DNA of 59,899 bases from contig JBAZZL010000004.1 in assembly GCA_041658785.1 (NCBI GenBank), positions 1 to 59,899 on the forward strand. The letters run 5' to 3'. The DNA comes from Patescibacteria group bacterium. GTDB taxonomy: Bacteria; Patescibacteriota; Patescibacteriia; Magasanikbacterales; UBA922. The position numbers and the translations under genes were made by a program. Below, piece after piece: positions 1-59,899 of the stretch. The notes under the pieces are model-generated. The model saw only the letters and a program-made list of their open reading frames with translations, did not search any database and was not told where the DNA came from. The number at the start of each line of letters is the position of its first letter. The stretch's first letter is position 1.

Positions 1-314
1 CGAAATTGATTTCCGACGTTTCCGAACTGACTGTCGGCAAATCTGGCGATGATCTTTTGTTTGATAGCAATCGGGGCGGGAAGCTGACGGCGCGTTCTTT
101 GCAAAAGATGTTTCACCGCACCCTCGGAGCGGCGGGAATTGACAAGCCCGCGACTTTTCACTCGCTTCGCCATTCGTTTGCCACGCACCTTTTGGAAAAC
201 GGCACGGACGTGCGCTACGTGCAGGAACTGCTGGGGCACGCGAACATCAGAACCACGCAGATTTATACGCAAGTGACGAATCCGGCGCTTAAGAATATCA
301 GAAGTCCGTTTTGA
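1..314 (+). CDS. tyrosine recombinase (XerC/XerD/phage-integrase family), C-terminal fragment; 5' end outside window
   Basis: ORF 6..314 reads ...[40 protein letters not shown], the conserved box II (H-x-x-R ... Y) region of tyrosine recombinases. The frame stays open to the window edge. Confidence 0.85.
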
Positions 315-369
315 TTGTTTACAAAATATAAGGTCTAATTTGCAACATGTATGCTGCCTGATGCGCCTA

Positions 370-1458
370 TCACGTTACCGTCGTTATTTCAGACGCCGCT
401 TCCGCATATTGTATCATTCTCGCGATATAACCAAGCAAATTTGCCATCTGCGTTACATATCCCCACTCATTGTCGTACCACGCCAAGACAGAAACCATCT
501 TCCCATCAATAACTTTTGTAGAAAGTGAATCAACTATAGAGCCGTATGGCGACCGGACATAATCAACCGAAACTAAAGGCAAATCTGACACCGTCATACT
601 CTTTGGATATTTTTCTCTCGCCGCAGTTCTAAACGCTTCATTCACTTCGTCCACTGTAACAGAACGCTCCAGCTCCGCGGTCAAATTGATTACTGAAACA
701 ATCTCAACCGGAACACGAAGCGCGAAACCATCCAATTTTCCTATCAGCTCCGGCATAAGATCGCCTATTGCTTTGGCCGCTCCTGTTTTTGACGGCACGA
801 TGGAAAGACCGGCTGCGCGAGAACGGCGAAAATCACCCTTTTGGTGCGGATGGTCAACCAGATGCTGATCATTGGTATAGGCATGCGCTGTCATCAAATT
901 GCCGTGCACAATCCCAAACTCATCATGTAATGTTTTTACTACTGGAGCCAGACAAGCAGTCGTACAAGAAACACAAGAAAAAATCCGGTGTTTCTTGGGA
1001 TCAAAATCTCTATGATTAATGCCGTAAAGCAAAGAAGCGTCAACATTCTTTCCCGGAGCGCTGATAGCGACATATTTTGCTCCGGCATCAATATGTTTTT
1101 GTGAAGATTCTCTATCTCGAAAAACTCCGGTGGACTCAATTACCACATCAACATCATATTTATCCCAAGGAGCTTTTTCTAATTCATCTTCATGATGCAA
1201 TGGAACACGCTTGCCGTCAATAACAAGAGCATCATTTCCATCATGCGTCACGCCGTAATCCCACGGACCATAGATTGAATCATACTTCAGCAGATGCGCG
1301 TAAATATCACAACTAGACCGACTATTGATGGCCACAATCTCAAAACGAGGATTGTCCCATACAATGCGGGTAAATATTCTGCCAATGCGCCCAAAACCAT
1401 TTATTCCCACTCTTAACGGCTGCTGTTTTGCTTTTGCTTCTGGTGAATGTGGATCCAT
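370..1458 (-). CDS. gap: glyceraldehyde-3-phosphate dehydrogenase
   Basis: 362 aa. N-terminal Rossmann motif INGFGRIGR and catalytic-Cys motif SCVSCTTACLAP, with typical length. Confidence 0.93.
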   Translation of the reverse strand: MDPHSPEAKAKQQPLRVGINGFGRIGRIFTRIVWDNPRFEIVAINSRSSCDIYAHLLKYDSIYGPWDYGVTHDGNDALVIDGKRVPLHHEDELEKAPWDKYDVDVVIESTGVFRDRESSQKHIDAGAKYVAISAPGKNVDASLLYGINHRDFDPKKHRIFSCVSCTTACLAPVVKTLHDEFGIVHGNLMTAHAYTNDQHLVDHPHQKGDFRRSRAAGLSIVPSKTGAAKAIGDLMPELIGKLDGFALRVPVEIVSVINLTAELERSVTVDEVNEAFRTAAREKYPKSMTVSDLPLVSVDYVRSPYGSIVDSLSTKVIDGKMVSVLAWYDNEWGYVTQMANLLGYIARMIQYAEAASEITTVT

Positions 1459-1477
1459 ATTTTTTTGGTTCTAAAAA

Positions 1478-2497
1478 TTATTCCATGTCTTTACTATATG
1501 CGCCAGATCTAGCCGCGCTTGTCAATTTCGCGCGTTTAAGAAAAACCGCCTGCGCTGTTGCGTTATTTGTTTCCTCTCCGCCCCATGCTTTCAAGGCTGA
1601 TTGCTGCAATGCGCGTCCATATGAAAATGAAAGTTGCCAAAAGCCATTGTCTTTCATTTGGTTTATCGCGTTCAGATTCTCGCAAGCCTGCGCTTCGCTT
1701 TGGCCGCCAGAAAGAAAGACAATGCCGGGTACTTCTGCCGGTACAGATTCTTTGAGGCATTCAACGGTCAGCTGGGCTATTTTTTTTGCATCTGCCTGTA
1801 CCGGACAATCCATTCCCGAAATAATCATATTTGACTTAAGCAAAATGCCATCAAGCGCCACTCTTTGCATTTTTAATTCTGCAAATACTTTGTGCAGAGT
1901 CTTTTTGGTAACTTCGTAACAAACTTCAACAGTGTGGACGCCATCCATCAACACTTCAGGTTCAACAATAGGCACGAGCCCCGCTTCTTGGGCCAGCGCG
2001 GCATAGCGCGCCAAGGCATGCGCGTTGACATTGATGCAGTAATCCGTTGGCAGGCCGGAATTTTCATCAATCTTTATCACGGCGCGCCATTTGGCAAACC
2101 TAGCTCCCAATTCAGAATACTCTTTGAACCGTTCACGCAATCCATCCAAGCCTTCTGTTATTTTCTCATCTGTAGAAAAAACCAACGGTTTGGCGCCAGC
2201 ATCAACTTTGATGCCCGGAAAAACTTCTTCCTTTCTCATAACTTCTACAAATGCCCGGCTATCATTTGTTTTTTGGCGAATAGTTTCATCATAGAGGATA
2301 ATACCGCTAATATATTCTCCAATGCCCGCGCTTGTAAAAAGCATCTGGCGATAGCGTCTGCGGTTTTCTTCTGTATTTTCTGCGCCGGCAGAAGCCAAAC
2401 GTTTGCCCGCAGTACCAGTGCTTTCGTCTGCCGCGAGAATTCCTCTCCCTGGCGAAACGAGCTGTCTGGCAATTTCGTTTAGTGATTGTTTGTCCAT
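1478..2497 (-). CDS. fba: fructose-bisphosphate aldolase, class I
   Basis: 339 aa. GILAADESTGTAGKRL near the N-terminus is the class I FBA signature, and the length fits. Confidence 0.88.
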   Translation of the reverse strand: MDKQSLNEIARQLVSPGRGILAADESTGTAGKRLASAGAENTEENRRRYRQMLFTSAGIGEYISGIILYDETIRQKTNDSRAFVEVMRKEEVFPGIKVDAGAKPLVFSTDEKITEGLDGLRERFKEYSELGARFAKWRAVIKIDENSGLPTDYCINVNAHALARYAALAQEAGLVPIVEPEVLMDGVHTVEVCYEVTKKTLHKVFAELKMQRVALDGILLKSNMIISGMDCPVQADAKKIAQLTVECLKESVPAEVPGIVFLSGGQSEAQACENLNAINQMKDNGFWQLSFSYGRALQQSALKAWGGEETNNATAQAVFLKRAKLTSAARSGAYSKDME

Positions 2498-2548
2498 ATT
2501 TTATTAAATTATTTATCAGATTGAATGCGGGCTATTTCTACATTTCAA

Positions 2549-2640
2549 TTTATTTCGTATTTCGTATTTCTTATTTCGTATTTCTTATTTCGTATTTCTT
2601 ATTTCGTATTTCTTATTTCGTATTTCTTATTTCGTATTTC
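2549..2640. repeat. tandem array of a 14-nt unit tatttcgtatttct (~6 copies)
   Basis: Read directly: tatttcgtatttcgtatttct then tatttcgtatttct repeated head to tail up to 2640. It fills the fba-pfk spacer. Confidence 0.95.
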
Positions 2641-2641
2641 A

Positions 2642-3856
2642 TTATTTATTTAAAATTTTGCCAACCACTGGCGCATCCAACATCTCCACCGGCTCTATTT
2701 CGCCAATCAGCGGTCTGGCATAATTTTTAAACTCATCAGCCACCATATTATTGCCTTTGATAAAATTGTCCGGCATCGTCTTTGTCTTGCCGGCCACTTC
2801 TTTTAGATCTACCAATTCATAATCTACCGCATAGTCGCCGGCGCGCCGAATCACGACAGAGCCATCTACATCTTCCCAAACAGCATACTGAACCGCGCGC
2901 TCCCCAACCTCACGCGCTTCATTCTTGTCAACTTCGCTCACACAGCCCAAAAATGATCTCTGCAAATATCCCAATGTATCTGCTCTGACTCTCTTAATTT
3001 TGGTTTTTGTTCTTATCAAATCAGCCAGAAGATCGCCCAGTGCGCCGTTGCCTGAAAGCTGGACATTGCCATGCGGATCATGTTCTTTTTCTTTTTGCAA
3101 ACCGGTGGCGATTGGCTCCCCGAAATCATCGTGAATTCCTTCAGACGCGGCCACGATACAACGGCCGTATTTATTATAAACTTCTTCCACATCGTTAACA
3201 AACTGGCCAGTGGAAAATATTCTCTCTGGCACATAGACCAGATGCGGACCGTCGTCAGACAGTCTTTTTGCCATTATTGAGGCTGCTGTCAAAAATCCCG
3301 CTTGCCTTCCCATCACCACTCCAATATATACTCCTGGCAAAGCCCGGTTATCCATATTTACCCCGGCAAAAGCTTTGGCAATAAATCTGCCGGCCGAACC
3401 ATAACCAGGGCAATGATCTGTTACTGCCAAATCATTATCAATTGTTTTTGGAATATGGATTGTTCTCAATTGATAATTTTGTTTTTCTGCCTGTTCATTT
3501 ACAATCCGGCAAGTATCGGCAGAATCATTGCCGCCAATGTAGAAAAAATAACCAATGCCATGATGCTTCATTGTTTCAAACATTTTCCGGCAATATTCTT
3601 CATCAGGCTTATCGCGGGTAGTACCCAAAGCAGACCCGGGTGTTGCGGCAACTTGTTCCAAATTGCTAGTAGAAGCTTCTGTCAAATCCAAAAAATCTTC
3701 TTTGATGATTCCTGATACGCCGTGCCTGGCGCCATAAATGCGTTCTATTTCAGGAAACTTTCTGGACTCCAAAATTATGCCAACTAAACTTTGGTTTATT
3801 ACTGCGGTCGGACCTCCCCCCTGCGCCACCAGCGCTTTGGCAATTAGTTTTGACAT
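2642..3856 (-). CDS. pfk: 6-phosphofructokinase family protein (long form, possibly PPi-dependent)
   Basis: 404 aa. N-terminal GGGPTAVINQSLVGII and IGGNDSADT match PFK nucleotide/sugar-phosphate motifs. ATP versus PPi specificity cannot be decided by eye. Confidence 0.8.
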   Translation of the reverse strand: MSKLIAKALVAQGGGPTAVINQSLVGIILESRKFPEIERIYGARHGVSGIIKEDFLDLTEASTSNLEQVAATPGSALGTTRDKPDEEYCRKMFETMKHHGIGYFFYIGGNDSADTCRIVNEQAEKQNYQLRTIHIPKTIDNDLAVTDHCPGYGSAGRFIAKAFAGVNMDNRALPGVYIGVVMGRQAGFLTAASIMAKRLSDDGPHLVYVPERIFSTGQFVNDVEEVYNKYGRCIVAASEGIHDDFGEPIATGLQKEKEHDPHGNVQLSGNGALGDLLADLIRTKTKIKRVRADTLGYLQRSFLGCVSEVDKNEAREVGERAVQYAVWEDVDGSVVIRRAGDYAVDYELVDLKEVAGKTKTMPDNFIKGNNMVADEFKNYARPLIGEIEPVEMLDAPVVGKILNK

Positions 3857-3923
3857 AATGATGTTTAATCAATACTATAGCAAACAAAAAACATCCCTGC
3901 AAGTAATATATTTTTGTAAATTT

Positions 3924-4019
3924 ACCCCGCCAGAGAACATCCAGCGGCTTGCCGCGGTGTCTGGCAACTCAATAACGAGTGCGGGGTCCAAATGCCCCGC
4001 GAGAGTTCTCTGGCGGGGT
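3924..4019. other. long-range inverted repeat (15-bp stem accccgccagagaac / gttctctggcggggt) enclosing an inner hairpin
   Basis: Arms at 3924-3938 and 4005-4019, inner hairpin gcgggg..ccccgc at 3981-4000. It starts immediately after the stop codon of the 4020..4280 gene. No U-tract follows. Confidence 0.7.
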
Positions 4020-4280
4020 TTACTCTTCCAGACGGCCTACTGCCTGTTCCCAAAGCTCATCTTGCGTTTGCCCAAAATCTATTTCATCGGCATGATCGTT
4101 GTACCACTGTTCAAAGGCAACGCGCAACTCGTCCGGATCGGTCGCGCTCTCAAATGAATCTTCAAGCAAGGCATATTTTTCTTGATGGGATATTGCCATT
4201 TCCTCTTCCATTTCTTCAAACAACTGCTGGACATGTTCAAGCACGGTTTTTTTTATTTGATCAAAATATTCGTCCTCCAT
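4020..4280 (-). CDS. hypothetical small highly acidic protein (86 aa)
   Basis: Clean ORF with its own promoter-like element upstream and a hairpin downstream. No recognisable family. Confidence 0.55.
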   Translation of the reverse strand: MEDEYFDQIKKTVLEHVQQLFEEMEEEMAISHQEKYALLEDSFESATDPDELRVAFEQWYNDHADEIDFGQTQDELWEQAVGRLEE

Positions 4281-4420
4281 AGTAAATCAATGGTATGAAC
4301 CACAGAACAAGCTCTGGACTCTTGTTCCGTAGCAAGCTGTGGGGAATAAAAACACCTTCTTGTCCGGCGCAGCCCACAGGCGGAGACGGATTAAATTTTA
4401 GTTAGTATTTTTTCTCAAAA

Positions 4421-4448
4421 ACTATATCATATTAAAAAAAGTTTGCAA
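4421..4448 (-). promoter_or_regulatory. sigma70-like promoter (TTGCAA, 16-nt spacer, TGaTATAGT)
   Basis: Minus strand reads cTTGCAAactttttttaatatgaTATAGT: -35 at 4443-4448, -10 at 4421-4426, with a TG extended -10. Confidence 0.5.
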
Positions 4449-4491
4449 GAGGCTGTTGCTTTCATACAAAAGGATACTCAGAATATAATAT

Positions 4492-4522
4492 AAAAAAAGT
4501 CAAGACCCATTTGGTCTTGACT
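4492..4522 (-). terminator. rho-independent terminator after 5S rRNA
   Basis: Minus strand reads agtcaagaccaaatgggtcttgact followed by ttttttt. Confidence 0.85.
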
Positions 4523-4547
4523 GTTAATAACTAAAAAGACGCAGAAA

Positions 4548-4653
4548 CTGGGCGCTTACCTACTCTTCCCTTGCGAGTACCATCGGCGCTGATGGGCTTA
4601 ACTGCTGTGTTCGAGATGGGAACAGGTGTACCCCCATCGCAAGAAGCACCCAG
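4548..4653 (-). rRNA. rrf: 5S rRNA
   Basis: The reverse complement reads CUGGGUGC...CCCAUCUCGAACACAGCAGUUAAGCCCAUCAGCGCCGAUGGUACU...GCGCCCAG. It has a helix I closing stem and conserved loop sequences. Ends are +/- a few nt. Confidence 0.9.
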
Positions 4654-4853
4654 ATTCTGAGTCTTTTTGAATTTGAAAATGTTAATTGTTAACTTTCAAA
4701 AGTTAACTGCTATTGTAAAGCACAACTCTGTGTTTCCGCAGTAATGCTTGATCTATTAGTACACCTTGGCTCAATCCTTTGCAGGACTTACACCTAGTGC
4801 CTATCAACGTCCTAGTCTCGGACGGATCTCAAATGAATGGTAATCTTGGGAAC

Positions 4854-4891
<38 letters not shown>

Positions 4892-5009
4892 AAACGTCGC
4901 TACCCGGCGATGTTCTTGGCAGAACAGCCGGCACACAAGAGGTTTGTCCATCTCGGTCCTCTCGTACTAGAGATGAATTCCCTCACCATTCGACGCCCAC
5001 AGCAGATAG

Positions 5010-5051
<42 letters not shown>

Positions 5052-5052
5052 T

Positions 5053-5091
<39 letters not shown>

Positions 5092-5092
5092 C

Positions 5093-5133
<41 letters not shown>

Positions 5134-5677
5134 GCGCCGTCGCTGTGGACGCTTGGGCGCGATCAGCCTGTTATCCCCAGAGTAGCTTTTATCTGTTGAG
5201 CTTCCGCGGTCCTATGTCCCACGGTCGGATCACTAACTTCTACTTTCGTAACTGCGCGGGCTATTACCCTTGCAGTAAAGCTGGCTTTTGCGTTTGCGCG
5301 TCCACTCCGATTTCCATCCGGAGCAAGCCAACCTTTGTAAACGCCTCCGTTACAATTTAGGAGGCAACCGCCCCAGTTAAACTACCCATCAGATACTGTC
5401 TCTATAGCCTCTATAAAGGCCACGGATTAGATATGTCACAGCACAAGGGTGGTATCTCACTGTTCCCCGACTTGCGCCGGGGTCCCACCTATGCTGAACA
5501 TGTGAAGCAACATATCAATATCAAATTGTAGTAAAGCTTCATGGGGTCTTTTCGTCTAGCTGCGGGAATGTCGCATCTTCACGACAATTGCATTTTCGCC
5601 GAGTACATGGTTAAGACAGTCTCCATATCGTTATGCCATTCGTGCGGGTCGGAACTCACCCGACAAGGAATTTCGCT

Positions 5678-6499
5678 TGAATAGTTGTTAATAATATTTA
5701 TTATTAACGTTCTAGACTGTTAACTAGAACCTGCATATCGCTATGCAGACCGAACCATTTCTTCATCCCGACAATGTCGGGAGGTTGGCGTATGGTCTCT
5801 GAGGATTTTTATCAAACTCTCTCTTGGTTTTTTTCTATTCATTGTTGACGCAATTTTAGCTATTTTCACCATTCCTTTGTTCGTTAAATGTTCCTGTCTT
5901 TGCATGCATATAACACACTCAACAAACTTTTCAAAATCTTCTTGCTTTGTAGTTTTTAATTTATACTTTTTAAAAAAAGGAATTATTATGTCAATTAAAT
6001 CTTCCCTTTTTCTAACTACAAATCTATAAAGATTTTCCTTATGATTATCATATCTGCGGTTGGGGTATATATAGCCGACACCAAAGTGTTTCTTCAAAAC
6101 TTCTAAAGAAGCTCTGCTTTTTTCACCTTGAGTAACTGCGAATTCATGAAAAGGTTGGTAGCCTGTTTTGTACCCTCTGCGTATTCTTGTTTTCTCTTTT
6201 CTGTCGGATTGTTTTATAAATCCAACAGAGAAGCATCCCTCGCCATCTACAAAACCTATTACCCAACCAAGTTCGATAAATCTTTCCTGCTGATTTTCTG
6301 CGCTAGTCATATTGTTACTAGTTTAATTAAACAAGGAATAATTATACCTTGTGATATTTTAACATAGTAATGCTAGATACACCAGATTTTTCAGCATATA
6401 GCCAACTATTTTAGGACATCTTATTCATTGCTGAATAAGTAGGCAACGATCTATCAATAACCGTCCCAGTCCTTGTTGAGTGGAGAATTCCACTCAACA
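5678..6499 (-). mobile_element. intervening sequence (intron-like) in 23S rRNA carrying a homing-endonuclease ORF
   Basis: The conserved exon string ...cggcggtaactataaccgtcctaaggt (rc of 6500-6527) is separated from its universal continuation agcgaaattccttgtcggg (rc of 5659-5677) by 822 nt. Confidence 0.85.
5741..6310 (-). CDS. LAGLIDADG homing endonuclease
   Basis: 189 aa. LGWVIGFVDGEGCFSV is a canonical LAGLIDADG motif. The ORF lies wholly inside the 23S intervening sequence. Confidence 0.9.
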   Translation of the reverse strand: MTSAENQQERFIELGWVIGFVDGEGCFSVGFIKQSDRKEKTRIRRGYKTGYQPFHEFAVTQGEKSRASLEVLKKHFGVGYIYPNRRYDNHKENLYRFVVRKREDLIDIIIPFFKKYKLKTTKQEDFEKFVECVICMQRQEHLTNKGMVKIAKIASTMNRKKPRESLIKILRDHTPTSRHCRDEEMVRSA

Positions 6500-7388
6500 A
6501 CCTTAGGACGGTTATAGTTACCGCCGGCGTTCATCAGCGCTTCAGTCGCAAGCTTCTCCCGACTAAGTCGGGATAACCCACTTCTTTAACGTTCTGACAC
6601 TGGCCAGGCATCACCCCCTATACTTCCTCTTGCGAGTTAGCAGAGAGCTGTGTTTTTGGTAAACAGTCGCATGGAGTCTTTAGCTGCGTCCCCCGTCTAC
6701 GCTTTCCGCTTCGCTTCAAGCTGCGCCGGACAAGCTGTACTTAATAAATACGAGCTTGCTCGGCGTAGTTCTTCACGAAATGAAGAGTGTAGACGAGGGA
6801 AGGCCTTATCCCGAAGTTACGGCCGCTTTTTTGCCGAGTTCCTAAACCATGTTTCTCTCGTGCGCCTTGGTCTTCTCGACCTACTCACCTGTGTTGGTTT
6901 GTGGTACGGTTAGATATAGCCTAACGACATTGTACTTTTCTTGGCACCTCTCCTGCATGACTTGACCGCCTCCGAAGATTTGATCTCATCCCCGAACGGG
7001 GAACGTATAGCCATACAACGCTCATACATTTAAAATGCGAATACAATGCCAAACTATACCAAGTGCAGGAATATTAACCTGCTCTTCCATCGGCTACCCT
7101 TGTTGAACAAGGTTTACCTTAGGACCGACTAACCCAGGGACGATTCACGTTGCCCTGGAAACCTTGAGTTTTCGGCGTGACGGACTTTCACCGTCATTTT
7201 TGCTACTTGTGCCTGCATTCTCTCTTCCCAATGCTCCACCGGCCCTTACGGGTCCGACTTCACTGCGTTGGGAATGCTCCTCTACCGTTCCGCATTACTG
7301 CGGAACCCGCAACTTCGGTATATCACTTGAGCCCCGGTACATTTTCAGCGCGAAGACTCTTGACCAGTGAGCTATTACGCTATCTTTA

Positions 7389-7426
<38 letters not shown>

Positions 7427-7814
7427 AGAATCAACACCACTTTTAACACTTAGTGATAATTTAGGGACCTTAGTTTGCGATCTGGGCTGTTTCCCTTTTG
7501 ACTATGAAGCTTAGCCCTCACAGTCTGACTTGCATACTATTAATCTCTGGTATTCGGAGTTTGATTGAAAGGGGTATCCCGAAGGACCCCGCTCTCATCC
7601 AGTGCTCTACCCCCAGAGGAAACATATACAGCTAGCCCTAAAGCTATTTCGAGGAGAACCAGCTATTACCGAGTTCGATTAGAATTTCTCCGCTATCCAC
7701 AACTCATCCCCGCGTGTTACACGGCGCGTGGGTTCGGTCCTCCCCCAACTTTTACGTTGGGTTCAACCTGGCCATGGATTGCTCACCCGGTTTCGGGTCT
7801 ATTCCGACAGACTA

Positions 7815-7903
7815 GTCTACGCTACGCTACGCCTAGTAAACGTTTTTATTATTATACTTACCAAAACTATAATAATAGTTTACGCGGCGAAGCGTAGCGA
7901 AGA
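7815..7903 (-). other. 23S expansion hairpin
   Basis: gtctacgctacgctacgcc ... ggcgaagcgtagcgaagac pair around an AT-rich tip (ttattattata / tataataata). Confidence 0.7.
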
Positions 7904-8007
7904 CGCGCCCTGTTAAGACTTGATTTCTCTATGGCTTCTCCCCAGAGGGGATTAACCAAGCCAGTCGGAATAACTCGCAGGCTCATTCTTCAATAGGAAC
8001 ACCATAA

Positions 8008-8120
8008 CCGATGCTGCGCATCGGAAATTCCAAAATACAAATCCCAAAATACAAACAATATTTATAAAAGTGTTTGTTTCTTGTTTCTCGTAATTTGAAA
8101 CTTCCGGTGCGAAGCACCGG
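8008..8120 (-). other. 23S expansion segment with AT-word repeats
   Basis: Small hairpins ccgatgctgcgcatcgg and ccggtgcgaagcaccgg flank ccaaaatacaaatcccaaaatacaaac / gtttgtttcttgtttc. Confidence 0.65.
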
Positions 8121-8551
8121 CGTTGGCTCTATGTAAGCATACGGTTTCAGATACTATTTCATCCCCCTTCCGGGGTGCTTTTCACCTTTCCCTCATGGTA
8201 CTCGTTCACTATCGATCACTGTTTATATTTAGTCTTAGGCCATAGTCGGCCCAGGTTCAGACGGGATTTCACGTGGCCCGTCCTACTCAGGAATATCTGC
8301 AATAATATATAAAATATTTCGCCTACGGGACTATCACCCGCTATGGTGCTCCGTTCCAGGAGTCTTTGACTATACTATATATATTACTTCCAGCTCAACA
8401 GGTAGCTGACGCAAATATCCTACAACACCTATACTGCAACGGCCTGTCCTTTAAGAATGATGTCAAAATAAGTCCGAAGACTGATCTATTCATCACCCAA
8501 CACAGCATAGGTTTGGACTGATCCGCTTTCGCTCGCCACTACTAACGGAAT

Positions 8552-8624
8552 CGAAACCACGAATCTCTATCACGAATCAACACGAATATAAAATTCGTGC
8601 AAATTCGTGTAAAGAATTCGTGGT
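8552..8624 (-). other. 23S expansion hairpin built from cacgaat / attcgtg words
   Basis: It is inserted between the conserved strings cgctcgccactact..ggaatc and gttagtttctttcttttcctc. It contains ccacgaat, cacgaat x2, then attcgtg x3. Confidence 0.75.
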
Positions 8625-8721
8625 GTTAGTTTCTTTCTTTTCCTCTGGCTACTGAGATGTTTCACTTCACCAGGTCTTCTCCATACACCTATGTATTCAG
8701 TGTATGGTACCAGTGTTTCAC

Positions 8722-8802
8722 GCTAGAAACCAATTTCAAAATTCAGAATTCAATCCGCCAGTTGGCGGAAGGATTTTGGATTTAAGATTTTGGATTTCCA
8801 GT
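8722..8802 (-). other. 23S expansion inside the 5'-domain hairpin closed by ccagtgtttcac / gtgaaacactgg
   Basis: ~80 extra nt with aatttcaaaattcagaattcaat, a ccgccagttggcgg hairpin and ggattttggatttaagattttggattt. Confidence 0.7.
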
Positions 8803-9154
8803 GTGAAACACTGGTGGGTTCCCCCATTCGGAAATTCCCGGGTCAAAGGTTGCTTGGGACCTCACCGAGACTTATCGCACCCTGCAACGTCCTTCATAGT
8901 TAAACAGTGTCAAGGCATCCACCGTACGCCCTTAATTTGCTTACTGCGAAAACACACAATTGTGCTTTCTTGCCACGCCTCCCGATTCAATCGGGATTAA
9001 CGTGGAAATGCTTTTAACATTCTCGTTGAATTGTAATGAACCTGCTCATTTTTCTTATACTACCCAATCTTACACACGAATTAACACCAAAATATATTCG
9101 TGTTAATTCGTGAAAAAAATTCGTGGTTATAATTCGTGTCAAAGATTCGCGGTT

Positions 9155-9180
9155 AAAAAAAGACCGCTTATCAAGCGGTC
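9155..9180 (-). terminator. rho-independent terminator-like hairpin between tRNA-Leu and 23S
   Basis: Minus strand reads gaccgcttgataagcggtc followed by ttttttt. Confidence 0.75.
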
Positions 9181-9391
9181 AGTACAACAAAAAGTTGCTG
9201 TCCTCAATCGCTTGGATATTCTGAGTATGTAAAGTAAGTTAACATGATTGACATTATCTTACTAAATTATTTTCCGATAAAATCGGAATAACCCAGAGGT
9301 CCAAACGTATTGTCCCGCCATTGCCGGAGGCGGCAGCGGAAGTTAGGACATGGCCCGCCGAATCGGCGGAGTCTGCTTCAATTTTGAATGC
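9155..9391 (-). ncRNA. candidate ~235-nt ORF-less transcript (unknown sRNA, or the first part of the 23S leader)
   Basis: It is bounded by a consensus promoter (9398-9426) and a terminator hairpin (9155-9180). It contains the hairpins ccgccgattcggcgg and guccuaacuuccgcugccg-ccuc-cggcaauggcgggac. No ORF longer than ~19 codons. Confidence 0.35.
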
Positions 9392-9397
9392 GTGGAG

Positions 9398-9426
9398 ATT
9401 ATACCTGACTCAAAAAAACTTGTCAA
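9398..9426 (-). promoter_or_regulatory. consensus sigma70 promoter TTGACA-17-TATAAT
   Basis: Minus strand reads cTTGACAagtttttttgagtcaggTATAATctcc: -35 at 9421-9426, -10 at 9398-9403, spacer exactly 17 nt. Confidence 0.8.
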
Positions 9427-9546
9427 GTTCCAAATGTGTATATGTGGGCAGGATGTGGATAAACGCGCTGGAAGCCTGAAATTTGAACCAACAATCTTGG
9501 GTTTATCTCATGAATCGTGCTGTGTGCATTATGCATCGCGACAGCG

Positions 9547-9631
9547 TGGTGCCGCGGGAGAGACTCGAACTCTCACACCCGAAGGCACGTGCTCCTAAGG
9601 CACGCGTGTATACCAATTTCACCACCGCGGC
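9547..9631 (-). tRNA. tRNA-Leu (anticodon TAG), CCA encoded
   Basis: The rc folds as gccgcgg-tg-gtg..cac-g-cgtgc-cTTAGga-gcacg, a 13-nt variable arm tgccttcgggtgt, gagag-ttcgagt-ctctc, ccgcggc-a-cca. Confidence 0.92.
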
Positions 9632-9807
9632 GTTGCCAAAATAATATCAAAAATAACATATTTATATCATAGACAAAAATGGTAGTTTTGTCAATCAAAT
9701 TCAATTGCCCATTTCTTAATCTTTTTTTCAGAATAAATTTTATTGCATAATTCTTCTGGTGTGGAGAAATCATTCACTCCACCTTCTTTCCCGGTCTTCT
9801 ATACATT

Positions 9808-10143
9808 CTAGGATTTAATGTTAAATGGACGCTTATTAACCTCTTGAAGAATTCGAAGCGTCGCATGCACCGAAAGATTGTCGCTCGGTAAAAGAATTAA
9901 GCGATCACTCAATTGATTCAACAAAGGACTTAAAAACTCATCTGCCCATGATGGCGATAATGTTAATACTCCAGAAAAATCTATTTCTAGCTTTTCATCC
10001 TTGGAAAACTTACGCAAGGTTGGTTGAAATGCCTTAAATGCTTCACTGCCAAATTCCCGAGATATTAATGTCCCCCCAAATTTTTCTAGTTGCAATTTCA
10101 TATTTTTTTTAAAATTTATCAAAACTCTATCTTTGCTAAACAC
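9808..10143 (-). CDS. STAS-like (DUF4325-type) small protein
   Basis: 111 aa. The pattern REFGSEAFKAF...LEIDFSGV..LSPSWADEFLSPL resembles STAS-like DUF4325 proteins, a family recalled from memory. An alternative start at 10101 (MKLQLEKF) would remove the 25-nt overlap with the upstream gene. Confidence 0.55.
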   Translation of the reverse strand: MFSKDRVLINFKKNMKLQLEKFGGTLISREFGSEAFKAFQPTLRKFSKDEKLEIDFSGVLTLSPSWADEFLSPLLNQLSDRLILLPSDNLSVHATLRILQEVNKRPFNIKS

Positions 10144-10838
10144 CCTCGCACAATACGCTGACCACGCGTAACATTAAATACTTTATCAGCGCCTTGCATG
10201 CGCACTTCAGCATCGCCGCTGGTAAAAAACAAACTGATCGGCTGCTCTATAACCACCTCGCGAACAAGCTTAAGCCCGTTACCGCGCTTTTCCGGTGCGC
10301 GTCCAGAAATGAATTCGGTAAACGCGACTTCCACCGCCGCGACATGACTCGAAAGTTCCGGCCGAACATGGCGTAAGGTTTCTAAAATACCCAATCCACG
10401 ATCCGCAAGGACAATAATGCCTTTAGCGAGGTCGTAGCCAAAAAAAATTCCCGCTGTATCCGGCCACTTTCCTAAGTTGTGAGCAAACGAATTATCACCG
10501 ATTTCTCCAGCAATTAAGACGATCAAAGAATACAATTTTTCAAACCCGGGCTTTTGCATGAGAGCATTCTGCATTTTTGTCAGCCTGGCATTGAAAATCG
10601 AACTTGTCGGACAATAAAACGTCCCCGGAAACTCAACGCCGTCTTGGATCCACTCGGAGGCAAACTTCATCAGATCGCTGGCAAAGATTTCTAAATCTTT
10701 TTCACGATAATAGCGATGGGTGCCACCATCTTTTTTGATCGCAACTAATTTACCGCTTTCGTCCCAACGACGAAGCGTATTCAAAGAAACTCCAAGATAT
10801 TCAGCCGCCTGGCTGATTGTAAACAATTTTTCTTCCAT
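10119..10838 (-). CDS. MerR-type HTH fused to a GHKL (RsbW/SpoIIAB-like) ATPase domain
   Basis: The N-terminus FTISQAAEYLGVSLNTLRRWDESGKL is a MerR/excisionase HTH. The C-terminal half has an N-box-like GEIGDNSFAHN, a G1-like DRGLG and a G2-like GNGLKLV. Confidence 0.65.
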   Translation of the reverse strand: MEEKLFTISQAAEYLGVSLNTLRRWDESGKLVAIKKDGGTHRYYREKDLEIFASDLMKFASEWIQDGVEFPGTFYCPTSSIFNARLTKMQNALMQKPGFEKLYSLIVLIAGEIGDNSFAHNLGKWPDTAGIFFGYDLAKGIIVLADRGLGILETLRHVRPELSSHVAAVEVAFTEFISGRAPEKRGNGLKLVREVVIEQPISLFFTSGDAEVRMQGADKVFNVTRGQRIVRGCLAKIEF

Positions 10839-11003
10839 ACAAGAATGATATCATACTATCTAAATCTACACAAGTATCGCCCAAATCTACCCAAAAATAT
10901 AGTAATCTACTCATTAAATGCTTATAAATAAACACTTTAAAGCTCATGATCGTAAAAATTCTGGAAAATAGAAATTTTCACGATTTTGGACCAAACTTAT
11001 GCA

Positions 11004-11621
11004 TCAAGACACGCCATCTGATACTCCCAAAACCCGCTCTGCGGTTTCAACAATCGCCTGAGTTTGCGCGTCAATCTCCACATTTACCCTATCTCCAATT
11101 TTTTTAACTCCAAAAGTAGTGTTATTTAAAGTCTCTGGGATAAAACAAACAGAAAACTCTCCCCTTTGATTTGCGTCAACAACTGTTAAACTGCAGCCAT
11201 CAATGGCAATAAAACCTTTTGGTAAAATATATTTCATCCACTCTTCAGGAACTTGAAAAATAATCTTATAATCTTTTAGCCTTTCAATCTCTAAAATCTC
11301 CGCTATCCCCCTAACATGCCCGGAAAGAATGTGTCCGCCGACTTCGTCGCCAAATTTTAGTGAACGTTCAATATTAACTTCATCACCTTCTTTCAAACTC
11401 CCCAGTGTTGTTTTGTCCAATGTTTCATTCATTACTTCAAAATAAGCAGTACTGCCGTCTATTTTTGCGACCGTAAGACAAACGCCCCCGACTGAAACAC
11501 TGGCGCCTTTTTTCAAACCAACCAAAAGCTCAACAGAAAATTCAAATGACAAAACCCGAAGATTGTCTTTTTCCTCTATTCTTTTTATTTTTTGCGCTGA
11601 CTGCACAATTCCAGAATACAT
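11004..11621 (-). CDS. ribE: riboflavin synthase alpha chain
   Basis: MYSGIVQ start and two lumazine-binding repeats (GASVSVGGVCLTV.., GFIAIDGCSLTVV..). Start moved to the internal ATG at 11621. Confidence 0.85.
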   Translation of the reverse strand: MYSGIVQSAQKIKRIEEKDNLRVLSFEFSVELLVGLKKGASVSVGGVCLTVAKIDGSTAYFEVMNETLDKTTLGSLKEGDEVNIERSLKFGDEVGGHILSGHVRGIAEILEIERLKDYKIIFQVPEEWMKYILPKGFIAIDGCSLTVVDANQRGEFSVCFIPETLNNTTFGVKKIGDRVNVEIDAQTQAIVETAERVLGVSDGVS

Positions 11622-11642
11622 AACGAAGACGAACAATGTTTT

Positions 11643-11690
11643 TAGGACTTACGCCTTTGTCATTCCGGAATGACAAAGGCGTAAGTCCTA
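11643..11690. terminator. perfect 48-nt palindrome downstream of pnp
   Basis: taggacttacgcctttgtcattcc|ggaatgacaaaggcgtaagtccta, 24+24 nt with no mismatches, 20 nt after the pnp stop. There is no clear U-tract, so terminator function is inferred. Confidence 0.6.
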
Positions 11691-11710
11691 CTACTATTAT
11701 AATCCTATAG

Positions 11711-13933
11711 TCATGGTCTCCTCTTCAAAAAACCGCCGCCCTGCCGATCACTGCCCCCTTGATGATGCCCTCTCGGCGGACGAGGGGATTGTTCCACAAA
11801 TCCATCAGGACGAGGAAGCAACGCTCTCATTGAAAGATTAACTCTGCCCAAATTATCAATCTCCTTTACCTTTACCTTTACTTTATCTCCAAGATTGAGC
11901 ACATCCCCAGGCCTATTAATTCTCTGCCAAGCAATTTCACTCACATGCACCAGGCCATCTTTATTTGGCAATATCTGAACAAAAACTCCAAAATCTTCCA
12001 ACCGAACCACTGTTCCTTCATAAATTTCTCCTGGTTCAACTTCTTTTGTCAAATCCTGAACCATTTTGACCGCCCGCCGCATGCCATCGGCATCGGTTGA
12101 AGTAATCATCACCCGTCCGTCTTGTTCAATATCAATCTGCACGCCAGTCTCATCAATAATCTTGTTGATAATTTTCCCGCCCGGACCAATGACATCGCGG
12201 ATTTTGTCTGGATCAATCATAATCGTCTCAATCCGCGGAGCATAAGGAGAAAGTTCAGCTCGCGGTTCAGAAATTACTTTGGCCATGCTATCCAAAATCT
12301 GCGACAGGCCTTCACGCGCCTGTTTTACCGCAGTCTCCACAATATCCCAAGTCAAACCTTTGGTCTTGGTATCCATCTGCACTGCGGTTATGCCATCGCG
12401 AGTTCCGGCAATCTTAAAATCCATTCCCCCCGGGCCATCTTCCACATCCTGCAGGTCAGTCAAAACTTTCCACTTATTTTCATTTGATGCCAAACCCATC
12501 GCGATGCCGGCAACCGGTTTTTTGATAGGCACGCCGGCAGCCATAAGCGACAGCGCTGAGCCGCAAGCAGAGGCCATGGAGCTGGATCCATTTGAACCCA
12601 AAATTTCTGAAACTACGCGAATAGCGTAAGGAAAATCTTCTTGTGATGGTAAAACTGGTTCAAGCGCGCGTTCAGCCAGAGCGCCGTGTCCAATGGCCCG
12701 GCGCGATGGTCCGCGCATAAAACCAGCCTCGCCATAAGTAAAGGGCGCGTCAAAATAATGATGCATATAACGTTTGGTTCCTTCTTCTTCCATCGTATCC
12801 AGGGTTTGTACATCTCCCGGCGCTCCCAAAGTTACAACCGACAACACTTGGGTGTCGCCCCGCATAAACATGCCGGATCCATGCACTCGCGGAATACAAT
12901 CTATTTCCACATTCAACTCCCGAATATCAGTCAAAGCCCGGCCGTCCAGGCGCTGGTCTTTTTCTAAAATCCGTTTAGCGGCTGCTTCAGCCGCATATTC
13001 TTTCACATTATTAAGCCCGGCCTGATGCGCCTCCTCTGCGAAACCTTGCGCTGTCAAATATTCGGCGGCTGCCTTTTTAATTTTTTTTACCATTTCATCA
13101 CGCTCTTTACGTCCGACTTTTACGGAATCAAACATCATCTCACCCGCTTTTTCAAGCACAAATTGGCGGGTGGTTTGCCGTATTTTTTCTTCCACATTGT
13201 CATCAATCCCTTTCAAATCATCCGCCACCGGCGTCATATTCTTTTGCGCTCCAATTTCCTTTTGAATTTTAGACACCAAATCCAGCGCTGGCTTTAGCTG
13301 GCTACACCCCCACTTCATCGCGTCAATCAACTCCGCTTCCGGTATTTCTTTTGCCCCAGCCTCCACCATTACTAGCCGATCCGGCGTGCCGGCAACTACC
13401 AAATCCAAAATGCCTTCTTCTGCCTCGGACAGTGTGGCGTTGAGAATTAAATTACCATCCTTTTTGCCTATCCGCGCGCAAGCGATCGGCCCGTCCCAGA
13501 CAATTGGCGAAATGGCAAGCGCCACGCTCGCGCCCACAAATGCTGGAATAGCGGCATCATTTTGTCCGTCAACAGACAAGGCCGTCACCACCACATGAAC
13601 ATCATTACGCGCTTGATCATTAAAGAGAGGCCTAATGGCCCGGTCTACCATACGGCCGACTAAAACCGATTCATCGCTGGGTCTGCCTTCTCGCTTGATA
13701 AAACGAGAACCTTTGATCTTCCCGGCGGCATACAATTTTTCCTGAAAATCAACTGCCAAAGGAAAATAATCTATTTCTTCCCGCGCTTCATCGCTTTGGA
13801 CAACAGTGGCGAGAATCATCGTATCGCCATACCTGACAGTGCAAGAACCGTTTGCCTGCAATGCAAATTTGCCGACTTCAACAGTCAGCGTGCGTCCGCC
13901 CCATTCGGCAGACCAACTTTTCACATTTAACAT
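11711..13933 (-). CDS. pnp: polyribonucleotide nucleotidyltransferase (PNPase)
   Basis: Two RNase PH domains, then KH (DVIGPGGKIINKI) and S1 (GTVVRLEDFGVFVQI) domains. Start set at MLNVKSW (13933), because the longer ORF runs into leader sequence. Confidence 0.93.
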   Translation of the reverse strand: MLNVKSWSAEWGGRTLTVEVGKFALQANGSCTVRYGDTMILATVVQSDEAREEIDYFPLAVDFQEKLYAAGKIKGSRFIKREGRPSDESVLVGRMVDRAIRPLFNDQARNDVHVVVTALSVDGQNDAAIPAFVGASVALAISPIVWDGPIACARIGKKDGNLILNATLSEAEEGILDLVVAGTPDRLVMVEAGAKEIPEAELIDAMKWGCSQLKPALDLVSKIQKEIGAQKNMTPVADDLKGIDDNVEEKIRQTTRQFVLEKAGEMMFDSVKVGRKERDEMVKKIKKAAAEYLTAQGFAEEAHQAGLNNVKEYAAEAAAKRILEKDQRLDGRALTDIRELNVEIDCIPRVHGSGMFMRGDTQVLSVVTLGAPGDVQTLDTMEEEGTKRYMHHYFDAPFTYGEAGFMRGPSRRAIGHGALAERALEPVLPSQEDFPYAIRVVSEILGSNGSSSMASACGSALSLMAAGVPIKKPVAGIAMGLASNENKWKVLTDLQDVEDGPGGMDFKIAGTRDGITAVQMDTKTKGLTWDIVETAVKQAREGLSQILDSMAKVISEPRAELSPYAPRIETIMIDPDKIRDVIGPGGKIINKIIDETGVQIDIEQDGRVMITSTDADGMRRAVKMVQDLTKEVEPGEIYEGTVVRLEDFGVFVQILPNKDGLVHVSEIAWQRINRPGDVLNLGDKVKVKVKEIDNLGRVNLSMRALLPRPDGFVEQSPRPPRGHHQGGSDRQGGGFLKRRP

Positions 13934-14105
13934 ATATATGTTTTGTTTGTGAGAAGATGATCCAGATGAGATAGATCTGCATAGCGCCTTGAATCCTGCG
14001 CGATTCATCAGCATGAGACCTAGATTCTTCCAGACCAACTCTCGTGAATAAATGACTAACTTTTTAAATTACGAGGACCTACGCATTTGCGGAATAGCGG
14101 ATTGA

Positions 14106-14125
14106 GTCCCGATTCGCATCGGGAC
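14106..14125. repeat. REP-like hairpin gtcccgattcgcatcgggac (copy 1)
   Basis: The 22-nt string agtcccgattcgcatcgggacg is identical at 14105-14126 and 38132-38153. Confidence 0.9.
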
Positions 14126-14248
14126 GAAATCCGCACTGTCCGAGCGCGAAATTCGTCCGCCGAACCGCGGACTCATTTCGCTACTCCACATAAAATAATC
14201 AAACGCGTAAGTCATGATTACTTTAAATTTACTTCCATCATTATTCCC

Positions 14249-14313
14249 TATTTCTAATTTCCAATTTCCAATTTCTAATTTCCAATTTCTAATTTCTAAT
14301 TTCCAATTTCCAA
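14249..14313. repeat. tandem 8-nt word array (atttccaa / atttctaa)
   Basis: tatttctaatttccaatttccaatttctaatttccaatttctaatttctaatttccaatttccaat, read directly in the NYN-pnp spacer. Confidence 0.95.
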
Positions 14314-14316
14314 TCA

Positions 14317-14856
14317 TTATCTCTGTTGCAATCGCCGTCTATCAACAATCAAAAACTTTTCTTTCTCTGAACTCAAATCAATATAGTTATCAGCTTCTTC
14401 TATCAATCTAGCTGAAGTGGTTCCGCCAAACGCAACAACTTCAACTTGCTTGCCGCTGCTTTTTTGCAAATATTCAACCAATGGCAGATAGTCTCCATCG
14501 CCAGAAACCAATACAATCGCATCTAAACTTGGAGCCAGCCTAATCGCGTCAACAGTCAGGCCGACATCCCAATCAGCTTTCTTGAAGCCGGTATTAAATA
14601 CTTGGAGATTCTTCTCGCGCGTCTCAATCCCCAAATTATAAAGCGCTTCAAAAAAAGGCTGCTCTTCTTTCGATTCGGTGCGAACAACATAAGCAATAGC
14701 GCGAATCAATTTTCTTCCGGCCACTGCTTCTTTTACAATATTGCCAAAATCAACTTTTTTGCCATGGAGATTCTTGGCGCTATAATACAAATTCTGCACA
14801 TCTATAAACACCCCTACGCGCTGTTCGGGGTGTTTGAGCGGATTTGATTTATTCAT
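14317..14856 (-). CDS. NYN-domain (LabA/DUF88-like) protein, predicted RNase fold
   Basis: VGVFIDVQNLYYSAK...ADWDVGLTVDAI...AIVLVSGDGDYLPLV match the NYN/LabA acidic motifs. The ATG at 14856 overlaps the rpsO stop (aATGAATAA). Confidence 0.8.
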   Translation of the reverse strand: MNKSNPLKHPEQRVGVFIDVQNLYYSAKNLHGKKVDFGNIVKEAVAGRKLIRAIAYVVRTESKEEQPFFEALYNLGIETREKNLQVFNTGFKKADWDVGLTVDAIRLAPSLDAIVLVSGDGDYLPLVEYLQKSSGKQVEVVAFGGTTSARLIEEADNYIDLSSEKEKFLIVDRRRLQQR

Positions 14857-15217
14857 TGTCTTTGTCTTTGTCTTTTGGGCTGATATTGTCATCATCGTTT
14901 TCATTATTATTATCTTCCAAATCAACAGCTGTTGGTCTTTTCAACAGCTTCGCTTGTTTTAATTTAAGTTTTTGTATAAGTTCCTCATAAGATTTCGCGT
15001 TTTCTTTTTTTAGATAACGCAACAATCTGCGGCGTTCTCCCACTTTGCGGAGTAATCCGCGGCGGGAAGAGTGATCTTTGTGATGAATCTTGAGATGCCC
15101 GCTCAACTCTTCAATCTCTGAAGTCAAAATGGCGATCTGCACCTCGCTTGAACCAGTATCATCACTGTGAGTCTGATACTTTTTTATGATATTCTGCTTT
15201 TTTTTCTTTGAAAGCAT
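14849..15217 (-). CDS. rpsO: 30S ribosomal protein S15 with a ~35-aa acidic C-terminal tail
   Basis: MLSKKKKQNIIKKYQTHSDDTGSSEVQIAILTSEIEELSGHLKIHHKDHSSRRGLLRKVGERRRLLRYL is typical S15. The start choice (15217 versus 15226) is uncertain. Confidence 0.88.
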   Translation of the reverse strand: MLSKKKKQNIIKKYQTHSDDTGSSEVQIAILTSEIEELSGHLKIHHKDHSSRRGLLRKVGERRRLLRYLKKENAKSYEELIQKLKLKQAKLLKRPTAVDLEDNNNENDDDNISPKDKDKDNE

Positions 15218-15389
15218 ACATTGCATATTACCGGCCGATAGCAAGTCTGTTGATAAACCGACTATGGTCAGACCAGCCAAAGGCTGGATTTATTAATCAG
15301 GAAGAGTATATCAGATGATAAAAATAATGTCAAGAATACCGAATCATTATTTCCTTTTTTGCTTCTCCTCGCATATAGTTAAGTCTAAG

Positions 15390-16691
15390 TTAATAAATAA
15401 ACATCGCGTCTCCAAAACTATAAAATCTATAATTTTGAGAAACGGCCTCTTGGTAACATTGTAGCACAAACCGCCTATTGCCGGCAAGCGCGCTTACTAA
15501 CATCAAAAGGGTTGATTTTGGGAGGTGAAAATTGGTGATTAACGCATCAACAATTTGAAAATTGAAACCCGGGCGGATAAAAATATCTATTTCTCCAGTA
15601 TAACTCTGTAATTTGTAATTTGTAACTGGTAATTTTCCTAATTTCAAATTTCTAATTTCAAATTTCCTATCTTCATTTATTTCAACTTTATCTCTACTTA
15701 TTATTTCATTGTTACATTGTTCCATTGTTAGATTGTTAGACAATCGGCCAACCCCTTTCCTCTTTCCTCTTTCCTCTTTCCCCAAAGCCGCGATTCCTTC
15801 CAATGTCCTCACCGTCGTCGTTCCCACCGCCACCACTCGTCTCCCCTCGCTCTTTGCCCGATTGATCTTCTCCGCGTTTTCTTCGGTCAATTCAACCCAC
15901 TCGCTATGCATCACATGATCCTCTAATCTTTCGGACTTAACCGGCAAAAATGTTCCCAAACCGACATGCAAAGTTACTTCGGCAAACTCAACTCCTTTTT
16001 TCTTTAACTTCTCAATCAACTCTGGAGTAAAATGGAATCCGGCGGTCGGCGCCGCGACTGATCCTTCTCTATCATCACGCGCGTAAACCGTTTGGTAACT
16101 CTCAAGTTTAAGATTTTTATCTCCTTTAATATATGGGGGCACAGGGACAACGCCATACTTGTTCGCTTTTTTTCTGACCGTTTCTTCATCATCCGGAAAT
16201 TGCACCAAAATACTTCCGTCCGGTTCTTTTATTACCACCTCGCAATAAAACACCTCGTCCAACTCCCTCCCCTTTTTAAGGGGAGGGCGGGGGTAGGGTT
16301 GTTCGCCATCTCCAAATACCACCCTCATCCCGGGCTTGACGTGCTTGCCAGGCCTTGCCAATACTTTCCATACGCCCGGATTTCCCATCGGCCGCACGAG
16401 CAATACTTCTACCGGTTTATCCTCGCCGCGCAAAACTCGTCCATCATTCGAAACCAACGACCCAAACAAACGCGCTTTGAAAACCTTTGAATTATTCCAC
16501 ACCAACAAATCGCCCTTATCCAAATAATCAACAATATTATAAAAATGACAGTGTTCAATCGCCTCTTTCCTCTTTCCCCTTTCCGCCTTTCCTCTATCAA
16601 CAATCATCAGCCGCGAATGGTCGCGCAGACGCGTTGGTTTTTGGGCAATAAGCTCTGCTGGAAGGTGGTAATTAAAATCAGCGGTTTTCAT
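15390..16691 (-). CDS. queA: S-adenosylmethionine:tRNA ribosyltransferase-isomerase, with repeat-derived in-frame insertions
   Basis: MKTADFNYHLPAELIAQKP at the start and GDAMFIY at the end. 433 aa, against ~340-350 aa recalled for typical QueA. Confidence 0.9.
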   Translation of the reverse strand: MKTADFNYHLPAELIAQKPTRLRDHSRLMIVDRGKAERGKRKEAIEHCHFYNIVDYLDKGDLLVWNNSKVFKARLFGSLVSNDGRVLRGEDKPVEVLLVRPMGNPGVWKVLARPGKHVKPGMRVVFGDGEQPYPRPPLKKGRELDEVFYCEVVIKEPDGSILVQFPDDEETVRKKANKYGVVPVPPYIKGDKNLKLESYQTVYARDDREGSVAAPTAGFHFTPELIEKLKKKGVEFAEVTLHVGLGTFLPVKSERLEDHVMHSEWVELTEENAEKINRAKSEGRRVVAVGTTTVRTLEGIAALGKEERGKRKGVGRLSNNLTMEQCNNEIISRDKVEINEDRKFEIRNLKLGKLPVTNYKLQSYTGEIDIFIRPGFNFQIVDALITNFHLPKSTLLMLVSALAGNRRFVLQCYQEAVSQNYRFYSFGDAMFIY

Positions 16692-19600
16692 ATCCCCTCC
16701 GTGCTGGAAGCCGTGCTTGACGCGGTCTCAAACGTCAGAAGATTCCTCGGCCACCAAGTAGAATGCGCGATGCGGATAAAATGCTCTGGCGTCAGATTTT
16801 GCGCCGTAACCATTGGCGCTCCCACAGCTTCAATCCCGATATCCATTTCTTCAAACCGGGTATTGTCAATGGCGAGTGATCCGCGATCAAGGGCAATGCC
16901 TTTCACGGTCCGGCTGACGGTTTTGGGAACGCTCCACCGAATCAGCGAGTTTTTGATCGCCATATCCGATTGATGCAGCTGGATCATGGCATTAGAACGG
17001 TAAGCGTCTTCAAACGTAACCTGATCAAGAAAAACCGTAGCTTGATCGGCCCAGAGCATCGCGCTGTCGTTTAGAGGCAGATCCCCGCGATTGCCGTTTT
17101 TCAGCCTGGTGTAAGCAAGGTCAACAGTTCCGCCCGGACGGACCACCAACGACCCCCACCAAGCATAGCCTGATCCATTTACGATAGTAACTGGGGCGTT
17201 GGCCGCGCCGCGGCTTTTGAACGTCCCTCTAACTTCGATGTTCATATGCCCGGCTATTCGCAAAACGACTCCGGGGTCAAGAGTAAGAGTTGAACCGGAC
17301 GGAACAGTAATTCCGCTGAAGCGATATGGATAAGGGCCGGCAAGAGTGGTGGATGAAGCAAAGGTCGTGTTAATTAATGAGAGCTGATCCGCGGCATTGC
17401 CCTCCAACAACAGCCCTGTAAATGAGGGCGCGACCTCGTGCGAATAAAGCGGACCGTCAGGGTTCATCAAATTTTTGAACTGGACATTATTTAAGTCAGC
17501 GGAAAGAAAACCGGCTCGGCCGGCGCTATCCAGCCCAACCCCGAGCCAGCCGCCGAGAATTTGCACGCGGGAAAGAGCCAATGCGGATCGATTCCCGTCC
17601 GAAATATCGGCCCAGATAACCGCATTGTACTCTTTATCCCGGGTGTGTTGGTAATTGTTTTCAAACACCGTGTCTTCAATCACGGCCGTGCTGCCGACAA
17701 TTCTAATTACTTGAGCAATCTCGCGCATGCCGTAAACCCAGCCTGTGCCTTTTTCAAAAAAATATCCTCCATAGCGGAAGCGAGTATTTTTGATCTCGGC
17801 TCGACCTCCGTTTTTAATCTCAATGCGCGACCAGTCGCCCGCGGCCGGCGTGGATGACGGCGAATAAACCGACATGCCGGAGAGCGGGAGTCCAAAACCA
17901 AAAGCGCGCGCCGAGGTAAAAACAACCGGTTCCTCGGCCGTGCCATTGATCTTGAGCAGACCTAGCACTTTAAGCGCGGACGAGCGATCAATGCCGATAA
18001 TCGTAACGCCGGGATCAATCTCCAGCGTCATCCCGTTGGGAATTTCAGTAATGTAGTCAAGAATATACGGGCTCTGCTCTTTGGTCAGCCGCAGGGTGTT
18101 GGCAGAAGAAAACCAATCGCTATAATAAAAGGAAAGAACGCGCAACAGCGTAAAGCCGCGGTTCGCGCGCCCGGGACTGCCGTAAAGTTCGCCGCAATTG
18201 TTGGTGCGGCCAAAAGGAGTGAGACGATCCGCTGTTTCCCAATTTGATCGGAAAGAACCGGGAAGCGACGGATCTTTTCTGGCCATAGGTTGGCGCCGAG
18301 CGCCATCTCCGCCAGCATCGGTCCGGCCAGCCGACCAGCCAGAGATAAATGAAACTTCGTCAACCGTCTCTCCTTGAGAATTGACTAAAGCAAAGCGAGC
18401 GCCGGCATCAGGGATGTCCAATGACTCAGTGGTAAGATTGATTGGCAAACCAGTTAGCGCGTCCTTTCGGGCAAAACGACGGACTAAAAGATAATAACCG
18501 TCTGGTTCAATCACGCCAGAAAGCGAAATTGACGCGTTGCCGACAAAAAGACGCCAGCCTGAAAGATCAACCAGCGCGGCTGTATTGTTTTTGAGTTCAA
18601 TCCATTCATGCTTGGCGCATTCTCCGCCGCCGGTCCCCATCCAGGCGGCCTCATTGATGACAACATTTTTTCGCCAGTCGGAAATGATCTCATGACGATT
18701 GCCGGAGCTGTCGCTCCACACCGAAACATTGCCGGCCGCGTCAATCGCCCGGGCGCGAAACCGGTAACGTTTGAGGCGCAAGGCCGCGAACGAATGGCGG
18801 GTGGAGGTGGCGCGAGATAGAAGAGGAAAAAATGTTTCAACAGACGAAGCCAACAATCGCGTTCCGCGTTTTTCCGCACCATGCCACGCGCCAAGGCCGG
18901 CCAATGAACCCTCGCCATCCTCCATTGCCATTTCCAGATCATATCCCAAAATGCCGCTGCCGCTGTCTGTACTCTCCCAGGCGACGTCAATCGTAGGAGT
19001 GGCCGAAGTAAAATCGGTTTGCGTAAGCGCGAGGCTTGGCGCGGCGGGCGGAATAGTGTCAAGAAAAATTTCCAAACTTGTCGTCGCGGTTGATCGCCCC
19101 GCCGCGCTTTGTCCGCTGACTTCAAAACGATTGGCCCCTTCAATCAACGATACCGCTGTCTCCCAAACAGTAGACGAGGAAAAAACAGCCGCCGCCTCTG
19201 CTCCGTTCACCCAGATTGCGGTTACTGTCTCATTCTTTGTTCCGGCGATAGTCGTGATCGGCGTGTTAACGTAAATCAATGAAGAAGACGGACTGGTCAG
19301 CGCAATGACTGGCGGTTCGGCGTTAATTGTTGGCTGTTCATTAATCATTGATCTTTGGTCACTCTCCGTTGTCCCTGATGATGAACCACCGCCCGACCCA
19401 GAGCCCCCGGCCGGCCCGCTGAACAAAATGAAAATCGGTTCAACCGCGCGATTGACCATATCTTTAATCTCTCCGCCCAGCTGGCGCGCTTCTTCGCCCA
19501 CACGGCGGACCATTTCTCGAGCCTGATCCGTGAGCGATGGCGGCGCAACGGCCTGCGGCGGCGCAGTGGTTGCTGGGGTCAACGAAGAGGATAACACATC

Positions 19601-20935
19601 CGTAACCACAATCGTCAAAACAAAAAACGCGCTCCCGACTTGAACAAATTGTCTGTCCGCTTGCCGGACGATCTGCAACCTGAAAGTATAGCTCCCGGGC
19701 GTCGGCGGCAAGGCGATCCGCGCCGAAAACGTTCCCGCGCCACCCGGCGCGACGCTAGTTTGATCAAGTTTCGCCGGACGCAGAGCAGTCAGCCAGCTCG
19801 CATGCCGATAAACCTGATTCGCCGCTTCTCCGCCCACGACATTGACCGAAATTTCCTCCGGCGTCCATGGTGTCGTACCGGTATTTTTCGCGCGCAAAAC
19901 AATCGACATTTCCACGGCCCCGCGCGCGACGGTTACGGTTTCTCCCGAATTCAAAATCTGCGCGTCATACCTCGTGGACGGTGGAGTTAATTCTTCTCTT
20001 GGCTGTTCTATGGGCTGTTCCGCTTGCCCCAAGTTCATCTCGGACACCTGCCCGCTGCCCACCACGGTCTCGGCCTCTGTCCCCGCTTCCTGCGAACCAA
20101 AAAAACGGCCCCAGATTGAAGCAACGAACCCATAAAAACGGGAGAACAGAGATTGAGACCTGGATTCAGATTGAGAAACAACGGATGTCTCCGGTTCGCC
20201 AACCACCAGATCTTTATTAAGTTCAATAAATTTGGAAGGAGCGTAACGATGGGGCGCGGAACCGTCGGTGCCGGAGTAGCCAGTACCAGCGCCGGCGGTG
20301 TTTTGCAGGTCAGCGTCATATCCTTCTTGTTTTTTGATTTCAAGGTGGAGGTGATCACCCCACAAACAGCGCATATCACCAACATTTCCTATAACTTGTG
20401 ATTTCTCCACATTATCACCTTCCTTTATCTTAATACTACCCAAATGACCATATTGAGAATAAACAATTTTAACTTTATTATTTTCGTCATCATTTCCTAT
20501 GTTAAAATATACATTTTTATCATCAGGTATTTTGTGTTCAACAATTACCACCTTTCCCCAACCATGAGTAGACTTTACTTTCTCATTATATTCTTCCTTA
20601 GTAATTTCTCCATTTTTATATGCATCTTGATCCCTGCCTGTACACAACGGCCAATCATACACTTTTACCACTCGACCATTGGCTATGGCATATATATTTT
20701 CTCCTCTATCTAAACTGTAATCTTCTCCCATATGGCCTTTATACCACCGTTTTGCAGTATTACTATACCAACTATTACCCAATCCATTTGTCATGCTGCT
20801 CTTACTTTGTGTAACACCACTATCCCCATAAACAAAACCGCTTATTGTTACCGCGATTACCGAGATGGCAAAAAAAATAACTGACGTAATTATCATCAAA
20901 TACAAAAAAGAAAATAATCGACCTCCATAATTCAT
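16688..20935 (-). CDS. giant membrane-anchored surface protein: M23 peptidase + lamin-tail domain + right-handed beta-helix repeats
   Basis: 1415 aa. It has an N-terminal TM helix and M23 motifs (HMGEDY, GHLGS, HLHLEI). An LTD-like segment reads VVINEAAWMGT..HEWIELKN..DLSGWRL. The C-terminal part is repetitive and beta-helix-like. Its stop overlaps the queA start. Confidence 0.8.
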   Translation of the reverse strand: MNYGGRLFSFLYLMIITSVIFFAISVIAVTISGFVYGDSGVTQSKSSMTNGLGNSWYSNTAKRWYKGHMGEDYSLDRGENIYAIANGRVVKVYDWPLCTGRDQDAYKNGEITKEEYNEKVKSTHGWGKVVIVEHKIPDDKNVYFNIGNDDENNKVKIVYSQYGHLGSIKIKEGDNVEKSQVIGNVGDMRCLWGDHLHLEIKKQEGYDADLQNTAGAGTGYSGTDGSAPHRYAPSKFIELNKDLVVGEPETSVVSQSESRSQSLFSRFYGFVASIWGRFFGSQEAGTEAETVVGSGQVSEMNLGQAEQPIEQPREELTPPSTRYDAQILNSGETVTVARGAVEMSIVLRAKNTGTTPWTPEEISVNVVGGEAANQVYRHASWLTALRPAKLDQTSVAPGGAGTFSARIALPPTPGSYTFRLQIVRQADRQFVQVGSAFFVLTIVVTDVLSSSLTPATTAPPQAVAPPSLTDQAREMVRRVGEEARQLGGEIKDMVNRAVEPIFILFSGPAGGSGSGGGSSSGTTESDQRSMINEQPTINAEPPVIALTSPSSSLIYVNTPITTIAGTKNETVTAIWVNGAEAAAVFSSSTVWETAVSLIEGANRFEVSGQSAAGRSTATTSLEIFLDTIPPAAPSLALTQTDFTSATPTIDVAWESTDSGSGILGYDLEMAMEDGEGSLAGLGAWHGAEKRGTRLLASSVETFFPLLSRATSTRHSFAALRLKRYRFRARAIDAAGNVSVWSDSSGNRHEIISDWRKNVVINEAAWMGTGGGECAKHEWIELKNNTAALVDLSGWRLFVGNASISLSGVIEPDGYYLLVRRFARKDALTGLPINLTTESLDIPDAGARFALVNSQGETVDEVSFISGWSAGRTDAGGDGARRQPMARKDPSLPGSFRSNWETADRLTPFGRTNNCGELYGSPGRANRGFTLLRVLSFYYSDWFSSANTLRLTKEQSPYILDYITEIPNGMTLEIDPGVTIIGIDRSSALKVLGLLKINGTAEEPVVFTSARAFGFGLPLSGMSVYSPSSTPAAGDWSRIEIKNGGRAEIKNTRFRYGGYFFEKGTGWVYGMREIAQVIRIVGSTAVIEDTVFENNYQHTRDKEYNAVIWADISDGNRSALALSRVQILGGWLGVGLDSAGRAGFLSADLNNVQFKNLMNPDGPLYSHEVAPSFTGLLLEGNAADQLSLINTTFASSTTLAGPYPYRFSGITVPSGSTLTLDPGVVLRIAGHMNIEVRGTFKSRGAANAPVTIVNGSGYAWWGSLVVRPGGTVDLAYTRLKNGNRGDLPLNDSAMLWADQATVFLDQVTFEDAYRSNAMIQLHQSDMAIKNSLIRWSVPKTVSRTVKGIALDRGSLAIDNTRFEEMDIGIEAVGAPMVTAQNLTPEHFIRIAHSTWWPRNLLTFETASSTASSTEGI

Positions 20936-20936
20936 A

Positions 20937-21527
20937 CTATTTCAATCTAATGCCCGATTTTACCCGTTCGAGTAACTCCAAAGAATAGCTAGTTAAATGA
21001 AATACACGAGAATCACCATTAAATAGCAGATAATAACTGTATTGACCTGGTACTGGACCATCTTGTAACTGAGTTAATGCATATTTATAATCCGTTTCTG
21101 ATGCTTTTTTAATTAACCTTTCTTCAGTAGGCGAAACCTCATTTCCACGATCCAATAATCTATCAATGTACTCAAAATAATCTTCATCATTATTTTTTTC
21201 AAAAATCAATAAAGTAACACCTCCACTTCCTTCGATATTTATACCAAAACCATCCAACCCATAGTCACCCCTATCAATCCTAAATTCTGATCTTAAATCA
21301 CCTAAATTAATTTCAATATTATTAAATAAATCCTCTATAATAGTATCTCCGTGCTCCTCCACCACCTCCACCCCCTCCGGCAACTGATTATGATTTGCTG
21401 AAAACTGATCCGTTGCGGGCGCGACGACACCCGGGTTTTTGGAAACGCGATAAAAATACCCCCCGACCACGGCGGCGACAACGAGGAAGATAATCCAGGC
21501 GATGAACGAAACGCGATTTTTGGACAT
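20937..21527 (-). CDS. hypothetical membrane-anchored protein
   Basis: 196 aa with an N-terminal TM helix (FIAWIIFLVVAAVVGGYFY). It abuts the giant gene (stop 20937, next start 20935). Confidence 0.6.
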   Translation of the reverse strand: MSKNRVSFIAWIIFLVVAAVVGGYFYRVSKNPGVVAPATDQFSANHNQLPEGVEVVEEHGDTIIEDLFNNIEINLGDLRSEFRIDRGDYGLDGFGINIEGSGGVTLLIFEKNNDEDYFEYIDRLLDRGNEVSPTEERLIKKASETDYKYALTQLQDGPVPGQYSYYLLFNGDSRVFHLTSYSLELLERVKSGIRLK

Positions 21528-21833
21528 AAAATAAGGTTAGAGTGAATAATGAAGTACATTATACCAAAAAATCGCCAGCATGGCGATTTCAATGATGAAA
21601 TAAACTATTTAATTTCAACACAACTCTTGAACATACTTTATTACTGCCGGCGGCAAGACATCTAAATTTTCTAAAATCTCTTTTTTCAAACTCTTGATAT
21701 CCTCCCCATTAAGTTCTCTTAACTTTTCAAATTCAGTTACATCATGTTTGTCTGAGCCAGCCAAATGAGTTGCGCAGAAATCGGTGTGAATAAAAAAATT
21801 CCTTTTTAGGAATTCTTCTATTTAGATCTGGAA

Positions 21834-22439
21834 TCAATACATCGCGCCACCGGTAAATAACCCTGTCAAATATTTGATAATCGGTGAAATCCACTGAAAA
21901 CCCACAAATATGAAGAGTAATAAAATTACCCATCCATACTGTTGGAGTTGCGCTTTTACCTGCGACATAGAATCCGGCAGCAGCGCAAACAAGAGTTTGG
22001 ATCCATCAAGCGGGGGAATCGGCGCCAAATTAAAAATTGCGAGCATTACATTTGCGTATACTATAATAAAAAGAAAAATACTTAGATTTGAAACAGGTAA
22101 AAACCGCAGGACAAGCCCAAAGATGAATGCCAACACCAAATTTGACGCTGGCCCGGCTATTGCCACCCACACCGGACCCCATTTTTGATCTTTTAGATTA
22201 TAGGGATTGTATGGCACCGGTTTTGCATAGGCAAACAACATGCCGGTGGGGATCATAATAAGCGGCAAAATAATTGATCCGAATAAATCAACGTGCGCGA
22301 TCGGGTTCAAGGTCAATCTGCCTGCATAGCGCGCGGTCGGATCGCCCAGCTGATCGGCCATCCACCCATGAGAATATTCATGTATAATAGCGGAAAAAAT
22401 GATCACAATGACGAAAAAAATCGTAAAAGAAATATCCAT
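21834..22439 (-). CDS. site-2 protease family (M50) zinc metalloprotease
   Basis: HEYSHG (HExxH) in the first TM region, a polytopic profile, and NLAPIPPLDGSK. Confidence 0.8.
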   Translation of the reverse strand: MDISFTIFFVIVIIFSAIIHEYSHGWMADQLGDPTARYAGRLTLNPIAHVDLFGSIILPLIMIPTGMLFAYAKPVPYNPYNLKDQKWGPVWVAIAGPASNLVLAFIFGLVLRFLPVSNLSIFLFIIVYANVMLAIFNLAPIPPLDGSKLLFALLPDSMSQVKAQLQQYGWVILLLFIFVGFQWISPIIKYLTGLFTGGAMY

Positions 22440-22604
22440 AGAAAGAAAAAGACAGTTTAATGGTTTATTAGTAACACGCCCTTGACAGCTGTAAAAAATA
22501 ACAGTATAATCCTCCCGTCAAAGAATGAACTGTAGTATAGTAGAAAACAGTTAAATTTTCAAGGGGGCGCCCATTAATAATCCAATAATCCATTAAATGA
22601 GTAT

Positions 22605-22778
22605 ATGTCTAGAAGATGCGAAGTATGCGGCCGAGGCCCGACAAAAGGAGCCAGCCGCAGCCATTCAAAAATTAAAACACTCAAACGCCAATATATTAAT
22701 CTGCAAAAGGTTGGCAAAAAAAAGGTTTGTACCAAATGCATTCGTACGACAACCAAGCAAACAAAAGCAACGACATAA
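22605..22778 (+). CDS. rpmB: 50S ribosomal protein L28 (57 aa, below the ORF-track cutoff)
   Basis: Hand translation gives MSRRCEVCGRGPTKGASRSHSKIKTLKRQYINLQKVGKKKVCTKCIRTTTKQTKATT. It is followed by a terminator hairpin. Confidence 0.85.
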   Translation: MSRRCEVCGRGPTKGASRSHSKIKTLKRQYINLQKVGKKKVCTKCIRTTTKQTKATT

Positions 22779-22800
22779 AATTTGATCCGGTAAAACATCA

Positions 22801-22827
22801 AAGACGCCTTCAGCGGGTGTCTTTTTT
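22801..22827 (+). terminator. rho-independent terminator after rpmB
   Basis: aagacgcc-ttcagc-gggtgtctt followed by tttt. Confidence 0.7.
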
Positions 22828-22890
22828 GTAGAACCAGTACATTTTGGAAACAAAAATATGCCTGATTAATTCTCCAAATATCTAACTTTG

Positions 22891-22964
22891 TCGGGGTGAC
22901 CCGACTCGAACGGGCGACCTCATGCACCCCATGCATGCGTTCTAGCCAACTGAACTACACCCCG
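22891..22964 (-). tRNA. tRNA-Pro (anticodon GGG), CCA not encoded
   Basis: The rc folds as cggggtg-ta-gttc-agttggcta-gaac-g-catgc-atGGGgt-gcatg-aggtc-gcccg-ttcgagt-cgggt-caccccg-a. Confidence 0.9.
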
Positions 22965-23315
22965 ATCTGATTGTCTATTCTGTATCCATTCTTTTGACTT
23001 CTCAAAATACATCCGTAAAACATATGCACCCCATGGTCGCCTCAAGCGACCGCTAACCAACGGCGCTATAGCCCGATAGAAAATAGAGTATAACAAGCAT
23101 TAAAATAAAAAACAACCCCGCAAAAACGGGATTATTTTGACCCCAACGAACGGCAGTACAGAACAATATCCCTATTTAATAAGTGGATAACCGCAGTTAC
23201 GGTCCACGGACCGGAACGATATAAGTAGTCCAAAAGATACTGTTGTAGAATATGATCGTACTGCCTAATGTCAGGATCAATGGTATTATAGAATAACAAA
23301 AAACCAATGTCAAAT

Positions 23316-23648
23316 CTAATTTCTCTTTTGTGGCGGAACGTCTCTAGGGTTTATTGGCCCCCATTTTATTTTCTTCTGTCCGGGTAATGGCGGTAAATTT
23401 TCGGAAGGTGGCGGGGGCATCTTGGGTACCGATTCCGGGACAGAGTCAGGCATCCTAATCTCTAGTTGCGGCAAATCATAAATAGTTATCGGCCAATCTT
23501 CGGGTCCGCTGTTTCCGTGTTCGCTTTTTTCATCTATCGGCTCTCCGTTTCTATAATTTCTGTCGCCTCCTCGACCACCATTTCCGTCTATCATTCTCCA
23601 TTCAACTTCTCCCATACTTTTAATATTTAAAATCACTAAAAAAGTCAA
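23316..23648 (-). CDS. hypothetical Gly/Pro-rich protein
   Basis: 110-aa ORF with a terminator-like hairpin (cccg-tttttg-cggg + T-run) downstream at ~23110-23135. No family recognised. Confidence 0.45.
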   Translation of the reverse strand: MTFLVILNIKSMGEVEWRMIDGNGGRGGDRNYRNGEPIDEKSEHGNSGPEDWPITIYDLPQLEIRMPDSVPESVPKMPPPPSENLPPLPGQKKIKWGPINPRDVPPQKRN

Positions 23649-23668
23649 ATAAATTTATCCACACCAGT

Positions 23669-24244
23669 TTAACTCAATCTCTCGTAAGAATATATCTCCG
23701 CCTTTTTGCCAAACCAATGCTTGATCTCATGCTCCGCTTCTTGGGGCGTTTCCGAGGCGTGGACAATGTTCATTACCGCCCGCTTCTCCGAATTGGCCAC
23801 TGCCGGAGAATCATTGGAGTAATCTCCGCGAATCGTACCCATATCTGCCTGATAAGGCATAGTCGCCCCGGCAATCTTTCTTACCATATCCACCGCGTGC
23901 ACGCCTTCTACCGCCATTTTAACCAAAGGCGCCGAAGTCATGTAATCCACGAGCCACTGGCGCACCATTTTACCGAGTTCCAAATCATTATCCGTTCCCA
24001 GCTGTTTGACGGCGTCAATGCCATATTTTTCATAAGTCGCCAGAGTCTTTTGCCCCAACCGGCGAATCCATATTTCATCTTTCGGATAATGGTTGTCAAT
24101 TTGTTCAAACGTGGGCTGAAACATCTGAAGCGCGACAATTTTAAGTTCGCGCTGTTCAAACCGGCGAATCACCTCGCCGATTAAACCTTTTTTAACGCCG
24201 TCAGGCTTGATCATTACATAGGTTTTCTCTTTTTTGAAATCCAT
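23669..24244 (-). CDS. ndk: nucleoside-diphosphate kinase (long form)
   Basis: TYVMIKPDGVKKGLIGEVIRRFE and the catalytic His context NIVHASE. 191 aa, with an internal extra segment relative to my recollection of ~140-150 aa. Confidence 0.8.
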   Translation of the reverse strand: MDFKKEKTYVMIKPDGVKKGLIGEVIRRFEQRELKIVALQMFQPTFEQIDNHYPKDEIWIRRLGQKTLATYEKYGIDAVKQLGTDNDLELGKMVRQWLVDYMTSAPLVKMAVEGVHAVDMVRKIAGATMPYQADMGTIRGDYSNDSPAVANSEKRAVMNIVHASETPQEAEHEIKHWFGKKAEIYSYERLS

Positions 24245-24310
24245 ATTTGCGTAGTTTAAAAAATAATGTTAGGCGTATTATAGCGCTGCGCGGCAAGAAA
24301 GTCAAACACG

Positions 24311-24358
24311 ATTATTGTTACATTGTTAAATTGTTACATTGCTACATGGCTACATTGT
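24311..24358. repeat. word array attgttacattg-type (left flank of four-helix-bundle gene)
   Basis: attattgttacattgttaaattgttacattgctacatggctacattg. Confidence 0.9.
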
Positions 24359-24362
24359 TTGT

Positions 24363-24743
24363 CTAAAACTTTAATTTTGCGTTAGTAAAAGCAATGAGGC
24401 CATTAACTTCTTTGGGGAGTTTGTTTAATTCTCCCATAATATGGTCGTACTGTTTTTGACTAATCAACCCGCGTACCTTTGCTTTCAATGTCCAATCACA
24501 GCATTCTTTAACTGAACCGTAAGTATAACGATAAAATTTTATCTTATCTTTTTTACTGTATCTGCCAAAACCTTCGGCAATGTTCGCAGAATTGGAATCA
24601 ACCGCTCTTACCCACTGTTTGCCGATCGTATCTTTGGCAAAAAAATCCCACTTTATTACAATATCCCAAACATAATTAGACAAATGAAAAGCCATCTTAT
24701 ACGCGCCAATATCATTGAGTTGAAGATATTTTTGCTCTGACAT
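24363..24743 (-). CDS. four-helix-bundle protein (23S rRNA intervening-sequence protein family)
   Basis: FKMAFHLSNYVWDIV...RAVDSNSANIAEGFGRYSKKDKIKFYRYTYGSVKEC matches the family pattern recalled from memory. Confidence 0.75.
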   Translation of the reverse strand: MSEQKYLQLNDIGAYKMAFHLSNYVWDIVIKWDFFAKDTIGKQWVRAVDSNSANIAEGFGRYSKKDKIKFYRYTYGSVKECCDWTLKAKVRGLISQKQYDHIMGELNKLPKEVNGLIAFTNAKLKF

Positions 24744-24747
24744 AAAA

Positions 24748-24787
24748 AACAATTTAACAATTTAGCAATGTAACAATTTAGCAATAA
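24748..24787. repeat. inverted copy of the same word array (right flank)
   Basis: aacaatttaacaatttagcaatgtaacaatttagcaat. caatgtaacaat is the reverse complement of attgttacattg. Confidence 0.9.
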
Positions 24788-26863
24788 TCAAAGCTCTTCA
24801 ATCCCCTTCAAAAAACTTCTTCTTGGCTTGTCGCCATCCAACGGTTCATACCTAACTCCTTCGTCATTATTATCCAAATCAAACACATTACTCTCTCCGC
24901 CAAACCCGCTCTCGCTCACCAAATCTCTGTTAATTTCTTCTAAAAACATGCTCGGCCCCTGCGAGAAACTGGAATAACCGCCGGACAAGGGATAGGTGAG
25001 ATAGAGATATTTTTTCGCCCGCGTCAGGGCCACGTAAAACAACCTCCGCTCTTCTTCTATTCCGTCTAATTCTTTTATCGCCCGCTCGTTGGGAAACTGA
25101 CCGGCGGATAAATTTAAAATAAAAACCGCTTCCCATTCCAGCCCTTTGGCCTGATGAACCGTGGAGAGAATTATTTTTTCATTGTCCGACAGAGGCGAGG
25201 CGTGCCTCGCCTCTACGGACTCGCGGCCATAATTCTCCTGCATCGTGGCTTCGGCGAGAAACGCGGACAGATCCGACTGGCGCTCGGCAAAAAATGCTAA
25301 CTGTTCCAAATCCTGCAACCGCTCGCGATAATCCTGATATTCGTATTCCAGATATTCGGCGTATTTTGATTCCAACACCGCGCGAATCAATTCCGCCGGC
25401 GCGCCATTGGTTTTGAACATGGTTTCGTAAATCTGCAAAAAATCATTCCACCCGACCTGGGCGCGGGGCGGCAAATCAATCGCCACCCCCTCTCCTTTTA
25501 GGAGAGGGGTCAGGGGGTGAGGTGTCGGACTACCACCAACCGAACGAACCGCGTCTATAATCCTCTCCGCCGTCGCCGCCCCAATCCCCTGTTGCATATT
25601 CAACACCCGCCCCCACGCGATCGCGTCGTTTTTGTTGTTAAAAATCCGCAAATACGCCAAAACATCTTTGATGTGCGCCCGTTCAAAAAATCTGATCCCG
25701 CCGCGATAGTCATACGCGATGCCCCGCTTGGTCAATTCCATTTCCAAGGCCTGCGAATGAAAAGCGGCGCGGAACAAAACTGACATTTCTTTCAGATGCA
25801 CACCTTCGTCGCGCAATTCCAAAATTCTTTCGGCAATAAACTCGGCCTCTTCATTTTGATCCGCGAACGAACGCACTTCCGGTTTGGTAAATCTCTCTTT
25901 CATGCTTTTCAGATTTTTATCGTACTGCTTTACATTGTTGGAAATAACATCATTGGCCAAATTTAAAATATCCGGCGTTGATCGGTAATTTGTTTCTAAT
26001 CGAAAAATTTTAGCTCCCGGATATTCTTTTTCAAACGCTAAAATATTCTGAATATCGGCCGCGCGAAACGAATAAATGCTCTGGGCATCGTCGCCAACCA
26101 CCAAAATATTTTTATGTTTAGAAGCCAGCAAGCGAATAATTGACGCCTGCACCCGATTAGTATCCTGATATTCGTCAACCAGAATATATTGAAACTGATC
26201 CGCCGCTTTAGTTCGGACTTTTTCCGACTTGGCCAAAAGCAAATGCAGATTAACGAGCAGGTCGTCAAAATCCATCACATTGCCCGCGCGCTTGCGCTCG
26301 TCATAGTCCTTGGCAATCCGGCCAATGGTTTCGCCAATGTCTAACCAATTCGGATATTTCAATTCCAATACCGCCTCAATCGTCTCCTCGGCATTGCGCG
26401 CGTAACTGACAATGGACTGAATCACGCCAGCCGAAGGAAATCGCCGCTGTTTCCGGTCAATTCCTTCTTGTTTCAAACACAATTTAATCAAATCCAGACT
26501 GTCAGCGCTGTCCAAAACGGAAAAATTATTTTTGTATTGCAAAAACGGCGCGTATTTTTTTAATATCCGGTACGCGATGTGATGAAACGTGCCGGACCAG
26601 GGCAGTAGAGGCGCAAAATCTTGCGCCTCTACTGCCCTGGCCAATCGCCCCACCCGTTCAATCATCTCTCGCGCCGCTTTATTGGTGAACGTTACCAGCA
26701 AGATATTTTTTGGATCAACGCCTTTTTCAATCAAATATGCCACGCGGTAAGTGATGGCGCGCGTCTTGCCCGACCCGGCGCCGGCCAAAACTAAACACGG
26801 GCCGGCGGCGTTTTGGACGACGTTCAATTGTTCGGGGTTGAGTTCTTTGTGATAGTCAATCAT
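24788..26863 (-). CDS. UvrD/PcrA/Rep-family ATP-dependent DNA helicase
   Basis: Walker A AGAGSGKT, TFTNKAAREM, DEYQDTN, VGDDAQSIYSFR and TVHQAKGLEW motifs. 691 aa. Confidence 0.92.
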   Translation of the reverse strand: MIDYHKELNPEQLNVVQNAAGPCLVLAGAGSGKTRAITYRVAYLIEKGVDPKNILLVTFTNKAAREMIERVGRLARAVEAQDFAPLLPWSGTFHHIAYRILKKYAPFLQYKNNFSVLDSADSLDLIKLCLKQEGIDRKQRRFPSAGVIQSIVSYARNAEETIEAVLELKYPNWLDIGETIGRIAKDYDERKRAGNVMDFDDLLVNLHLLLAKSEKVRTKAADQFQYILVDEYQDTNRVQASIIRLLASKHKNILVVGDDAQSIYSFRAADIQNILAFEKEYPGAKIFRLETNYRSTPDILNLANDVISNNVKQYDKNLKSMKERFTKPEVRSFADQNEEAEFIAERILELRDEGVHLKEMSVLFRAAFHSQALEMELTKRGIAYDYRGGIRFFERAHIKDVLAYLRIFNNKNDAIAWGRVLNMQQGIGAATAERIIDAVRSVGGSPTPHPLTPLLKGEGVAIDLPPRAQVGWNDFLQIYETMFKTNGAPAELIRAVLESKYAEYLEYEYQDYRERLQDLEQLAFFAERQSDLSAFLAEATMQENYGRESVEARHASPLSDNEKIILSTVHQAKGLEWEAVFILNLSAGQFPNERAIKELDGIEEERRLFYVALTRAKKYLYLTYPLSGGYSSFSQGPSMFLEEINRDLVSESGFGGESNVFDLDNNDEGVRYEPLDGDKPRRSFLKGIEEL

Positions 26864-27059
26864 ATTCTCACAATGTCATTCCGAGCGTAATGACAGCCAC
26901 GAACAGTGTAACAAAAAAATACCTTTTGTAAAAGCATAAGCCGCACTCGTCATGAATGCGGCTTAAGAATTGCGGGGCCCTGGCCAGGGCTTGCGCGATC
27001 GTTCCATGGAAAATTTTCCCTCCCTGGGAATCCCGCCTCTTGCGGGAAAAAGAACGAAA

Positions 27060-27218
27060 TCAGTCCCACCACTCCCACCAGTACCTCTGCTTGGGCAAGC
27101 CGAAATGGTTGCAGAGCGGCCGCTCTGCCGCCGGGGATTCCTTCCGTTTCCCCGGGCTGTTCTTCTTGTCTGCTTCCGAGCTACCCTGATGCGACCTCTT
27201 GTCTTTCGCTTTTTTCAT
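27060..27218 (-). CDS. candidate 52-aa basic peptide with Trp-rich C-terminus
   Basis: gagagg-acgat-ATG Shine-Dalgarno-like context. Reads MKKAKDKRSHQGSSEADKKNSPGKRKESPAAERPLCNHFGLPKQRYWWEWWD. A hairpin taagccgca..tgcggctta lies downstream at 26938-26975. No homology support. Confidence 0.3.
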   Translation of the reverse strand: MKKAKDKRSHQGSSEADKKNSPGKRKESPAAERPLCNHFGLPKQRYWWEWWD

Positions 27219-27646
27219 ATCGTCCTCTCTGGGTGAAAACCTGGGTGAAGACCTTGATAAACAGAAAGAGCTTTCCAACCAAGGAAAACTCTTATGAAGA
27301 TCTTTCTATTGTGATGACAAACACGCTGAATGAAATCATCACTTTTTAAGTGAAAGATCTTCATAGGAATTTTCCTATGGTCAGCGCGTTTGTTCAGCGT
27401 GTTTATCCCGTTAAACGGGACTTGTTATAAAAAGAAAAACCACCGCAAATGTGGGCGGTGGCTTGATTTTTTTCTGGATTACCTTGCGTCTATCCAACAG
27501 CAAAATCAACCACCGAATGGCGGAGGATAATAAGCGCCAAGATAATTGACTTTCTAAAACGAAAATACATAATCTGTCTGTTTTTATCATTATCACCTTC
27601 CGAACAAAATATGTCAAGGGGACTGTGGATAAACAACCACCCACTA

Positions 27647-28462
27647 TTATTCCAGAACCAAAACCACTCTCCTGCCGTTCTTCACGTCCCCGCTGTTCCA
27701 ATCATGAATCGCGTTCATCAAAACATCGTACTTGTACCTGAAATCCGCGCCAAACTGCGTACCCGGATCGTTGGTAATGAATTCATCTTCATCATAACCC
27801 TTGATAATCAAAGCGTGATAAACCGGCCCGCCATTTCTAAAATGCGGATTGGGCAAAACCTTGCCATCGGCCACCGCCAAAACCGGCTGTCCGTTTGCCA
27901 GGTAATTTTTAATCTGCTCCACCGTGGGGTCAGCAATTATTTCAGATTTCAGATTTAAAATTTCGGATTTTTCCAAAATATAACTGTCAACTAGTTTTTT
28001 AACGTTTTCCATAGAAATACTTGGACCCAAACCCTGCTCTTTTTCCCAAGCAACCATTTTCAGCAATTCATCCTTTGCCGACAATGGACTTAAACCGTAA
28101 CTTTTGTAATAAGCGTCTAACATTAAAACCGCGGCCTCCTCGCACGCATCCTGCCACGGCTCTTCCCAATTTTTTTCCGGCGCTTGGGAGGTAAATGGCA
28201 CGGCTAAGTTCATTTGTGCCGGCAAGGTCTCGTCGGCAATTTCACCTAACCCTTTGACACCAACCCTTTCCCTATTTTGATTATCCTGCTTTATTTCCAA
28301 AATAGACAACTGCGGTATCTGTGTATTATAAATCTGCGGTTCATTCCTTGACCAAACGAAAACTGTCCCAGATACAAAAAAAACAAATAATCCTAAACAA
28401 ATTAAATTAAATTTTTTATAATCCATATTCTCAAATTTGAAATCAACGCTCTCTCTCTGCAT
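27647..28462 (-). CDS. membrane-anchored C39-like cysteine peptidase family protein
   Basis: N-terminal TM helix. VPFTSQAPEKNWEEPWQDACEEAAVLM and HALIIKGYDEDEFITNDPG resemble the Peptidase_C39-like (Cys...His) arrangement. Assigned from memory. Confidence 0.55.
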   Translation of the reverse strand: MQRESVDFKFENMDYKKFNLICLGLFVFFVSGTVFVWSRNEPQIYNTQIPQLSILEIKQDNQNRERVGVKGLGEIADETLPAQMNLAVPFTSQAPEKNWEEPWQDACEEAAVLMLDAYYKSYGLSPLSAKDELLKMVAWEKEQGLGPSISMENVKKLVDSYILEKSEILNLKSEIIADPTVEQIKNYLANGQPVLAVADGKVLPNPHFRNGGPVYHALIIKGYDEDEFITNDPGTQFGADFRYKYDVLMNAIHDWNSGDVKNGRRVVLVLE

Positions 28463-28530
28463 TCCATTTTACCTTGACTTGAAATTTTAAGCAAAACACG
28501 CTACACTGGCGGCAAATAACAAATAACAAA

Positions 28531-29778
28531 ATGTTTTTTGATATAACCCACAAATCATCCGACTGTCTCGCTCGTACTGGCATCATCCACACCGCGCACG
28601 GCGATATTGAGACGCCGGTTTTTATGCCGGTCGGCACGCAAGCGACAGTGAAAGCGCTGGATTCGGATGACCTCAAAAATCTTGACGCGCCAGTCATTCT
28701 CGCGAATACTTATCATTTGCACTTGCGGCCGGGCGAAAATTTAATTGCCGAACTTGGCGGACTGCATAAATTTATGAATTGGGACCGGCCGATTCTTACT
28801 GACTCCGGCGGTTTTCAAGTATTTTCACTCCAACACAAAAACATAACAACACCACAACACAACAACAATCAAAAATCTGAAATCATAAATCTGTCCCGCC
28901 GCAGCGGGACCCCGCTCGCTGCGGGGAAATCTGAAAGTGAAAGTGAACACAGCAATCTTGTAAAAATAGACAACGACGGCGTCACCTTTCACTCCCACAT
29001 CGACGGCTCCACTCACCGCTTCACCCCCGAATCCGCCATAGAAATTCAACACCAACTTGGCGCGGACATTATCATGGCCTTTGACGAATGTACGCCGGAT
29101 AATGTTTCAGAAGCAAAAGCCCGCGAGGCAATGGAACGGACGCATCAGTGGGCAGATCGTTCACTCACTTATCACCAACAAAATCTTAAATCTTCAATCT
29201 TCAATCTTCAATCACTCTTCGGCATCATCCAAGGCGCCAACTATCAAAAGCTTCGTGAAGAGTCTGCCCGCTTCATCTCCTCGCTAAACTTTGACGGCAT
29301 CGCCATCGGCGGCGAATCAGTCGGGTTTAATATGGAGGCGACTAAACAAATTCTGGACTGGGTGAACCCGATTATTCCGGAAGATAAACCCCATTACACC
29401 ATGGGCGTGGGACATTCGCCGTTGGATTTATTTGCCGTCGTGGAGCGCGGCGTGGATATGTTTGACTGCGTCTCGCCAACGAGGATGGCAAGAAACGGCG
29501 CGCTCTTTGTCCATCCAACGGTATCAAAAAAACACCGGATTGACATTACCAAATCAGAATTTAAAAAAGACGAACAGCCGATTGATCCGTCCTGCTCTTG
29601 TTCAACTTGTAAAAAATATTCCCGCGCCTATCTGAACCATCTTTTTAGCGCCAAAGAACTACTCGCTTACCGCTTGGCAACGATTCATAATGTGCATTTC
29701 TTTTTGGATTTGATGCGAGAGATTAGAAAAGCGATTAAAGAAGATAGTTTTTTGGAATTGAAGAGAAGCTGGGAATGA
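28531..29778 (+). CDS. tgt: queuine tRNA-ribosyltransferase with two repeat-derived in-frame insertions
   Basis: ARTGIIHTAHGDIETPVFMPVGT, TDSGGFQVFS, and the zinc site CSCSTCKKYSRAYLNHL. 415 aa. Confidence 0.92.
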   Translation: MFFDITHKSSDCLARTGIIHTAHGDIETPVFMPVGTQATVKALDSDDLKNLDAPVILANTYHLHLRPGENLIAELGGLHKFMNWDRPILTDSGGFQVFSLQHKNITTPQHNNNQKSEIINLSRRSGTPLAAGKSESESEHSNLVKIDNDGVTFHSHIDGSTHRFTPESAIEIQHQLGADIIMAFDECTPDNVSEAKAREAMERTHQWADRSLTYHQQNLKSSIFNLQSLFGIIQGANYQKLREESARFISSLNFDGIAIGGESVGFNMEATKQILDWVNPIIPEDKPHYTMGVGHSPLDLFAVVERGVDMFDCVSPTRMARNGALFVHPTVSKKHRIDITKSEFKKDEQPIDPSCSCSTCKKYSRAYLNHLFSAKELLAYRLATIHNVHFFLDLMREIRKAIKEDSFLELKRSWE

Positions 29779-29823
29779 TGGCTGGCGGTAGTCCGACAAG
29801 TAATCCTTCTGTTTATTAGCGCT

Positions 29824-29990
29824 GGCGGTAGCCCGACAACTCTATCTCTGTCTCTTTCCCTTATGAAGGGAAAGAGAACCCGTTAAGTAAGTTTAACTCT
29901 AATCCAATCGTAAGCCCCTTTCCCTTCGTACTTGTCCCGTCGGATACGGGAAGGGAAAGGGGTTGGGGATAGGGTTGTCGGACTACCACC
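29824..29990 (-). mobile_element. MITE-like foldback element, family 1, copy A (inverted relative to B and C)
   Basis: Termini are ggcggtagcccgacaac ... gttgtcggactaccacc. Internal hairpins are ctctttcccttatgaagggaaagag and cccctttcccttc..gaagggaaagggg. A solo terminus ggcggtagtccgacaag sits at 29784-29800. Confidence 0.8.
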
Positions 29991-30356
29991 GTCCCGGTAG
30001 ACAGAAGATAGATTATCTGGCCGCCACTCCTTATTATCCACAACCCAACCTTGTAATCTCTCCCTCTCTTTGCTAACATTCACTCCACTGGAGGTCCCAC
30101 ATGATAACAGCTTATCGGTGGGAGAGGTGGGGAGCAATCGGATGGATGTTGATTCCTCCGGATCCTTCTGATCATGAAGGGTCGCTGGTTTCAAACCGCC
30201 GACAATCCCCACCGCGGAACCGCCTCCGCTCTCATCATGATGACGTAGCCGGCCTCACTCCCGCCGCAAGGGAGAAGAGAGGCACCGGGGCCTGGACCCG
30301 GTAGGCAACACTCCGAGAGCGGAGACAGGGTAGGTGGGTGCCCTTTTTCATCCACC

Positions 30357-30450
30357 AGAGCGCGACCACACTGACCATAACATCACGTGGTCGCGCTCTC
30401 TCCTCAAATTCAATTCCACTCTTCGCGAAGAGTGGAATTTTGTTTTCTTT
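30357..30450 (+). terminator. tandem hairpins, the second followed by a T-run (plus-strand terminator)
   Basis: agagcgcgaccac..gtggtcgcgctct (30357-30399), then aattccactcttcgcgaagagtggaatt (30412-30439) + ttttgttttcttt. Confidence 0.7.
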
Positions 30451-30517
30451 CGCTTGAATAAAATCCAGTACTTTGCTAACATAATATTCCGTCACAACCC
30501 ACTAAAGGACAAGGGAA

Positions 30518-30736
30518 ATGAGAACGCCTCAAATTGTAGATCAGACCCTTGCGGTCGTGCAGTTCTTCCGGAACATAGCTCAAAGCCCTGAGATGGCGGC
30601 CTGGGCTAGGACATGGCTCCGGGCCAATGACCACCGCCTGCCCTGCCGGTTGGCGAGAAGCGCCGTCCGACGGCTCGACGGTCTGCTCCTCGGCAAGGAG
30701 ATTCGAGCGGCCTTCAACCCCGCCCGTTGGTGGTAG
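30518..30736 (+). CDS. possible 72-aa hypothetical protein in a GC-rich island
   Basis: The ORF lies between two terminator-like hairpins. There is no family match, and GC-rich DNA gives spurious ORFs on both strands here. Confidence 0.2.
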   Translation: MRTPQIVDQTLAVVQFFRNIAQSPEMAAWARTWLRANDHRLPCRLARSAVRRLDGLLLGKEIRAAFNPARWW

Positions 30737-30800
30737 CGATGGCCGTCGGGTAGCCACGACACCAGCAGTAACCAGGAGGGATTGAAATTCACGGACGAAA

Positions 30801-30875
30801 AACAAAACCGACTGGCCACTGCGCAAGTTTCTGTGGTAAACAGAAATTTACGTAGGAGTTCCAGTCGGTTTTGTT
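30801..30875. terminator. long hairpin downstream of ruvC
   Basis: aacaaaaccgactgg (30801-30815) pairs with ccagtcggttttgtt (30861-30875). T-rich sequence follows on both strands. Confidence 0.6.
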
Positions 30876-30919
30876 GTTTTCAAATTTCTTCCGTAGGTGG
30901 ACACTATCTGCCTCTGTCT

Positions 30920-31426
30920 TTAACGCACGCCGCGCATTCTCAAACTCGCTCCGCCGGTTAGCGCCGCGGCCAAAGCGTCGGCCGCGTCGTCTTGGAGCGA
31001 AGCGCATTTTAGATGCAAAATCACTTTCACCATTTTTTGCATCTGTCCTTTCTCGGCTCGGCCATAGCCGGTCATGGCCTGCTTGACCTGCAGAGGAGTG
31101 AATTCGTCAATCGGCATGCCCGCTTGAGACAGCGTCAGCAAAATCACGCCCCGCGCCTGCCCCACTTTCATGGCGGTCTTTACATTTTTGAAAAAAAACA
31201 AATCCTCCACCGCGGCGCGATCCGGATGATATTTTTTTATTATTTTGTTCAGCTCCCGGTGCAATTCCGCGAGCCGATCAGTAAACGGCTCCCCCGCGCC
31301 GGTTTCAATACAGCCATGGGCGACATGAATCCAGTCGCCATTCTGTTTTTCAATCACGCCCCAACCGATACGACCGAAGCCCGGGTCAATGCCAATGATA
31401 CGTACTTTCTGTGAATTTGCGCTCAT
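30920..31426 (-). CDS. ruvC: crossover junction endodeoxyribonuclease RuvC
   Basis: IIGIDPGFGRIGWGVIE, and EDLFFFKNVKTAMKVGQARGV. 168 aa. Confidence 0.9.
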   Translation of the reverse strand: MSANSQKVRIIGIDPGFGRIGWGVIEKQNGDWIHVAHGCIETGAGEPFTDRLAELHRELNKIIKKYHPDRAAVEDLFFFKNVKTAMKVGQARGVILLTLSQAGMPIDEFTPLQVKQAMTGYGRAEKGQMQKMVKVILHLKCASLQDDAADALAAALTGGASLRMRGVR

Positions 31427-31446
31427 AATTTATCGCCCACTGCATA

Positions 31447-31604
31447 AATTCACCTAATTAACCTAATTGTCTAATTCACCCATTCGGCTTCGCTCAGGGC
31501 AAGCTCTAATAAAATATCAAATGTCTAATAACAAAATCTCTCTTGGGGTTTAGTTATTAGAAATTTTTTAGGTGAATTAGGTGAATTAGAAATTAGGTGA
31601 ATTT
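31447..31604. repeat. foldback: cacctaatt-word arm, 88-nt core, inverted aattaggtg-word arm
   Basis: aattcacctaattaacctaattgtctaattcaccc (31447-31481) pairs with aggtgaattaggtgaattagaaattaggtgaattt (31570-31604). Confidence 0.9.
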
Positions 31605-31611
31605 GAAGCCA

Positions 31612-32346
31612 TCAGGCTTCATTGGTATACACCTCTTTCACATCCTCCAGCTCTTCCAACGCGCCAAACAACTCCGCCATTTTTTTGGAAATATTTTCAT
31701 CAACCTTAATCTCCTCCTTCGCCACCCACTCCGATCCGGCGCTCGCCGGTTCAATACCAAAAGAACGCCCCGCTTCCAAAACCTTCTGAAACTTTTCCAT
31801 CGAACAGCGAATTTCCATCCCGAACTCGCTATCAACAATATCATCAGCGCCGGCGTCAATCAGTGCCAATTCAAAATCGGACTTTTCACTTTGGACTTTG
31901 GACTTTTGACTTTCATCAAGACGGACTACGCCCAACTGCCCAAACTGCCACCGCACGCTCCCCGGTCCGCCAAGCGAACCGCCGTATTTGGAAAACACGT
32001 TCTTCAATTCTCCGACCGTGCGGTTGGTGTTATCAGTAATCGTTTCAATCAAAATCGCGACACCGCCCGGCCCGTATCCTTCGTAAATCACTTCCTGAAT
32101 CGCGGCTTCGTCTTTCAATTCGCCGGTGCCGCGCTTGATCGCGTGGTCAATCTTGTCTTTCGGCACATTGCCGGCCCGGGCTTTCTCAATCGCGAGCCGC
32201 AGAGAAAAATTCGTATCTACTTCTCCCCCGCCCTGCTGGGCCGCGACTGTAACCGCCCGGCAAAGTTTGGTAAACAAATCCCCCCGCATCGCGTCCCGCT
32301 TGCCTTTTTTCTGTTGAATATTGTGCCACTTGGAGTGACCGGACAT
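31612..32346 (-). CDS. yebC: YebC/PmpR-family transcriptional regulator
   Basis: MSGHSKWHNIQQKKGKRDAMRG start. 244 aa. Confidence 0.92.
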   Translation of the reverse strand: MSGHSKWHNIQQKKGKRDAMRGDLFTKLCRAVTVAAQQGGGEVDTNFSLRLAIEKARAGNVPKDKIDHAIKRGTGELKDEAAIQEVIYEGYGPGGVAILIETITDNTNRTVGELKNVFSKYGGSLGGPGSVRWQFGQLGVVRLDESQKSKVQSEKSDFELALIDAGADDIVDSEFGMEIRCSMEKFQKVLEAGRSFGIEPASAGSEWVAKEEIKVDENISKKMAELFGALEELEDVKEVYTNEA

Positions 32347-32610
32347 AAAAAATGAAGATTAAAAGATTAAAAGATTACGAATTGCCATCCAATGGCAATC
32401 TTTTAATCTTCAATTCTTATTACTCGACTGTCTCATTGTTACATTGTTACATTGTCGTGTTGGCGTGCTTTCGTGTTGTCGTGACCACAGTATACCGTCC
32501 AAGCCATTTTTTTTCAAGCAAAAAGCGCCATTCCCATGGCGCCTTTTGTCTCCTGCGGATCCTCCTGTTTTTGAGACAGTTGGATCCGCATTGTATGTCT
32601 CCTTCAGCTC

Positions 32611-33126
32611 CTAATGGAGCGTTGCCAGCGCCGCGGCGATGGACCGGGCGTACCACTCCTGCCAGTAGGGCAGGAACTCCCAGCCGAAATCTCGATCGCG
32701 GCTGAAATGATGCCTCTCCTCGGCCGTGGCGTCATCATCTCCACCGATCCCGAAGTCTACTACCCCGTCAAAACTCTGGTCGCTCCAGGTCTCCACCAGA
32801 TCTTCTCCGTATGTTCCTTCCGGGCGAACCCACACGGACAAATGTCCGGGGATGGGCACAGTAACGCCTTCTATGGTTACCTCCCGTTCGGGACTGTGGT
32901 ACATAGTGTACATCTGTCCCTCGTAGCGGAAAACCACCCACACCGCGAACATGACCCCCCGGGATAGAAACCCACGGGTCTCCTTGGATTGGAGCAGATC
33001 GATGACCTGCTGGATCGCGGCAGGATCGACCGGTGGATCCTCGATGAATACTGCTCCCTGGGCAAGAACCGTTGAAGATGCCAGCGCGAAGCCGGCGACG
33101 AAAAGAAAAGAAAGAACGGCGCGCAT
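32611..33126 (-). CDS. hypothetical secreted protein (GC-rich gene)
   Basis: Start set at MRAVLSFLFVAGFALASSTVLAQG (signal-peptide-like), preceded by aggaga 8 nt upstream. No family recognised. Confidence 0.55.
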   Translation of the reverse strand: MRAVLSFLFVAGFALASSTVLAQGAVFIEDPPVDPAAIQQVIDLLQSKETRGFLSRGVMFAVWVVFRYEGQMYTMYHSPEREVTIEGVTVPIPGHLSVWVRPEGTYGEDLVETWSDQSFDGVVDFGIGGDDDATAEERHHFSRDRDFGWEFLPYWQEWYARSIAAALATLH

Positions 33127-33255
33127 CGTGTGTTTCTCCTGTTTATGCGCGATTCGTGCCCGGCCACCACGGCCAAGCACGGTCATTTCTAAATGACAGG
33201 AGAGTATAGTAAAAACCTTCTCCTCTGTCAAGAGGGTCTAATATCCACACCCCCC

Positions 33256-33284
33256 TTGCTAAAATTTTAGAATTCTGGTATTAT
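33256..33284 (+). promoter_or_regulatory. sigma70-like promoter TTGCTA-17-TATTAT upstream of the pyr operon
   Basis: cTTGCTAaaattttagaattctggTATTATc, spacer 17 nt. Confidence 0.65.
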
Positions 33285-33294
33285 CTATAAAAGT

Positions 33295-33339
33295 ATGACA
33301 AAAATTACTGAACACAATCTAAAGCCGAACAAAAAATGA
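33295..33339 (+). CDS. candidate 14-codon leader ORF (MTKITEHNLKPNKK)
   Basis: Its ATG is ~10 nt after the -10 box, and its stop is 6 nt before a terminator hairpin. There is no clear Shine-Dalgarno sequence. Confidence 0.25.
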   Translation: MTKITEHNLKPNKK

Positions 33340-33345
33340 GACAAA

Positions 33346-33371
33346 CCATCCCGCGCGGATGGTATTTTTTT
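33346..33371 (+). terminator. terminator/attenuator hairpin in the carA leader
   Basis: ccatcc-cgcgc-ggatgg followed by tattttttt. Confidence 0.7.
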
Positions 33372-33389
33372 AATCCGTCGTTAAATCTA

Positions 33390-33529
33390 CCCCGCTTTAG
33401 CGGGGGTCGCGGGGCTTTAGCCCCAATTCCAATAAATATACGAGCTAAAGCTCGCGAAACCTCGGCTAAAGCCGAGTAGATTAAGCAGATATTAACCTCG
33501 GCTAAAGCCGAGTAGATTAAGCAGATATT
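33390..33529. repeat. array of five GC-stem hairpins with TTTA/TAAA loops, including a 34-nt direct repeat x2
   Basis: ccccgctttagcgggg, ggggctttagcccc, cgagctaaagctcg, and cctcggctaaagccgagtagattaagcagatatt twice (33460-33493 and 33496-33529). Confidence 0.9.
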
Positions 33530-33540
33530 TATTCAATGGT

Positions 33541-34710
33541 ATGAAATCCACTCCCTCAAAACTAATCCTAAAAAACAAAACCCAATTCCCCGGCTACTCC
33601 CCGTCGTGGCAGACCGACTGGTATTCCGGCGAAGTCGTTTTCACTACCGGCATGACCGGTTATGTGGAGACGCTCACCGATCCGTCTTACGCCGGGCAGA
33701 TCATCGTCTTCACTTATCCGCTGATCGGCAACTATGGCGTCCCTGCCGTAAAGACGCCCCGTTGGGGCGTCTCTGGCGCCCGTTGGGGCGTCTCTCGTCA
33801 TGGCATCTCCGGCTGGGAGTCAAACAAAATCCACGCCGCCGGCGTCGTCGTCTCCGAAGCGTGCGAGAATTGGAGCCACGCGGACGGAAAATTGTCATTG
33901 CTGGAATGGTTAAAAGAGCAGAAAGTGCCAATTATTACCGGCGTAGACACACGGGCGTTGACGAAGATGTTGAGAGAATATGGAGTGATGCTTGGAGCGA
34001 TTAACACGAGGCACGAGGCACGTAACACGAGACACGAAACACGAAACACGAAACTGGAAACAATTGTCCGATTACCAATTACTAATTATAAATTCATTGA
34101 TCCAAATAAAAAAAACCTTGTAGCAAAAGTATCCTGCAAAAAAAAGAAAACCTACGGCAAGGGCAAAAAAATCATTTTCGCCGTTGACTGCGGCATGAAG
34201 GAAAGTATTATGCGGGAATTAAAAAAGTTTGACCTGACGATTCACCGCGTGCCGTATAATTATGATTATACCAAGGAGAAGTTTGACGGCGTCGTATTGT
34301 CCAACGGTCCCGGAGATCCGATGATGGCGAACGAAACGATTGAGATTTTGAAACGGGCGATGAAATTCAAAAAACCGATCTTTGGCATCTGTCTCGGTTC
34401 ACAACTGATGGGTCTCGCGGCCGGAGCAAAAACCTACAAACTGCCATACGGACATCGCGGGCAGAACCAGCCGGTAATTGAAACCGCGACCAAACGCTGT
34501 TATATCACCAGTCAAAATCACGGTTATGCTGTTAACGAAAAATCATTGCCGCGCGATTGGCGGGTAAATTTTCGCAATCTGAACGACGGCTCGGTGGAAG
34601 GCGTGGCGCATAAACGCCTGCCGTTTTTTTCGGTACAGTTTCATCCGGAAGCGGCGCCGGGGCCTACTGATACGGCTCGGTTGTTTAGACAATTTTATGA
34701 ATTGTTGTAA
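33541..34710 (+). CDS. carA: carbamoyl-phosphate synthase small (glutaminase) subunit, with two repeat-derived insertions
   Basis: [22 protein letters not shown], catalytic GICLGSQLM, and VQFHPEA. Confidence 0.92.
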
Positions 34711-34724
34711 AAAAATAAAGTTTT

Positions 34725-34888
34725 GCAGCCCGACAACCCTATCCCCAACCCCTTTCCCTTCCCGTATCCGACGGGACAAGTACGAAGGGAAAGGGGCTAA
34801 CGATTGAATTTAAGTTAACCTTACTTTATTTGGTTCTCCTTCCCTTCATAAGGGAAGGAGACAGAGGTAGGGTTGTCGGGCTACCGCC
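34725..34888 (+). mobile_element. MITE-like foldback element, family 1, copy B (carA-carB junction)
   Basis: gcagcccgacaaccctatcccc ... ggtagggttgtcgggctaccgcc. Internal hairpins are cccctttcccttc..gaagggaaagggg and ctccttcccttcataagggaaggag. Confidence 0.85.
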
Positions 34889-34899
34889 AACCAGAGCTT

Positions 34900-37800
34900 A
34901 TGTCACAACGCAACACACAACCCCGCACTGTCTTAATCTTAGGTTCAGGTGGACTAAGAATCGGCCAAGCCGGCGAGTTTGACTATTCCGGCTCTCAAGC
35001 CATAAAAGCTTTGAAAGAAGAAGGAATAAAAACCGTCCTGATCAATCCCAACATCGCCACAGTCCAGACCGATCCGACAATGGCCAACACGGTTTATCTC
35101 CAGCCGTTGAATTTTGACATTGTCAGCAAAATTATTGCCCAGGAAAAACCGGATGGCCTGCTTTTGAGCTTTGGCGGGCAGACGGCGCTTAATTTAGGAT
35201 TGGAATTGGCAGAAAAGGGAGTATTGAAAAAATATCAAGTGGCGGTAGTGGGAACGCCGGTGCAGGCGATTAGAATTACTGAAGACAGGGATTTGTTCAA
35301 AAAAGAGCTGAACAAAATTGAAGTCAAAACGCCGAAGAGTGAAGCAGTAAAGACTGTCGCCGATGCTCTCCGCGCGGCGAAAAAAATCGGTTATCCCGTG
35401 ATGATGCGTTCAGGATTTTCTTTGGGCGGATTGGGCAGCGGAGTGGTGCGCGAGGAAAAAGAACTAAAGAAAAAAGCCGGCGAGGCCCTAAGCACTGTAC
35501 CGCAAATTTTGATTGAAGAATATTTAGGCGGGTGGAAAGAAGTGGAATATGAAGTGGTGAGGGACGGCGCTGACAACTGCATTACGGTTTGCAACATGGA
35601 AAATTTTGACCCGATGGGCATTCATACTGGCGAGAGCATTGTGGTGGCGCCTTCGCAGACCTTAAATAATCATGAGTATCATTTATTGCGCGAAGTAAGC
35701 ATCAAAATCGCCCGGCAAATTGGCATTATCGGCGAGTGCAATGTGCAGTTTGCGCTAAATCCAGAGAACAGTGATTATCGGGTAATAGAAATGAATGCCC
35801 GACTTTCCCGTTCCAGCGCCTTGGCTTCCAAAGCTACTGGCTATCCGCTCGCCTTTGTCGCGGCCAAGCTGGCTCTGGGCAAGCGTCTGGATGAACTGAA
35901 AAATGCGGTGACCCAAAAAACCTCGGCCTTTTTTGAACCAGCTCTGGATTACCTAGCGCTAAAAATTCCGCGCTGGGACACGCATAAATTAAAAACCGCC
36001 GAACGCTTTATCGGCACGGAAATGAAAAGCGTCGGCGAGGTGATGGCGATCGGCCGCTCGTTTCCCGAGGTTTTGCAAAAAGCGGTGCGGATGCTGAACC
36101 ACGGCATGACCGGAGTGCATGATTATCCGTATAAAATAAATAATATCAAAGACGAAATCGCCCGGCCGACCGACCGGCGGCTGTACGCGTTGTATAAGTT
36201 TTTTTCTGCCGGCGGTTCGGTGAACGAGGCGCATAAACTGTCCGCGATTGACCCGTGGTTTTTGCATCATATTAAAAGAATCGCAGAGGTGGAGAAATTG
36301 GAAATTAGAAACTGGAAATTAGAAACTGGAAACAAGTTACAAGTTACAAGTTACAAGTTACAAAAAGCCAAACAATTCGGCTTCTCCGACCGCGCTATCG
36401 CGACTATCGTTGGCACCGACGAAGAGGCCATTAGAACCCAACGGCTTAAAGCGGGAATCAAGCCGGTCGTAAAACAAATTGACACTCTCGCCGGCGAATT
36501 TCCGGCGCAAACGAATTATCTTTATCTGACTTATCATGGAACGAAGAATGACTTAAAACCGAGCGCGAAAAAGCCGATCGTGGTTCTCGGCTCCGGACCA
36601 TATTCAATCGGTTCGTCCGTGGAATTTGATTGGTCGGCGGTAAATACCGCGAGAACATTAAGAAAACACCATGAACAAACTATCATTATCAATTCCAATC
36701 CCGAAACCGTTTCCACGGATTATGATGAATCCAATCGGCTGTATTTTGAAGAACTGACTTTGGAACGGGTGCGAGACATCGCTGATTTTGAAAAAACCAA
36801 AGGCATCATTGTCTCGGTCGGCGGACAGATTGCCAACTCGCTCGCCATGCCGCTTTATAAATCGGGCTACAAAATTTTAGGAACATCGCCCGAAGATATC
36901 GACCGGGCCGAAGATCGGGCAAAATTTTCTTCTTTGCTTAATGAATTAAAAATTGACCAGCCGGAATGGGAAGAGGCTTCCACGATTGACAAAGCAAAAA
37001 AATTCGCGGATCGGGTGGGGTATCCGATATTAGTTCGTCCCTCGTATGTTCTCTCCGGCGCGGCCATGAACGTGGTTTATGATGAAGAAACATTAAAAAA
37101 ATATCTGACCGACGCGGCCACGGTTTCGCCGGATCATCCGGTCGTGATTTCGCGATTTTTGACCGGCGCCAAGGAGCTCGAAATTGACGGCGTGGCCGAG
37201 AAAGGAGAAATCAAAATCGAAGTCATGAGCGAACATGTAGAAAATGCCGGCGTGCATTCGGGCGACGCGACCATTGTTGTTCCGCCGCAACGGTTATACC
37301 TAGAAACCATTCGTCGCGCCAAAAGATTGGCAAGAAAAATCGTCCGCGCGCTGAATATCACCGGCCCGTTCAACATCCAATTTTTGGCCAAAGAAAATTG
37401 GTTGAAAATCATTGAATGCAATCTGCGCGCCTCTCGTTCTTTTCCGTTTGTTTCCAAAGTTACCGGATATAATCTGATAGAAATCGCCACAAAAATTTTA
37501 CTCGGCCAGCATCGCCCCGCCCAATACCACACCATGGAACTTGACTACGTCGGCGTCAAAACGCCTCAATTCTCTTATAGCCGCCTCAAAGGCGCGGATC
37601 CGGTGGCGCAAGTGGAAATGGCCTCCACCGGCGAAGTGGCCTGCATCGGCGATGATTATCTGGAAGCGTTCATGCTCTCGTGGCTCGCGACCGAACAGAC
37701 AGTCAAAGGCAAAAATATCCTGCTCTCCATTGGCAGAGAAAATAAAAACAAATTATTTGAATGGATTCAAAAGCTGGACGAAAAGGGTTGGAATATCTAT

Positions 37801-38118
37801 GCCACGGAAAACACCCACCGCTATCTCACCGAGCGCGGGGTCGGGTGTGAGTTTGTCCACAAAATCAGCGACCTATCTTCGCCGCATGTCGGCGACCTGA
37901 TTGAAGAGCGAAAAGTTGATTTGATCATCAATATCCCCCGCGGGCAGGGAAACGACTCCGACACCGACGGCTACAAAATCCGCCGCCTCGCGATTGACTA
38001 CCACATTCCTCTCATCACCAACCTCCAAATCGCGCGGTTATTTTTGCAGTGTTTGGTGGAACTAGACGTGAGTAAGCTGGAAGTGAAGGCGAGGGGGGAG
38101 TATAATGGTACGCGATAG
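34900..38118 (+). CDS. carB: carbamoyl-phosphate synthase large subunit
   Basis: Start set at MSQRNTQPRTVLILGSGGLRIGQAGEFDYSG, because the longer ORF begins inside the MITE. It has two ATP-grasp halves and an MGS-like C-terminus. Confidence 0.93.
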   Translation: MSQRNTQPRTVLILGSGGLRIGQAGEFDYSGSQAIKALKEEGIKTVLINPNIATVQTDPTMANTVYLQPLNFDIVSKIIAQEKPDGLLLSFGGQTALNLGLELAEKGVLKKYQVAVVGTPVQAIRITEDRDLFKKELNKIEVKTPKSEAVKTVADALRAAKKIGYPVMMRSGFSLGGLGSGVVREEKELKKKAGEALSTVPQILIEEYLGGWKEVEYEVVRDGADNCITVCNMENFDPMGIHTGESIVVAPSQTLNNHEYHLLREVSIKIARQIGIIGECNVQFALNPENSDYRVIEMNARLSRSSALASKATGYPLAFVAAKLALGKRLDELKNAVTQKTSAFFEPALDYLALKIPRWDTHKLKTAERFIGTEMKSVGEVMAIGRSFPEVLQKAVRMLNHGMTGVHDYPYKINNIKDEIARPTDRRLYALYKFFSAGGSVNEAHKLSAIDPWFLHHIKRIAEVEKLEIRNWKLETGNKLQVTSYKLQKAKQFGFSDRAIATIVGTDEEAIRTQRLKAGIKPVVKQIDTLAGEFPAQTNYLYLTYHGTKNDLKPSAKKPIVVLGSGPYSIGSSVEFDWSAVNTARTLRKHHEQTIIINSNPETVSTDYDESNRLYFEELTLERVRDIADFEKTKGIIVSVGGQIANSLAMPLYKSGYKILGTSPEDIDRAEDRAKFSSLLNELKIDQPEWEEASTIDKAKKFADRVGYPILVRPSYVLSGAAMNVVYDEETLKKYLTDAATVSPDHPVVISRFLTGAKELEIDGVAEKGEIKIEVMSEHVENAGVHSGDATIVVPPQRLYLETIRRAKRLARKIVRALNITGPFNIQFLAKENWLKIIECNLRASRSFPFVSKVTGYNLIEIATKILLGQHRPAQYHTMELDYVGVKTPQFSYSRLKGADPVAQVEMASTGEVACIGDDYLEAFMLSWLATEQTVKGKNILLSIGRENKNKLFEWIQKLDEKGWNIYATENTHRYLTERGVGCEFVHKISDLSSPHVGDLIEERKVDLIINIPRGQGNDSDTDGYKIRRLAIDYHIPLITNLQIARLFLQCLVELDVSKLEVKARGEYNGTR

Positions 38119-38132
38119 TCATTCCGAGCGTA

Positions 38133-38152
38133 GTCCCGATTCGCATCGGGAC
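38133..38152. repeat. REP-like hairpin gtcccgattcgcatcgggac (copy 2)
   Basis: Identical to the copy at 14106-14125. It is embedded in gtcattccgagcg...ccgaggaatccc just after the carB stop. Confidence 0.9.
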
Positions 38153-38263
38153 GGAACCGAGGAATCCCTTAACGAGTGAACGCGCAAAAGAGAGGTAAAT
38201 TGAGATAAGATGGAGATAATGTTGAGATAAGTAGAGTTAGGTGAAAGGGTAAAAAATTTATTT

Positions 38264-38812
38264 ATGTTAGAACAATCTCATAACCATAGAGAAATCACAC
38301 CGAATTTTCTTAGCAAAGTGTCTGAGCTTGCCGAGCAAAGAATACACGAACTTTTTGAAATTGCCAAAGGCCTCGGCGTTGAAATTTTTTCTTTAAAAGA
38401 GAGTAAACAAAAAATTTTGGAACAAGTTAGAGATGGTCTGCCTCAGCGCTATGAACTTGTTGTGCAGAAACTTCAAGAGGAAGGATTAAGTCTAGAAGAT
38501 TTGTCCAAGGAAGTATTGCTCGACCGTATGCTCGGAATTGACATTCTTTTTAGATACAAAGGAAAAAATTATGCTATTGATGTTACTACTGGTAAACATA
38601 CTGTGGTAAAGAATAAACAGAAAAAATTTCAAAAAATGGAAAAAGTGTACAGACAGCTCGGTATCGACCATGCTCTGGTTATCCGACTCAAGGAAGCGGT
38701 TACGGAAGATATTGTTTTAGATCTATTCTCCAGACTAGAAAACATGGATGAAACTCAAAACACCTTCTCTATAGTTATGCGATATCCTGAAACAAAGCGA
38801 AAAAGAAAGTGA
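38264..38812 (+). CDS. hypothetical protein inserted between carB and pyrB
   Basis: 182-aa ORF. No family recognised. GIDILFRYKGKNYAIDVTTGK could be a nuclease-like D...D-x-K motif, which is speculative. Confidence 0.5.
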   Translation: MLEQSHNHREITPNFLSKVSELAEQRIHELFEIAKGLGVEIFSLKESKQKILEQVRDGLPQRYELVVQKLQEEGLSLEDLSKEVLLDRMLGIDILFRYKGKNYAIDVTTGKHTVVKNKQKKFQKMEKVYRQLGIDHALVIRLKEAVTEDIVLDLFSRLENMDETQNTFSIVMRYPETKRKRK

Positions 38813-38852
38813 CAAAAAACGAAGATAAAATTTTTACTCCATCACATAACTA

Positions 38853-39146
38853 ATGGGAAATAGCATTATGAAAAATAATAATAAACAAATCGCCATTTAT
38901 CAGTCGCCAAACGGAGCGGTAGAGGTTCGTGTTGATGTGAATAAAGAAACGATTTTTTTGACCCAGCAACAAGTGAGCGAGCTTTTTAATGTGCAAAAAG
39001 CGGCTATTTCCAAACACGCCAAAAAAATTTTTGACACCGGTGAATTAGACAAAAAATCAACCGTTTCCATTTTGGAAACAGTTCAAACCGAAGGAATTGG
39101 ACAGATCAAATTATCTTTTCAAAAAGACCGGCGAGCGAAAAGTTAA
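38853..39146 (+). pseudogene. truncated RhuM-family (virulence-protein-like) gene remnant
   Basis: IAIYQSPNGAVEVRVDVNKETIFLTQQQVSELFNVQKAAISKHAKKIFDTGEL matches the conserved RhuM N-terminus as I recall it. The ORF stops after ~97 aa, whereas I recall full-length members as much longer. Confidence 0.5.
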
Positions 39147-39266
39147 CGACAACGCCCTGACTGCGCTTGCCTTGCTAATCGCCGAAAGCGATCCGAAGGA
39201 TAAGGAAGTAATGATCAGGATTATAAAAAATTTAATTATCTAAAAAACCTAAACCTATCAACATTT

Positions 39267-40190
39267 ATGCCCAAACCATCTTTCAAAAATCGCAGTATCA
39301 TCTCTATCCAAGAATTAACCAAGGAAGAAATTCTTTATGTGCTCAAAAAAGCCGCGGAACTCAAGAAAAAACCGCAACCAAAATTGCTGGAAAAATACGT
39401 CCTCGGCAGTTGTTTTTTTGAACCATCCACCCGCACGCGGCTGTCGTTTGAAACCGCGATGCAACGGTTGGGCGGCAGAGTGGTTGGATTTGCCGACGCT
39501 GGAGTTACTTCTGCCAAAAAGGGAGAGACAATTTATGACTCAATTAAAATAATCGGCCAGTATGTGGATGTGATTGCCATGCGCCATCCGATTGAAGGAT
39601 CAGCGAGGAGGGCGTCGGAGGCGACTGACAAGCCTATTTTAAACGGCGGCGACGGCGCTAATCAGCACCCCACCCAGACTTTGCTTGATTTGTTCACTAT
39701 CCAAGAAACGCAAAAAAAATTAAACAGCCTGTCAATCGCTTTGGTTGGGGATCTTAAGTACGGGCGCACGACGCATTCGCTGGCGCAGGCCCTGGCTCAT
39801 TTTAACGCTCGTTTGTATTTTGTCGCCCCAGAGTCGTTGCAAATGCCGGGCTATATCTCTGATGAACTGAAAGATAAAGGCGTTAAATTTACCTGCCACG
39901 ATAAAATTGAGTCTGTCATAAATAAAATTGATATATTATATATGACGAGAATCCAAAGCGAGAGATTTACCGATCAGATGGAATATGAAAGGGTAAAAAA
40001 TGCTTTTGTCCTGGATGTTAAAATGCTGGATAAAGTAAAATCCAATCTTAAAATAATGCATCCTCTGCCAAGAATAAATGAGATCGCTCTGGAGGTGGAT
40101 AAAACTAAACACGCTTATTATTTTCAGGAAGCGGAAAACGGGCTTTATGTCCGTCAAGCGCTGCTTGCTTTAGTTTTGGGCAAGCGCTAA
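39267..40190 (+). CDS. pyrB: aspartate carbamoyltransferase catalytic subunit
   Basis: [18 protein letters not shown] and HPLPR motifs. It is followed by pyrI. Confidence 0.92.
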
Positions 40191-40218
40191 TTTTATTATT
40201 AGTAATAAATTTAATCTT

Positions 40219-40707
40219 ATGTCTAAAGTAATAATTCCCAAAGATCTGCCAACGGTAAAAGTTTTTGCCATTAAAGAAGGCACGGTGGTAGATCACATTA
40301 AAGCAGGCAACGCGCTGAAGATTATCCGCATTCTCAATTTGGCTGACAATCAAAAAGTAGTGACTGTCGGCTTGAATTTGTCCAGCAAAACTCTTGGCCT
40401 AAAAGATATTATTAAGGTTGAAAAGCGCGAATTAACGGCTGACGAAATTAGCCGGGTAGCGATTCTCGCGCCGCAGGCGACAATCAATATAGTTAGAAAT
40501 TATAAAATTGACAAAAAATTTCAAGCGGAAATGCCAAAAGTAATAGAATATGTCGTCGTCTGCCCCAATCCCAAATGTCTCACCAATAATGAGAGCGTGC
40601 CGACCAAATTTAACGTAGCTTTTAAGGCGGATGGCATCCGTTTGAAATGCCATTATTGCGAAAAGATATTTAGAGAACACGAAATAGTCAGTTATAAAAA
40701 TAATTAA
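40219..40707 (+). CDS. pyrI: aspartate carbamoyltransferase regulatory subunit
   Basis: Zn-domain cysteines CPNPKC...CHYCEK, and a conserved VVDHI N-domain. Confidence 0.9.
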   Translation: MSKVIIPKDLPTVKVFAIKEGTVVDHIKAGNALKIIRILNLADNQKVVTVGLNLSSKTLGLKDIIKVEKRELTADEISRVAILAPQATINIVRNYKIDKKFQAEMPKVIEYVVVCPNPKCLTNNESVPTKFNVAFKADGIRLKCHYCEKIFREHEIVSYKNN

Positions 40708-40708
40708 A

Positions 40709-41980
40709 ATGCGGATAAAATTTTGGGACAATAAAATACTCAATCTGGATTTGCCGGCGGAATTGTTCGGAAGCAATTTAATTGCCCTGCCGGCGCTGGT
40801 TGATCCGCATGTCCATTTTCGCATGCCTGGAGGAGAAAACAAAGAAGATTGGCAGACAGCGGCGCAGGCGGCGATTGCCGGCGGTGTTACCACGGTTTTT
40901 GACATGCCGAATAATACCCCCGCGATCGTTGACGAGAAGGCTTTGTTGGACAAAAAGAAATTGATTGACAGCCAATTGGCGGAGGCCGAGATACCTTTGC
41001 GTTATCATTTGTATTTTGGCGCTACGCCGGACAATTTGGACGAAATTGAGAAAGTAAAAAATCAGATTATCGGCATAAAATTATTCATGGGGTCCAGCAC
41101 TGGCGATCTGTTGGTTGATAAAAAAGAGGATCAGGAGAGAGTGTTTAAAAAAGCGGCGGAATTGAATTTACTCGTTGCGGTGCACGCGGAAGATGAAGAG
41201 TGTATACGGGAGAGTGTTGAAAGATCAAAAGGCTTGTCCCGAGTAGAACCGAGGGATCAGAAGATCAAAAGATCAGACGGTAAAATCGCACCCGCTAAAC
41301 TTCATTCTAAAATAAGATCAAGAGAGGCGGCGGTGAAAGCCGTTACTCAAGCGCTTGGATTGGCGAGAAAATATGCAACAAAATTGTATATTTTGCATGT
41401 CAGCGCCAAAGAGGAGCTTAATTTAATCCGGCAGGCAAAAAATGATGGCATTAACGTTTACGCCGAGGCCACGCCCCACCATCTCATTTTGAACGAAAAC
41501 GATTACGCGCGCCTCGGAACCAAAGCGCAGATGAATCCGCCGCTCCGGACCAAAGCCGATAATGACGCTTTGTGGCAGGCGATAAAAGATGGTACAATTG
41601 ACACCGTCGGCACGGACCACGCGCCGCATACTTTGGCGGAGAAAAATCTGCCTTACGGCCAGGCGCCGTCCGGCGTGCCGGGGATTGAAAATTATTTGGC
41701 AATACTCCTAAATGCGCATCATGAAGGAAAAATTACTTTGGAAAAAATTGTTGAGCTGACTCACGATAATCCGCAGAAAATTTTTGGACTTGAGGCAAAT
41801 GATGATTTGGTAATCGTTGATCTTGACAAAACTAGAGTAGTGAGAGATGGAGAGCAGAAAACGAAATGCAAGTGGTCGCCGTATGCGGGGATGATGCTAC
41901 GGGGGTGGGCGGTGGCGGTGGTTTTGCGGGGCAGGGTGTATGGCGGTAGCCCGACAACCCTATCCCTCCACCTCCGCTGA
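40709..41980 (+). CDS. pyrC: dihydroorotase; the last ~13 codons and the stop are supplied by MITE copy C
   Basis: DPHVHFRMPG, VHAEDE and GTDHAPH metal-binding motifs. The C-terminal ...GGSPTTLSLHLR is read from the element terminus ggcggtagcccgacaaccctatcc. Confidence 0.9.
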   Translation: MRIKFWDNKILNLDLPAELFGSNLIALPALVDPHVHFRMPGGENKEDWQTAAQAAIAGGVTTVFDMPNNTPAIVDEKALLDKKKLIDSQLAEAEIPLRYHLYFGATPDNLDEIEKVKNQIIGIKLFMGSSTGDLLVDKKEDQERVFKKAAELNLLVAVHAEDEECIRESVERSKGLSRVEPRDQKIKRSDGKIAPAKLHSKIRSREAAVKAVTQALGLARKYATKLYILHVSAKEELNLIRQAKNDGINVYAEATPHHLILNENDYARLGTKAQMNPPLRTKADNDALWQAIKDGTIDTVGTDHAPHTLAEKNLPYGQAPSGVPGIENYLAILLNAHHEGKITLEKIVELTHDNPQKIFGLEANDDLVIVDLDKTRVVRDGEQKTKCKWSPYAGMMLRGWAVAVVLRGRVYGGSPTTLSLHLR

Positions 41981-42135
41981 CGCTGCGGCGGACAAGCAAC
42001 CCCTTTTTCTTCCCATACCCGATGGAGTAAGTAAAAAAGGAAAGGGGCATACGATTGAATTTAAGTTAAACTTTCTTAAAGGGTTCTCCTCCCCCCGTAA
42101 GGGGAGGAGACAGAGGTAGGGTTGTCCGGACTACC
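41942..42135 (+). mobile_element. MITE-like foldback element, family 1, copy C (pyrC / OTC-like junction)
   Basis: ggcggtagcccgacaaccctatcc ... ggtagggttgtccggactacc. It shares the acgattgaatttaagttaa core with copy B. Confidence 0.85.
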
Positions 42136-42163
42136 TCTACCTTTTTCTTTTACTTCAACTATT

Positions 42164-43111
42164 ATGCGCCACCTAATCTCGCTCAAAGAACAATCCAAAG
42201 AAGACCTTCTCGCCATACTGGATTTGGCCAAAAAAATAAAAGCCAAAAGAAAGGCCGGCGAGCTGACGAACTATTTGCCAAACAAAACTTTGATAATGTT
42301 ATTTCAAAAAACATCTACCCGCACGCGATTGTCGTTTGAGGCGGGCATGACCGAATTGGGAGGACACGCGATTTTTTTGGACGCGAAGACGACGCAATTT
42401 TCGCTGACGGATTTTAAAGACGAAATTCAGGCGGTGATGCGCTACGGGCAGGCGCTGATGTTTCGCGCGAAAAAAGCGGCGGATGTGGAATTGGCGGCGG
42501 CGTTAAATAAAATACCAGTCATTGACGCGTGCAGTGAAAAATATCATCCGGCCCAGGCCTTGAGTGATTTGCTAACCATGTCGGAGCATTCGGGCGGGAT
42601 TGAAAAAATAAAAAAGATCGCCTGGCTGGGAATTGAAAATAATGTTTCCAATACTTTGATGCTCGCTTGCGCTAAGCTGGGAATCAAAGTAGCGATTGCC
42701 GCGGCCGAGGTTGACAGGGACAGCGTTGACGCGGATCTGAACCGGCAGGCGGAGGCGACCGGAAATGTTACGCGGACGCAAAATCTGGCCGAGGCGCTGT
42801 CCGGCGCCGATTATGTGCATACGGATACGTGGATGAATATGGAATTTTTTGATCAGGGAAAAGTGAGGCCGGAATTTCAACCGGAATATGAACGGCGCAA
42901 GAAAACGTTTATGCCGTTTCAGTTGAACGCGGCGATAATCAATCAACACTGCCCGCAAGCGAAAATAATGCACTGCATGCCCTGCCATGTCGGCTATGAA
43001 ATTTCCCGCGACGCGATTGATCACCCCAATTCAATTATTTTTGATCAGGCGGAGAATAGGATGCATGGGCAGAAGGGGATTATTATGTGGTTGTTGGAAA
43101 AAGGAGTGTGA
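42164..43111 (+). CDS. ornithine-carbamoyltransferase-family protein (atypical substrate motif)
   Basis: [18 protein letters not shown] and HCMPCH resemble OTCase. HTDTWMNME stands where I recall OTCases having D-x-W-x-S-M-G. Start set at MRHLISL, because the longer ORF begins inside the MITE. Confidence 0.75.
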   Translation: MRHLISLKEQSKEDLLAILDLAKKIKAKRKAGELTNYLPNKTLIMLFQKTSTRTRLSFEAGMTELGGHAIFLDAKTTQFSLTDFKDEIQAVMRYGQALMFRAKKAADVELAAALNKIPVIDACSEKYHPAQALSDLLTMSEHSGGIEKIKKIAWLGIENNVSNTLMLACAKLGIKVAIAAAEVDRDSVDADLNRQAEATGNVTRTQNLAEALSGADYVHTDTWMNMEFFDQGKVRPEFQPEYERRKKTFMPFQLNAAIINQHCPQAKIMHCMPCHVGYEISRDAIDHPNSIIFDQAENRMHGQKGIIMWLLEKGV

Positions 43112-43156
43112 TGCGAGTTAGCATTTTACGTTTTTAAACAAGGTAGATCCAAGTTT

Positions 43157-43268
43157 AATTCACCTAATTTCCAATTCACCTAATTCACCTAATAAAATGT
43201 CCAATTTCTAATTTTTTAATTTGACATTTTATTAGGTGAATTAGACAATTAGGTGAATTAGGTGAATT
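43157..43268. repeat. 112-nt foldback made of cacctaatt words (45-nt arms)
   Basis: aattcacctaatttccaattcacctaattcacctaataaaatgtc pairs with gacattttattaggtgaattagacaattaggtgaattaggtgaatt. Confidence 0.92.
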
Positions 43269-43279
43269 TTAAAAGACCT

Positions 43280-44191
43280 ATGCTCCAAACAAACTTTCTC
43301 AAAATCAAATTCCCCAATCCGCTCGTCCTCGCCTCCGGCATTCTTGGCGTTACCGCGGCCAGTATGGCGCGGGCGGTAAGAAACGGTTGCGGCGGAGTTA
43401 CGGTTAAATCGCTTTCCAAAGAACCGCGCGCCGGGCATCCCAATCCGACGATGTCGGGAAAGAAAGATTATTTTATCAACGCGGTGGGGCTGTCAAACCC
43501 GGGCGTGGCCAAGGGAGTGGAAGAACTGAAAAAATTTAAAACCATGACAAACGCGCCGCTCATTGGCAGTATTTTTGCCGGCACGACCGACGAGTTTAGC
43601 GAGGTGGCGGAAAAAATTTGCGAGGCGCCGATTGATCTGCTGGAAGTTAATATTTCCTGCCCCAATGTGGGCGAGGAATTTGGCTCGCCTTTTGCTTATT
43701 CTCCCGAAGCGGTGGCGGTAATTACCAAAAAAGTAAAAGCAAAATCAACTGTGCCGGTACTTATCAAACTGGCACCCGGAGTGTGGAACATTAGCGAAAT
43801 TGCCAAAGCCGCCGAATCAGCCGGCGCCGATGCCCTTACCGCCGGCAACACCATCGGCGGAATGGAAATCGTAGTCCGCGCCAGAAAAGCGCTTTTGCAC
43901 AACAAAGTTGGCGGCGTTTCCGGTCCGGCCTTGTTCCCGATCGCTCTCAAGTCCGTTTACGAAATTTATCAAGCCGTAAAAATCCCAATCATCGGCACCG
44001 GCGGAGTCACGACCGGCGAAGACGCGCTCGCGATGGTGATGGCCGGCGCGACGCTGGTCGGCGTCGGCTCGGCGGTCTATTATCGCGGCGAAAAGGCGTT
44101 CAAAAAAATTAGCGAGGAGATGGAGAGTATTATGAAGGAGGAGGGGATTAAGAATTTGGGGGAGGTGAGAGGGTGCGTAGTTGGCGACTGA
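43280..44191 (+). CDS. pyrD: dihydroorotate dehydrogenase, class 1B catalytic subunit
   Basis: FPNPLVLASG, NISCPN and GGVTTGEDA. It is partnered with pyrK. Start set at MLQTNFL, outside the foldback. Confidence 0.9.
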   Translation: MLQTNFLKIKFPNPLVLASGILGVTAASMARAVRNGCGGVTVKSLSKEPRAGHPNPTMSGKKDYFINAVGLSNPGVAKGVEELKKFKTMTNAPLIGSIFAGTTDEFSEVAEKICEAPIDLLEVNISCPNVGEEFGSPFAYSPEAVAVITKKVKAKSTVPVLIKLAPGVWNISEIAKAAESAGADALTAGNTIGGMEIVVRARKALLHNKVGGVSGPALFPIALKSVYEIYQAVKIPIIGTGGVTTGEDALAMVMAGATLVGVGSAVYYRGEKAFKKISEEMESIMKEEGIKNLGEVRGCVVGD

Positions 44192-44207
44192 AATAGTCAC
44201 GTTTGAG

Positions 44208-44395
44208 GAATTAAGTTGAACGCTGCTAAACCGAAAGGATGCCAGACCCACGCACCTCAACCCCCCGCCCCTTCTCCTTGAAGGAGAAGGGGAGACCGCC
44301 AGCGAGAGGTTTTAGTTCCCCTTCCCCTTTTAGGGGAAGGGGACAGGGGATGAGGTGCGCGGGCAGTACCATAGAAACGAACTATGGCTACCTCT
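44208..44395 (+). repeat. foldback element, family 2, copy D
   Basis: taagttgaacgctgctaaaccgaaaggatgccagacccacgcacctcaacccc, hairpins ccccttctccttgaaggagaagggg and ccccttccccttttaggggaagggg, then ggggatgaggtgcgcggg. Confidence 0.85.
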
Positions 44396-44416
44396 ATCAG
44401 GGAGTACAAACAGTTG

Positions 44417-44598
44417 ATTAACGCCCGGGCGCAAACGTTGCGTAAAAAACAAACACCGGCGGAAGCAAAACTTTGGCCATACCTGCGGGGCCGGAAATTC
44501 GTTTGACAGATATGGAGTACAGTGTCTTGAGATTCAAAAACAAAGAAGTAATGGAAAACATTGACGAAGTTTTGGAGAAAATAAAAAACCAAGGTTGA
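44417..44598 (+). pseudogene. DUF559-type endonuclease remnant (N- and C-terminal pieces in different frames, core deleted)
   Basis: Frame A reads INARAQTLRKKQTPAEAKLWPYLRGRKFV*. Frame B reads DMEYSVLRFKNKEVMENIDEVLEKIKNQG*. Both match the conserved ends of DUF559 proteins as I recall them. Confidence 0.65.
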
Positions 44599-44605
44599 TG
44601 CGTTT

Positions 44606-44795
44606 AAGTTGGACGTTGCTAAAACAAAAGGACGTCAGACCCACGCACCTCATCCCTAACCCTTCTCCTTGAAGGAGAAGGGAAGCGATTGACGAGTTTT
44701 TTCGTCTCCCCTTCTCCTCAAAGGAGAAGGGGCCGGGGGGATGAGGTGCGTTGGCGCCACCATACAAACGAATTACCAATGCCTCCCTCAGGCAG
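44606..44795 (+). repeat. foldback element, family 2, copy E (direct repeat of D)
   Basis: taagttggacgttgctaaaacaaaaggacgtcagacccacgcacctcatccc, hairpins cccttctccttgaaggagaaggg and ccccttctcctcaaaggagaagggg, then ggggatgaggtgcgttgg. Confidence 0.85.
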
Positions 44796-44827
44796 CACAA
44801 ACAGACAACACAAACAATCTCTTTATT

Positions 44828-45661
44828 ATGCCAACCGACACCCCCAAAATGTTAAAAATCACGAAAATAACAACCGAAACCCTCCGCGTCAAGACCTTTT
44901 ATTTTAATTACCCGCTAAACAGCCGGCCAGGGCAGTTTGTGATGGTTTGGATTCCGGGCGTTGATCAAAAACCGTTTTCAATCGGTTATGACGACGGCAA
45001 AAAGTTTGGTTTAACCGTCTGCGCCGTGGGGAATTTTTCTAAAAAGTTTTCAACGATGAAAGTCGGCGAAAAAGTCGGCGTTTCCGGTCCGTACGGCACG
45101 AGCTTTTCTCTTAAATCCAATACGCATTACATCACCGTTGCCGGCGGCTACGGCGCCGCGCCGTTGGGTTATCTGGCCGAAGAAGCGTCAAAGTTAAAAA
45201 ATGTTAAAATAGATTTTTTGCTCGGCGCGAAGAGTTGTGATAGTATATTGTTTGAGAAAAGATTAAGTAAGTTAAAAAATACTACGGTGCATTGCGCTAC
45301 GAACGATGGGAGTAAGGGATATCGAGGATTTGTTACTGATTTTTTAAAACAACACATCAACACTCCAACACATCAACACCTAAACCCATCAACACTTAAA
45401 CACGTATTGGTGTGCGCTTGCGGCCCGGAACTGATGGAAAAAAAAGTCTTAGACATCTGCAACGAGCATAAAATAAATTGCGAAGTAAGTATTGAACGAT
45501 ACATGAAATGCGGCCTCGGCGTCTGCGGCCAGTGCGCGGTGGATGACCTTGGTATTTGCATGTGTACGCATGGGCCGGTGGTGAGTCGCGAATTGGCGAA
45601 TAAGATTAAGGAGTTTGGGGTTTATCATCGGGATAAGAGTGGAGCTAAACATAATTTTTGA
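44828..45661 (+). CDS. pyrK: dihydroorotate dehydrogenase electron-transfer subunit
   Basis: FAD/NAD-binding fold and a C-terminal 2Fe-2S cysteine cluster MKCGLGVCGQCAV..CMC. Start set at the ATG at 44828, outside repeat E. Confidence 0.88.
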   Translation: MPTDTPKMLKITKITTETLRVKTFYFNYPLNSRPGQFVMVWIPGVDQKPFSIGYDDGKKFGLTVCAVGNFSKKFSTMKVGEKVGVSGPYGTSFSLKSNTHYITVAGGYGAAPLGYLAEEASKLKNVKIDFLLGAKSCDSILFEKRLSKLKNTTVHCATNDGSKGYRGFVTDFLKQHINTPTHQHLNPSTLKHVLVCACGPELMEKKVLDICNEHKINCEVSIERYMKCGLGVCGQCAVDDLGICMCTHGPVVSRELANKIKEFGVYHRDKSGAKHNF

Positions 45662-45750
45662 ACAAAATTAGACGAAATTAAACAAAATTAAACAAAATTG
45701 GACAGAATTAATTTTGTATAATTTTTTGTAATTTTGTTTAATTTATTTTC
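45661..45750. repeat. five phased 10-mers (aacaaaatta-type) followed by their inverted copies
   Basis: aacaaaatta gacgaaatta aacaaaatta aacaaaattg gacagaatta, then attttgtata attttttgta attttgttta. Confidence 0.9.
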
Positions 45751-45760
45751 GCATGTTTCT

Positions 45761-46381
45761 ATGAATCACGTAATTGACATCCTCAAACGCGTCAGCGCCA
45801 TCCTCGCCAACGACCACTTCGTCGGCACCTCGGGCAGGCATTTTGATACTTATATCAATAAAGACGCCCTTTATCCGCACACGAAGGAGACGTCCGAAGT
45901 CGGCAAAATGTTTGCGGAAAAATATCAGGACTTGGAGATTGATGTTGTCGCGGCGCCGGCTTTGGGGGGAATCATTTTGTCCCAATGGACGGCGTATTAC
46001 TTGTCGGAATTAAAAGGAAAAGAAATTCTTGGAATTTACGCGGAAAAAAAAGACGGGGTCTTGCAATTTACCCGGGGCTATGGCGAGCATTTGAAAAATA
46101 AAAATGTCCTGGTGATTGAGGATTTGACCACGACCGGCGGGTCGCTGAAAAAAGTGATTGATTGCGTCAAGCAGGCCGGCGGCAACGTTGTCGCCGCGTC
46201 AGTGATGGTGAATCGCGATCCCCAATTAGTCAATGCGGAGACGCTCGGCGCGCCTTTTTTCCCGCTCGCGGAGCTGGTCATTGAATCGTATGAGGCGACG
46301 GATTGTCCGCTGTGCAAAAATAATGTGCCGGTGAATACTAAAATTGGACATGGAAAAAAGTTTGTTGAATCTAAAAGATGA
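45761..46381 (+). CDS. pyrE: orotate phosphoribosyltransferase
   Basis: PRPP-binding motif VLVIEDLTTTGGS, and operon context. The start (45734 versus 45761) is uncertain. Confidence 0.85.
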   Translation: MNHVIDILKRVSAILANDHFVGTSGRHFDTYINKDALYPHTKETSEVGKMFAEKYQDLEIDVVAAPALGGIILSQWTAYYLSELKGKEILGIYAEKKDGVLQFTRGYGEHLKNKNVLVIEDLTTTGGSLKKVIDCVKQAGGNVVAASVMVNRDPQLVNAETLGAPFFPLAELVIESYEATDCPLCKNNVPVNTKIGHGKKFVESKR

Positions 46382-46586
46382 TGCGGATTTACAGATTTAT
46401 GCGAATCTACAAAATTACAGATTTACCGTTATCTTGGTAAATCCTGGCAATCATGGAAATCTGTGTCCTATCTAACGATCGCTAGATAGCCCACAGATTG
46501 CCATGATTGTCCATGATTGTCCATGATTATTGAGCGATTATATTTTGTAACTCTGCCATATTCGCATTCATCCGCAAATCCGCATC
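46380..46586. repeat. 207-nt nested palindrome between pyrE and pyrF
   Basis: Outer arms are gatgcggatttacagatttatgcgaat / attcgcattcatccgcaaatccgcatc. Middle arms are ggcaatcatggaaatctgtg / cacagattgccatgattgtcc. The centre is ctatctaacgatcgctagatag. Confidence 0.9.
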
Positions 46587-46606
46587 ATCCTTAAAAAATA
46601 AATACT

Positions 46607-47416
46607 ATGCAGCAAAATCTTTCCTACACCCAACGCGCCAATCTGTGCATCAACCCCACCGCCATCAGACTGCTAAAACTAATGGACGAAAAACAGACCA
46701 ATCTATGCGCGGCGGCGGATGTGAGATCAAAAAAAGAATTGATTGATTTGGCCGAAGCAATTGGTCAGGAGATTTGCGTTTTAAAAACACACATTGATAT
46801 TGTGGATGATTTTGACATGGATTTGATCATTCAGCTGGAACGGTTGTCGGAAAAATACGAATTTTTGCTTTTTGAAGACAGAAAATTCGCGGACATCGGC
46901 AATACTGTCAAACACCAGTATCAAGACGGCGTTTATCACATTGCGGACTGGGCGCATATTGTGAACGCCCATACCGTTCCCGGACCAGGAGTAGTGGAAG
47001 GTTTAAAAGAGGTTGGCCTGCAAAAAGGACGCGGGCTTCTGCTCTTGGCCGAGATGAGTTCAAAAGGAAATTTGGCCAAGGGGGAATATACCCAAGCATC
47101 ATTGGAAATGGCTCAGATAAATAAGAACTTTGTTATTGGTTTTATCACAATGAGAAAATTGCTGGATGATCCGCGTTTTATCAATTTTACCCCAGGGGTT
47201 CAGTTGGCAAAAGGCGAGGATGATTTGGGCCAGCAGTACAATACTCCGAAAAAAGTGATTGGCAGCCAAGAAAGTGACATTATCATCGTCGGCCGAGGCA
47301 TCTATCAAGCTAGTGATCCTTTGGCAGAAGCAAAAAAATATAGAGAGGCTGGATGGCAAGCATATCAAGAAAGGCTCGCGGGGCAAGCCCCGCGGTATTC
47401 AGGCACAGGCGAATAA
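46607..47416 (+). CDS. pyrF: orotidine-5'-phosphate decarboxylase
   Basis: [11 protein letters not shown] catalytic motif. 269 aa. Confidence 0.9.
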
Positions 47417-47429
47417 AACCGCCATGAAT

Positions 47430-47451
47430 AAAACCGCCATCAGGCGGTTTT
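47430..47451. terminator. bidirectional terminator hairpin after pyrF
   Basis: aaaaccgcc-atca-ggcggtttt. Confidence 0.8.
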
Positions 47452-47490
47452 GAAATCCATAAACCAGAACCACATCGGAAAATTCGCGAG

Positions 47491-48186
47491 TTAATGCGGC
47501 ATTTCATCTATAATTTTTTTGAAATCCTTAGAATCTGCAGAACTGATAACACCCTTGCGGCGGTCCTGTTCAACTTGAAGCTTCATCTTTTTTCGCACTT
47601 GCAAATTAATACCAGCGCCTCTCTTGGCTTTTTGCGCGTGAGGTTTTGTCAAAGTTTCAAAATATTCTCTGTCCTTCTTGCTAATATTCTTGTATGTAGC
47701 CGGCATGTCCTTAGTCATATTAAATAATTTTCTCTGCAATCCCAACCGGCCTTTTGTGCGAAAACCGCCGCCCAGCTTCATTTCTGGAATTTCATATTTT
47801 GACGGCTCCACCGCTTTGGCTGCTTCTTCGGCCGCTTTTCGATCTCTAATCATTTTGCGTATATATTGGTATCTCAAACGATCTCGCGCCTCATCCACAT
47901 ATTCGTTATCATTAATTGACCTTTTGTCCTGCCCATCATGGGCAATGGAAGTGGACGGAGCAGATTGCCATGGTGTTTCGCCAGCAGCTGCCGCAGTATC
48001 GCTCTTGCCGCCAGACTTGCTTTGTAATAATTGGCCTATGGAAACTTTTGCTTGTTCCCTATCTTTGCGTTGCTGAAGTTTGGTAATAGAAAGATCCTGC
48101 GCGTGCCGAATCGGCCCTTTGGGCAATGAAGGATTTTGCCGCTGTGTTGACAATACTGGCGGAAGATTTTGGGGCATACAATTCAA
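47491..48186 (-). CDS. hypothetical basic protein
   Basis: 231-aa ORF, Lys/Arg-rich. No family recognised. Confidence 0.5.
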   Translation of the reverse strand: MNCMPQNLPPVLSTQRQNPSLPKGPIRHAQDLSITKLQQRKDREQAKVSIGQLLQSKSGGKSDTAAAAGETPWQSAPSTSIAHDGQDKRSINDNEYVDEARDRLRYQYIRKMIRDRKAAEEAAKAVEPSKYEIPEMKLGGGFRTKGRLGLQRKLFNMTKDMPATYKNISKKDREYFETLTKPHAQKAKRGAGINLQVRKKMKLQVEQDRRKGVISSADSKDFKKIIDEMPH

Positions 48187-48196
48187 AATGATTTGT

Positions 48197-48295
48197 TATA
48201 CTCAATTGTTATTTAAATTCCAGATAATACCCCGTAGCTCAACGTTAAATTACAGCTAAAACTTAAGGAATTTAATTTTTGCAAAATCGGAATTA
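48197..48295. repeat. inverted repeat, left arm, flanking miaA
   Basis: tatactcaattgttatttaaattccagataataccccgtagctcaacgttaaattacagctaaaacttaaggaatttaatttttgcaaaatcggaatta. Confidence 0.95.
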
Positions 48296-48302
48296 CGGTG
48301 AA

Positions 48303-49259
48303 TTAATAAGACGAAGAGGTATTTATTAAAAATTCATCAACCAATTTCTCCGCATCCTCATACTCACTGCGCCATTTTATTTTTTTGTCGCGTCTAAACC
48401 AGCTTGCTTGACGCCGCGCGTAACGCCTGGTATCTCGCTTAAGCCGCTCAATGGTTTCATCCAATGTAATCTTTTTTTCAAAATAATCTTTAAATTGTCT
48501 ATAGCCTATTCCATTCATGCTTGGCAATACCCAGCCGTATTTTTGACGCACCAAATCCTCAACCTCCTTTAATAAACCAAGCTTCATCATTTCATCAATT
48601 CTCTTATTTATCCTATCATACAATACATCTCTGGGAACATCAATTCCAATTTGCAACGTATCAAACAAGGGATCGCCCTTGCTTCGTTGTTTGGAAAAAG
48701 GTTCTCCCGTAAAGATGCAGACCTCCAAAGCGCGGATTATTCTCCTTTTGTTATTATGATCTATTGTTTCTATAATTTCTGGATCCATCTGGAAAAGCAG
48801 CTGAATCAATTCATCATTGCTCTTCTCTGCCAGACTCTTGCGCAGTTTATTATTTGGAGTTACGCGGGGGATGTGCATATTTTCAACCACAGACGAAATA
48901 TACAAACCTGTTCCGCCGGTAATGAGCGGGAGTTTACCGCTTTTGTGTATAGACTTGATATGCTTTATCGCCTGATCACGAAATTCAGCAACGCTGAATA
49001 TTTTTCCAGGATTCAAAAAATCAACCAAATGGTGAGGAATGTCTTCAATATAGTAAACTTTTGATAAACCGCTTCTGCGCCACTCGCCAGGTTCTTTGGC
49101 TGTGCCAATATCCATTTTTTTATAAATCTGACGAGAGTCGGCAGAAATAATTTCACCTTTATATTTTTTTGCCAGCTGAAGACTCCAGTTGGTCTTACCG
49201 CAAGCGGTTGGACCAAGAATCACCACTAATTTAGGCAATTTTTGACTCTCTTGTCGCAT
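48303..49259 (-). CDS. miaA: tRNA dimethylallyltransferase
   Basis: P-loop GPTACGKT, and ADSRQIYKKMDIGTAK. Confidence 0.92.
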   Translation of the reverse strand: MRQESQKLPKLVVILGPTACGKTNWSLQLAKKYKGEIISADSRQIYKKMDIGTAKEPGEWRRSGLSKVYYIEDIPHHLVDFLNPGKIFSVAEFRDQAIKHIKSIHKSGKLPLITGGTGLYISSVVENMHIPRVTPNNKLRKSLAEKSNDELIQLLFQMDPEIIETIDHNNKRRIIRALEVCIFTGEPFSKQRSKGDPLFDTLQIGIDVPRDVLYDRINKRIDEMMKLGLLKEVEDLVRQKYGWVLPSMNGIGYRQFKDYFEKKITLDETIERLKRDTRRYARRQASWFRRDKKIKWRSEYEDAEKLVDEFLINTSSSY

Positions 49260-49294
49260 ATTGGCATCGCTTTATCTATACCCCTTCGCCTTAT

Positions 49295-49403
49295 TAATTC
49301 CGATTTTGCAAAAATTAAATTCTAATTATTTTGTTAAGTTTTAGCTGTAATTTAACGTTAAGCTGCGGGGTATTATACGGAATTTAAATAACAATTGAGT
49401 ATA
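49295..49403. repeat. inverted repeat, right arm, flanking miaA
   Basis: The rc reads tatactcaattgttatttaaattccgtataataccccgcagcttaacgttaaattacagctaaaacttaacaaaataattagaatttaatttttgcaaaatcggaatta. It is near-identical to the left arm apart from a few substitutions and one ~10-nt indel. Confidence 0.95.
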
Positions 49404-49481
49404 AATATAGAATACCACAAAAATCATATTGATAAAATATGGGCGGGCAAATCCAGCTTCTTTATGATAAAAGCAAAAAGA

Positions 49482-50810
49482 CTAAGCAACAACGCCACAC
49501 AAAATCCACTCGCTCGCTTTTTCAATTTTTACTTTCTGGATTGACCCCAGCATATTTTTTTCTCCATGAAAACTAACAAGCTTCATTTCGCCAGAATTGC
49601 CAAAACACCGTCCGTCTTCAAATCTATCTACCAAAACCGAAACAATTCTACCGATATAATTTTGATTTTTTCTCAATGTTGTTTTCTCCATCAAATCTTG
49701 CAATATCTGCCAACGTCTTTTCTTTTCTGCTTTCAGCACGCTATCTTCAAACATTTTGGCTGCCAGTGTGCCGGAGCGTTCGGAATATTGCGCCGGATAA
49801 GCAATATCAAAATCACACTCTTTGTATAAAGAAACTGTATCTTGAAATTGTTCCTCCGTTTCCCCGCAAAAACCTACAATAATGTCCGTCGCAATGGCAA
49901 TATTCGGCTTTTTTTTACGAATTTTTTTTATTAAATCCAAATAAAATTCCCGATCATGCCGGCGATTCATTTTTTGTAAAATCTCGGTATTGCCTGACTG
50001 TATCGGCAGATGCAGATAATTCATTTGTTTGGGAAGCGTTAGAGCATCAATTACTTCGCCGTCCATATAAATCGGATGCGGACCTGTCCAGTTAATCCTT
50101 TTGATGCCTTCAATTTGATTGATCTCCCAAAGCAGTTTGGCAAAATCATTTTGGCGATAAGGATTTTTGGCAGAAAAATATTCCGTGTCAGACGCGATAT
50201 AACGATTGACAATCTGGCCAAGCAAAGTAATTTCCAAACAGCCGCTGGCTGCCAAGCTGCGGACTTCGGCTAAAATTTGCTTTAAAGGACGATTGCCTTC
50301 TGTGCCGCGGCTGAATGGAACTACACAATAGGCGCAAAAGTGATTGCAACCGGTCTGGATAATAACAAAAGCTTGAAACTTGTTTTTATAAGCTGGACGC
50401 AAGGCCAGATAATCTTTTTTTAAATCTTCCATCGGCCGCAGGTCCGGATTCAAACCTGCCAGCCGTTGCGGCAACTGAATAATCTCATGAATTGGAAAAA
50501 ACAAATCCACTTCTTTCAATCTTTTTTGCAGTTTTCCATCTTTATCGCGGCCCGGCATACAACCTGTCACGCAAACAATCAGATCAGGCTTTTGTCTTTT
50601 TAATTTGGAAAAATTATAACTTAAGCCAAACACCCTGTCCTCAGCGGCCTGCCTTACGCTGCAGCTATTCATAATAATAACATCCGCCTCTTCAGGCTTT
50701 TCCGTTCTAATCAAACCCATTCCTTCCAATATAGTTGTCAGCCGCTCGGAATCGCTCTTGTTCATTTGACAGCCGAAAGTGATGAGATGGTAATAATGTT
50801 GTTTTTTCAT
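49482..50810 (-). CDS. miaB: tRNA-2-methylthio-N6-dimethylallyladenosine synthase (radical SAM methylthiotransferase)
   Basis: YHLITFGCQMNKSDSE, radical-SAM CNHFCAYCVVP, and a TRAM-like C-terminus. It sits next to miaA. Confidence 0.82.
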   Translation of the reverse strand: MKKQHYYHLITFGCQMNKSDSERLTTILEGMGLIRTEKPEEADVIIMNSCSVRQAAEDRVFGLSYNFSKLKRQKPDLIVCVTGCMPGRDKDGKLQKRLKEVDLFFPIHEIIQLPQRLAGLNPDLRPMEDLKKDYLALRPAYKNKFQAFVIIQTGCNHFCAYCVVPFSRGTEGNRPLKQILAEVRSLAASGCLEITLLGQIVNRYIASDTEYFSAKNPYRQNDFAKLLWEINQIEGIKRINWTGPHPIYMDGEVIDALTLPKQMNYLHLPIQSGNTEILQKMNRRHDREFYLDLIKKIRKKKPNIAIATDIIVGFCGETEEQFQDTVSLYKECDFDIAYPAQYSERSGTLAAKMFEDSVLKAEKKRRWQILQDLMEKTTLRKNQNYIGRIVSVLVDRFEDGRCFGNSGEMKLVSFHGEKNMLGSIQKVKIEKASEWILCGVVA

Positions 50811-50969
50811 TTTTTGATAATTTACTAAAAGGCGGTAATCTTACAATAAATTGATTCAAAATTCAATATTCAAATTAAATTATAACAAAATTTAGCTAAA
50901 AATACAACAAAATCTTCTTGACTAAAAAAGAAAACTATGATATACTTTCTTTGATATTTATATCCTGCT

Positions 50970-52553
50970 ATGAATTTAGAAACTGCACAAAATGGACCTG
51001 CCAAAGAAAAAATACCTTCGTTTTTTATTGGCGATCCAAAAAAAAATAGCAGAACTGCATTCAACCCCATTGCAGGAGATGCCGCCAGGCCAACAGAAAG
51101 TGAAAACGGAGCAGGAAAAAGCGCAACTAAACAATTTATGGAGGAAATGAGAAGACAAATTTTAATAACACCGGAACGAATGAAAAAAATTCAAGAAAGA
51201 GATTTGCGTGACAGACTAAAAATGAGAGGAAAATTGAGAACGGCTAAAATTCAAGGTGAACTTGCGCTAATTACAGAGCAAAAAAAACATGTATTAGAAA
51301 AATATAAGCATGAATTGGTAGTCTTGCAAGATCTGCTTGAGGAAAAAGCGTATAAATCTGAAGAAGAAAAAAAACAGTTAGAAGACAGAGTTGCTCGCAT
51401 CCAATCAATATTAAAAACCCCTGATCAAACATCGGAAATACCTACGACGAGTGTACCCCAAAAGCTTTCAGATAAACCACCTGCAGATCCAAAACAATTG
51501 TCAGTTTCAACCGGAATATTAAGAAGACCAAAAACAGGCTGGCGGAATCGAAATCTTGAAACTAGACAAAAAACGCCAAGATATACAGAGCCTTTATCAC
51601 CTGAAACGGAAGATGATTATCCGGTATATATTGAAATTGAAGAAGATAGACAGCCGATGCCGGCAGATAGCGCGACAAAAAAAACCACAGAGTTGCCGCC
51701 GGCAGAAGCCGAGTTGTTAATAGAAAAAACAAAACCTAGAAGCGCCGAACCCGCGGCTGCGCGCCAACAAATAGCGGCAAAAACAAAAACGACCGTAGAA
51801 ATGCCACCTCCAGAACTTGCTGCTTTGCTGAACATGACTGCGCCATTACCAGCTGAAAACACCACGCTTCTTGACGCGGATGAAATTGGTCTGGAAAGAC
51901 TTCCAGATGATCTTGTGGTAGAGCACACACTAAAACCCGGCCCAGACCCAATGTCTTTAAAACCGCACTTTTGGCAAAGAACGGCATTGGCTGAATGGCG
52001 CGAAAAATATCAGGATCTGCTCAACCCGCTTGCCCCGAAGCCAGCGCCGCTAACACAGTCTAGCCAACAGAAAACAAAACAAACGGAATTTTATCCGTCC
52101 CACAGCACGCCTCCGTCAGGTATGGATAAATTGCGTAAAATGGAAAGGCAGCCAGCTAACATGGCCAAACTCACGAGCCACGTAGACAATCCTTATGCCA
52201 AACCAACCCGCGCTGAATTACAGTCACAATTTACCATACTCCGAGACAGTTTGGACACCCTGCGCCAAAATCTGGAAAAAATCGCCCTGGGCGGATGGTG
52301 GCGCAAACAAAAAATCCAATTTAAAGGCGACCAAATTCAAGATGCCGCGGATATTATGGAAAAATTATCAGCCAAAAGAGACGCGTCCAATCTGCGAAAA
52401 ATCAGAGATTACCAAGCCGCGCTTTGGCAATTGAAAAAAATTGACCTTACATTGCGCCATCGGGAACAAACACTAACAGACAACGACGAATCGCCTCCAA
52501 CCGATTTACCTACTAAAGATGAAAAAGACGAATCTTATCAACAAGCAGCATAA
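50970..52553 (+). CDS. hypothetical coiled-coil / low-complexity protein
   Basis: 527-aa ORF, Lys/Glu/Pro-rich. No family recognised. Confidence 0.5.
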   Translation: MNLETAQNGPAKEKIPSFFIGDPKKNSRTAFNPIAGDAARPTESENGAGKSATKQFMEEMRRQILITPERMKKIQERDLRDRLKMRGKLRTAKIQGELALITEQKKHVLEKYKHELVVLQDLLEEKAYKSEEEKKQLEDRVARIQSILKTPDQTSEIPTTSVPQKLSDKPPADPKQLSVSTGILRRPKTGWRNRNLETRQKTPRYTEPLSPETEDDYPVYIEIEEDRQPMPADSATKKTTELPPAEAELLIEKTKPRSAEPAAARQQIAAKTKTTVEMPPPELAALLNMTAPLPAENTTLLDADEIGLERLPDDLVVEHTLKPGPDPMSLKPHFWQRTALAEWREKYQDLLNPLAPKPAPLTQSSQQKTKQTEFYPSHSTPPSGMDKLRKMERQPANMAKLTSHVDNPYAKPTRAELQSQFTILRDSLDTLRQNLEKIALGGWWRKQKIQFKGDQIQDAADIMEKLSAKRDASNLRKIRDYQAALWQLKKIDLTLRHREQTLTDNDESPPTDLPTKDEKDESYQQAA

Positions 52554-52557
52554 CAAA

Positions 52558-52580
52558 AACTCCCGGCATGCGCCGGGAGT
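52558..52580. terminator. bidirectional hairpin between convergent genes
   Basis: aactcccggc-atgc-gccgggagtt. Confidence 0.75.
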
Positions 52581-52622
52581 TCTCTTTATCGTCCACCACT
52601 CATCAGAACAAACTTTGCTCCA

Positions 52623-54383
52623 CTATTTCCTTTTTTCTATTTCCTCTTTCACTTTGCTCACAAACTCATCTTTACCCATCTTTATCTGTTTTTCTTCCCC
52701 CCGCACCCGAATCATCAAATCTTCGCCAGACAATTCTTTATCTCCCACTACCAAAATATAAGGAACTTTTTGCGCGATCGCTTTTCTTACTTTGTTGCCC
52801 ACTGTTTCGTCTGCTTTATCAACTTCCACTCTAATTCCGGCATCTTTAAATTCTTGAGCCAACTTTTTGGTTCCATCCAAATGCTTGTCTGTAGACACTG
52901 GGGCAAAACAAACCTGCACCGGCGACAGCCAGACCGGAAACGCGCCGGCAAAATGCTCTATTAAAAACCCGATAAACCGCTCGTGCGATCCCAAAGGCGC
53001 GCGATGGATTACGGCGCAGAGTTTTTTGGCGCCGTCCCGATCCGTGTATTCCAGATTAAACCGCGTCGGCATGTATAAATCCAGCTGATTGGTGGAGATG
53101 GCGAACTCGCGGCCGATGGAGGAGGTGATGACAAAATCAATTTTTGGACCATAAAACGCGGCGCCTCCCACGTCCTCAACGCTTTTAATCTCTGATTTCT
53201 CAATCGCCCCTCGCATCATTTTCTCGGCTTTATCCCACAGCGCTTTATCGCCGTGATACTTGTCTCTTTTCGCTTCGTCAGGCAGACCGATGACAATGTG
53301 ATAATCGTTCTTGGTCAATCCCAATTTGTTGTAATAATACTCGTGCAATTTGAGTACCTGCAAAAATTCTTCTTCCGCCTGTTCCAGGGCGCAGTAAATG
53401 TGCGCGTCGTTCTGATTGATCGCCCGCACGCGCATCAGCCCAAACAAAACGCCGGACTGTTCATAGCGGTACACCATGCCGTATTCGGCAAAACGCAAAG
53501 GCAAATCGCGGTACGACTTTGGACTGGACTTAAAAATCATGTGGTGATGCGGACAATTCATGCCTTTTAAATAATAATCCTCGCCGTCAATATCCATCGG
53601 GCGGTACATATCGTCTTTGTAATAAGGCAGATGTCCGGAGGTTTCATAAAGCGTGTGCCGCGCGATGTGCGGCGTGGAAACGCGCACATATCCCCATTGT
53701 TCTTCCGTTTCTTTCGCCCACTTTTCCAGTTCATCTTTGATAATCGTGCCCCGCGGTGTCCACAGAGGCAGACCGGGTCCTACATCCTCGGCAAAAATAA
53801 ATAAATCCAACTCTTGTCCCAATTTGCGATGATCGCGTTTTTTTGCCTCCTCTTCCCGCCAAAGATATTTTTCCAACTCTTCTTTGGTCGCGAAAGCGAC
53901 GCCATAAATCCGCGTCAGCATCTTGTTTTTTTCGCTCCCGCGCCAATAAGCTCCGGCAATTTGCGTTAATTTGAACGCCTCGGGATTTATTTCCAAAGTG
54001 TTTTTAACATGCGGTCCTTTGCATAAATTTTCAAACCAATCGGATCTGTAAAAGCTGACATTCTCTTCTCCAGCTTTTTTGAGATCACGTATTAGCTCGC
54101 TTTTATAAGGATCATCTTTATATTCAGACAAAGCATTATCAAAATCAACATTATGTTGGACAAAATCAATTTTTTGCTTTATCATCTCTTTCATTCTTTT
54201 TTCAAGTTTGGAAAAAATCTCTTCCGAAATACTCTCCGGCAGATCATAATCCTGATAAAAGCCGTTATCAATCACCGGCCCCACGCCCAAACCGGCCTTG
54301 GGATAAATTTCCAAGACGGCCATGGACATGAGGTGGGAGAGCGAATGGCGAATTTTTTCTAATCGTTGTTTATCTTGCGACAT
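52623..54383 (-). CDS. thrS: threonine--tRNA ligase
   Basis: Class II motifs (FRAEDSG-type region, HRAPLGSHERFIGFLIEH), an anticodon-binding C-terminus, and second-additional-domain HSLSHLM. Start set at the ATG at 54383, because the ORF-track start at 54398 is a TTG. Confidence 0.92.
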   Translation of the reverse strand: MSQDKQRLEKIRHSLSHLMSMAVLEIYPKAGLGVGPVIDNGFYQDYDLPESISEEIFSKLEKRMKEMIKQKIDFVQHNVDFDNALSEYKDDPYKSELIRDLKKAGEENVSFYRSDWFENLCKGPHVKNTLEINPEAFKLTQIAGAYWRGSEKNKMLTRIYGVAFATKEELEKYLWREEEAKKRDHRKLGQELDLFIFAEDVGPGLPLWTPRGTIIKDELEKWAKETEEQWGYVRVSTPHIARHTLYETSGHLPYYKDDMYRPMDIDGEDYYLKGMNCPHHHMIFKSSPKSYRDLPLRFAEYGMVYRYEQSGVLFGLMRVRAINQNDAHIYCALEQAEEEFLQVLKLHEYYYNKLGLTKNDYHIVIGLPDEAKRDKYHGDKALWDKAEKMMRGAIEKSEIKSVEDVGGAAFYGPKIDFVITSSIGREFAISTNQLDLYMPTRFNLEYTDRDGAKKLCAVIHRAPLGSHERFIGFLIEHFAGAFPVWLSPVQVCFAPVSTDKHLDGTKKLAQEFKDAGIRVEVDKADETVGNKVRKAIAQKVPYILVVGDKELSGEDLMIRVRGEEKQIKMGKDEFVSKVKEEIEKRK

Positions 54384-54775
54384 ATTAATTCGATTCAAGA
54401 ATCTAACGCAACAAATTATCAGTGATTTTTAAAAATAATCAAATTTCAGTCCGCCAGCCCAAAGGACTCCTTCGTGAGCTGGCGGACAAAATTTCAAACA
54501 CCGGTATTAACATTTTGAGAATTTTGGATTTTGATTATTGGAATTTATTTGGGATTTGATATTTGGAACTTGTAATTTTTTTATCAAGTGTTGCGTTAAA
54601 AACTTGAGTCCAAGTTTGTATAATTCTGTATAATTCTGTTTAATTTTTTGTAATTTACTGCAATTCCTAATTCACGACGCACGATTCACCCTTCGGCTAT
54701 GCCTAGGGCATGCTCCGCATGATTCACCGCCAATTGTCCAATTGAATCGTGTTGCGCGCATCGTGCATCGTGACT

Positions 54776-55921
54776 TCAACGCACGCTCTTCACCACCACA
54801 TTCACGTGATCTTTGACTTGCGGCACAGTCCTAATCCACGCCGGAGTGAAATCAATGTCAACCGAGTTAACATGATCCAGAGATAAGACATACCGGCGGA
54901 TGTCATCTCTGCTCTTCCCGAAAAAAATTGTCTTATCAAGCTGTTTGCTTCCTGGATTGAGACTGGCTATTCCATCATAAAACACTGACAAGACCGTCTT
55001 TCCTGTTCCCTGATCATAAGAATCCAATGTAATTGTCGGCTCGCTGCCAGAAGGCTGAATATTATCGCTATCCATCACCGCTTTTTTCATAAGCGCATCC
55101 GTAGCGAATTTCGCGATATCATCCTTATTGTAAAATATCCCAAGCACAGTCGCGTTCATTGACATAACAAATTCGGTAACTTCCTTGCCCAATTCAGCAT
55201 TCACTTTATAGCTTTGGCCAACGACAGAAAAAATTCCAATCAGATTATCATGCCCCTCTGATGATAATTTTTTCTCTCCTTCCAATCTAATTTGCTCAAG
55301 CATCTCTTTTTCAGCTTTATCAATATCTTCTTGACTCAAAACTCCAATTGTCTTCATTCCGCCTGACATTGAACCTGCGCTTGTCCCATAAACCTCTTTT
55401 TGCCGCGCCTCATTCAGCCCCGGAATAGTAAAGTTTGCGGGTCCGATATTCCCGCTTTTACCTGCTTGATCAGCGTATACTTCTACGTCAACTGTCCCTT
55501 GGGCAGGCGCAGTATCTCCCTTTTTTAGACGAAAAAGAATCCCGTCTGGCGACAAAAATCTAGTCGTAACGACGAGCGGCTGCGCTGTTTTGGAAATATT
55601 ATGCAGAGTAATAATTCCGGCGGCGATCCCAGGCGCCTCGCTATTGCCGTTGGGAGAGAAACTCTTTGTCAGGCTTACCGTACTCGTAACAACCGCGCCG
55701 GCAACTTGGTTGGCGGACGTAGTTTCGCCAATCTCAACTGTAAAATTTACATTCACTGGTGTTGCTTTGGTAGTAATTGTGATGGTAGCTCGCTTTGACG
55801 ACATGAAGACAATCATGCCCAAAAGCACAATAGTAATCAACAAAAAAGACAAAGCGACAATTTTGTAAAACCGCACTGGCTGATTTCTTGAGACGCTTGT
55901 TTCTTTTCTTCTTGGAGTCAT
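54776..55921 (-). CDS. hypothetical membrane-anchored protein upstream of thrS, downstream of pilB
   Basis: 381 aa with a single N-terminal TM helix (IVALSFLLITIVLLGMIVF). No family recognised. Confidence 0.55.
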   Translation of the reverse strand: MTPRRKETSVSRNQPVRFYKIVALSFLLITIVLLGMIVFMSSKRATITITTKATPVNVNFTVEIGETTSANQVAGAVVTSTVSLTKSFSPNGNSEAPGIAAGIITLHNISKTAQPLVVTTRFLSPDGILFRLKKGDTAPAQGTVDVEVYADQAGKSGNIGPANFTIPGLNEARQKEVYGTSAGSMSGGMKTIGVLSQEDIDKAEKEMLEQIRLEGEKKLSSEGHDNLIGIFSVVGQSYKVNAELGKEVTEFVMSMNATVLGIFYNKDDIAKFATDALMKKAVMDSDNIQPSGSEPTITLDSYDQGTGKTVLSVFYDGIASLNPGSKQLDKTIFFGKSRDDIRRYVLSLDHVNSVDIDFTPAWIRTVPQVKDHVNVVVKSVR

Positions 55922-55992
55922 AGATTGATATTATTTTACTATACTATACATCTGCACGCAAGATGCAATCTATGTGCAAAAAATTTCGGTCT

Positions 55993-57723
55993 CTAATCAA
56001 TGACACGGAATACTTCTTCAACTGTTGTCTTTCCATTTAGCGCTTTAATAATGCCATCCTGAACCATTGTAATCATGCCATCTTCAACCGCCATTCGCTC
56101 AATATCATATTCTGAAATCTGCCCAGAGAGTATTGCTTGTTCAAATTTTTCCGTAACTATAAAAATCTCAAAAATTCCAATTCTTCCCTTGTATCCCATT
56201 CCGTAGCACTTCTCACACCCTTTGCCGGCAAAAAACTCAAGCGTTTTTTTCTGAATATCCTTTTTTACTCTCTCTGGCATGCTGTCTGCCACCTCCTGTA
56301 CGCGTCCCAAAAAATCTTTGTCCAATTCAATTTTTTGTTTGCATGATTCGCAAATCCGACGGACAAGCCGTTGGCCAATTACACAATTCAATGCCGGCGC
56401 GAGCAAAAAAGGCTTGACATTCATTGATAAAAATCTCGGAATGGCGCCGGCGGCATCGTTGGTGTGAATAGTAGATAAAATTAAATGGCCGGTGAGCGAA
56501 GCCTGTATCGCAATGTCTGCGGTATCCAAATCTCTAATTTCTCCAACCATGGCTATATCCGGATCTTGGCGCAGCATCGATCGCAAACCTTTGGCAAATG
56601 TGTATCCGCTATTTTCATCAATCTGGCTTTGGTTTATACCCTCCACTTTATACTCAACCGGATCTTCAAGAGTAATAATTTTAACGCCGGGCTTATTGAG
56701 TATATACATAATAGCGTAGAGTGTCGTACTCTTGCCGCTTCCGGTGGGCCCGGTCGCTATAATCATGCCGTTGGGGCGTTCTATTTGCCGCTTCAACTTC
56801 TCAAAAGCTTCCGCCGACAACCCGAGGCTCTCCAAAGTAATCTGCTCATGAGATTCAACCAAAAGACGCATCACAATACTTTCACCATATACTGTCGGGA
56901 TGGTGGAAACACGGACATCAACATCGCCGCTGGATAATTTTATTGAAAATCTTCCATCCTGCGGCGCATCATTGATATTTATTTTTAAAGATGAAACCAG
57001 CTTTATTCGCGACACCATCTTATTGTATTCATCTTTTCGTATTGTCGCCGCATCGTATAAAATGCCATCAAGCCTTACCCGCACAATAATTTCTTGCTCC
57101 CCCGCTTCTATATGCACATCAGACGCATTCAAGCGCAATGCAGCAGCCAAAACTGCGGTAAGGCTGTCGGTTGTAGAAGCTCCAGCTAACAACTCTTGCA
57201 GAGAATTTAAGTCTTTAACATTCGCTTGAACTTTGTCCAAATCACTTTCTTTAATTTCAATATCTTTGCTGATCGGCTTTACTGTTGGCAAAGTCTTATA
57301 CATCTCTAGAATCCGATCAAGGCTTTTTTCTGAAATTACATATACTGTTGCTTTCGCGTGATTGCGCTCTTCCAGCTGATACACGATCTCGTCAATCTGT
57401 TTCTCCGTAGGATCCAGCGCGCCAATTCGTATCTCATCTGGTGTTGCCATAAAACAGACAGCGCCCAATTCTCTGACCTTCTCTTCTGATATTTGCCGCA
57501 TTGCCGCATGGCTGATTGGAAATTTTTCTAAATCAATGTGCGAATAACCAATAGAACGCGCAAACCGCTCTGTTTCAATTTCCTTTTCTTTCAGCGCAAT
57601 TTGGCTTATTTTTTTTTCAAGTTTTTTCTCAATTTCCTTTGATGCGACTTGCAAACTCGGCGCGCCGCCGCCTTGAGAGGCGGCTGAGCCATTAGCATCA
57701 CTAATTGAATACAAAACAGACAT
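55993..57723 (-). CDS. pilB: type II/IV secretion-family ATPase (PilB/GspE)
   Basis: Walker A GPTGSGKSTT, Asp box, Walker B, His box, and a tetracysteine CESCK..CEKC. Start set at MSVLYS (57723), so that it no longer overlaps the upstream gene. Confidence 0.9.
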   Translation of the reverse strand: MSVLYSISDANGSAASQGGGAPSLQVASKEIEKKLEKKISQIALKEKEIETERFARSIGYSHIDLEKFPISHAAMRQISEEKVRELGAVCFMATPDEIRIGALDPTEKQIDEIVYQLEERNHAKATVYVISEKSLDRILEMYKTLPTVKPISKDIEIKESDLDKVQANVKDLNSLQELLAGASTTDSLTAVLAAALRLNASDVHIEAGEQEIIVRVRLDGILYDAATIRKDEYNKMVSRIKLVSSLKININDAPQDGRFSIKLSSGDVDVRVSTIPTVYGESIVMRLLVESHEQITLESLGLSAEAFEKLKRQIERPNGMIIATGPTGSGKSTTLYAIMYILNKPGVKIITLEDPVEYKVEGINQSQIDENSGYTFAKGLRSMLRQDPDIAMVGEIRDLDTADIAIQASLTGHLILSTIHTNDAAGAIPRFLSMNVKPFLLAPALNCVIGQRLVRRICESCKQKIELDKDFLGRVQEVADSMPERVKKDIQKKTLEFFAGKGCEKCYGMGYKGRIGIFEIFIVTEKFEQAILSGQISEYDIERMAVEDGMITMVQDGIIKALNGKTTVEEVFRVID

Positions 57724-57739
57724 ATGATGAAACGGATAA

Positions 57740-58720
57740 TTAGGAATGAAATCCTGCCCAGCCCAAAACTCTGCTCCCGATACCATGCTTATGCATCTTC
57801 ATGAAAAGATACGTCCATGATGCCGTAGTAAACACGCTAAATACTGAACCTGCAAATACAATAAAAAGAAGAAACAAAGCAAGCCCCGCCATCATTGCGA
57901 TAAAATACAATGTACTGCTTACAATTTGTATCGCAATAACCCACAAAAACAGCGTGGGTAAAAAAAGCAGAAAAAATGAAGCCAGCACGACAACTCCAAG
58001 CACGATATTAAGAAAAAGAATGATTAATCCTACTTCAATAGAAACCAACCAATGATCTAAAAATAGCTTCCAAGCAGCCTCAATAGCATTGCCTAGGGAA
58101 TATTCCTCTACCACGACATACCCAGCCGCATAGATGGCCAAAAAAGACAAAATCATCCCAACAATAACAACGAGAATAAACAACAGGACAAATATAATAA
58201 AATCAGCGCCGCTCGCATTGATAATGACATTAACCGTAGCAAAGCCCATAAGAATAGCGAAAGCCAAAAGCGCAATCTTTTTCAAAAGATTCAGAAAAAA
58301 TAATCGCCAAAAATGTTTTGTTCCTGCCTGCCACGCGACATCAATATCTAGCAATTTTTTCTTTCTAACAAACTGCGCGGTTGAATGAACCAGCGCGCCC
58401 TGTGACGCGACAGAAACAAAAATAAATAACAAACCAAAACCAATGAATACAACCACCAGCCACAAAAACCACATCCAGCCATCTATCGGGAGGGTAAAAG
58501 AATCTTGCAAAAACGGAGAACCAACAAATTCCGGCAAAAGAATCCAATTTGGGAAAAAAGCGTAATTACTGCCGACTAGACCCACTTTCATCACAAGCTC
58601 AAGCATGCCCATCTGCCCCAAAAAAGCGGCAAATAACCCAAATATCCAAAGTGATTTGTGGCGCCAAGCCAATTGCCAACTCTCGCGAATCGCCTGACGA
58701 TAGAGCGGTACTTTTGTCAT
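57740..58720 (-). CDS. hypothetical polytopic membrane protein
   Basis: 326 aa with ~7 hydrophobic segments. It sits immediately upstream of pilB. Confidence 0.55.
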   Translation of the reverse strand: MTKVPLYRQAIRESWQLAWRHKSLWIFGLFAAFLGQMGMLELVMKVGLVGSNYAFFPNWILLPEFVGSPFLQDSFTLPIDGWMWFLWLVVVFIGFGLLFIFVSVASQGALVHSTAQFVRKKKLLDIDVAWQAGTKHFWRLFFLNLLKKIALLAFAILMGFATVNVIINASGADFIIFVLLFILVVIVGMILSFLAIYAAGYVVVEEYSLGNAIEAAWKLFLDHWLVSIEVGLIILFLNIVLGVVVLASFFLLFLPTLFLWVIAIQIVSSTLYFIAMMAGLALFLLFIVFAGSVFSVFTTASWTYLFMKMHKHGIGSRVLGWAGFHS

Positions 58721-58862
58721 ATGATTGTGTCATGGAGCATGTAACATGAAGCCGGTAACAAATAAATAACCGCGTTAACAAGCTAGATGTTAAATGTTTT
58801 ATGATATGTGTTACATGAATAATGTTTATATTATACCACACTTTCAAAAAATAAGCACCAAA

Positions 58863-58882
58863 AAGCCCGCCAGCGCGGGCTT
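58863..58882 (-). terminator. terminator after trpS
   Basis: Minus strand reads aagcccgc-gctg-gcgggctt followed by tttggtgcttatttttt. Confidence 0.7.
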
Positions 58883-58950
58883 CACGATACACGATACACG
58901 CAACACGACACAATTCGCCATGGGTCGTGCTGTGTGCATCATGCATCTTG

Positions 58951-59899
58951 TCAGCGTACTCCCACCAATTTCATTATTTCACTCATCGTCCTATCCGCAA
59001 TCGCTTGTGCTTTCTCTGCCCCTTTTTTCAAAACGTTGGCAATCTCCTCTTGATTGGCTAATAACTCTTTGCGTTTTTTTCTAAACTCGGTAAAATAACC
59101 GCTCACCGCTTTACTGACTGCCATTTTCAAATCGCTGTAACGGATTGAACCATCTTTTTCCGCCGCCGCAAAACGCTGATAAATATCTTCATCCCCAAAT
59201 TCATTCAACAGTACCAATAAATTCTCCGCCCCGGGCGCGCTCCCTCCGCCCGTGGTGGCGGTTACCGCCCTTTTCAATTTGTTTTCAACCGTCCCCGGCT
59301 CGTCCGCCAGTTCAATCACCTGTCCCTCGCCCAAACTTTTACTCATCTTTTTCTCCGGCGCGAGCAAACTCATTACCCGCGGTATTTTTGTCAGCAATGC
59401 TTTGGTTTCCGGAAAATAATCTCCGTAACGATTATTGAACCAGCGGGCGATGTCGCGCGTCAGTTCAACGTGCTGAACCTGGTCCTCGCCCACCGGCACG
59501 CGCGTGCCGTGGTAAAGCAAGATGTCGGCGGCTTGCAAAACCGGATAAGTAAAAAGACCGGCATTGATATTTTTTTTCTGTCTCACGGCCTTATCTTTGA
59601 ACTGCGTCATCCGCTCCAATTCGGCAATCGGCGTCACGCAATTAAAAATCCACCCCAGCTCGGTGTGCCCGGGAACATGCGACTGAACAAATAACGTTGT
59701 TTTCTCCGGATCAATTCCGGCGGCCAACAATTCCGCCGCGGTCTTGGTAATTTGTTCCCGCCGCGCCTCGGCCGTCATGTTTCCGGTCAGGGAATGGAGG
59801 TCAGCGATAAAAATATACATTTCATACTCGCCGGACGCCTGCAATTCCACCCAGTTTCGGACCGCGCCCAAATAGTTGCCGATATGCAGGGGGCCGGTG
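58951..59899 (-). CDS. trpS: tryptophan--tRNA ligase, N-terminus beyond the window end
   Basis: KMSKS loop (KMSKSLGEG). YPVLQAADILLY. The frame continues upstream as TGPLHIGNYLGAVRNW to base 59899. Confidence 0.9.
   Translation of the reverse strand, partial: TGPLHIGNYLGAVRNWVELQASGEYEMYIFIADLHSLTGNMTAEARREQITKTAAELLAAGIDPEKTTLFVQSHVPGHTELGWIFNCVTPIAELERMTQFKDKAVRQKKNINAGLFTYPVLQAADILLYHGTRVPVGEDQVQHVELTRDIARWFNNRYGDYFPETKALLTKIPRVMSLLAPEKKMSKSLGEGQVIELADEPGTVENKLKRAVTATTGGGSAPGAENLLVLLNEFGDEDIYQRFAAAEKDGSIRYSDLKMAVSKAVSGYFTEFRKKRKELLANQEEIANVLKKGAEKAQAIADRTMSEIMKLVGVR

What the first reader, a model, noticed from the sequence alone, without database searches (positions are those of the whole stretch)
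36294..36365. A ~20-aa peptide module built from AT-rich word repeats sits in frame inside three unrelated enzymes (carB, queA, carA)
The three peptides align without gaps in the core:
- carB reads LEIRNWKLETGNKLQVTSYKLQK (DNA gaaattagaaactggaaattagaaactggaaacaagttacaagttacaagttacaagttacaa).
- queA reads FEIRNLKLGKLPVTNYKLQS (sense DNA gaaatttgaaattagaaatttgaaattaggaaaattaccagttacaaattacaaattacag, 15598-15672).
- carA reads [21 protein letters not shown] (34040-34095).

The consensus is E-(I/T)-R-N-x-K-L...L-(P/Q)-(V/I)-T-(N/S)-Y-K-(L/F). All three are in the sense orientation and preserve the host frame. They lie at positions where, as I recall the families, homologues have short variable loops.

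The first half of the word set also forms a non-coding array at 14249-14313. The carA copy keeps the peptide but uses different DNA words (cacgaaa...), which hints at constraint on the peptide rather than only on the DNA.

This resembles Rickettsia palindromic elements, which insert in frame into housekeeping genes. I do not know of it being described for this kind of repeat.
Basis: partly seen in the sequence, partly recalled or inferred. Interest (0 to 1): 0.85.

Follow-up and report, generated by a model that had tools for sequence, protein, structure and literature searches.

The report
Translated heptamer repeat arrays inside enzymes
A tiny uncultured bacterium (Candidatus Magasanikbacteria) is peppered with short AT-rich 7–10-base tandem repeats, and some copies sit in frame inside essential enzymes, so the shared "peptide module" is best read as translated repeat DNA and not as a protein domain.

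Summary
carB (36293-36365), queA (15607-15666) and carA (34002-34095) each carry, in frame and in sense, a (GAAAYNN)n heptamer array followed directly by an (nTTACnA)n array. Neither word is expected by chance, and every copy of word 2 abuts a copy of word 1. About 105 CarB and CarA homologues lack the module.

It is not a peptide-level entity. The window (a Patescibacteria/CPR genome) holds 28 strong arrays of 6-11-nt units: 14 intergenic (often inverted pairs that fold as hairpins), 13 in CDSs, and more in 23S rRNA expansion segments. Array-derived stretches also occur in tgt, pyrK, yebC, a C39 peptidase and elsewhere in queA.

The shared peptide follows from the shared DNA. Period 7 is coprime to 3, so the GAAA core yields E-x-(R/G)-N-x-K-x. 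Only one of six frames is open across each composite, so sense and in-frame placement is a survivorship filter. Relatives read the same word antisense (QFPISNF) at the same QueA hotspot.

carA and carB share the junction GAAACTG-GAAACAA, which argues for copying. The composites are not palindromic, so they resemble Rickettsia palindromic elements in outcome but are not members. I rate this a new variant of a known kind, of moderate interest.

The parts
36293..36365 (+). carB in-frame composite. It is one continuous period-7 array: GAAATTG GAAATTA GAAACTG GAAATTA GAAACTG GAAACAA GTTACAA x4. It encodes aa 474-497, EKLEIRNWKLETGNKLQVTSYKLQ.
   Evidence: GC is 28% against 49% for the gene. The net gain is about 8-9 aa relative to 30 homologues shown.
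15607..15666 (-). queA composite. Word 1 (GAAATTT/GAAATTA x3.9) lies at 15638-15666 and word 2 (TTACAAA x4.1) at 15607-15635. It encodes aa 342-362, RKFEIRNLKLGKLPVTNYKLQ.
15609..15785 (-). Whole queA insert block (aa 303-361). It is five consecutive arrays in sense order: AGGAAAG x3.9, TAACAATG x4, an 11-mer x2.2, word 1, word 2.
   Evidence: T. maritima QueA has zero residues at this point. The site is hypervariable in 22 Magasanikbacteria homologues.
34002..34095 (+). carA composite. (AACACGA/GAAACAC)x8.6 ends in GAAACTG GAAACAA, followed by TTGTCCG and then ATTACCA ATTACTA ATTATAA. It encodes aa 154-185.
   Evidence: The stretch is typically 21-22 aa longer than in 75 homologues and lies in the linker between the two CarA domains.
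14243..14314 (-). Intergenic array of word 1 alone (GAAATTG/GAAATTA x9-10), between the NYN-domain gene and pnp.
   Evidence: The 82-aa ORF over it has no family match. Three strain SNPs fall at the variable unit position.
16562..16595 (-). Second array site in queA (CCTCTTT x4.7), encoding aa 33-44, RGKAERGKRKEA. The word is the same as at 15755-15781.
28834..28950 (+). tgt insert (aa 102-140) containing a CAACACAA octamer array and AATCAAA/AATCTGA units, right after the DSGGFQV motif.
   Evidence: Z. mobilis TGT has zero residues at this point.
29182..29213 (+). tgt array AATCTTC x4.6 (NLKSSIFNLQS). It replaces a native loop with a gain of about 1-2 aa.
45350..45403 (+). pyrK octamer array CAACACAT x6.8 (QHINTPTHQHLNPSTLKH). 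The word family is the same as in the tgt insert.
31879..31913 (-). yebC array (AAAGTCC on the sense strand, x5), encoding about QKSKVQSEKS. The gain is about 5 aa relative to homologues.
27939..27970 (-). Array CTGAAAT x4.6 in a C39-like peptidase (KSEILNLKSEI).
8715..8806 (-). 23S rRNA expansion segment (91 nt where the model has 4) built from two roughly complementary heptamer arrays.
   Evidence: fold z = -6.9.
8025..8116 (-). 23S rRNA expansion containing GAAACAAGAAACAA and AAUUACGA (both word types) and a 14-mer array.
43156..43268 (.). Intergenic inverted pair of 9-mer arrays (TAATTCACC x4.4 and ATTAGGTGA x4.3) upstream of pyrD. It would form a long hairpin.
   Evidence: -49 kcal/mol, z = -9.8.
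45661..45744 (.). Intergenic inverted pair of 10-mer arrays between pyrK and pyrE.
   Evidence: z = -5.2.
24314..24785 (.). Inverted octamer arrays (ATTGTTAC and GTAACAAT) flanking a PF05635 gene. The word is the same as the queA octamer at 15707-15738 and the array at 32434-32455.
2551..2647 (.). Longest array in the window (TATTTCG/TATTTCT x12.9), intergenic between fba and pfp.

Best explanation
The module is a DNA-level repeat, not a protein module. This Candidatus Magasanikbacteria (CPR) genome carries a population of short AT-rich tandem arrays: units of 7-10 nt, usually about 4 copies, drawn from a handful of recurring words.

**Where they live (shown).** Mostly in spacers, often as inverted pairs that would fold into long hairpins. 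They also occur in rRNA expansion segments and in protein-coding genes.

**How a copy survives in a gene (inferred).** A copy that arises in or is copied into a coding region survives only if three conditions hold:
1. It lands in a loop that tolerates extra residues.
2. The net length change is a multiple of 3.
3. The host frame is free of stops.

**Why the peptide recurs (shown).** Because 7 is coprime to 3, a heptamer array translates into a 7-residue periodic peptide. The shared GAAA core gives E-x-(R/G)-N-x-K-x and the TTACnA core gives (L)-x-(V/I)-T-x-Y-(K/Q). For the mixed units actually present, only one of the six frames is open. Every surviving copy therefore shows the same peptide, in sense and in frame.

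**Spread and later evolution (inferred).** The carA, carB and queA composites are copies of one two-word array and not independent births. Arrays then drift and are re-homogenised unit by unit. The copying mechanism is not identified. The translated peptide is a tolerated passenger with no demonstrated function.
For: 1. **Genome-wide population.** There are 28 strong arrays in 60 kb, while 65 of 80 loci around carB from other lineages have none. Density is about 5-fold higher in spacers than in CDSs.
2. **Same words in all contexts.** Word 1 is intergenic at 14243-14314, present in 23S expansions and present in three genes. The CATTGTTA word is in queA, at 24314/24748 and at 32434. CAACACAN is in tgt and pyrK.
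3. **Frame arithmetic.** All three frames of a pure heptamer give the same circular peptide. Across each real composite, exactly 1 of 6 frames is open, and it is the host frame.
4. **Orientation is free when stops allow.** L083 carries CAATTTC x4.4 (QFPISNF) at the same QueA site. L154 has FSIFNFQF. The Elp3-like P0264 and FlhF-like P0211 carry sense plus antisense copies in frame.
5. **Common origin.** carA and carB share GAAACTG GAAACAA at the transition between words. L081 keeps both words in one period-7 register. All 3 word-2 arrays abut word-1 arrays.
6. **Lineage-specific gain at permissive sites.** The 30 CarB homologue alignments shown and the 75 CarA homologues spanning the site lack the module. 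The QueA site ranges from 0 to about 60 aa across the clade, with different arrays in different genomes.
7. **Composition.** The inserts are 28-29% GC in carB and queA, and 40% in carA, in genes of 44-49% GC.
8. **Not a widespread protein domain.** Only 170 of 1.84 billion representative proteins match at E <= 0.001. Most are short ORFs laid over long arrays.
9. **Translated, not removed.** All 13 CDS arrays are stop-free in the host frame although many have only 1-2 of 6 frames open.
Against: - The way arrays are copied between loci is not identified. No transposase, target-site duplication or terminal motif was found.
- Near-identical strains show no indels in about 37 kb, so ongoing slippage was not observed.
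- The same or similar words recur in genomes only about 60% identical at the protein level, and even in other phyla. Purely neutral slippage does not easily explain this. It could point to a sequence-specific process or function.
- No test of peptide-level selection with adequate power was possible, because there are too few independent copies.
- The structural placement of the QueA insert rests on a poor model (mean pLDDT 60.7).
Confidence: 0.75

Rival explanations
1. A sequence-specific mobile or templated system creates and spreads these arrays. Candidates are a non-autonomous element made of inverted array pairs mobilised in trans, or a short-template repeat-adding enzyme acting at breaks. 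In-gene composites would then be decayed copies of such elements.
For: - Word families recur across Magasanikbacteria that are only about 60% identical and in other phyla.
- Arrays have a characteristic size of about 4 units.
- Intergenic copies typically come as inverted pairs.
- The word-2 core TTAC is the complement of GTAA, one base away from the word-1 core GAAA.
- In-frame sense plus antisense pairs exist in P0264 and P0211.
- carA and carB share a junction.
Against: - There is no transposase, reverse transcriptase or conserved terminal motif in the window, and no target-site duplications.
- Unit lengths range from 6 to 11 nt with many different words, so one enzyme or template does not suffice.
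- The in-gene composites do not fold better than shuffles.
- With 241 million contigs searched using a loose pattern, some cross-phylum hits could be coincidental.
Confidence: 0.2
2. The module is a functional peptide, for example a surface hairpin or interaction motif, spread among enzymes and kept by selection on the amino-acid sequence.
For: - The same peptide pattern appears in three enzymes.
- The QueA of a distant relative (P0059) has NWKLDIRE...LPITSYQLL at the same site even though its DNA array is decayed.
- The sense peptide is hydrophilic and amphipathic, which suits a surface loop.
Against: - The peptide is the forced translation of the DNA word.
- Untranslated copies exist in a spacer and in rRNA.
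- Antisense readings occupy the same site in relatives.
- Neighbouring arrays with unrelated peptides occupy the same loops.
- The global search finds mostly spurious short ORFs.
- The QueA insert has low model confidence.
Confidence: 0.05
3. Each stretch arose independently in place by replication slippage of native AT-rich codons, so these are ordinary lineage-specific loops with no shared origin.
For: - The array ends blend into native residues: E-K at the left of the carB insert, and K-L-x or K-F at the right of all three.
- Some arrays replace loops without lengthening them much.
- Heptamer SSRs are generally over-represented in bacteria (PMC4692102).
Against: - Three of three word-2 arrays directly follow word-1 arrays in the same order and strand, where about 0.06 word-2 hits are expected.
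- The 14-nt junction is identical in carA and carB.
- The same words occur in spacers and in rRNA.
Confidence: 0.07
4. The in-gene arrays act in cis at the RNA or DNA level, for example in translational pausing, mRNA stability or binding of a nucleoid protein. The coding copies would then be selected for that role.
For: - Intergenic pairs and rRNA copies form strong hairpins.
- A-tract heptamers repeat with a 21-bp (two-turn) phase.
- In cyanobacteria and Xanthomonas, heptamer repeats lie preferentially near gene ends (PMC4692102).
Against: - The in-gene composites have no structure beyond chance.
- They sit at arbitrary internal loops of unrelated enzymes.
- They are absent from the CarA and CarB homologues examined and from many QueA homologues.
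Confidence: 0.08

Closest known systems
Rickettsia palindromic elements (RPEs)
   Same: Both are dispersed repeat DNA found in frame inside unrelated housekeeping genes, at sites compatible with protein folding, as well as in non-coding DNA. Both produce a recurring inserted peptide (PMC10969869; PMC3184786).
   Different: - RPEs are ~150-bp palindromic elements with family consensus sequences.
- The composites here are 60-95-nt tandem arrays of 7-nt units with no significant fold and variable copy number.
- The host is a CPR bacterium, not Rickettsia.
- A separate GC-rich mini-palindrome in queA (16254-16313) and another in carA (33754-33816) are closer to the RPE idea than the reported module is.
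Cyanobacterial STRR heptamer repeats and heptamer SSRs of Nostoc and Xanthomonas
   Same: Both are tandem heptanucleotide arrays, typically about 4 units, dispersed in many copies from a few word families and enriched in spacers near gene ends (PMC4692102; STRR and Elhai's small dispersed repeats are from my own knowledge).
   Different: - The words and the phylum differ.
- Those repeats are described as under-represented in coding DNA.
- Here 13 of 28 strong arrays are translated inside conserved enzymes, and others expand 23S rRNA helices.
- Units of 8, 9 and 10 nt take part alongside heptamers.
- Inverted array pairs are common here.
MITEs and REP-like intergenic hairpin repeats
   Same: The intergenic inverted array pairs form long hairpins in spacers, as REP, SPRITE and MITE elements do. 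A true MITE-like 160-nt element with 15-nt terminal inverted repeats is also present in the window.
   Different: The arms are internally tandem-repetitive, the sequences differ from pair to pair, and no terminal inverted repeats or target-site duplications define them. The in-gene composites are not inverted repeats.
Contingency-locus simple sequence repeats (phase variation)
   Same: Both involve short tandem repeats inside or next to genes.
   Different: Units of 7-8 nt in essential metabolic genes would destroy the gene on any single-unit change. No length variation was seen among four strain-level loci.

Membership tests
Rickettsia palindromic elements (RPE) | The element is palindromic and folds as a hairpin. 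| tested here: not met
   RNA folds of the carB, queA and carA composites give z = -0.08, -0.96 and +1.59 against shuffles.
Rickettsia palindromic elements (RPE) | About 100-150 bp with a family consensus sequence. | tested here: not met
   The composites are 60-95 nt and built of 7-nt tandem units with variable copy number.
Rickettsia palindromic elements (RPE) | Inserted in frame into unrelated conserved genes as well as into non-coding DNA. | tested here: met
   The arrays are in carA, carB, queA, tgt, pyrK and yebC, and also in spacers and rRNA.
STRR-like dispersed heptamer tandem repeats | Head-to-tail repeats of a 7-nt unit. | tested here: met
   TRF finds period 7 with 79-100% matches. 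The register layout confirms it.
STRR-like dispersed heptamer tandem repeats | Many dispersed copies of a few word families, enriched in intergenic DNA. | tested here: met
   14 of 28 arrays lie in the 16% of the window that is intergenic. Words recur at 2-4 sites each.
STRR-like dispersed heptamer tandem repeats | Cyanobacterial host and the canonical STRR words. | tested here: not met
   The host is Candidatus Magasanikbacteria by QueA relatives. The words are GAAATTN, TTACAAN and others, not the STRR words as I recall them.
MITE | Terminal inverted repeats and target-site duplication. | tested here: not met
   Neither is present at the three composites. The separate 160-nt element at 34727-34889 does have terminal inverted repeats.
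Phase-variable SSR (contingency locus) | Copy number varies among close strains and switches the frame. | tested here: not met
   There are 0 indels in 37 kb across the strain-level loci L193-L196.
Conserved protein domain or peptide motif | Conservation at the amino-acid level beyond what the DNA dictates, and recurrence in proteins independent of repeat DNA. | tested here: not met
   The peptide equals the forced translation. Antisense readings occur at the same site. The global profile search returns 170 hits, mostly short ORFs over arrays.
Conserved protein domain or peptide motif | A defined, confidently predicted fold. | tested here: inconclusive
   In the AF2 QueA model, insert residues 306-357 have pLDDT < 50, but the whole model is poor (mean 60.7).

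The most novel reading that the evidence does not exclude
The arrays are the footprint of a dedicated, sequence-specific system that is conserved across Patescibacteria and present in other phyla. Examples would be a trans-mobilised hairpin element whose arms are tandem heptamers, or a templated repeat-adding activity. Such a system would seed the same few words into spacers, rRNA helices and protein loops, making it a general engine of protein-loop and rRNA-expansion evolution in reduced genomes.
Probability: 0.2. Interest if true: 0.8.

Novelty: new variant of a known kind. Interest (0 to 1): 0.55.

Why it matters
**For annotation.** Recurring "motifs" such as EIRNWKL, ITNYKLQ, QFPISNF or QHxNTxT in CPR proteins are translated repeat DNA and should not be read as domains. 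Many short "hypothetical proteins" in metagenome catalogues are gene calls laid over such arrays.

**For biology.** One class of simple DNA repeat lengthens protein loops, rRNA helices and spacers at once in an ultra-small genome. This gives a concrete route by which CPR proteins and rRNAs acquire their lineage-specific insertions.

**Open puzzle.** The recurrence of the same words in genomes only about 60% identical, and in other phyla, is unexplained. If a specific mechanism lies behind it, that would be a new kind of genome-shaping element.

Tried and rejected
- **Exact look-up of the window's QueA** found nothing at first. The cluster look-up later gave strain-level loci.
- **Strain comparison for array-length polymorphism**. 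No indels, so it says nothing on slippage rate beyond showing stability on a short timescale.
- **AF2 model of QueA with a 23-sequence alignment**. It was too poor (pLDDT 60.7) to place the insert confidently, so I did not run fold search on it.
- **Low-threshold TRF density across carB loci** did not discriminate. A stricter threshold was needed.
- **My first greedy gene map** placed spurious ORFs inside the 23S rRNA gene and chose the wrong strand at yebC. It was corrected using Rfam and the gene calls of the strain loci.
- **The 82-aa ORF over the 14243-14314 array.** I considered a real gene or an rpsO fragment. It was rejected because it has no family match and rpsO lies at 14849-15280.
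- **Splicing of the arrays before translation.** Rejected because every CDS array is stop-free and preserves the frame.
- **Hairpin between word 1 and word 2.** The cores are one mismatch from complementary, but the folds are no better than shuffles.
- **Literature searches** found no description of such arrays in Patescibacteria. Elhai's 2008 paper on small dispersed repeats is not held in the library, so it is cited from memory only.
Full report
**1. The observation**

- **carB** (34873-38118, +) encodes ...VEKLEIRNWKLETGNKLQVTSYKLQKAK....
- **queA** (15390-16691, -) encodes ...RKFEIRNLKLGKLPVTNYKLQSY....
- **carA** (33541-34710, +) encodes ...[35 protein letters not shown]....

Tandem Repeats Finder reports period-7 arrays at all three sites and at the intergenic site 14243-14314. 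The words are far above chance.
- (GAAAYTN)2GAAA with up to 1 mismatch gives 15 overlapping hits at four loci, against 0.03 expected.
- (TTACNAN)2TTA gives 5 hits at three loci, against 0.06 expected.
- Every word-2 array lies directly 3' of a word-1 array on the same strand.

The two-part composite is therefore a real, non-random entity.

**2. Insertion boundaries**

- **QueA.** Against T. maritima QueA (1vky), the window protein has about 59 extra residues (aa 303-361) at a point where the structure has none.
- **CarA.** Against human CPS1 and E. coli CarA, the repeat stretch fills the linker between the two domains. Relative to 75 homologues from the fetched loci, the window protein is typically 21-22 aa longer there, and none has the module.
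- **CarB.** Homologues have about 15 residues between "...EK" and "L..AK.GFSD", and the window has 23-24, all of it repeat DNA. The array has largely replaced the native loop, with a net gain of 8-9 aa.

The inserts are AT-rich in carB and queA (28-29% GC) and less so in carA (40% GC), in genes of 44-49% GC.

**3. The host and the wider phenomenon**

QueA relatives identify the organism as Candidatus Magasanikbacteria (Patescibacteria/CPR). The nearest sequence is only about 60% identical.

The window contains 28 strong arrays with units of 6-11 nt.
- 14 lie in the 16% of the window that is intergenic.
- 13 lie in CDSs (77% of the window).
- 1 passes the threshold in the rRNA gene.

By contrast, 65 of 80 carB loci from other lineages have none.

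Other genes also carry array-derived stretches.

| Gene | Array or stretch |
|---|---|
| tgt | aa 102-140, an insert with zero counterpart in Z. mobilis TGT; and aa 217-228 |
| pyrK | aa 204-221, octamer CAACACAT |
| yebC | heptamer array at 31879-31913 |
| C39-like peptidase | heptamer array at 27939-27970 |
| queA | aa 33-44, plus three more arrays stacked upstream of the module |

Tgt and pyrK share a second "peptide module", Q-H-x-N-x-T-x-x-H, for the same reason as the first: they share an octamer word.

The 23S rRNA gene (4736-8947, 4,212 nt against a 2,925-nt model) has expansion segments that coincide with arrays. One contains GAAACAAGAAACAA and AAUUACGA.

Intergenic arrays frequently come as inverted pairs that fold into long hairpins (z = -9.8 and -5.2). 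The rRNA expansion at 8715-8806 also folds (z = -6.9).

**4. Why the peptide is the same**

A pure heptamer array gives the same 7-residue periodic peptide in all three frames, because 7 and 3 are coprime.
- The GAAA core fixes E (GAA), N (AAY), K (AAA) and R/G (nGA).
- The variable third of the unit gives the "x" positions.
- The TTACnA core gives L, T, Y and K/Q.

With the mixed units actually present (GAAATTA creates TAG or TGA in two phases; the antisense of TTACAAn creates TAA), exactly one of the six frames is open across each of the three composites. That frame is the host frame. "Sense, in frame, same peptide" is therefore what any surviving copy must look like.

The carA left half is not a different word. 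Its unit GAAACAC shares the core, and its last two units, GAAACTG GAAACAA, are identical to the last two word-1 units in carB. This shared 14-nt junction, together with the invariable word-1 to word-2 order, argues that the composites are copies of one another and not independent products of slippage.

**5. Orientation is not fixed when stops allow**

The loop after TLEG(I/V)A is hypervariable (0 to about 60 aa) in an alignment of 23 Magasanikbacteria QueA sequences. The DNA of three relatives shows stacks of arrays there.

| Locus | Arrays at the QueA hotspot |
|---|---|
| L083 | CAATTTC x4.4, the antisense of word 1 (read as QFPISNF); then AACAATAT x3.8, the same octamer family as the window |
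| L085 | ATTTCAG, GACAATAG and AAAGATCA arrays |
| L081 | A decayed word-1 array and TTACCAG x3.6, kept in one period-7 register |

A metagenome-wide scan for the composite found 107 stretches.
- Many are clear two-array composites in spacers.
- Several are in long ORFs in sense, such as a GatB in L132, membrane proteins in L135 and L154, and a DUF1549/1553-type protein in L089.
- L154 also carries FSIFNFQF, the antisense reading.

**6. Not a protein domain**

A profile of the three window modules, searched against 1.84 billion representative proteins, gave 170 hits at E <= 0.001.
- Most are short ORFs of 45-200 aa with many repeated stretches. These are gene calls laid over long arrays.
- A few are real hosts: the Elp3-like P0264 and the FlhF-like P0211, both with sense plus antisense word-1 pairs in frame, and the sensor kinase P0170.

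The AF2 model of QueA gives pLDDT < 50 for residues 306-357. The model is poor overall (mean 60.7), so this is only consistent with a disordered surface loop and does not prove one.

**7. Dynamics**

Four strain-level loci from three other samples are 99.93-99.97% identical to the window with no indels over about 37 kb. Two conclusions follow.
- The arrays are not assembly artefacts.
- They are not hypermutable on this timescale.

Four of the 27 variable positions fall in arrays, which make up 3.7% of the bases. Three of them are at the variable unit position of the intergenic word-1 array, which suggests unit turnover.

**8. Comparison with known systems**

- **Rickettsia palindromic elements.** In outcome this resembles RPEs: dispersed repeats fused in frame into unrelated metabolic genes (PMC10969869). 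It fails two defining features. The composites are not palindromic, and they are tandem arrays, not ~150-bp consensus elements.
- **STRR and heptamer SSRs.** Structurally the arrays are closest to cyanobacterial STRR and to the heptamer SSRs of Nostoc and Xanthomonas. Those are dispersed, have about four units, and are described as under-represented in coding DNA (PMC4692102). The host phylum, the words, the mix of 7-10-nt units, the inverted pairing and above all the frequent translated and rRNA copies are different here.
- **Prior description.** I found none for Patescibacteria.

**9. Verdict**

The best explanation is a dispersed DNA-level tandem-array family that is passively translated where it is tolerated (confidence 0.75).

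Two things remain open: how arrays are copied between loci, and why the same words recur across deep lineages. Those open points leave room (about 0.2) for a dedicated sequence-specific mechanism.

I rate the finding as a new variant of a known kind, with interest 0.55.

Noticed in passing
window 4736-8947 (-), 5741-6310 (-), 4547-4653 (-), 9550-9631 (-): The 23S rRNA gene is 4,212 nt against a 2,925-nt model. It carries about 1.3 kb of insertions, including a LAGLIDADG endonuclease ORF. A 5S rRNA and a tRNA lie nearby. Several greedy ORFs in this region are spurious.
   Followed up: partly
window 34727-34889 (+) and 29823-29981 (-): A MITE-like GC-rich element of about 160 nt, with 15-nt terminal inverted repeats (AGCCCGACAACCCTA / TAGGGTTGTCGGGCT) and internal hairpins, is present in two copies (87-91% identical). 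One copy fills the whole carA-carB spacer. The other lies downstream of tgt.
   Followed up: partly
window 16254-16313 (-), queA aa 127-146: A second class of in-frame insert is present: the GC-rich mini-palindrome CCCTCCCCTT-AAAA-AGGGGAGGG, preceded by CAACCCTACCCCCGCCC. That lead sequence matches the 5' end of the MITE-like element (3 mismatches, 0.03 expected). It encodes EQPYPRPPLKKGRELD. Relatives have other inserts at this site (SASSGQA, HPDPLLIKERR, PSSRGREEGVTVRGDE).
   Followed up: partly
window 33754-33816 (+), carA aa 72-92: A duplicated GC-rich palindrome (ACGCCCC-GTT-GGGGCGT, 21-nt unit x2) encodes [14 protein letters not shown]. The stretch is about 10 aa longer than in human CPS1.
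   Followed up: no
window 44192-44760: The pyrD-pyrK spacer (about 550 nt) is filled with GC-rich palindromes of the CCCTTCTCCTTGAAGGAGAAGGG type. The ORFs at 44257-44592 and 44534-44800 are probably not genes.
   Followed up: no
window 24314-24785: A PF05635 gene (23S rRNA intervening-sequence protein, four-helix bundle) at 24363-24752 is bracketed by inverted octamer arrays, as if the arrays delimit a cassette.
   Followed up: no
window 36426-36462 compared with L196: There is a cluster of 10 SNPs in 37 nt of carB, starting 60 nt downstream of the array, in an otherwise 99.93% identical strain. This may be a short recombination or conversion tract.
   Followed up: no
window 33458-33529: A perfect 36-nt x2 direct repeat, containing the hairpin CTCGGCTAAAGCCGAG, lies immediately upstream of the carA start. 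It could be a regulatory element of the pyrimidine operon.
   Followed up: no
window 33541-38118: CarA and CarB are more similar to human mitochondrial CPS1 (1135 bits) than to E. coli CarB (844 bits). The nearest genomic relatives are scattered among Chlamydiota, Saccharibacteria, DPANN archaea and mislabelled "Gammaproteobacteria" MAGs, which suggests horizontal spread of this CPS type.
   Followed up: no
window 14849-15280 (-): rpsO is called at 143 aa, whereas S15 is usually about 89 aa. It has an acidic C-terminal extension of about 35 aa that ends in a DKDKDN hexamer array, and its start is probably over-extended.
   Followed up: no
alignment A1 (QueA relatives P0006, P0008, P0012, P0033, P0036, P0075): A recurring GC-rich insert peptide, S(A/T)SSGQA, appears at two different sites in different Magasanikbacteria QueA proteins. 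LPLSGG..GG and GTSPGRGG motifs appear at the hotspot. This looks like another dispersed in-frame element family in the clade.
   Followed up: no

Follow-up and report, generated by a model that had tools for sequence, protein, structure and literature searches.

The stretch of DNA analysed here (the window) comprises 59,899 nucleotides from a Patescibacteria group bacterium (GCA_041658785.1 JBAZZL010000004.1:1-59899). On the minus strand it carries miaA (48303..49259), which encodes a tRNA dimethylallyltransferase of 318 aa. The miaB gene (49482..50810) lies upstream on the same strand, and a conserved hypothetical gene encoding 228 aa (47491..48177) lies downstream, again on the same strand. 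Both miaA and miaB had been named in an earlier note on this DNA, and the protein domains agree with these names: Pfam IPPT for MiaA (6.8e-78) and UPF0004, Radical_SAM and TRAM for MiaB.

The inverted repeat around miaA

The same note had reported an inverted repeat on both sides of miaA. We confirmed that this repeat is real, that it lies where reported and that it greatly exceeds what chance would give; no other pair of spacers in the window matches as strongly as the two arms (blastn E = 1e-35). Arm boundaries were set by a gapped alignment and by an HMM built from the arms. The left arm occupies 48196..48322, where the plus strand reads the repeat unit from its outer to its inner end, and the right arm occupies 49278..49404, where the minus strand, which is the miaA sense strand, reads the unit in the same way. 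Each arm is 127 nt long, with a G+C content of 29% (left) and 27% (right); that of miaA is 39.6% and that of miaB 40.6%. The extents proposed before, 48197-48295 and 49295-49403, had the location right and stopped too early on the inner side, where both arms reach further. A repeat finder divides the same structure into a 71-nt pair (48196-48266 with 49334-49404, 94% complementary), a 28-nt pair (48268-48295 with 49295-49322, 100% complementary) and a weaker inner extension (48300-48329 with 49271-49300).

The arms are complementary at 110 of 117 aligned positions (94%), and six of the seven substitutions are transitions. A few substitutions had indeed been described, together with a single indel of about 10 nt; we observed two 10-nt indels, one private block in each arm. 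The block of the right arm is CAAAATAATT. That of the left arm is GAATTACGGT and resembles a slipped copy of CGG..GAATTA. Both blocks look like slipped tandem copies of the adjoining sequence. As a consequence of the two private indels, the 22-nt core GAATTTAATTTTTGCAAAATCG is offset by 10 nt between the left and the right arm.

With respect to the genes, the inner 20 nt of the left arm (48303-48322) cover the end of miaA: two bases of an Asn codon, the five final codons (T S S S Y) and the stop codon (48303-48305). This arm was previously thought to end 8 nt from the stop codon, which it in fact contains. Its outer end is followed, 18 nt further, by the ATG of the hypothetical gene. The right arm is located wholly within the miaB-miaA spacer, whose 222 nt consist of 77 nt past the miaB stop, the 127-nt arm and 18 nt before the miaA ATG (49257-49259); the distance of 36 nt given earlier for this last interval does not hold. 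The 955-nt 'loop' between the arms holds miaA. As a separate observation, the arms are exactly equal in length despite their independent indels, and in both cases 18 nt separate the arm from the following ATG, which could hint at constraint.

A promoter scan detected no consensus promoter inside the arms. The right arm does contain a TATAAT hexamer (49372-49377), which lacks a usable -35 element, the spacing to TTGTTA being only 11 nt. Just upstream of the right arm lies a promoter-like sequence, TTGCCC-16-TATGAT (49423..49450, minus strand), which does no more than resemble the consensus; were it in use, the right arm would form the 5' leader at the start of the miaA mRNA. We also considered that TGTGGTATAAT, present at the 3' end of miaB in relatives, could be a conserved promoter with TGTGGTATTCT, next to the right arm, as its homologue. 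This candidate was dropped, since TGTGGTATAAT encodes the C-terminus of the relatives' MiaB (GDVV followed by the stop) and the MiaB of the window ends elsewhere.

Relatives, spacer repeats and the search for other copies

The closest MiaA homologues, 66-72% identical, come from Candidatus Magasanikbacteria (Patescibacteria/CPR), and the miaA locus was compared in seven lineages (L004/L005, L006, L007, L008, L018, L019-L021 and L022). The comparison of synteny had been suggested in the earlier note, and it shows that the order of the locus is kept in these lineages without the repeat. Indeed, miaB precedes miaA in the six lineages where this is readable and the hypothetical gene follows in six; some relatives also have thrS upstream of the locus and pyr genes downstream of it. 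The inverted repeat around miaA is absent in seven of seven lineages, in which we found no match to the arm profile, and the orthologous sites on both sides of miaA are empty of the arm unit. The miaB-miaA spacer measures 14-29 nt in three of the six relatives where it is readable and 41-166 nt in the other three.

Since the G+C content of miaA is like that of miaB and the gene order is conserved, miaA was inherited vertically and stands at its ancestral syntenic place, the arms having been acquired in this lineage. In a protein alignment, the relatives' MiaA ends two to four residues past an EFL-type motif (xFL/xFF), mostly two (EFLxx and the stop). The MiaA of the window ends with EFLINTSSSY, so that its C-terminus is five residues longer than that of the relatives. 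Given that the TSSSY codons and the stop codon are inside the left arm, it is this arm that supplies the present end of miaA, and the left copy replaces the native stop codon. The homology of the two spacers of the window to those of L007, which has the same gene order, was not significant (best p = 0.035-0.065); neither arm can thus be named as the original. L007 also carries palindromic spacers.

Repeats are frequent in the other spacers of the window. Among the spacers of 60-500 nt, 15 of 38 fold with z < -3, with a median z of -2.3. The two spacers flanking miaA are exceptions, as they are unstructured when taken alone (z = +0.25 and -0.10) and complementary to each other. Nine spacer stretches of the window are long self-palindromes; they include one of 228 nt between a phosphoribosyltransferase gene (likely pyrE) and the OMP decarboxylase gene pyrF (46374-46592), one of 113 nt (43157-43268) and a perfect 48-mer palindrome (11643-11690). 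Many spacers contain tandem repeats of 7-10 nt laid out as inverted pairs. In addition, a G+C-rich, MITE-like element recurs in the window. It is about 165 nt long, contains two internal hairpins and is bounded by 17-nt terminal repeats GGCGGTAGYCCGACAA; these terminal repeats occur at six sites in the window where 0.01 would be expected, corresponding to at least four copies in 60 kb. No relation was found between this family and the miaA arms. A gene for a PF05635 '23S rRNA intervening sequence protein' (24363-24752) is flanked by 39-nt inverted arms (87%), and the 23S rRNA itself has a complementary pair of 28 nt on its flanks (4717-4744 and 8941-8968). So many spacer repeats make it clear that this lineage has an active process by which spacers acquire inverted duplications or palindromic insertions. 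The palindromic sub-motifs TTTTGCAAAA, TTAACGTTAA and ATTTAAAT, considered as a regulon signal, occur in no other spacer of the window.

The absence of another copy of the arm in the window, reported previously, was borne out by blastn (word size 7) and by nhmmer with the arm profile. With the same programs, no third copy was detected in about 69 kb of this genome, which we estimate at roughly 1 Mb; these 69 kb are the window, 7.3 kb past its left end (L014) and 1.5 kb past its right end (L013). Three 21-22-mers taken from the most conserved parts of the arms were also searched by exact scans in GTDB species genomes, JGI metagenome contigs and IMG/VR, collections that were scanned by DNA and that lack this genome. 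Only two isolated matches were obtained; there is no similarity beyond the 22-mer and we take them as chance. The further copies that the earlier note had proposed to look for were therefore not found in what could be searched. Plasmid and phage records gave no arm match by BLAST, and no Rfam family was detected in the arms, either at gathering thresholds over the whole window or at E <= 10 over 48100-49500. If insertion were random, one would hardly expect two independent events to fall within 1.1 kb and no further one in the rest of the 69 kb, an observation that runs counter to a pair of insertions.

These data bear on the possibility that the arms are two copies, MITE-like or derived from IS200/IS605, of a dispersed mobile family whose other members lie beyond the sampled 69 kb. 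We consider this rather unlikely. The empty orthologous sites in relatives, the left copy that overwrites the native stop and the presence in the same genome of the MITE-like family with 17-nt terminal repeats would all agree with mobility, and so would TTAT on both flanks of the left copy. However, the two flanks of the right copy, TTAT and AGAT, do not form a matching duplication, and a 4-mer carries little weight in AT-rich DNA. Terminal inverted repeats are lacking in the arms: the two ends of the unit, TTATACTCAATTG... and ...CGAAGRGGTAT, are not complementary. Each arm folded alone does no better than shuffled sequence (z = +0.92 and -1.08). No transposase and no invertase or recombinase gene was called within about 10 kb on either side; the only tyrosine recombinase (Phage_integrase) is about 48 kb away, at the left edge of the window. 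Together with the missing third copy, these points weigh against such a family. Both the missing terminal inverted repeats and the lack of convincing target-site duplications leave a classical origin as a MITE without support. We also rejected a composite or long-TIR transposon carrying miaA, which would have no transposase, while miaA is at its ancestral site and matches miaB in G+C.

Our best explanation, to which we give about an even chance, is a fixed, species-specific inverted duplication or pair of insertions at the DNA level, which is tolerated and whose RNA duplex is a by-product. The pair would have originated either from two inserted copies of a small non-autonomous element or from one spacer copied locally in inverted orientation. 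The seven substitutions and the two slippage-type 10-nt indels would then represent the drift of both copies since their common origin. Among the readings offered in the earlier note, the one that fits best is that of two copies of an undescribed repeat, in view of its absence in seven lineages, the stop codon supplied by the left copy and the repeat-rich spacers. What it does not gain is a dispersed family: since no third copy was found, such a family is not shown, and a local inverted duplication is equally possible.

Orientation of the locus in assemblies and strains

The locus is represented in five assemblies: the window, the NCBI MAG GCA_041645375.1, the ENA assemblies ERZ27247322 and ERZ27249422, and the Logan assembly SRR8449812. 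The contigs of the four other assemblies encode the exact MiaA protein or its 228-aa neighbour. All five are colinear at 99.85-100% identity and have a single orientation around miaA. The two ENA contigs extend across both arms and come from assemblies made with k = 141, a value above the arm length. In two assemblies, a contig starts near the right arm, at 49455 (ENA) and 49303 (Logan). In none of the five is there a contig break at the left arm, and the contigs broken near the right arm pass through it. An inversion polymorphism would branch at both arms, so the breaks near the right arm are not explained by inversion. Alternative junctions were also sought by an exact-protein lookup of MiaB, a protein that is not on record.

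The arms have the length (127 nt), identity (94%) and spacing (955 nt) that would suffice for RecA-dependent inversion, and recombination between them could act as a phase switch for the i6A37 modification of tRNA; the two contig breaks near the right arm could be read in the same way. Nevertheless, we judge an invertible miaA cassette very improbable. At the level of assemblies, one orientation is observed in five of five, and the contigs broken near the right arm run without interruption through the left one. The arms have diverged by seven substitutions and two indels, which frequent exchange would homogenise, and no recombinase gene is present within about 10 kb either side. The invertible or mobile cassette put forward earlier is thus disfavoured by the single orientation, the diverged arms, the lack of a nearby recombinase or transposase and the ancestral position of miaA. 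Judging from sequence comparison, the inverted repeat around miaA is most likely not an active flip switch.

Misassembly at the arms had also been raised, and repeats can mislead assemblers; two contigs do end near the right arm. An artefact or chimera is hardly credible, however, because the arrangement is identical in five colinear assemblies of the same orientation, obtained from different samples and assemblers. Moreover, the contigs built with k = 141 span both arms, and the seven differing positions and the indels permit unambiguous placement of reads.

The strain of ERZ27247322 differs from the window at five positions in 11 kb, and three of these are SNPs in the right arm (49365, 49366 and 49391). 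Of these, two disrupt pairs between the arms, the third re-establishes a pair, and no change is seen in the left arm. These clustered SNPs do not come from the left arm and could reflect conversion by a third copy, a point in favour of the mobile family considered above. In comparison with a divergence of 0.03-0.15% between strains, the arms are 6% diverged, which indicates that the repeat is older than the strain differences and has long escaped deletion. Such persistence is compatible with some function. Elsewhere, conversion from a paralogue in the window does not account for a cluster of SNPs in the L001 assembly (42409-42532).

The predicted RNA duplex and comparison with known systems

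One reading in the earlier note was that a read-through transcript from miaB into miaA folds into a duplex enclosing the whole miaA message. In physical terms this proposal stands. By RNAduplex and cofold, the pairing of the two arms is predicted at -155.4 kcal/mol, versus -28.1 ± 4.0 for shuffled partners, and the arms also pair together in the minimum-free-energy fold of the whole 1316-nt transcript. In the predicted duplex of about 117 bp, two helices, one of 26 bp and one of 28 bp, are perfect; it also has two bulges of 10 nt, three mismatches and four G·U pairs. The arms can therefore form the uninterrupted duplex of at least 20 bp expected of an RNase III stalk. It ends 18 nt before the miaA ATG, and the ribosome-binding site is not obviously covered.

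No sense-strand terminator is predicted between miaB, miaA and the hypothetical gene, in agreement with the earlier proposal. Since the three genes lie on one strand with no such terminator and are tightly packed in several relatives, they are most likely co-transcribed. The spacers of 14-29 nt in three of six relatives suggest an ancestral operon. If co-transcribed, the arms would form an RNA duplex of about 117 bp with interruptions, and this duplex would enclose the miaA mRNA as a loop of roughly 1 kb. By analogy with what is established for rRNA stalks and for icaR (PMC3868564), this duplex looks like the kind of substrate that RNase III cuts, and cutting would detach the miaA message from those of miaB and the downstream gene. 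We see no sign, on the other hand, that the duplex is selected or cleaved.

Selection on the pairing was considered at the strand level, each transition mismatch yielding a G·U on one strand only. The transition mismatches of the arms give four G·U on the sense strand and two on the antisense strand, with no significant bias. In the six palindromic spacers with an unambiguous direction of transcription, the sense strand has 12 G·U versus 16 A·C. RNA-level selection as judged by this strand bias was thus rejected both for the arms and for the palindromic spacers. With uncompensated SNPs, no G·U strand bias and a repeat that is absent from relatives, nothing shows selection on the pairing of the arms.

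A selected RNA device is the main, though tentative, alternative. In such a device, an rRNA-style stalk would surround the miaA mRNA and RNase III would release the message with paired ends, setting the dosage of MiaA apart from that of miaB and the downstream gene. It could also couple translation to stem opening, since the miaA stop codon is in the inner helix and terminating ribosomes would have to open the stem. The strength of the duplex, its presence in the full-transcript fold, the two perfect helices and the lack of a predicted terminator between the genes speak for this device, as do the 28-nt complementary flanks of the 23S rRNA and the strong structure of most spacers in the window. 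The equal length of the arms despite independent indels, the fact that the repeat has by far outlasted strain-level divergence, and the 5'-3' UTR pairing of icaR with RNase III cleavage in Staphylococcus aureus (PMC3868564) point in the same direction. Against it, the repeat is found in no relative, so that covariation support is absent; the right-arm SNPs are uncompensated; the G·U bias of the sense strand is not significant; and the duplex stops short of the ATG. A broader version, in which a selected RNase III stalk insulates or excises the miaA mRNA as part of a wider 'hairpin punctuation' of operons, with a slow RecA-driven inversion switch as its rarer alternative, seems unlikely to us. 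Returning to the fixed DNA-level repeat that we prefer, we regard the RNA effect as a tolerated by-product and not as a demonstrated adaptation.

The two outcomes differ in what they would mean. If the stalk works in RNA, it would be a rare bacterial case of a whole protein-coding message enclosed by a duplex of its 5' and 3' flanks. It would also open post-transcriptional control in CPR bacteria to testing, a subject on which, to our knowledge, almost nothing is known. If the arms are merely a fixed repeat pair, their value is descriptive: they would show that a small, supposedly streamlined genome of Magasanikbacteria tolerates dense spacer repeats, one of which rewrites the C-terminus of a core enzyme, MiaA.

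Several known systems resemble the miaA locus in part. The Correia elements of Neisseria and other bacterial MITEs are non-coding repeats of 100-160 nt beside genes which, when transcribed, can form RNase III substrates and may bring promoters (PMC2649163, PMC2229807, PMC10969869). Correia elements, which number hundreds of copies, are each self-complementary as a single unit and have terminal inverted repeats and a TA target duplication (PMC2649163, PMC2229807, PMC10969869). Like these elements, the miaA arm is a small non-coding unit near a gene that is absent from the orthologous sites of relatives. Unlike the Correia element, it is not self-complementary, has no terminal repeats and is known in two copies that pair across a gene.

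Invertons such as fimS, hin and those of Bacteroides have near-identical repeats of about 10-30 bp and a dedicated recombinase, and both orientations occur in the population. At miaA, inverted repeats likewise flank a DNA segment, but none of these three features, that is short near-identical repeats, a dedicated recombinase and both orientations, was seen.

ORF-bearing (PF05635) intervening sequences of 23S rRNA are removed from the RNA by RNase III. They too consist of a gene bracketed by stem-forming inverted repeats, and the window has its own example at 24363-24752 with its 39-nt pair. These elements are accessory and lie within rRNA insertions or are relics of them, whereas miaA is a vertically inherited housekeeping gene.

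In rRNA operons, the sequences flanking the 16S and 23S rRNAs form processing stalks for RNase III. The miaA locus is similar in that the complementary flanks of a whole gene, on one transcript, would form a long enclosing duplex. It differs in that miaA is protein-coding and that its arms, with about four times the length of the 23S pair, are absent from relatives and without covariation; cleavage is only predicted.

In the icaR mRNA of Staphylococcus aureus, pairing between the 5'-UTR and the 3'-UTR creates a double-stranded target for RNase III, and a short motif of the 3'-UTR pairs with the Shine-Dalgarno region and blocks translation (PMC3868564). The predicted miaA duplex differs in its length of about 117 bp, in stopping 18 nt before the ATG and in a 3' arm that includes the stop codon. 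What the two would share is a long-range pairing between both ends of one bacterial mRNA.

Repeats in the intergenic spacers

In the intergenic spacers of the window we observed a MITE-like family of G+C-rich elements, at 25501-25537, 29824-29990, 34727-34889, 41942-42135, 44211-44413 and 44604-44804. The element is about 165 nt long; its ends are 17-nt terminal inverted repeats (GGCGGTAGYCCGACAA), and two GGGAAGG/CCTTCCC hairpins lie inside it. Six sites with the terminal repeat were observed in the window, against 0.01 expected. Such a density is unexpected in a small CPR genome. Two of the copies, 29823-29984 and 34727-34889, are mutually inverted with 94% identity and have a 4.7-kb block of genes between them.

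Many spacers are made up of long imperfect palindromes, for example 27278-27381, 30798-30878, 32345-32420, 43157-43268, 44640-44754, 45658-45744 and 46374-46592, and a perfect 48-mer (11643-11690) lies directly downstream of the PNPase gene. The folding z-score is below -3 in 15 of 38 spacers of 60-500 nt. The mismatches of these palindromic spacers do not preferentially give G·U on the sense strand, so that an origin at the DNA level is as likely as a function of the RNA.

Tandem arrays of 7-10-nt units (ATTTCGT, ATTTCYA, ATTGTTAC, AATTAGGTG, GAAACAC and others) are also present in spacers, at 2537-2662, 14242-14311, 15633-15745, 24306-24367, 31446-31603, 32419-32464, 34022-34092, 36293-36364, 43157-43269 and 54602-54669, and the identical unit reappears in spacers far apart, frequently in inverted orientation. 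Octamers of the ATTGTTAC type build a 39-nt inverted pair (24322-24360 and 24747-24785, 87%) which exactly brackets the ORF 24363-24752, a PF05635 ('23S rRNA intervening sequence protein') gene whose neighbours are ndk and a gene for a UvrD-like helicase. It is, after miaA, a second gene of the window with a bracketing inverted repeat.

Differences from related contigs and the window edges

Over 21 kb shared with a colinear contig of MAG GCA_041645375.1, 28 of the 31 differences fall within 124 nt (42409-42532) of an OTCase/ATCase-family gene. This tract, which has no match elsewhere in the window, looks like either a chimeric assembly or a recombination tract that came in from a different strain. 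With the colinear contig of ERZ27247322 (11 kb compared), three of the five differences (49365, 49366 and 49391) are in the right arm of the inverted repeat around miaA, 65-91 nt from the end of that contig. Possible sources of these three are variation among strains, an error at the contig end, and conversion by a third copy that has not been seen.

A tyrosine recombinase (Phage_integrase) gene, located at 11145-11924 of the same-genome locus L014, overlaps the left edge of the window, where it appears as ORF 6-314. The genes that follow it outside the window encode a helicase/topoisomerase-finger protein of 1526 aa and an RNase_H_2 protein. Near the right end, about 0.2-0.6 kb inside the window, a HicA-toxin gene adjoins a DUF7387 gene (848-1286 of L013, the locus covering that end).

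The 23S rRNA gene

No 16S rRNA gene was found within the window. A 28-nt complementary pair (4717-4744 and 8941-8968) stands on either side of the 23S rRNA gene, which occupies 4736-8947 on the minus strand. With 4212 nt against 2925 nt for the model, this 23S rRNA holds about 1.3 kb of insertions, and since one of them is an ORF (5741-6310) with a LAGLIDADG homing endonuclease domain, a group I intron in the gene is suggested.
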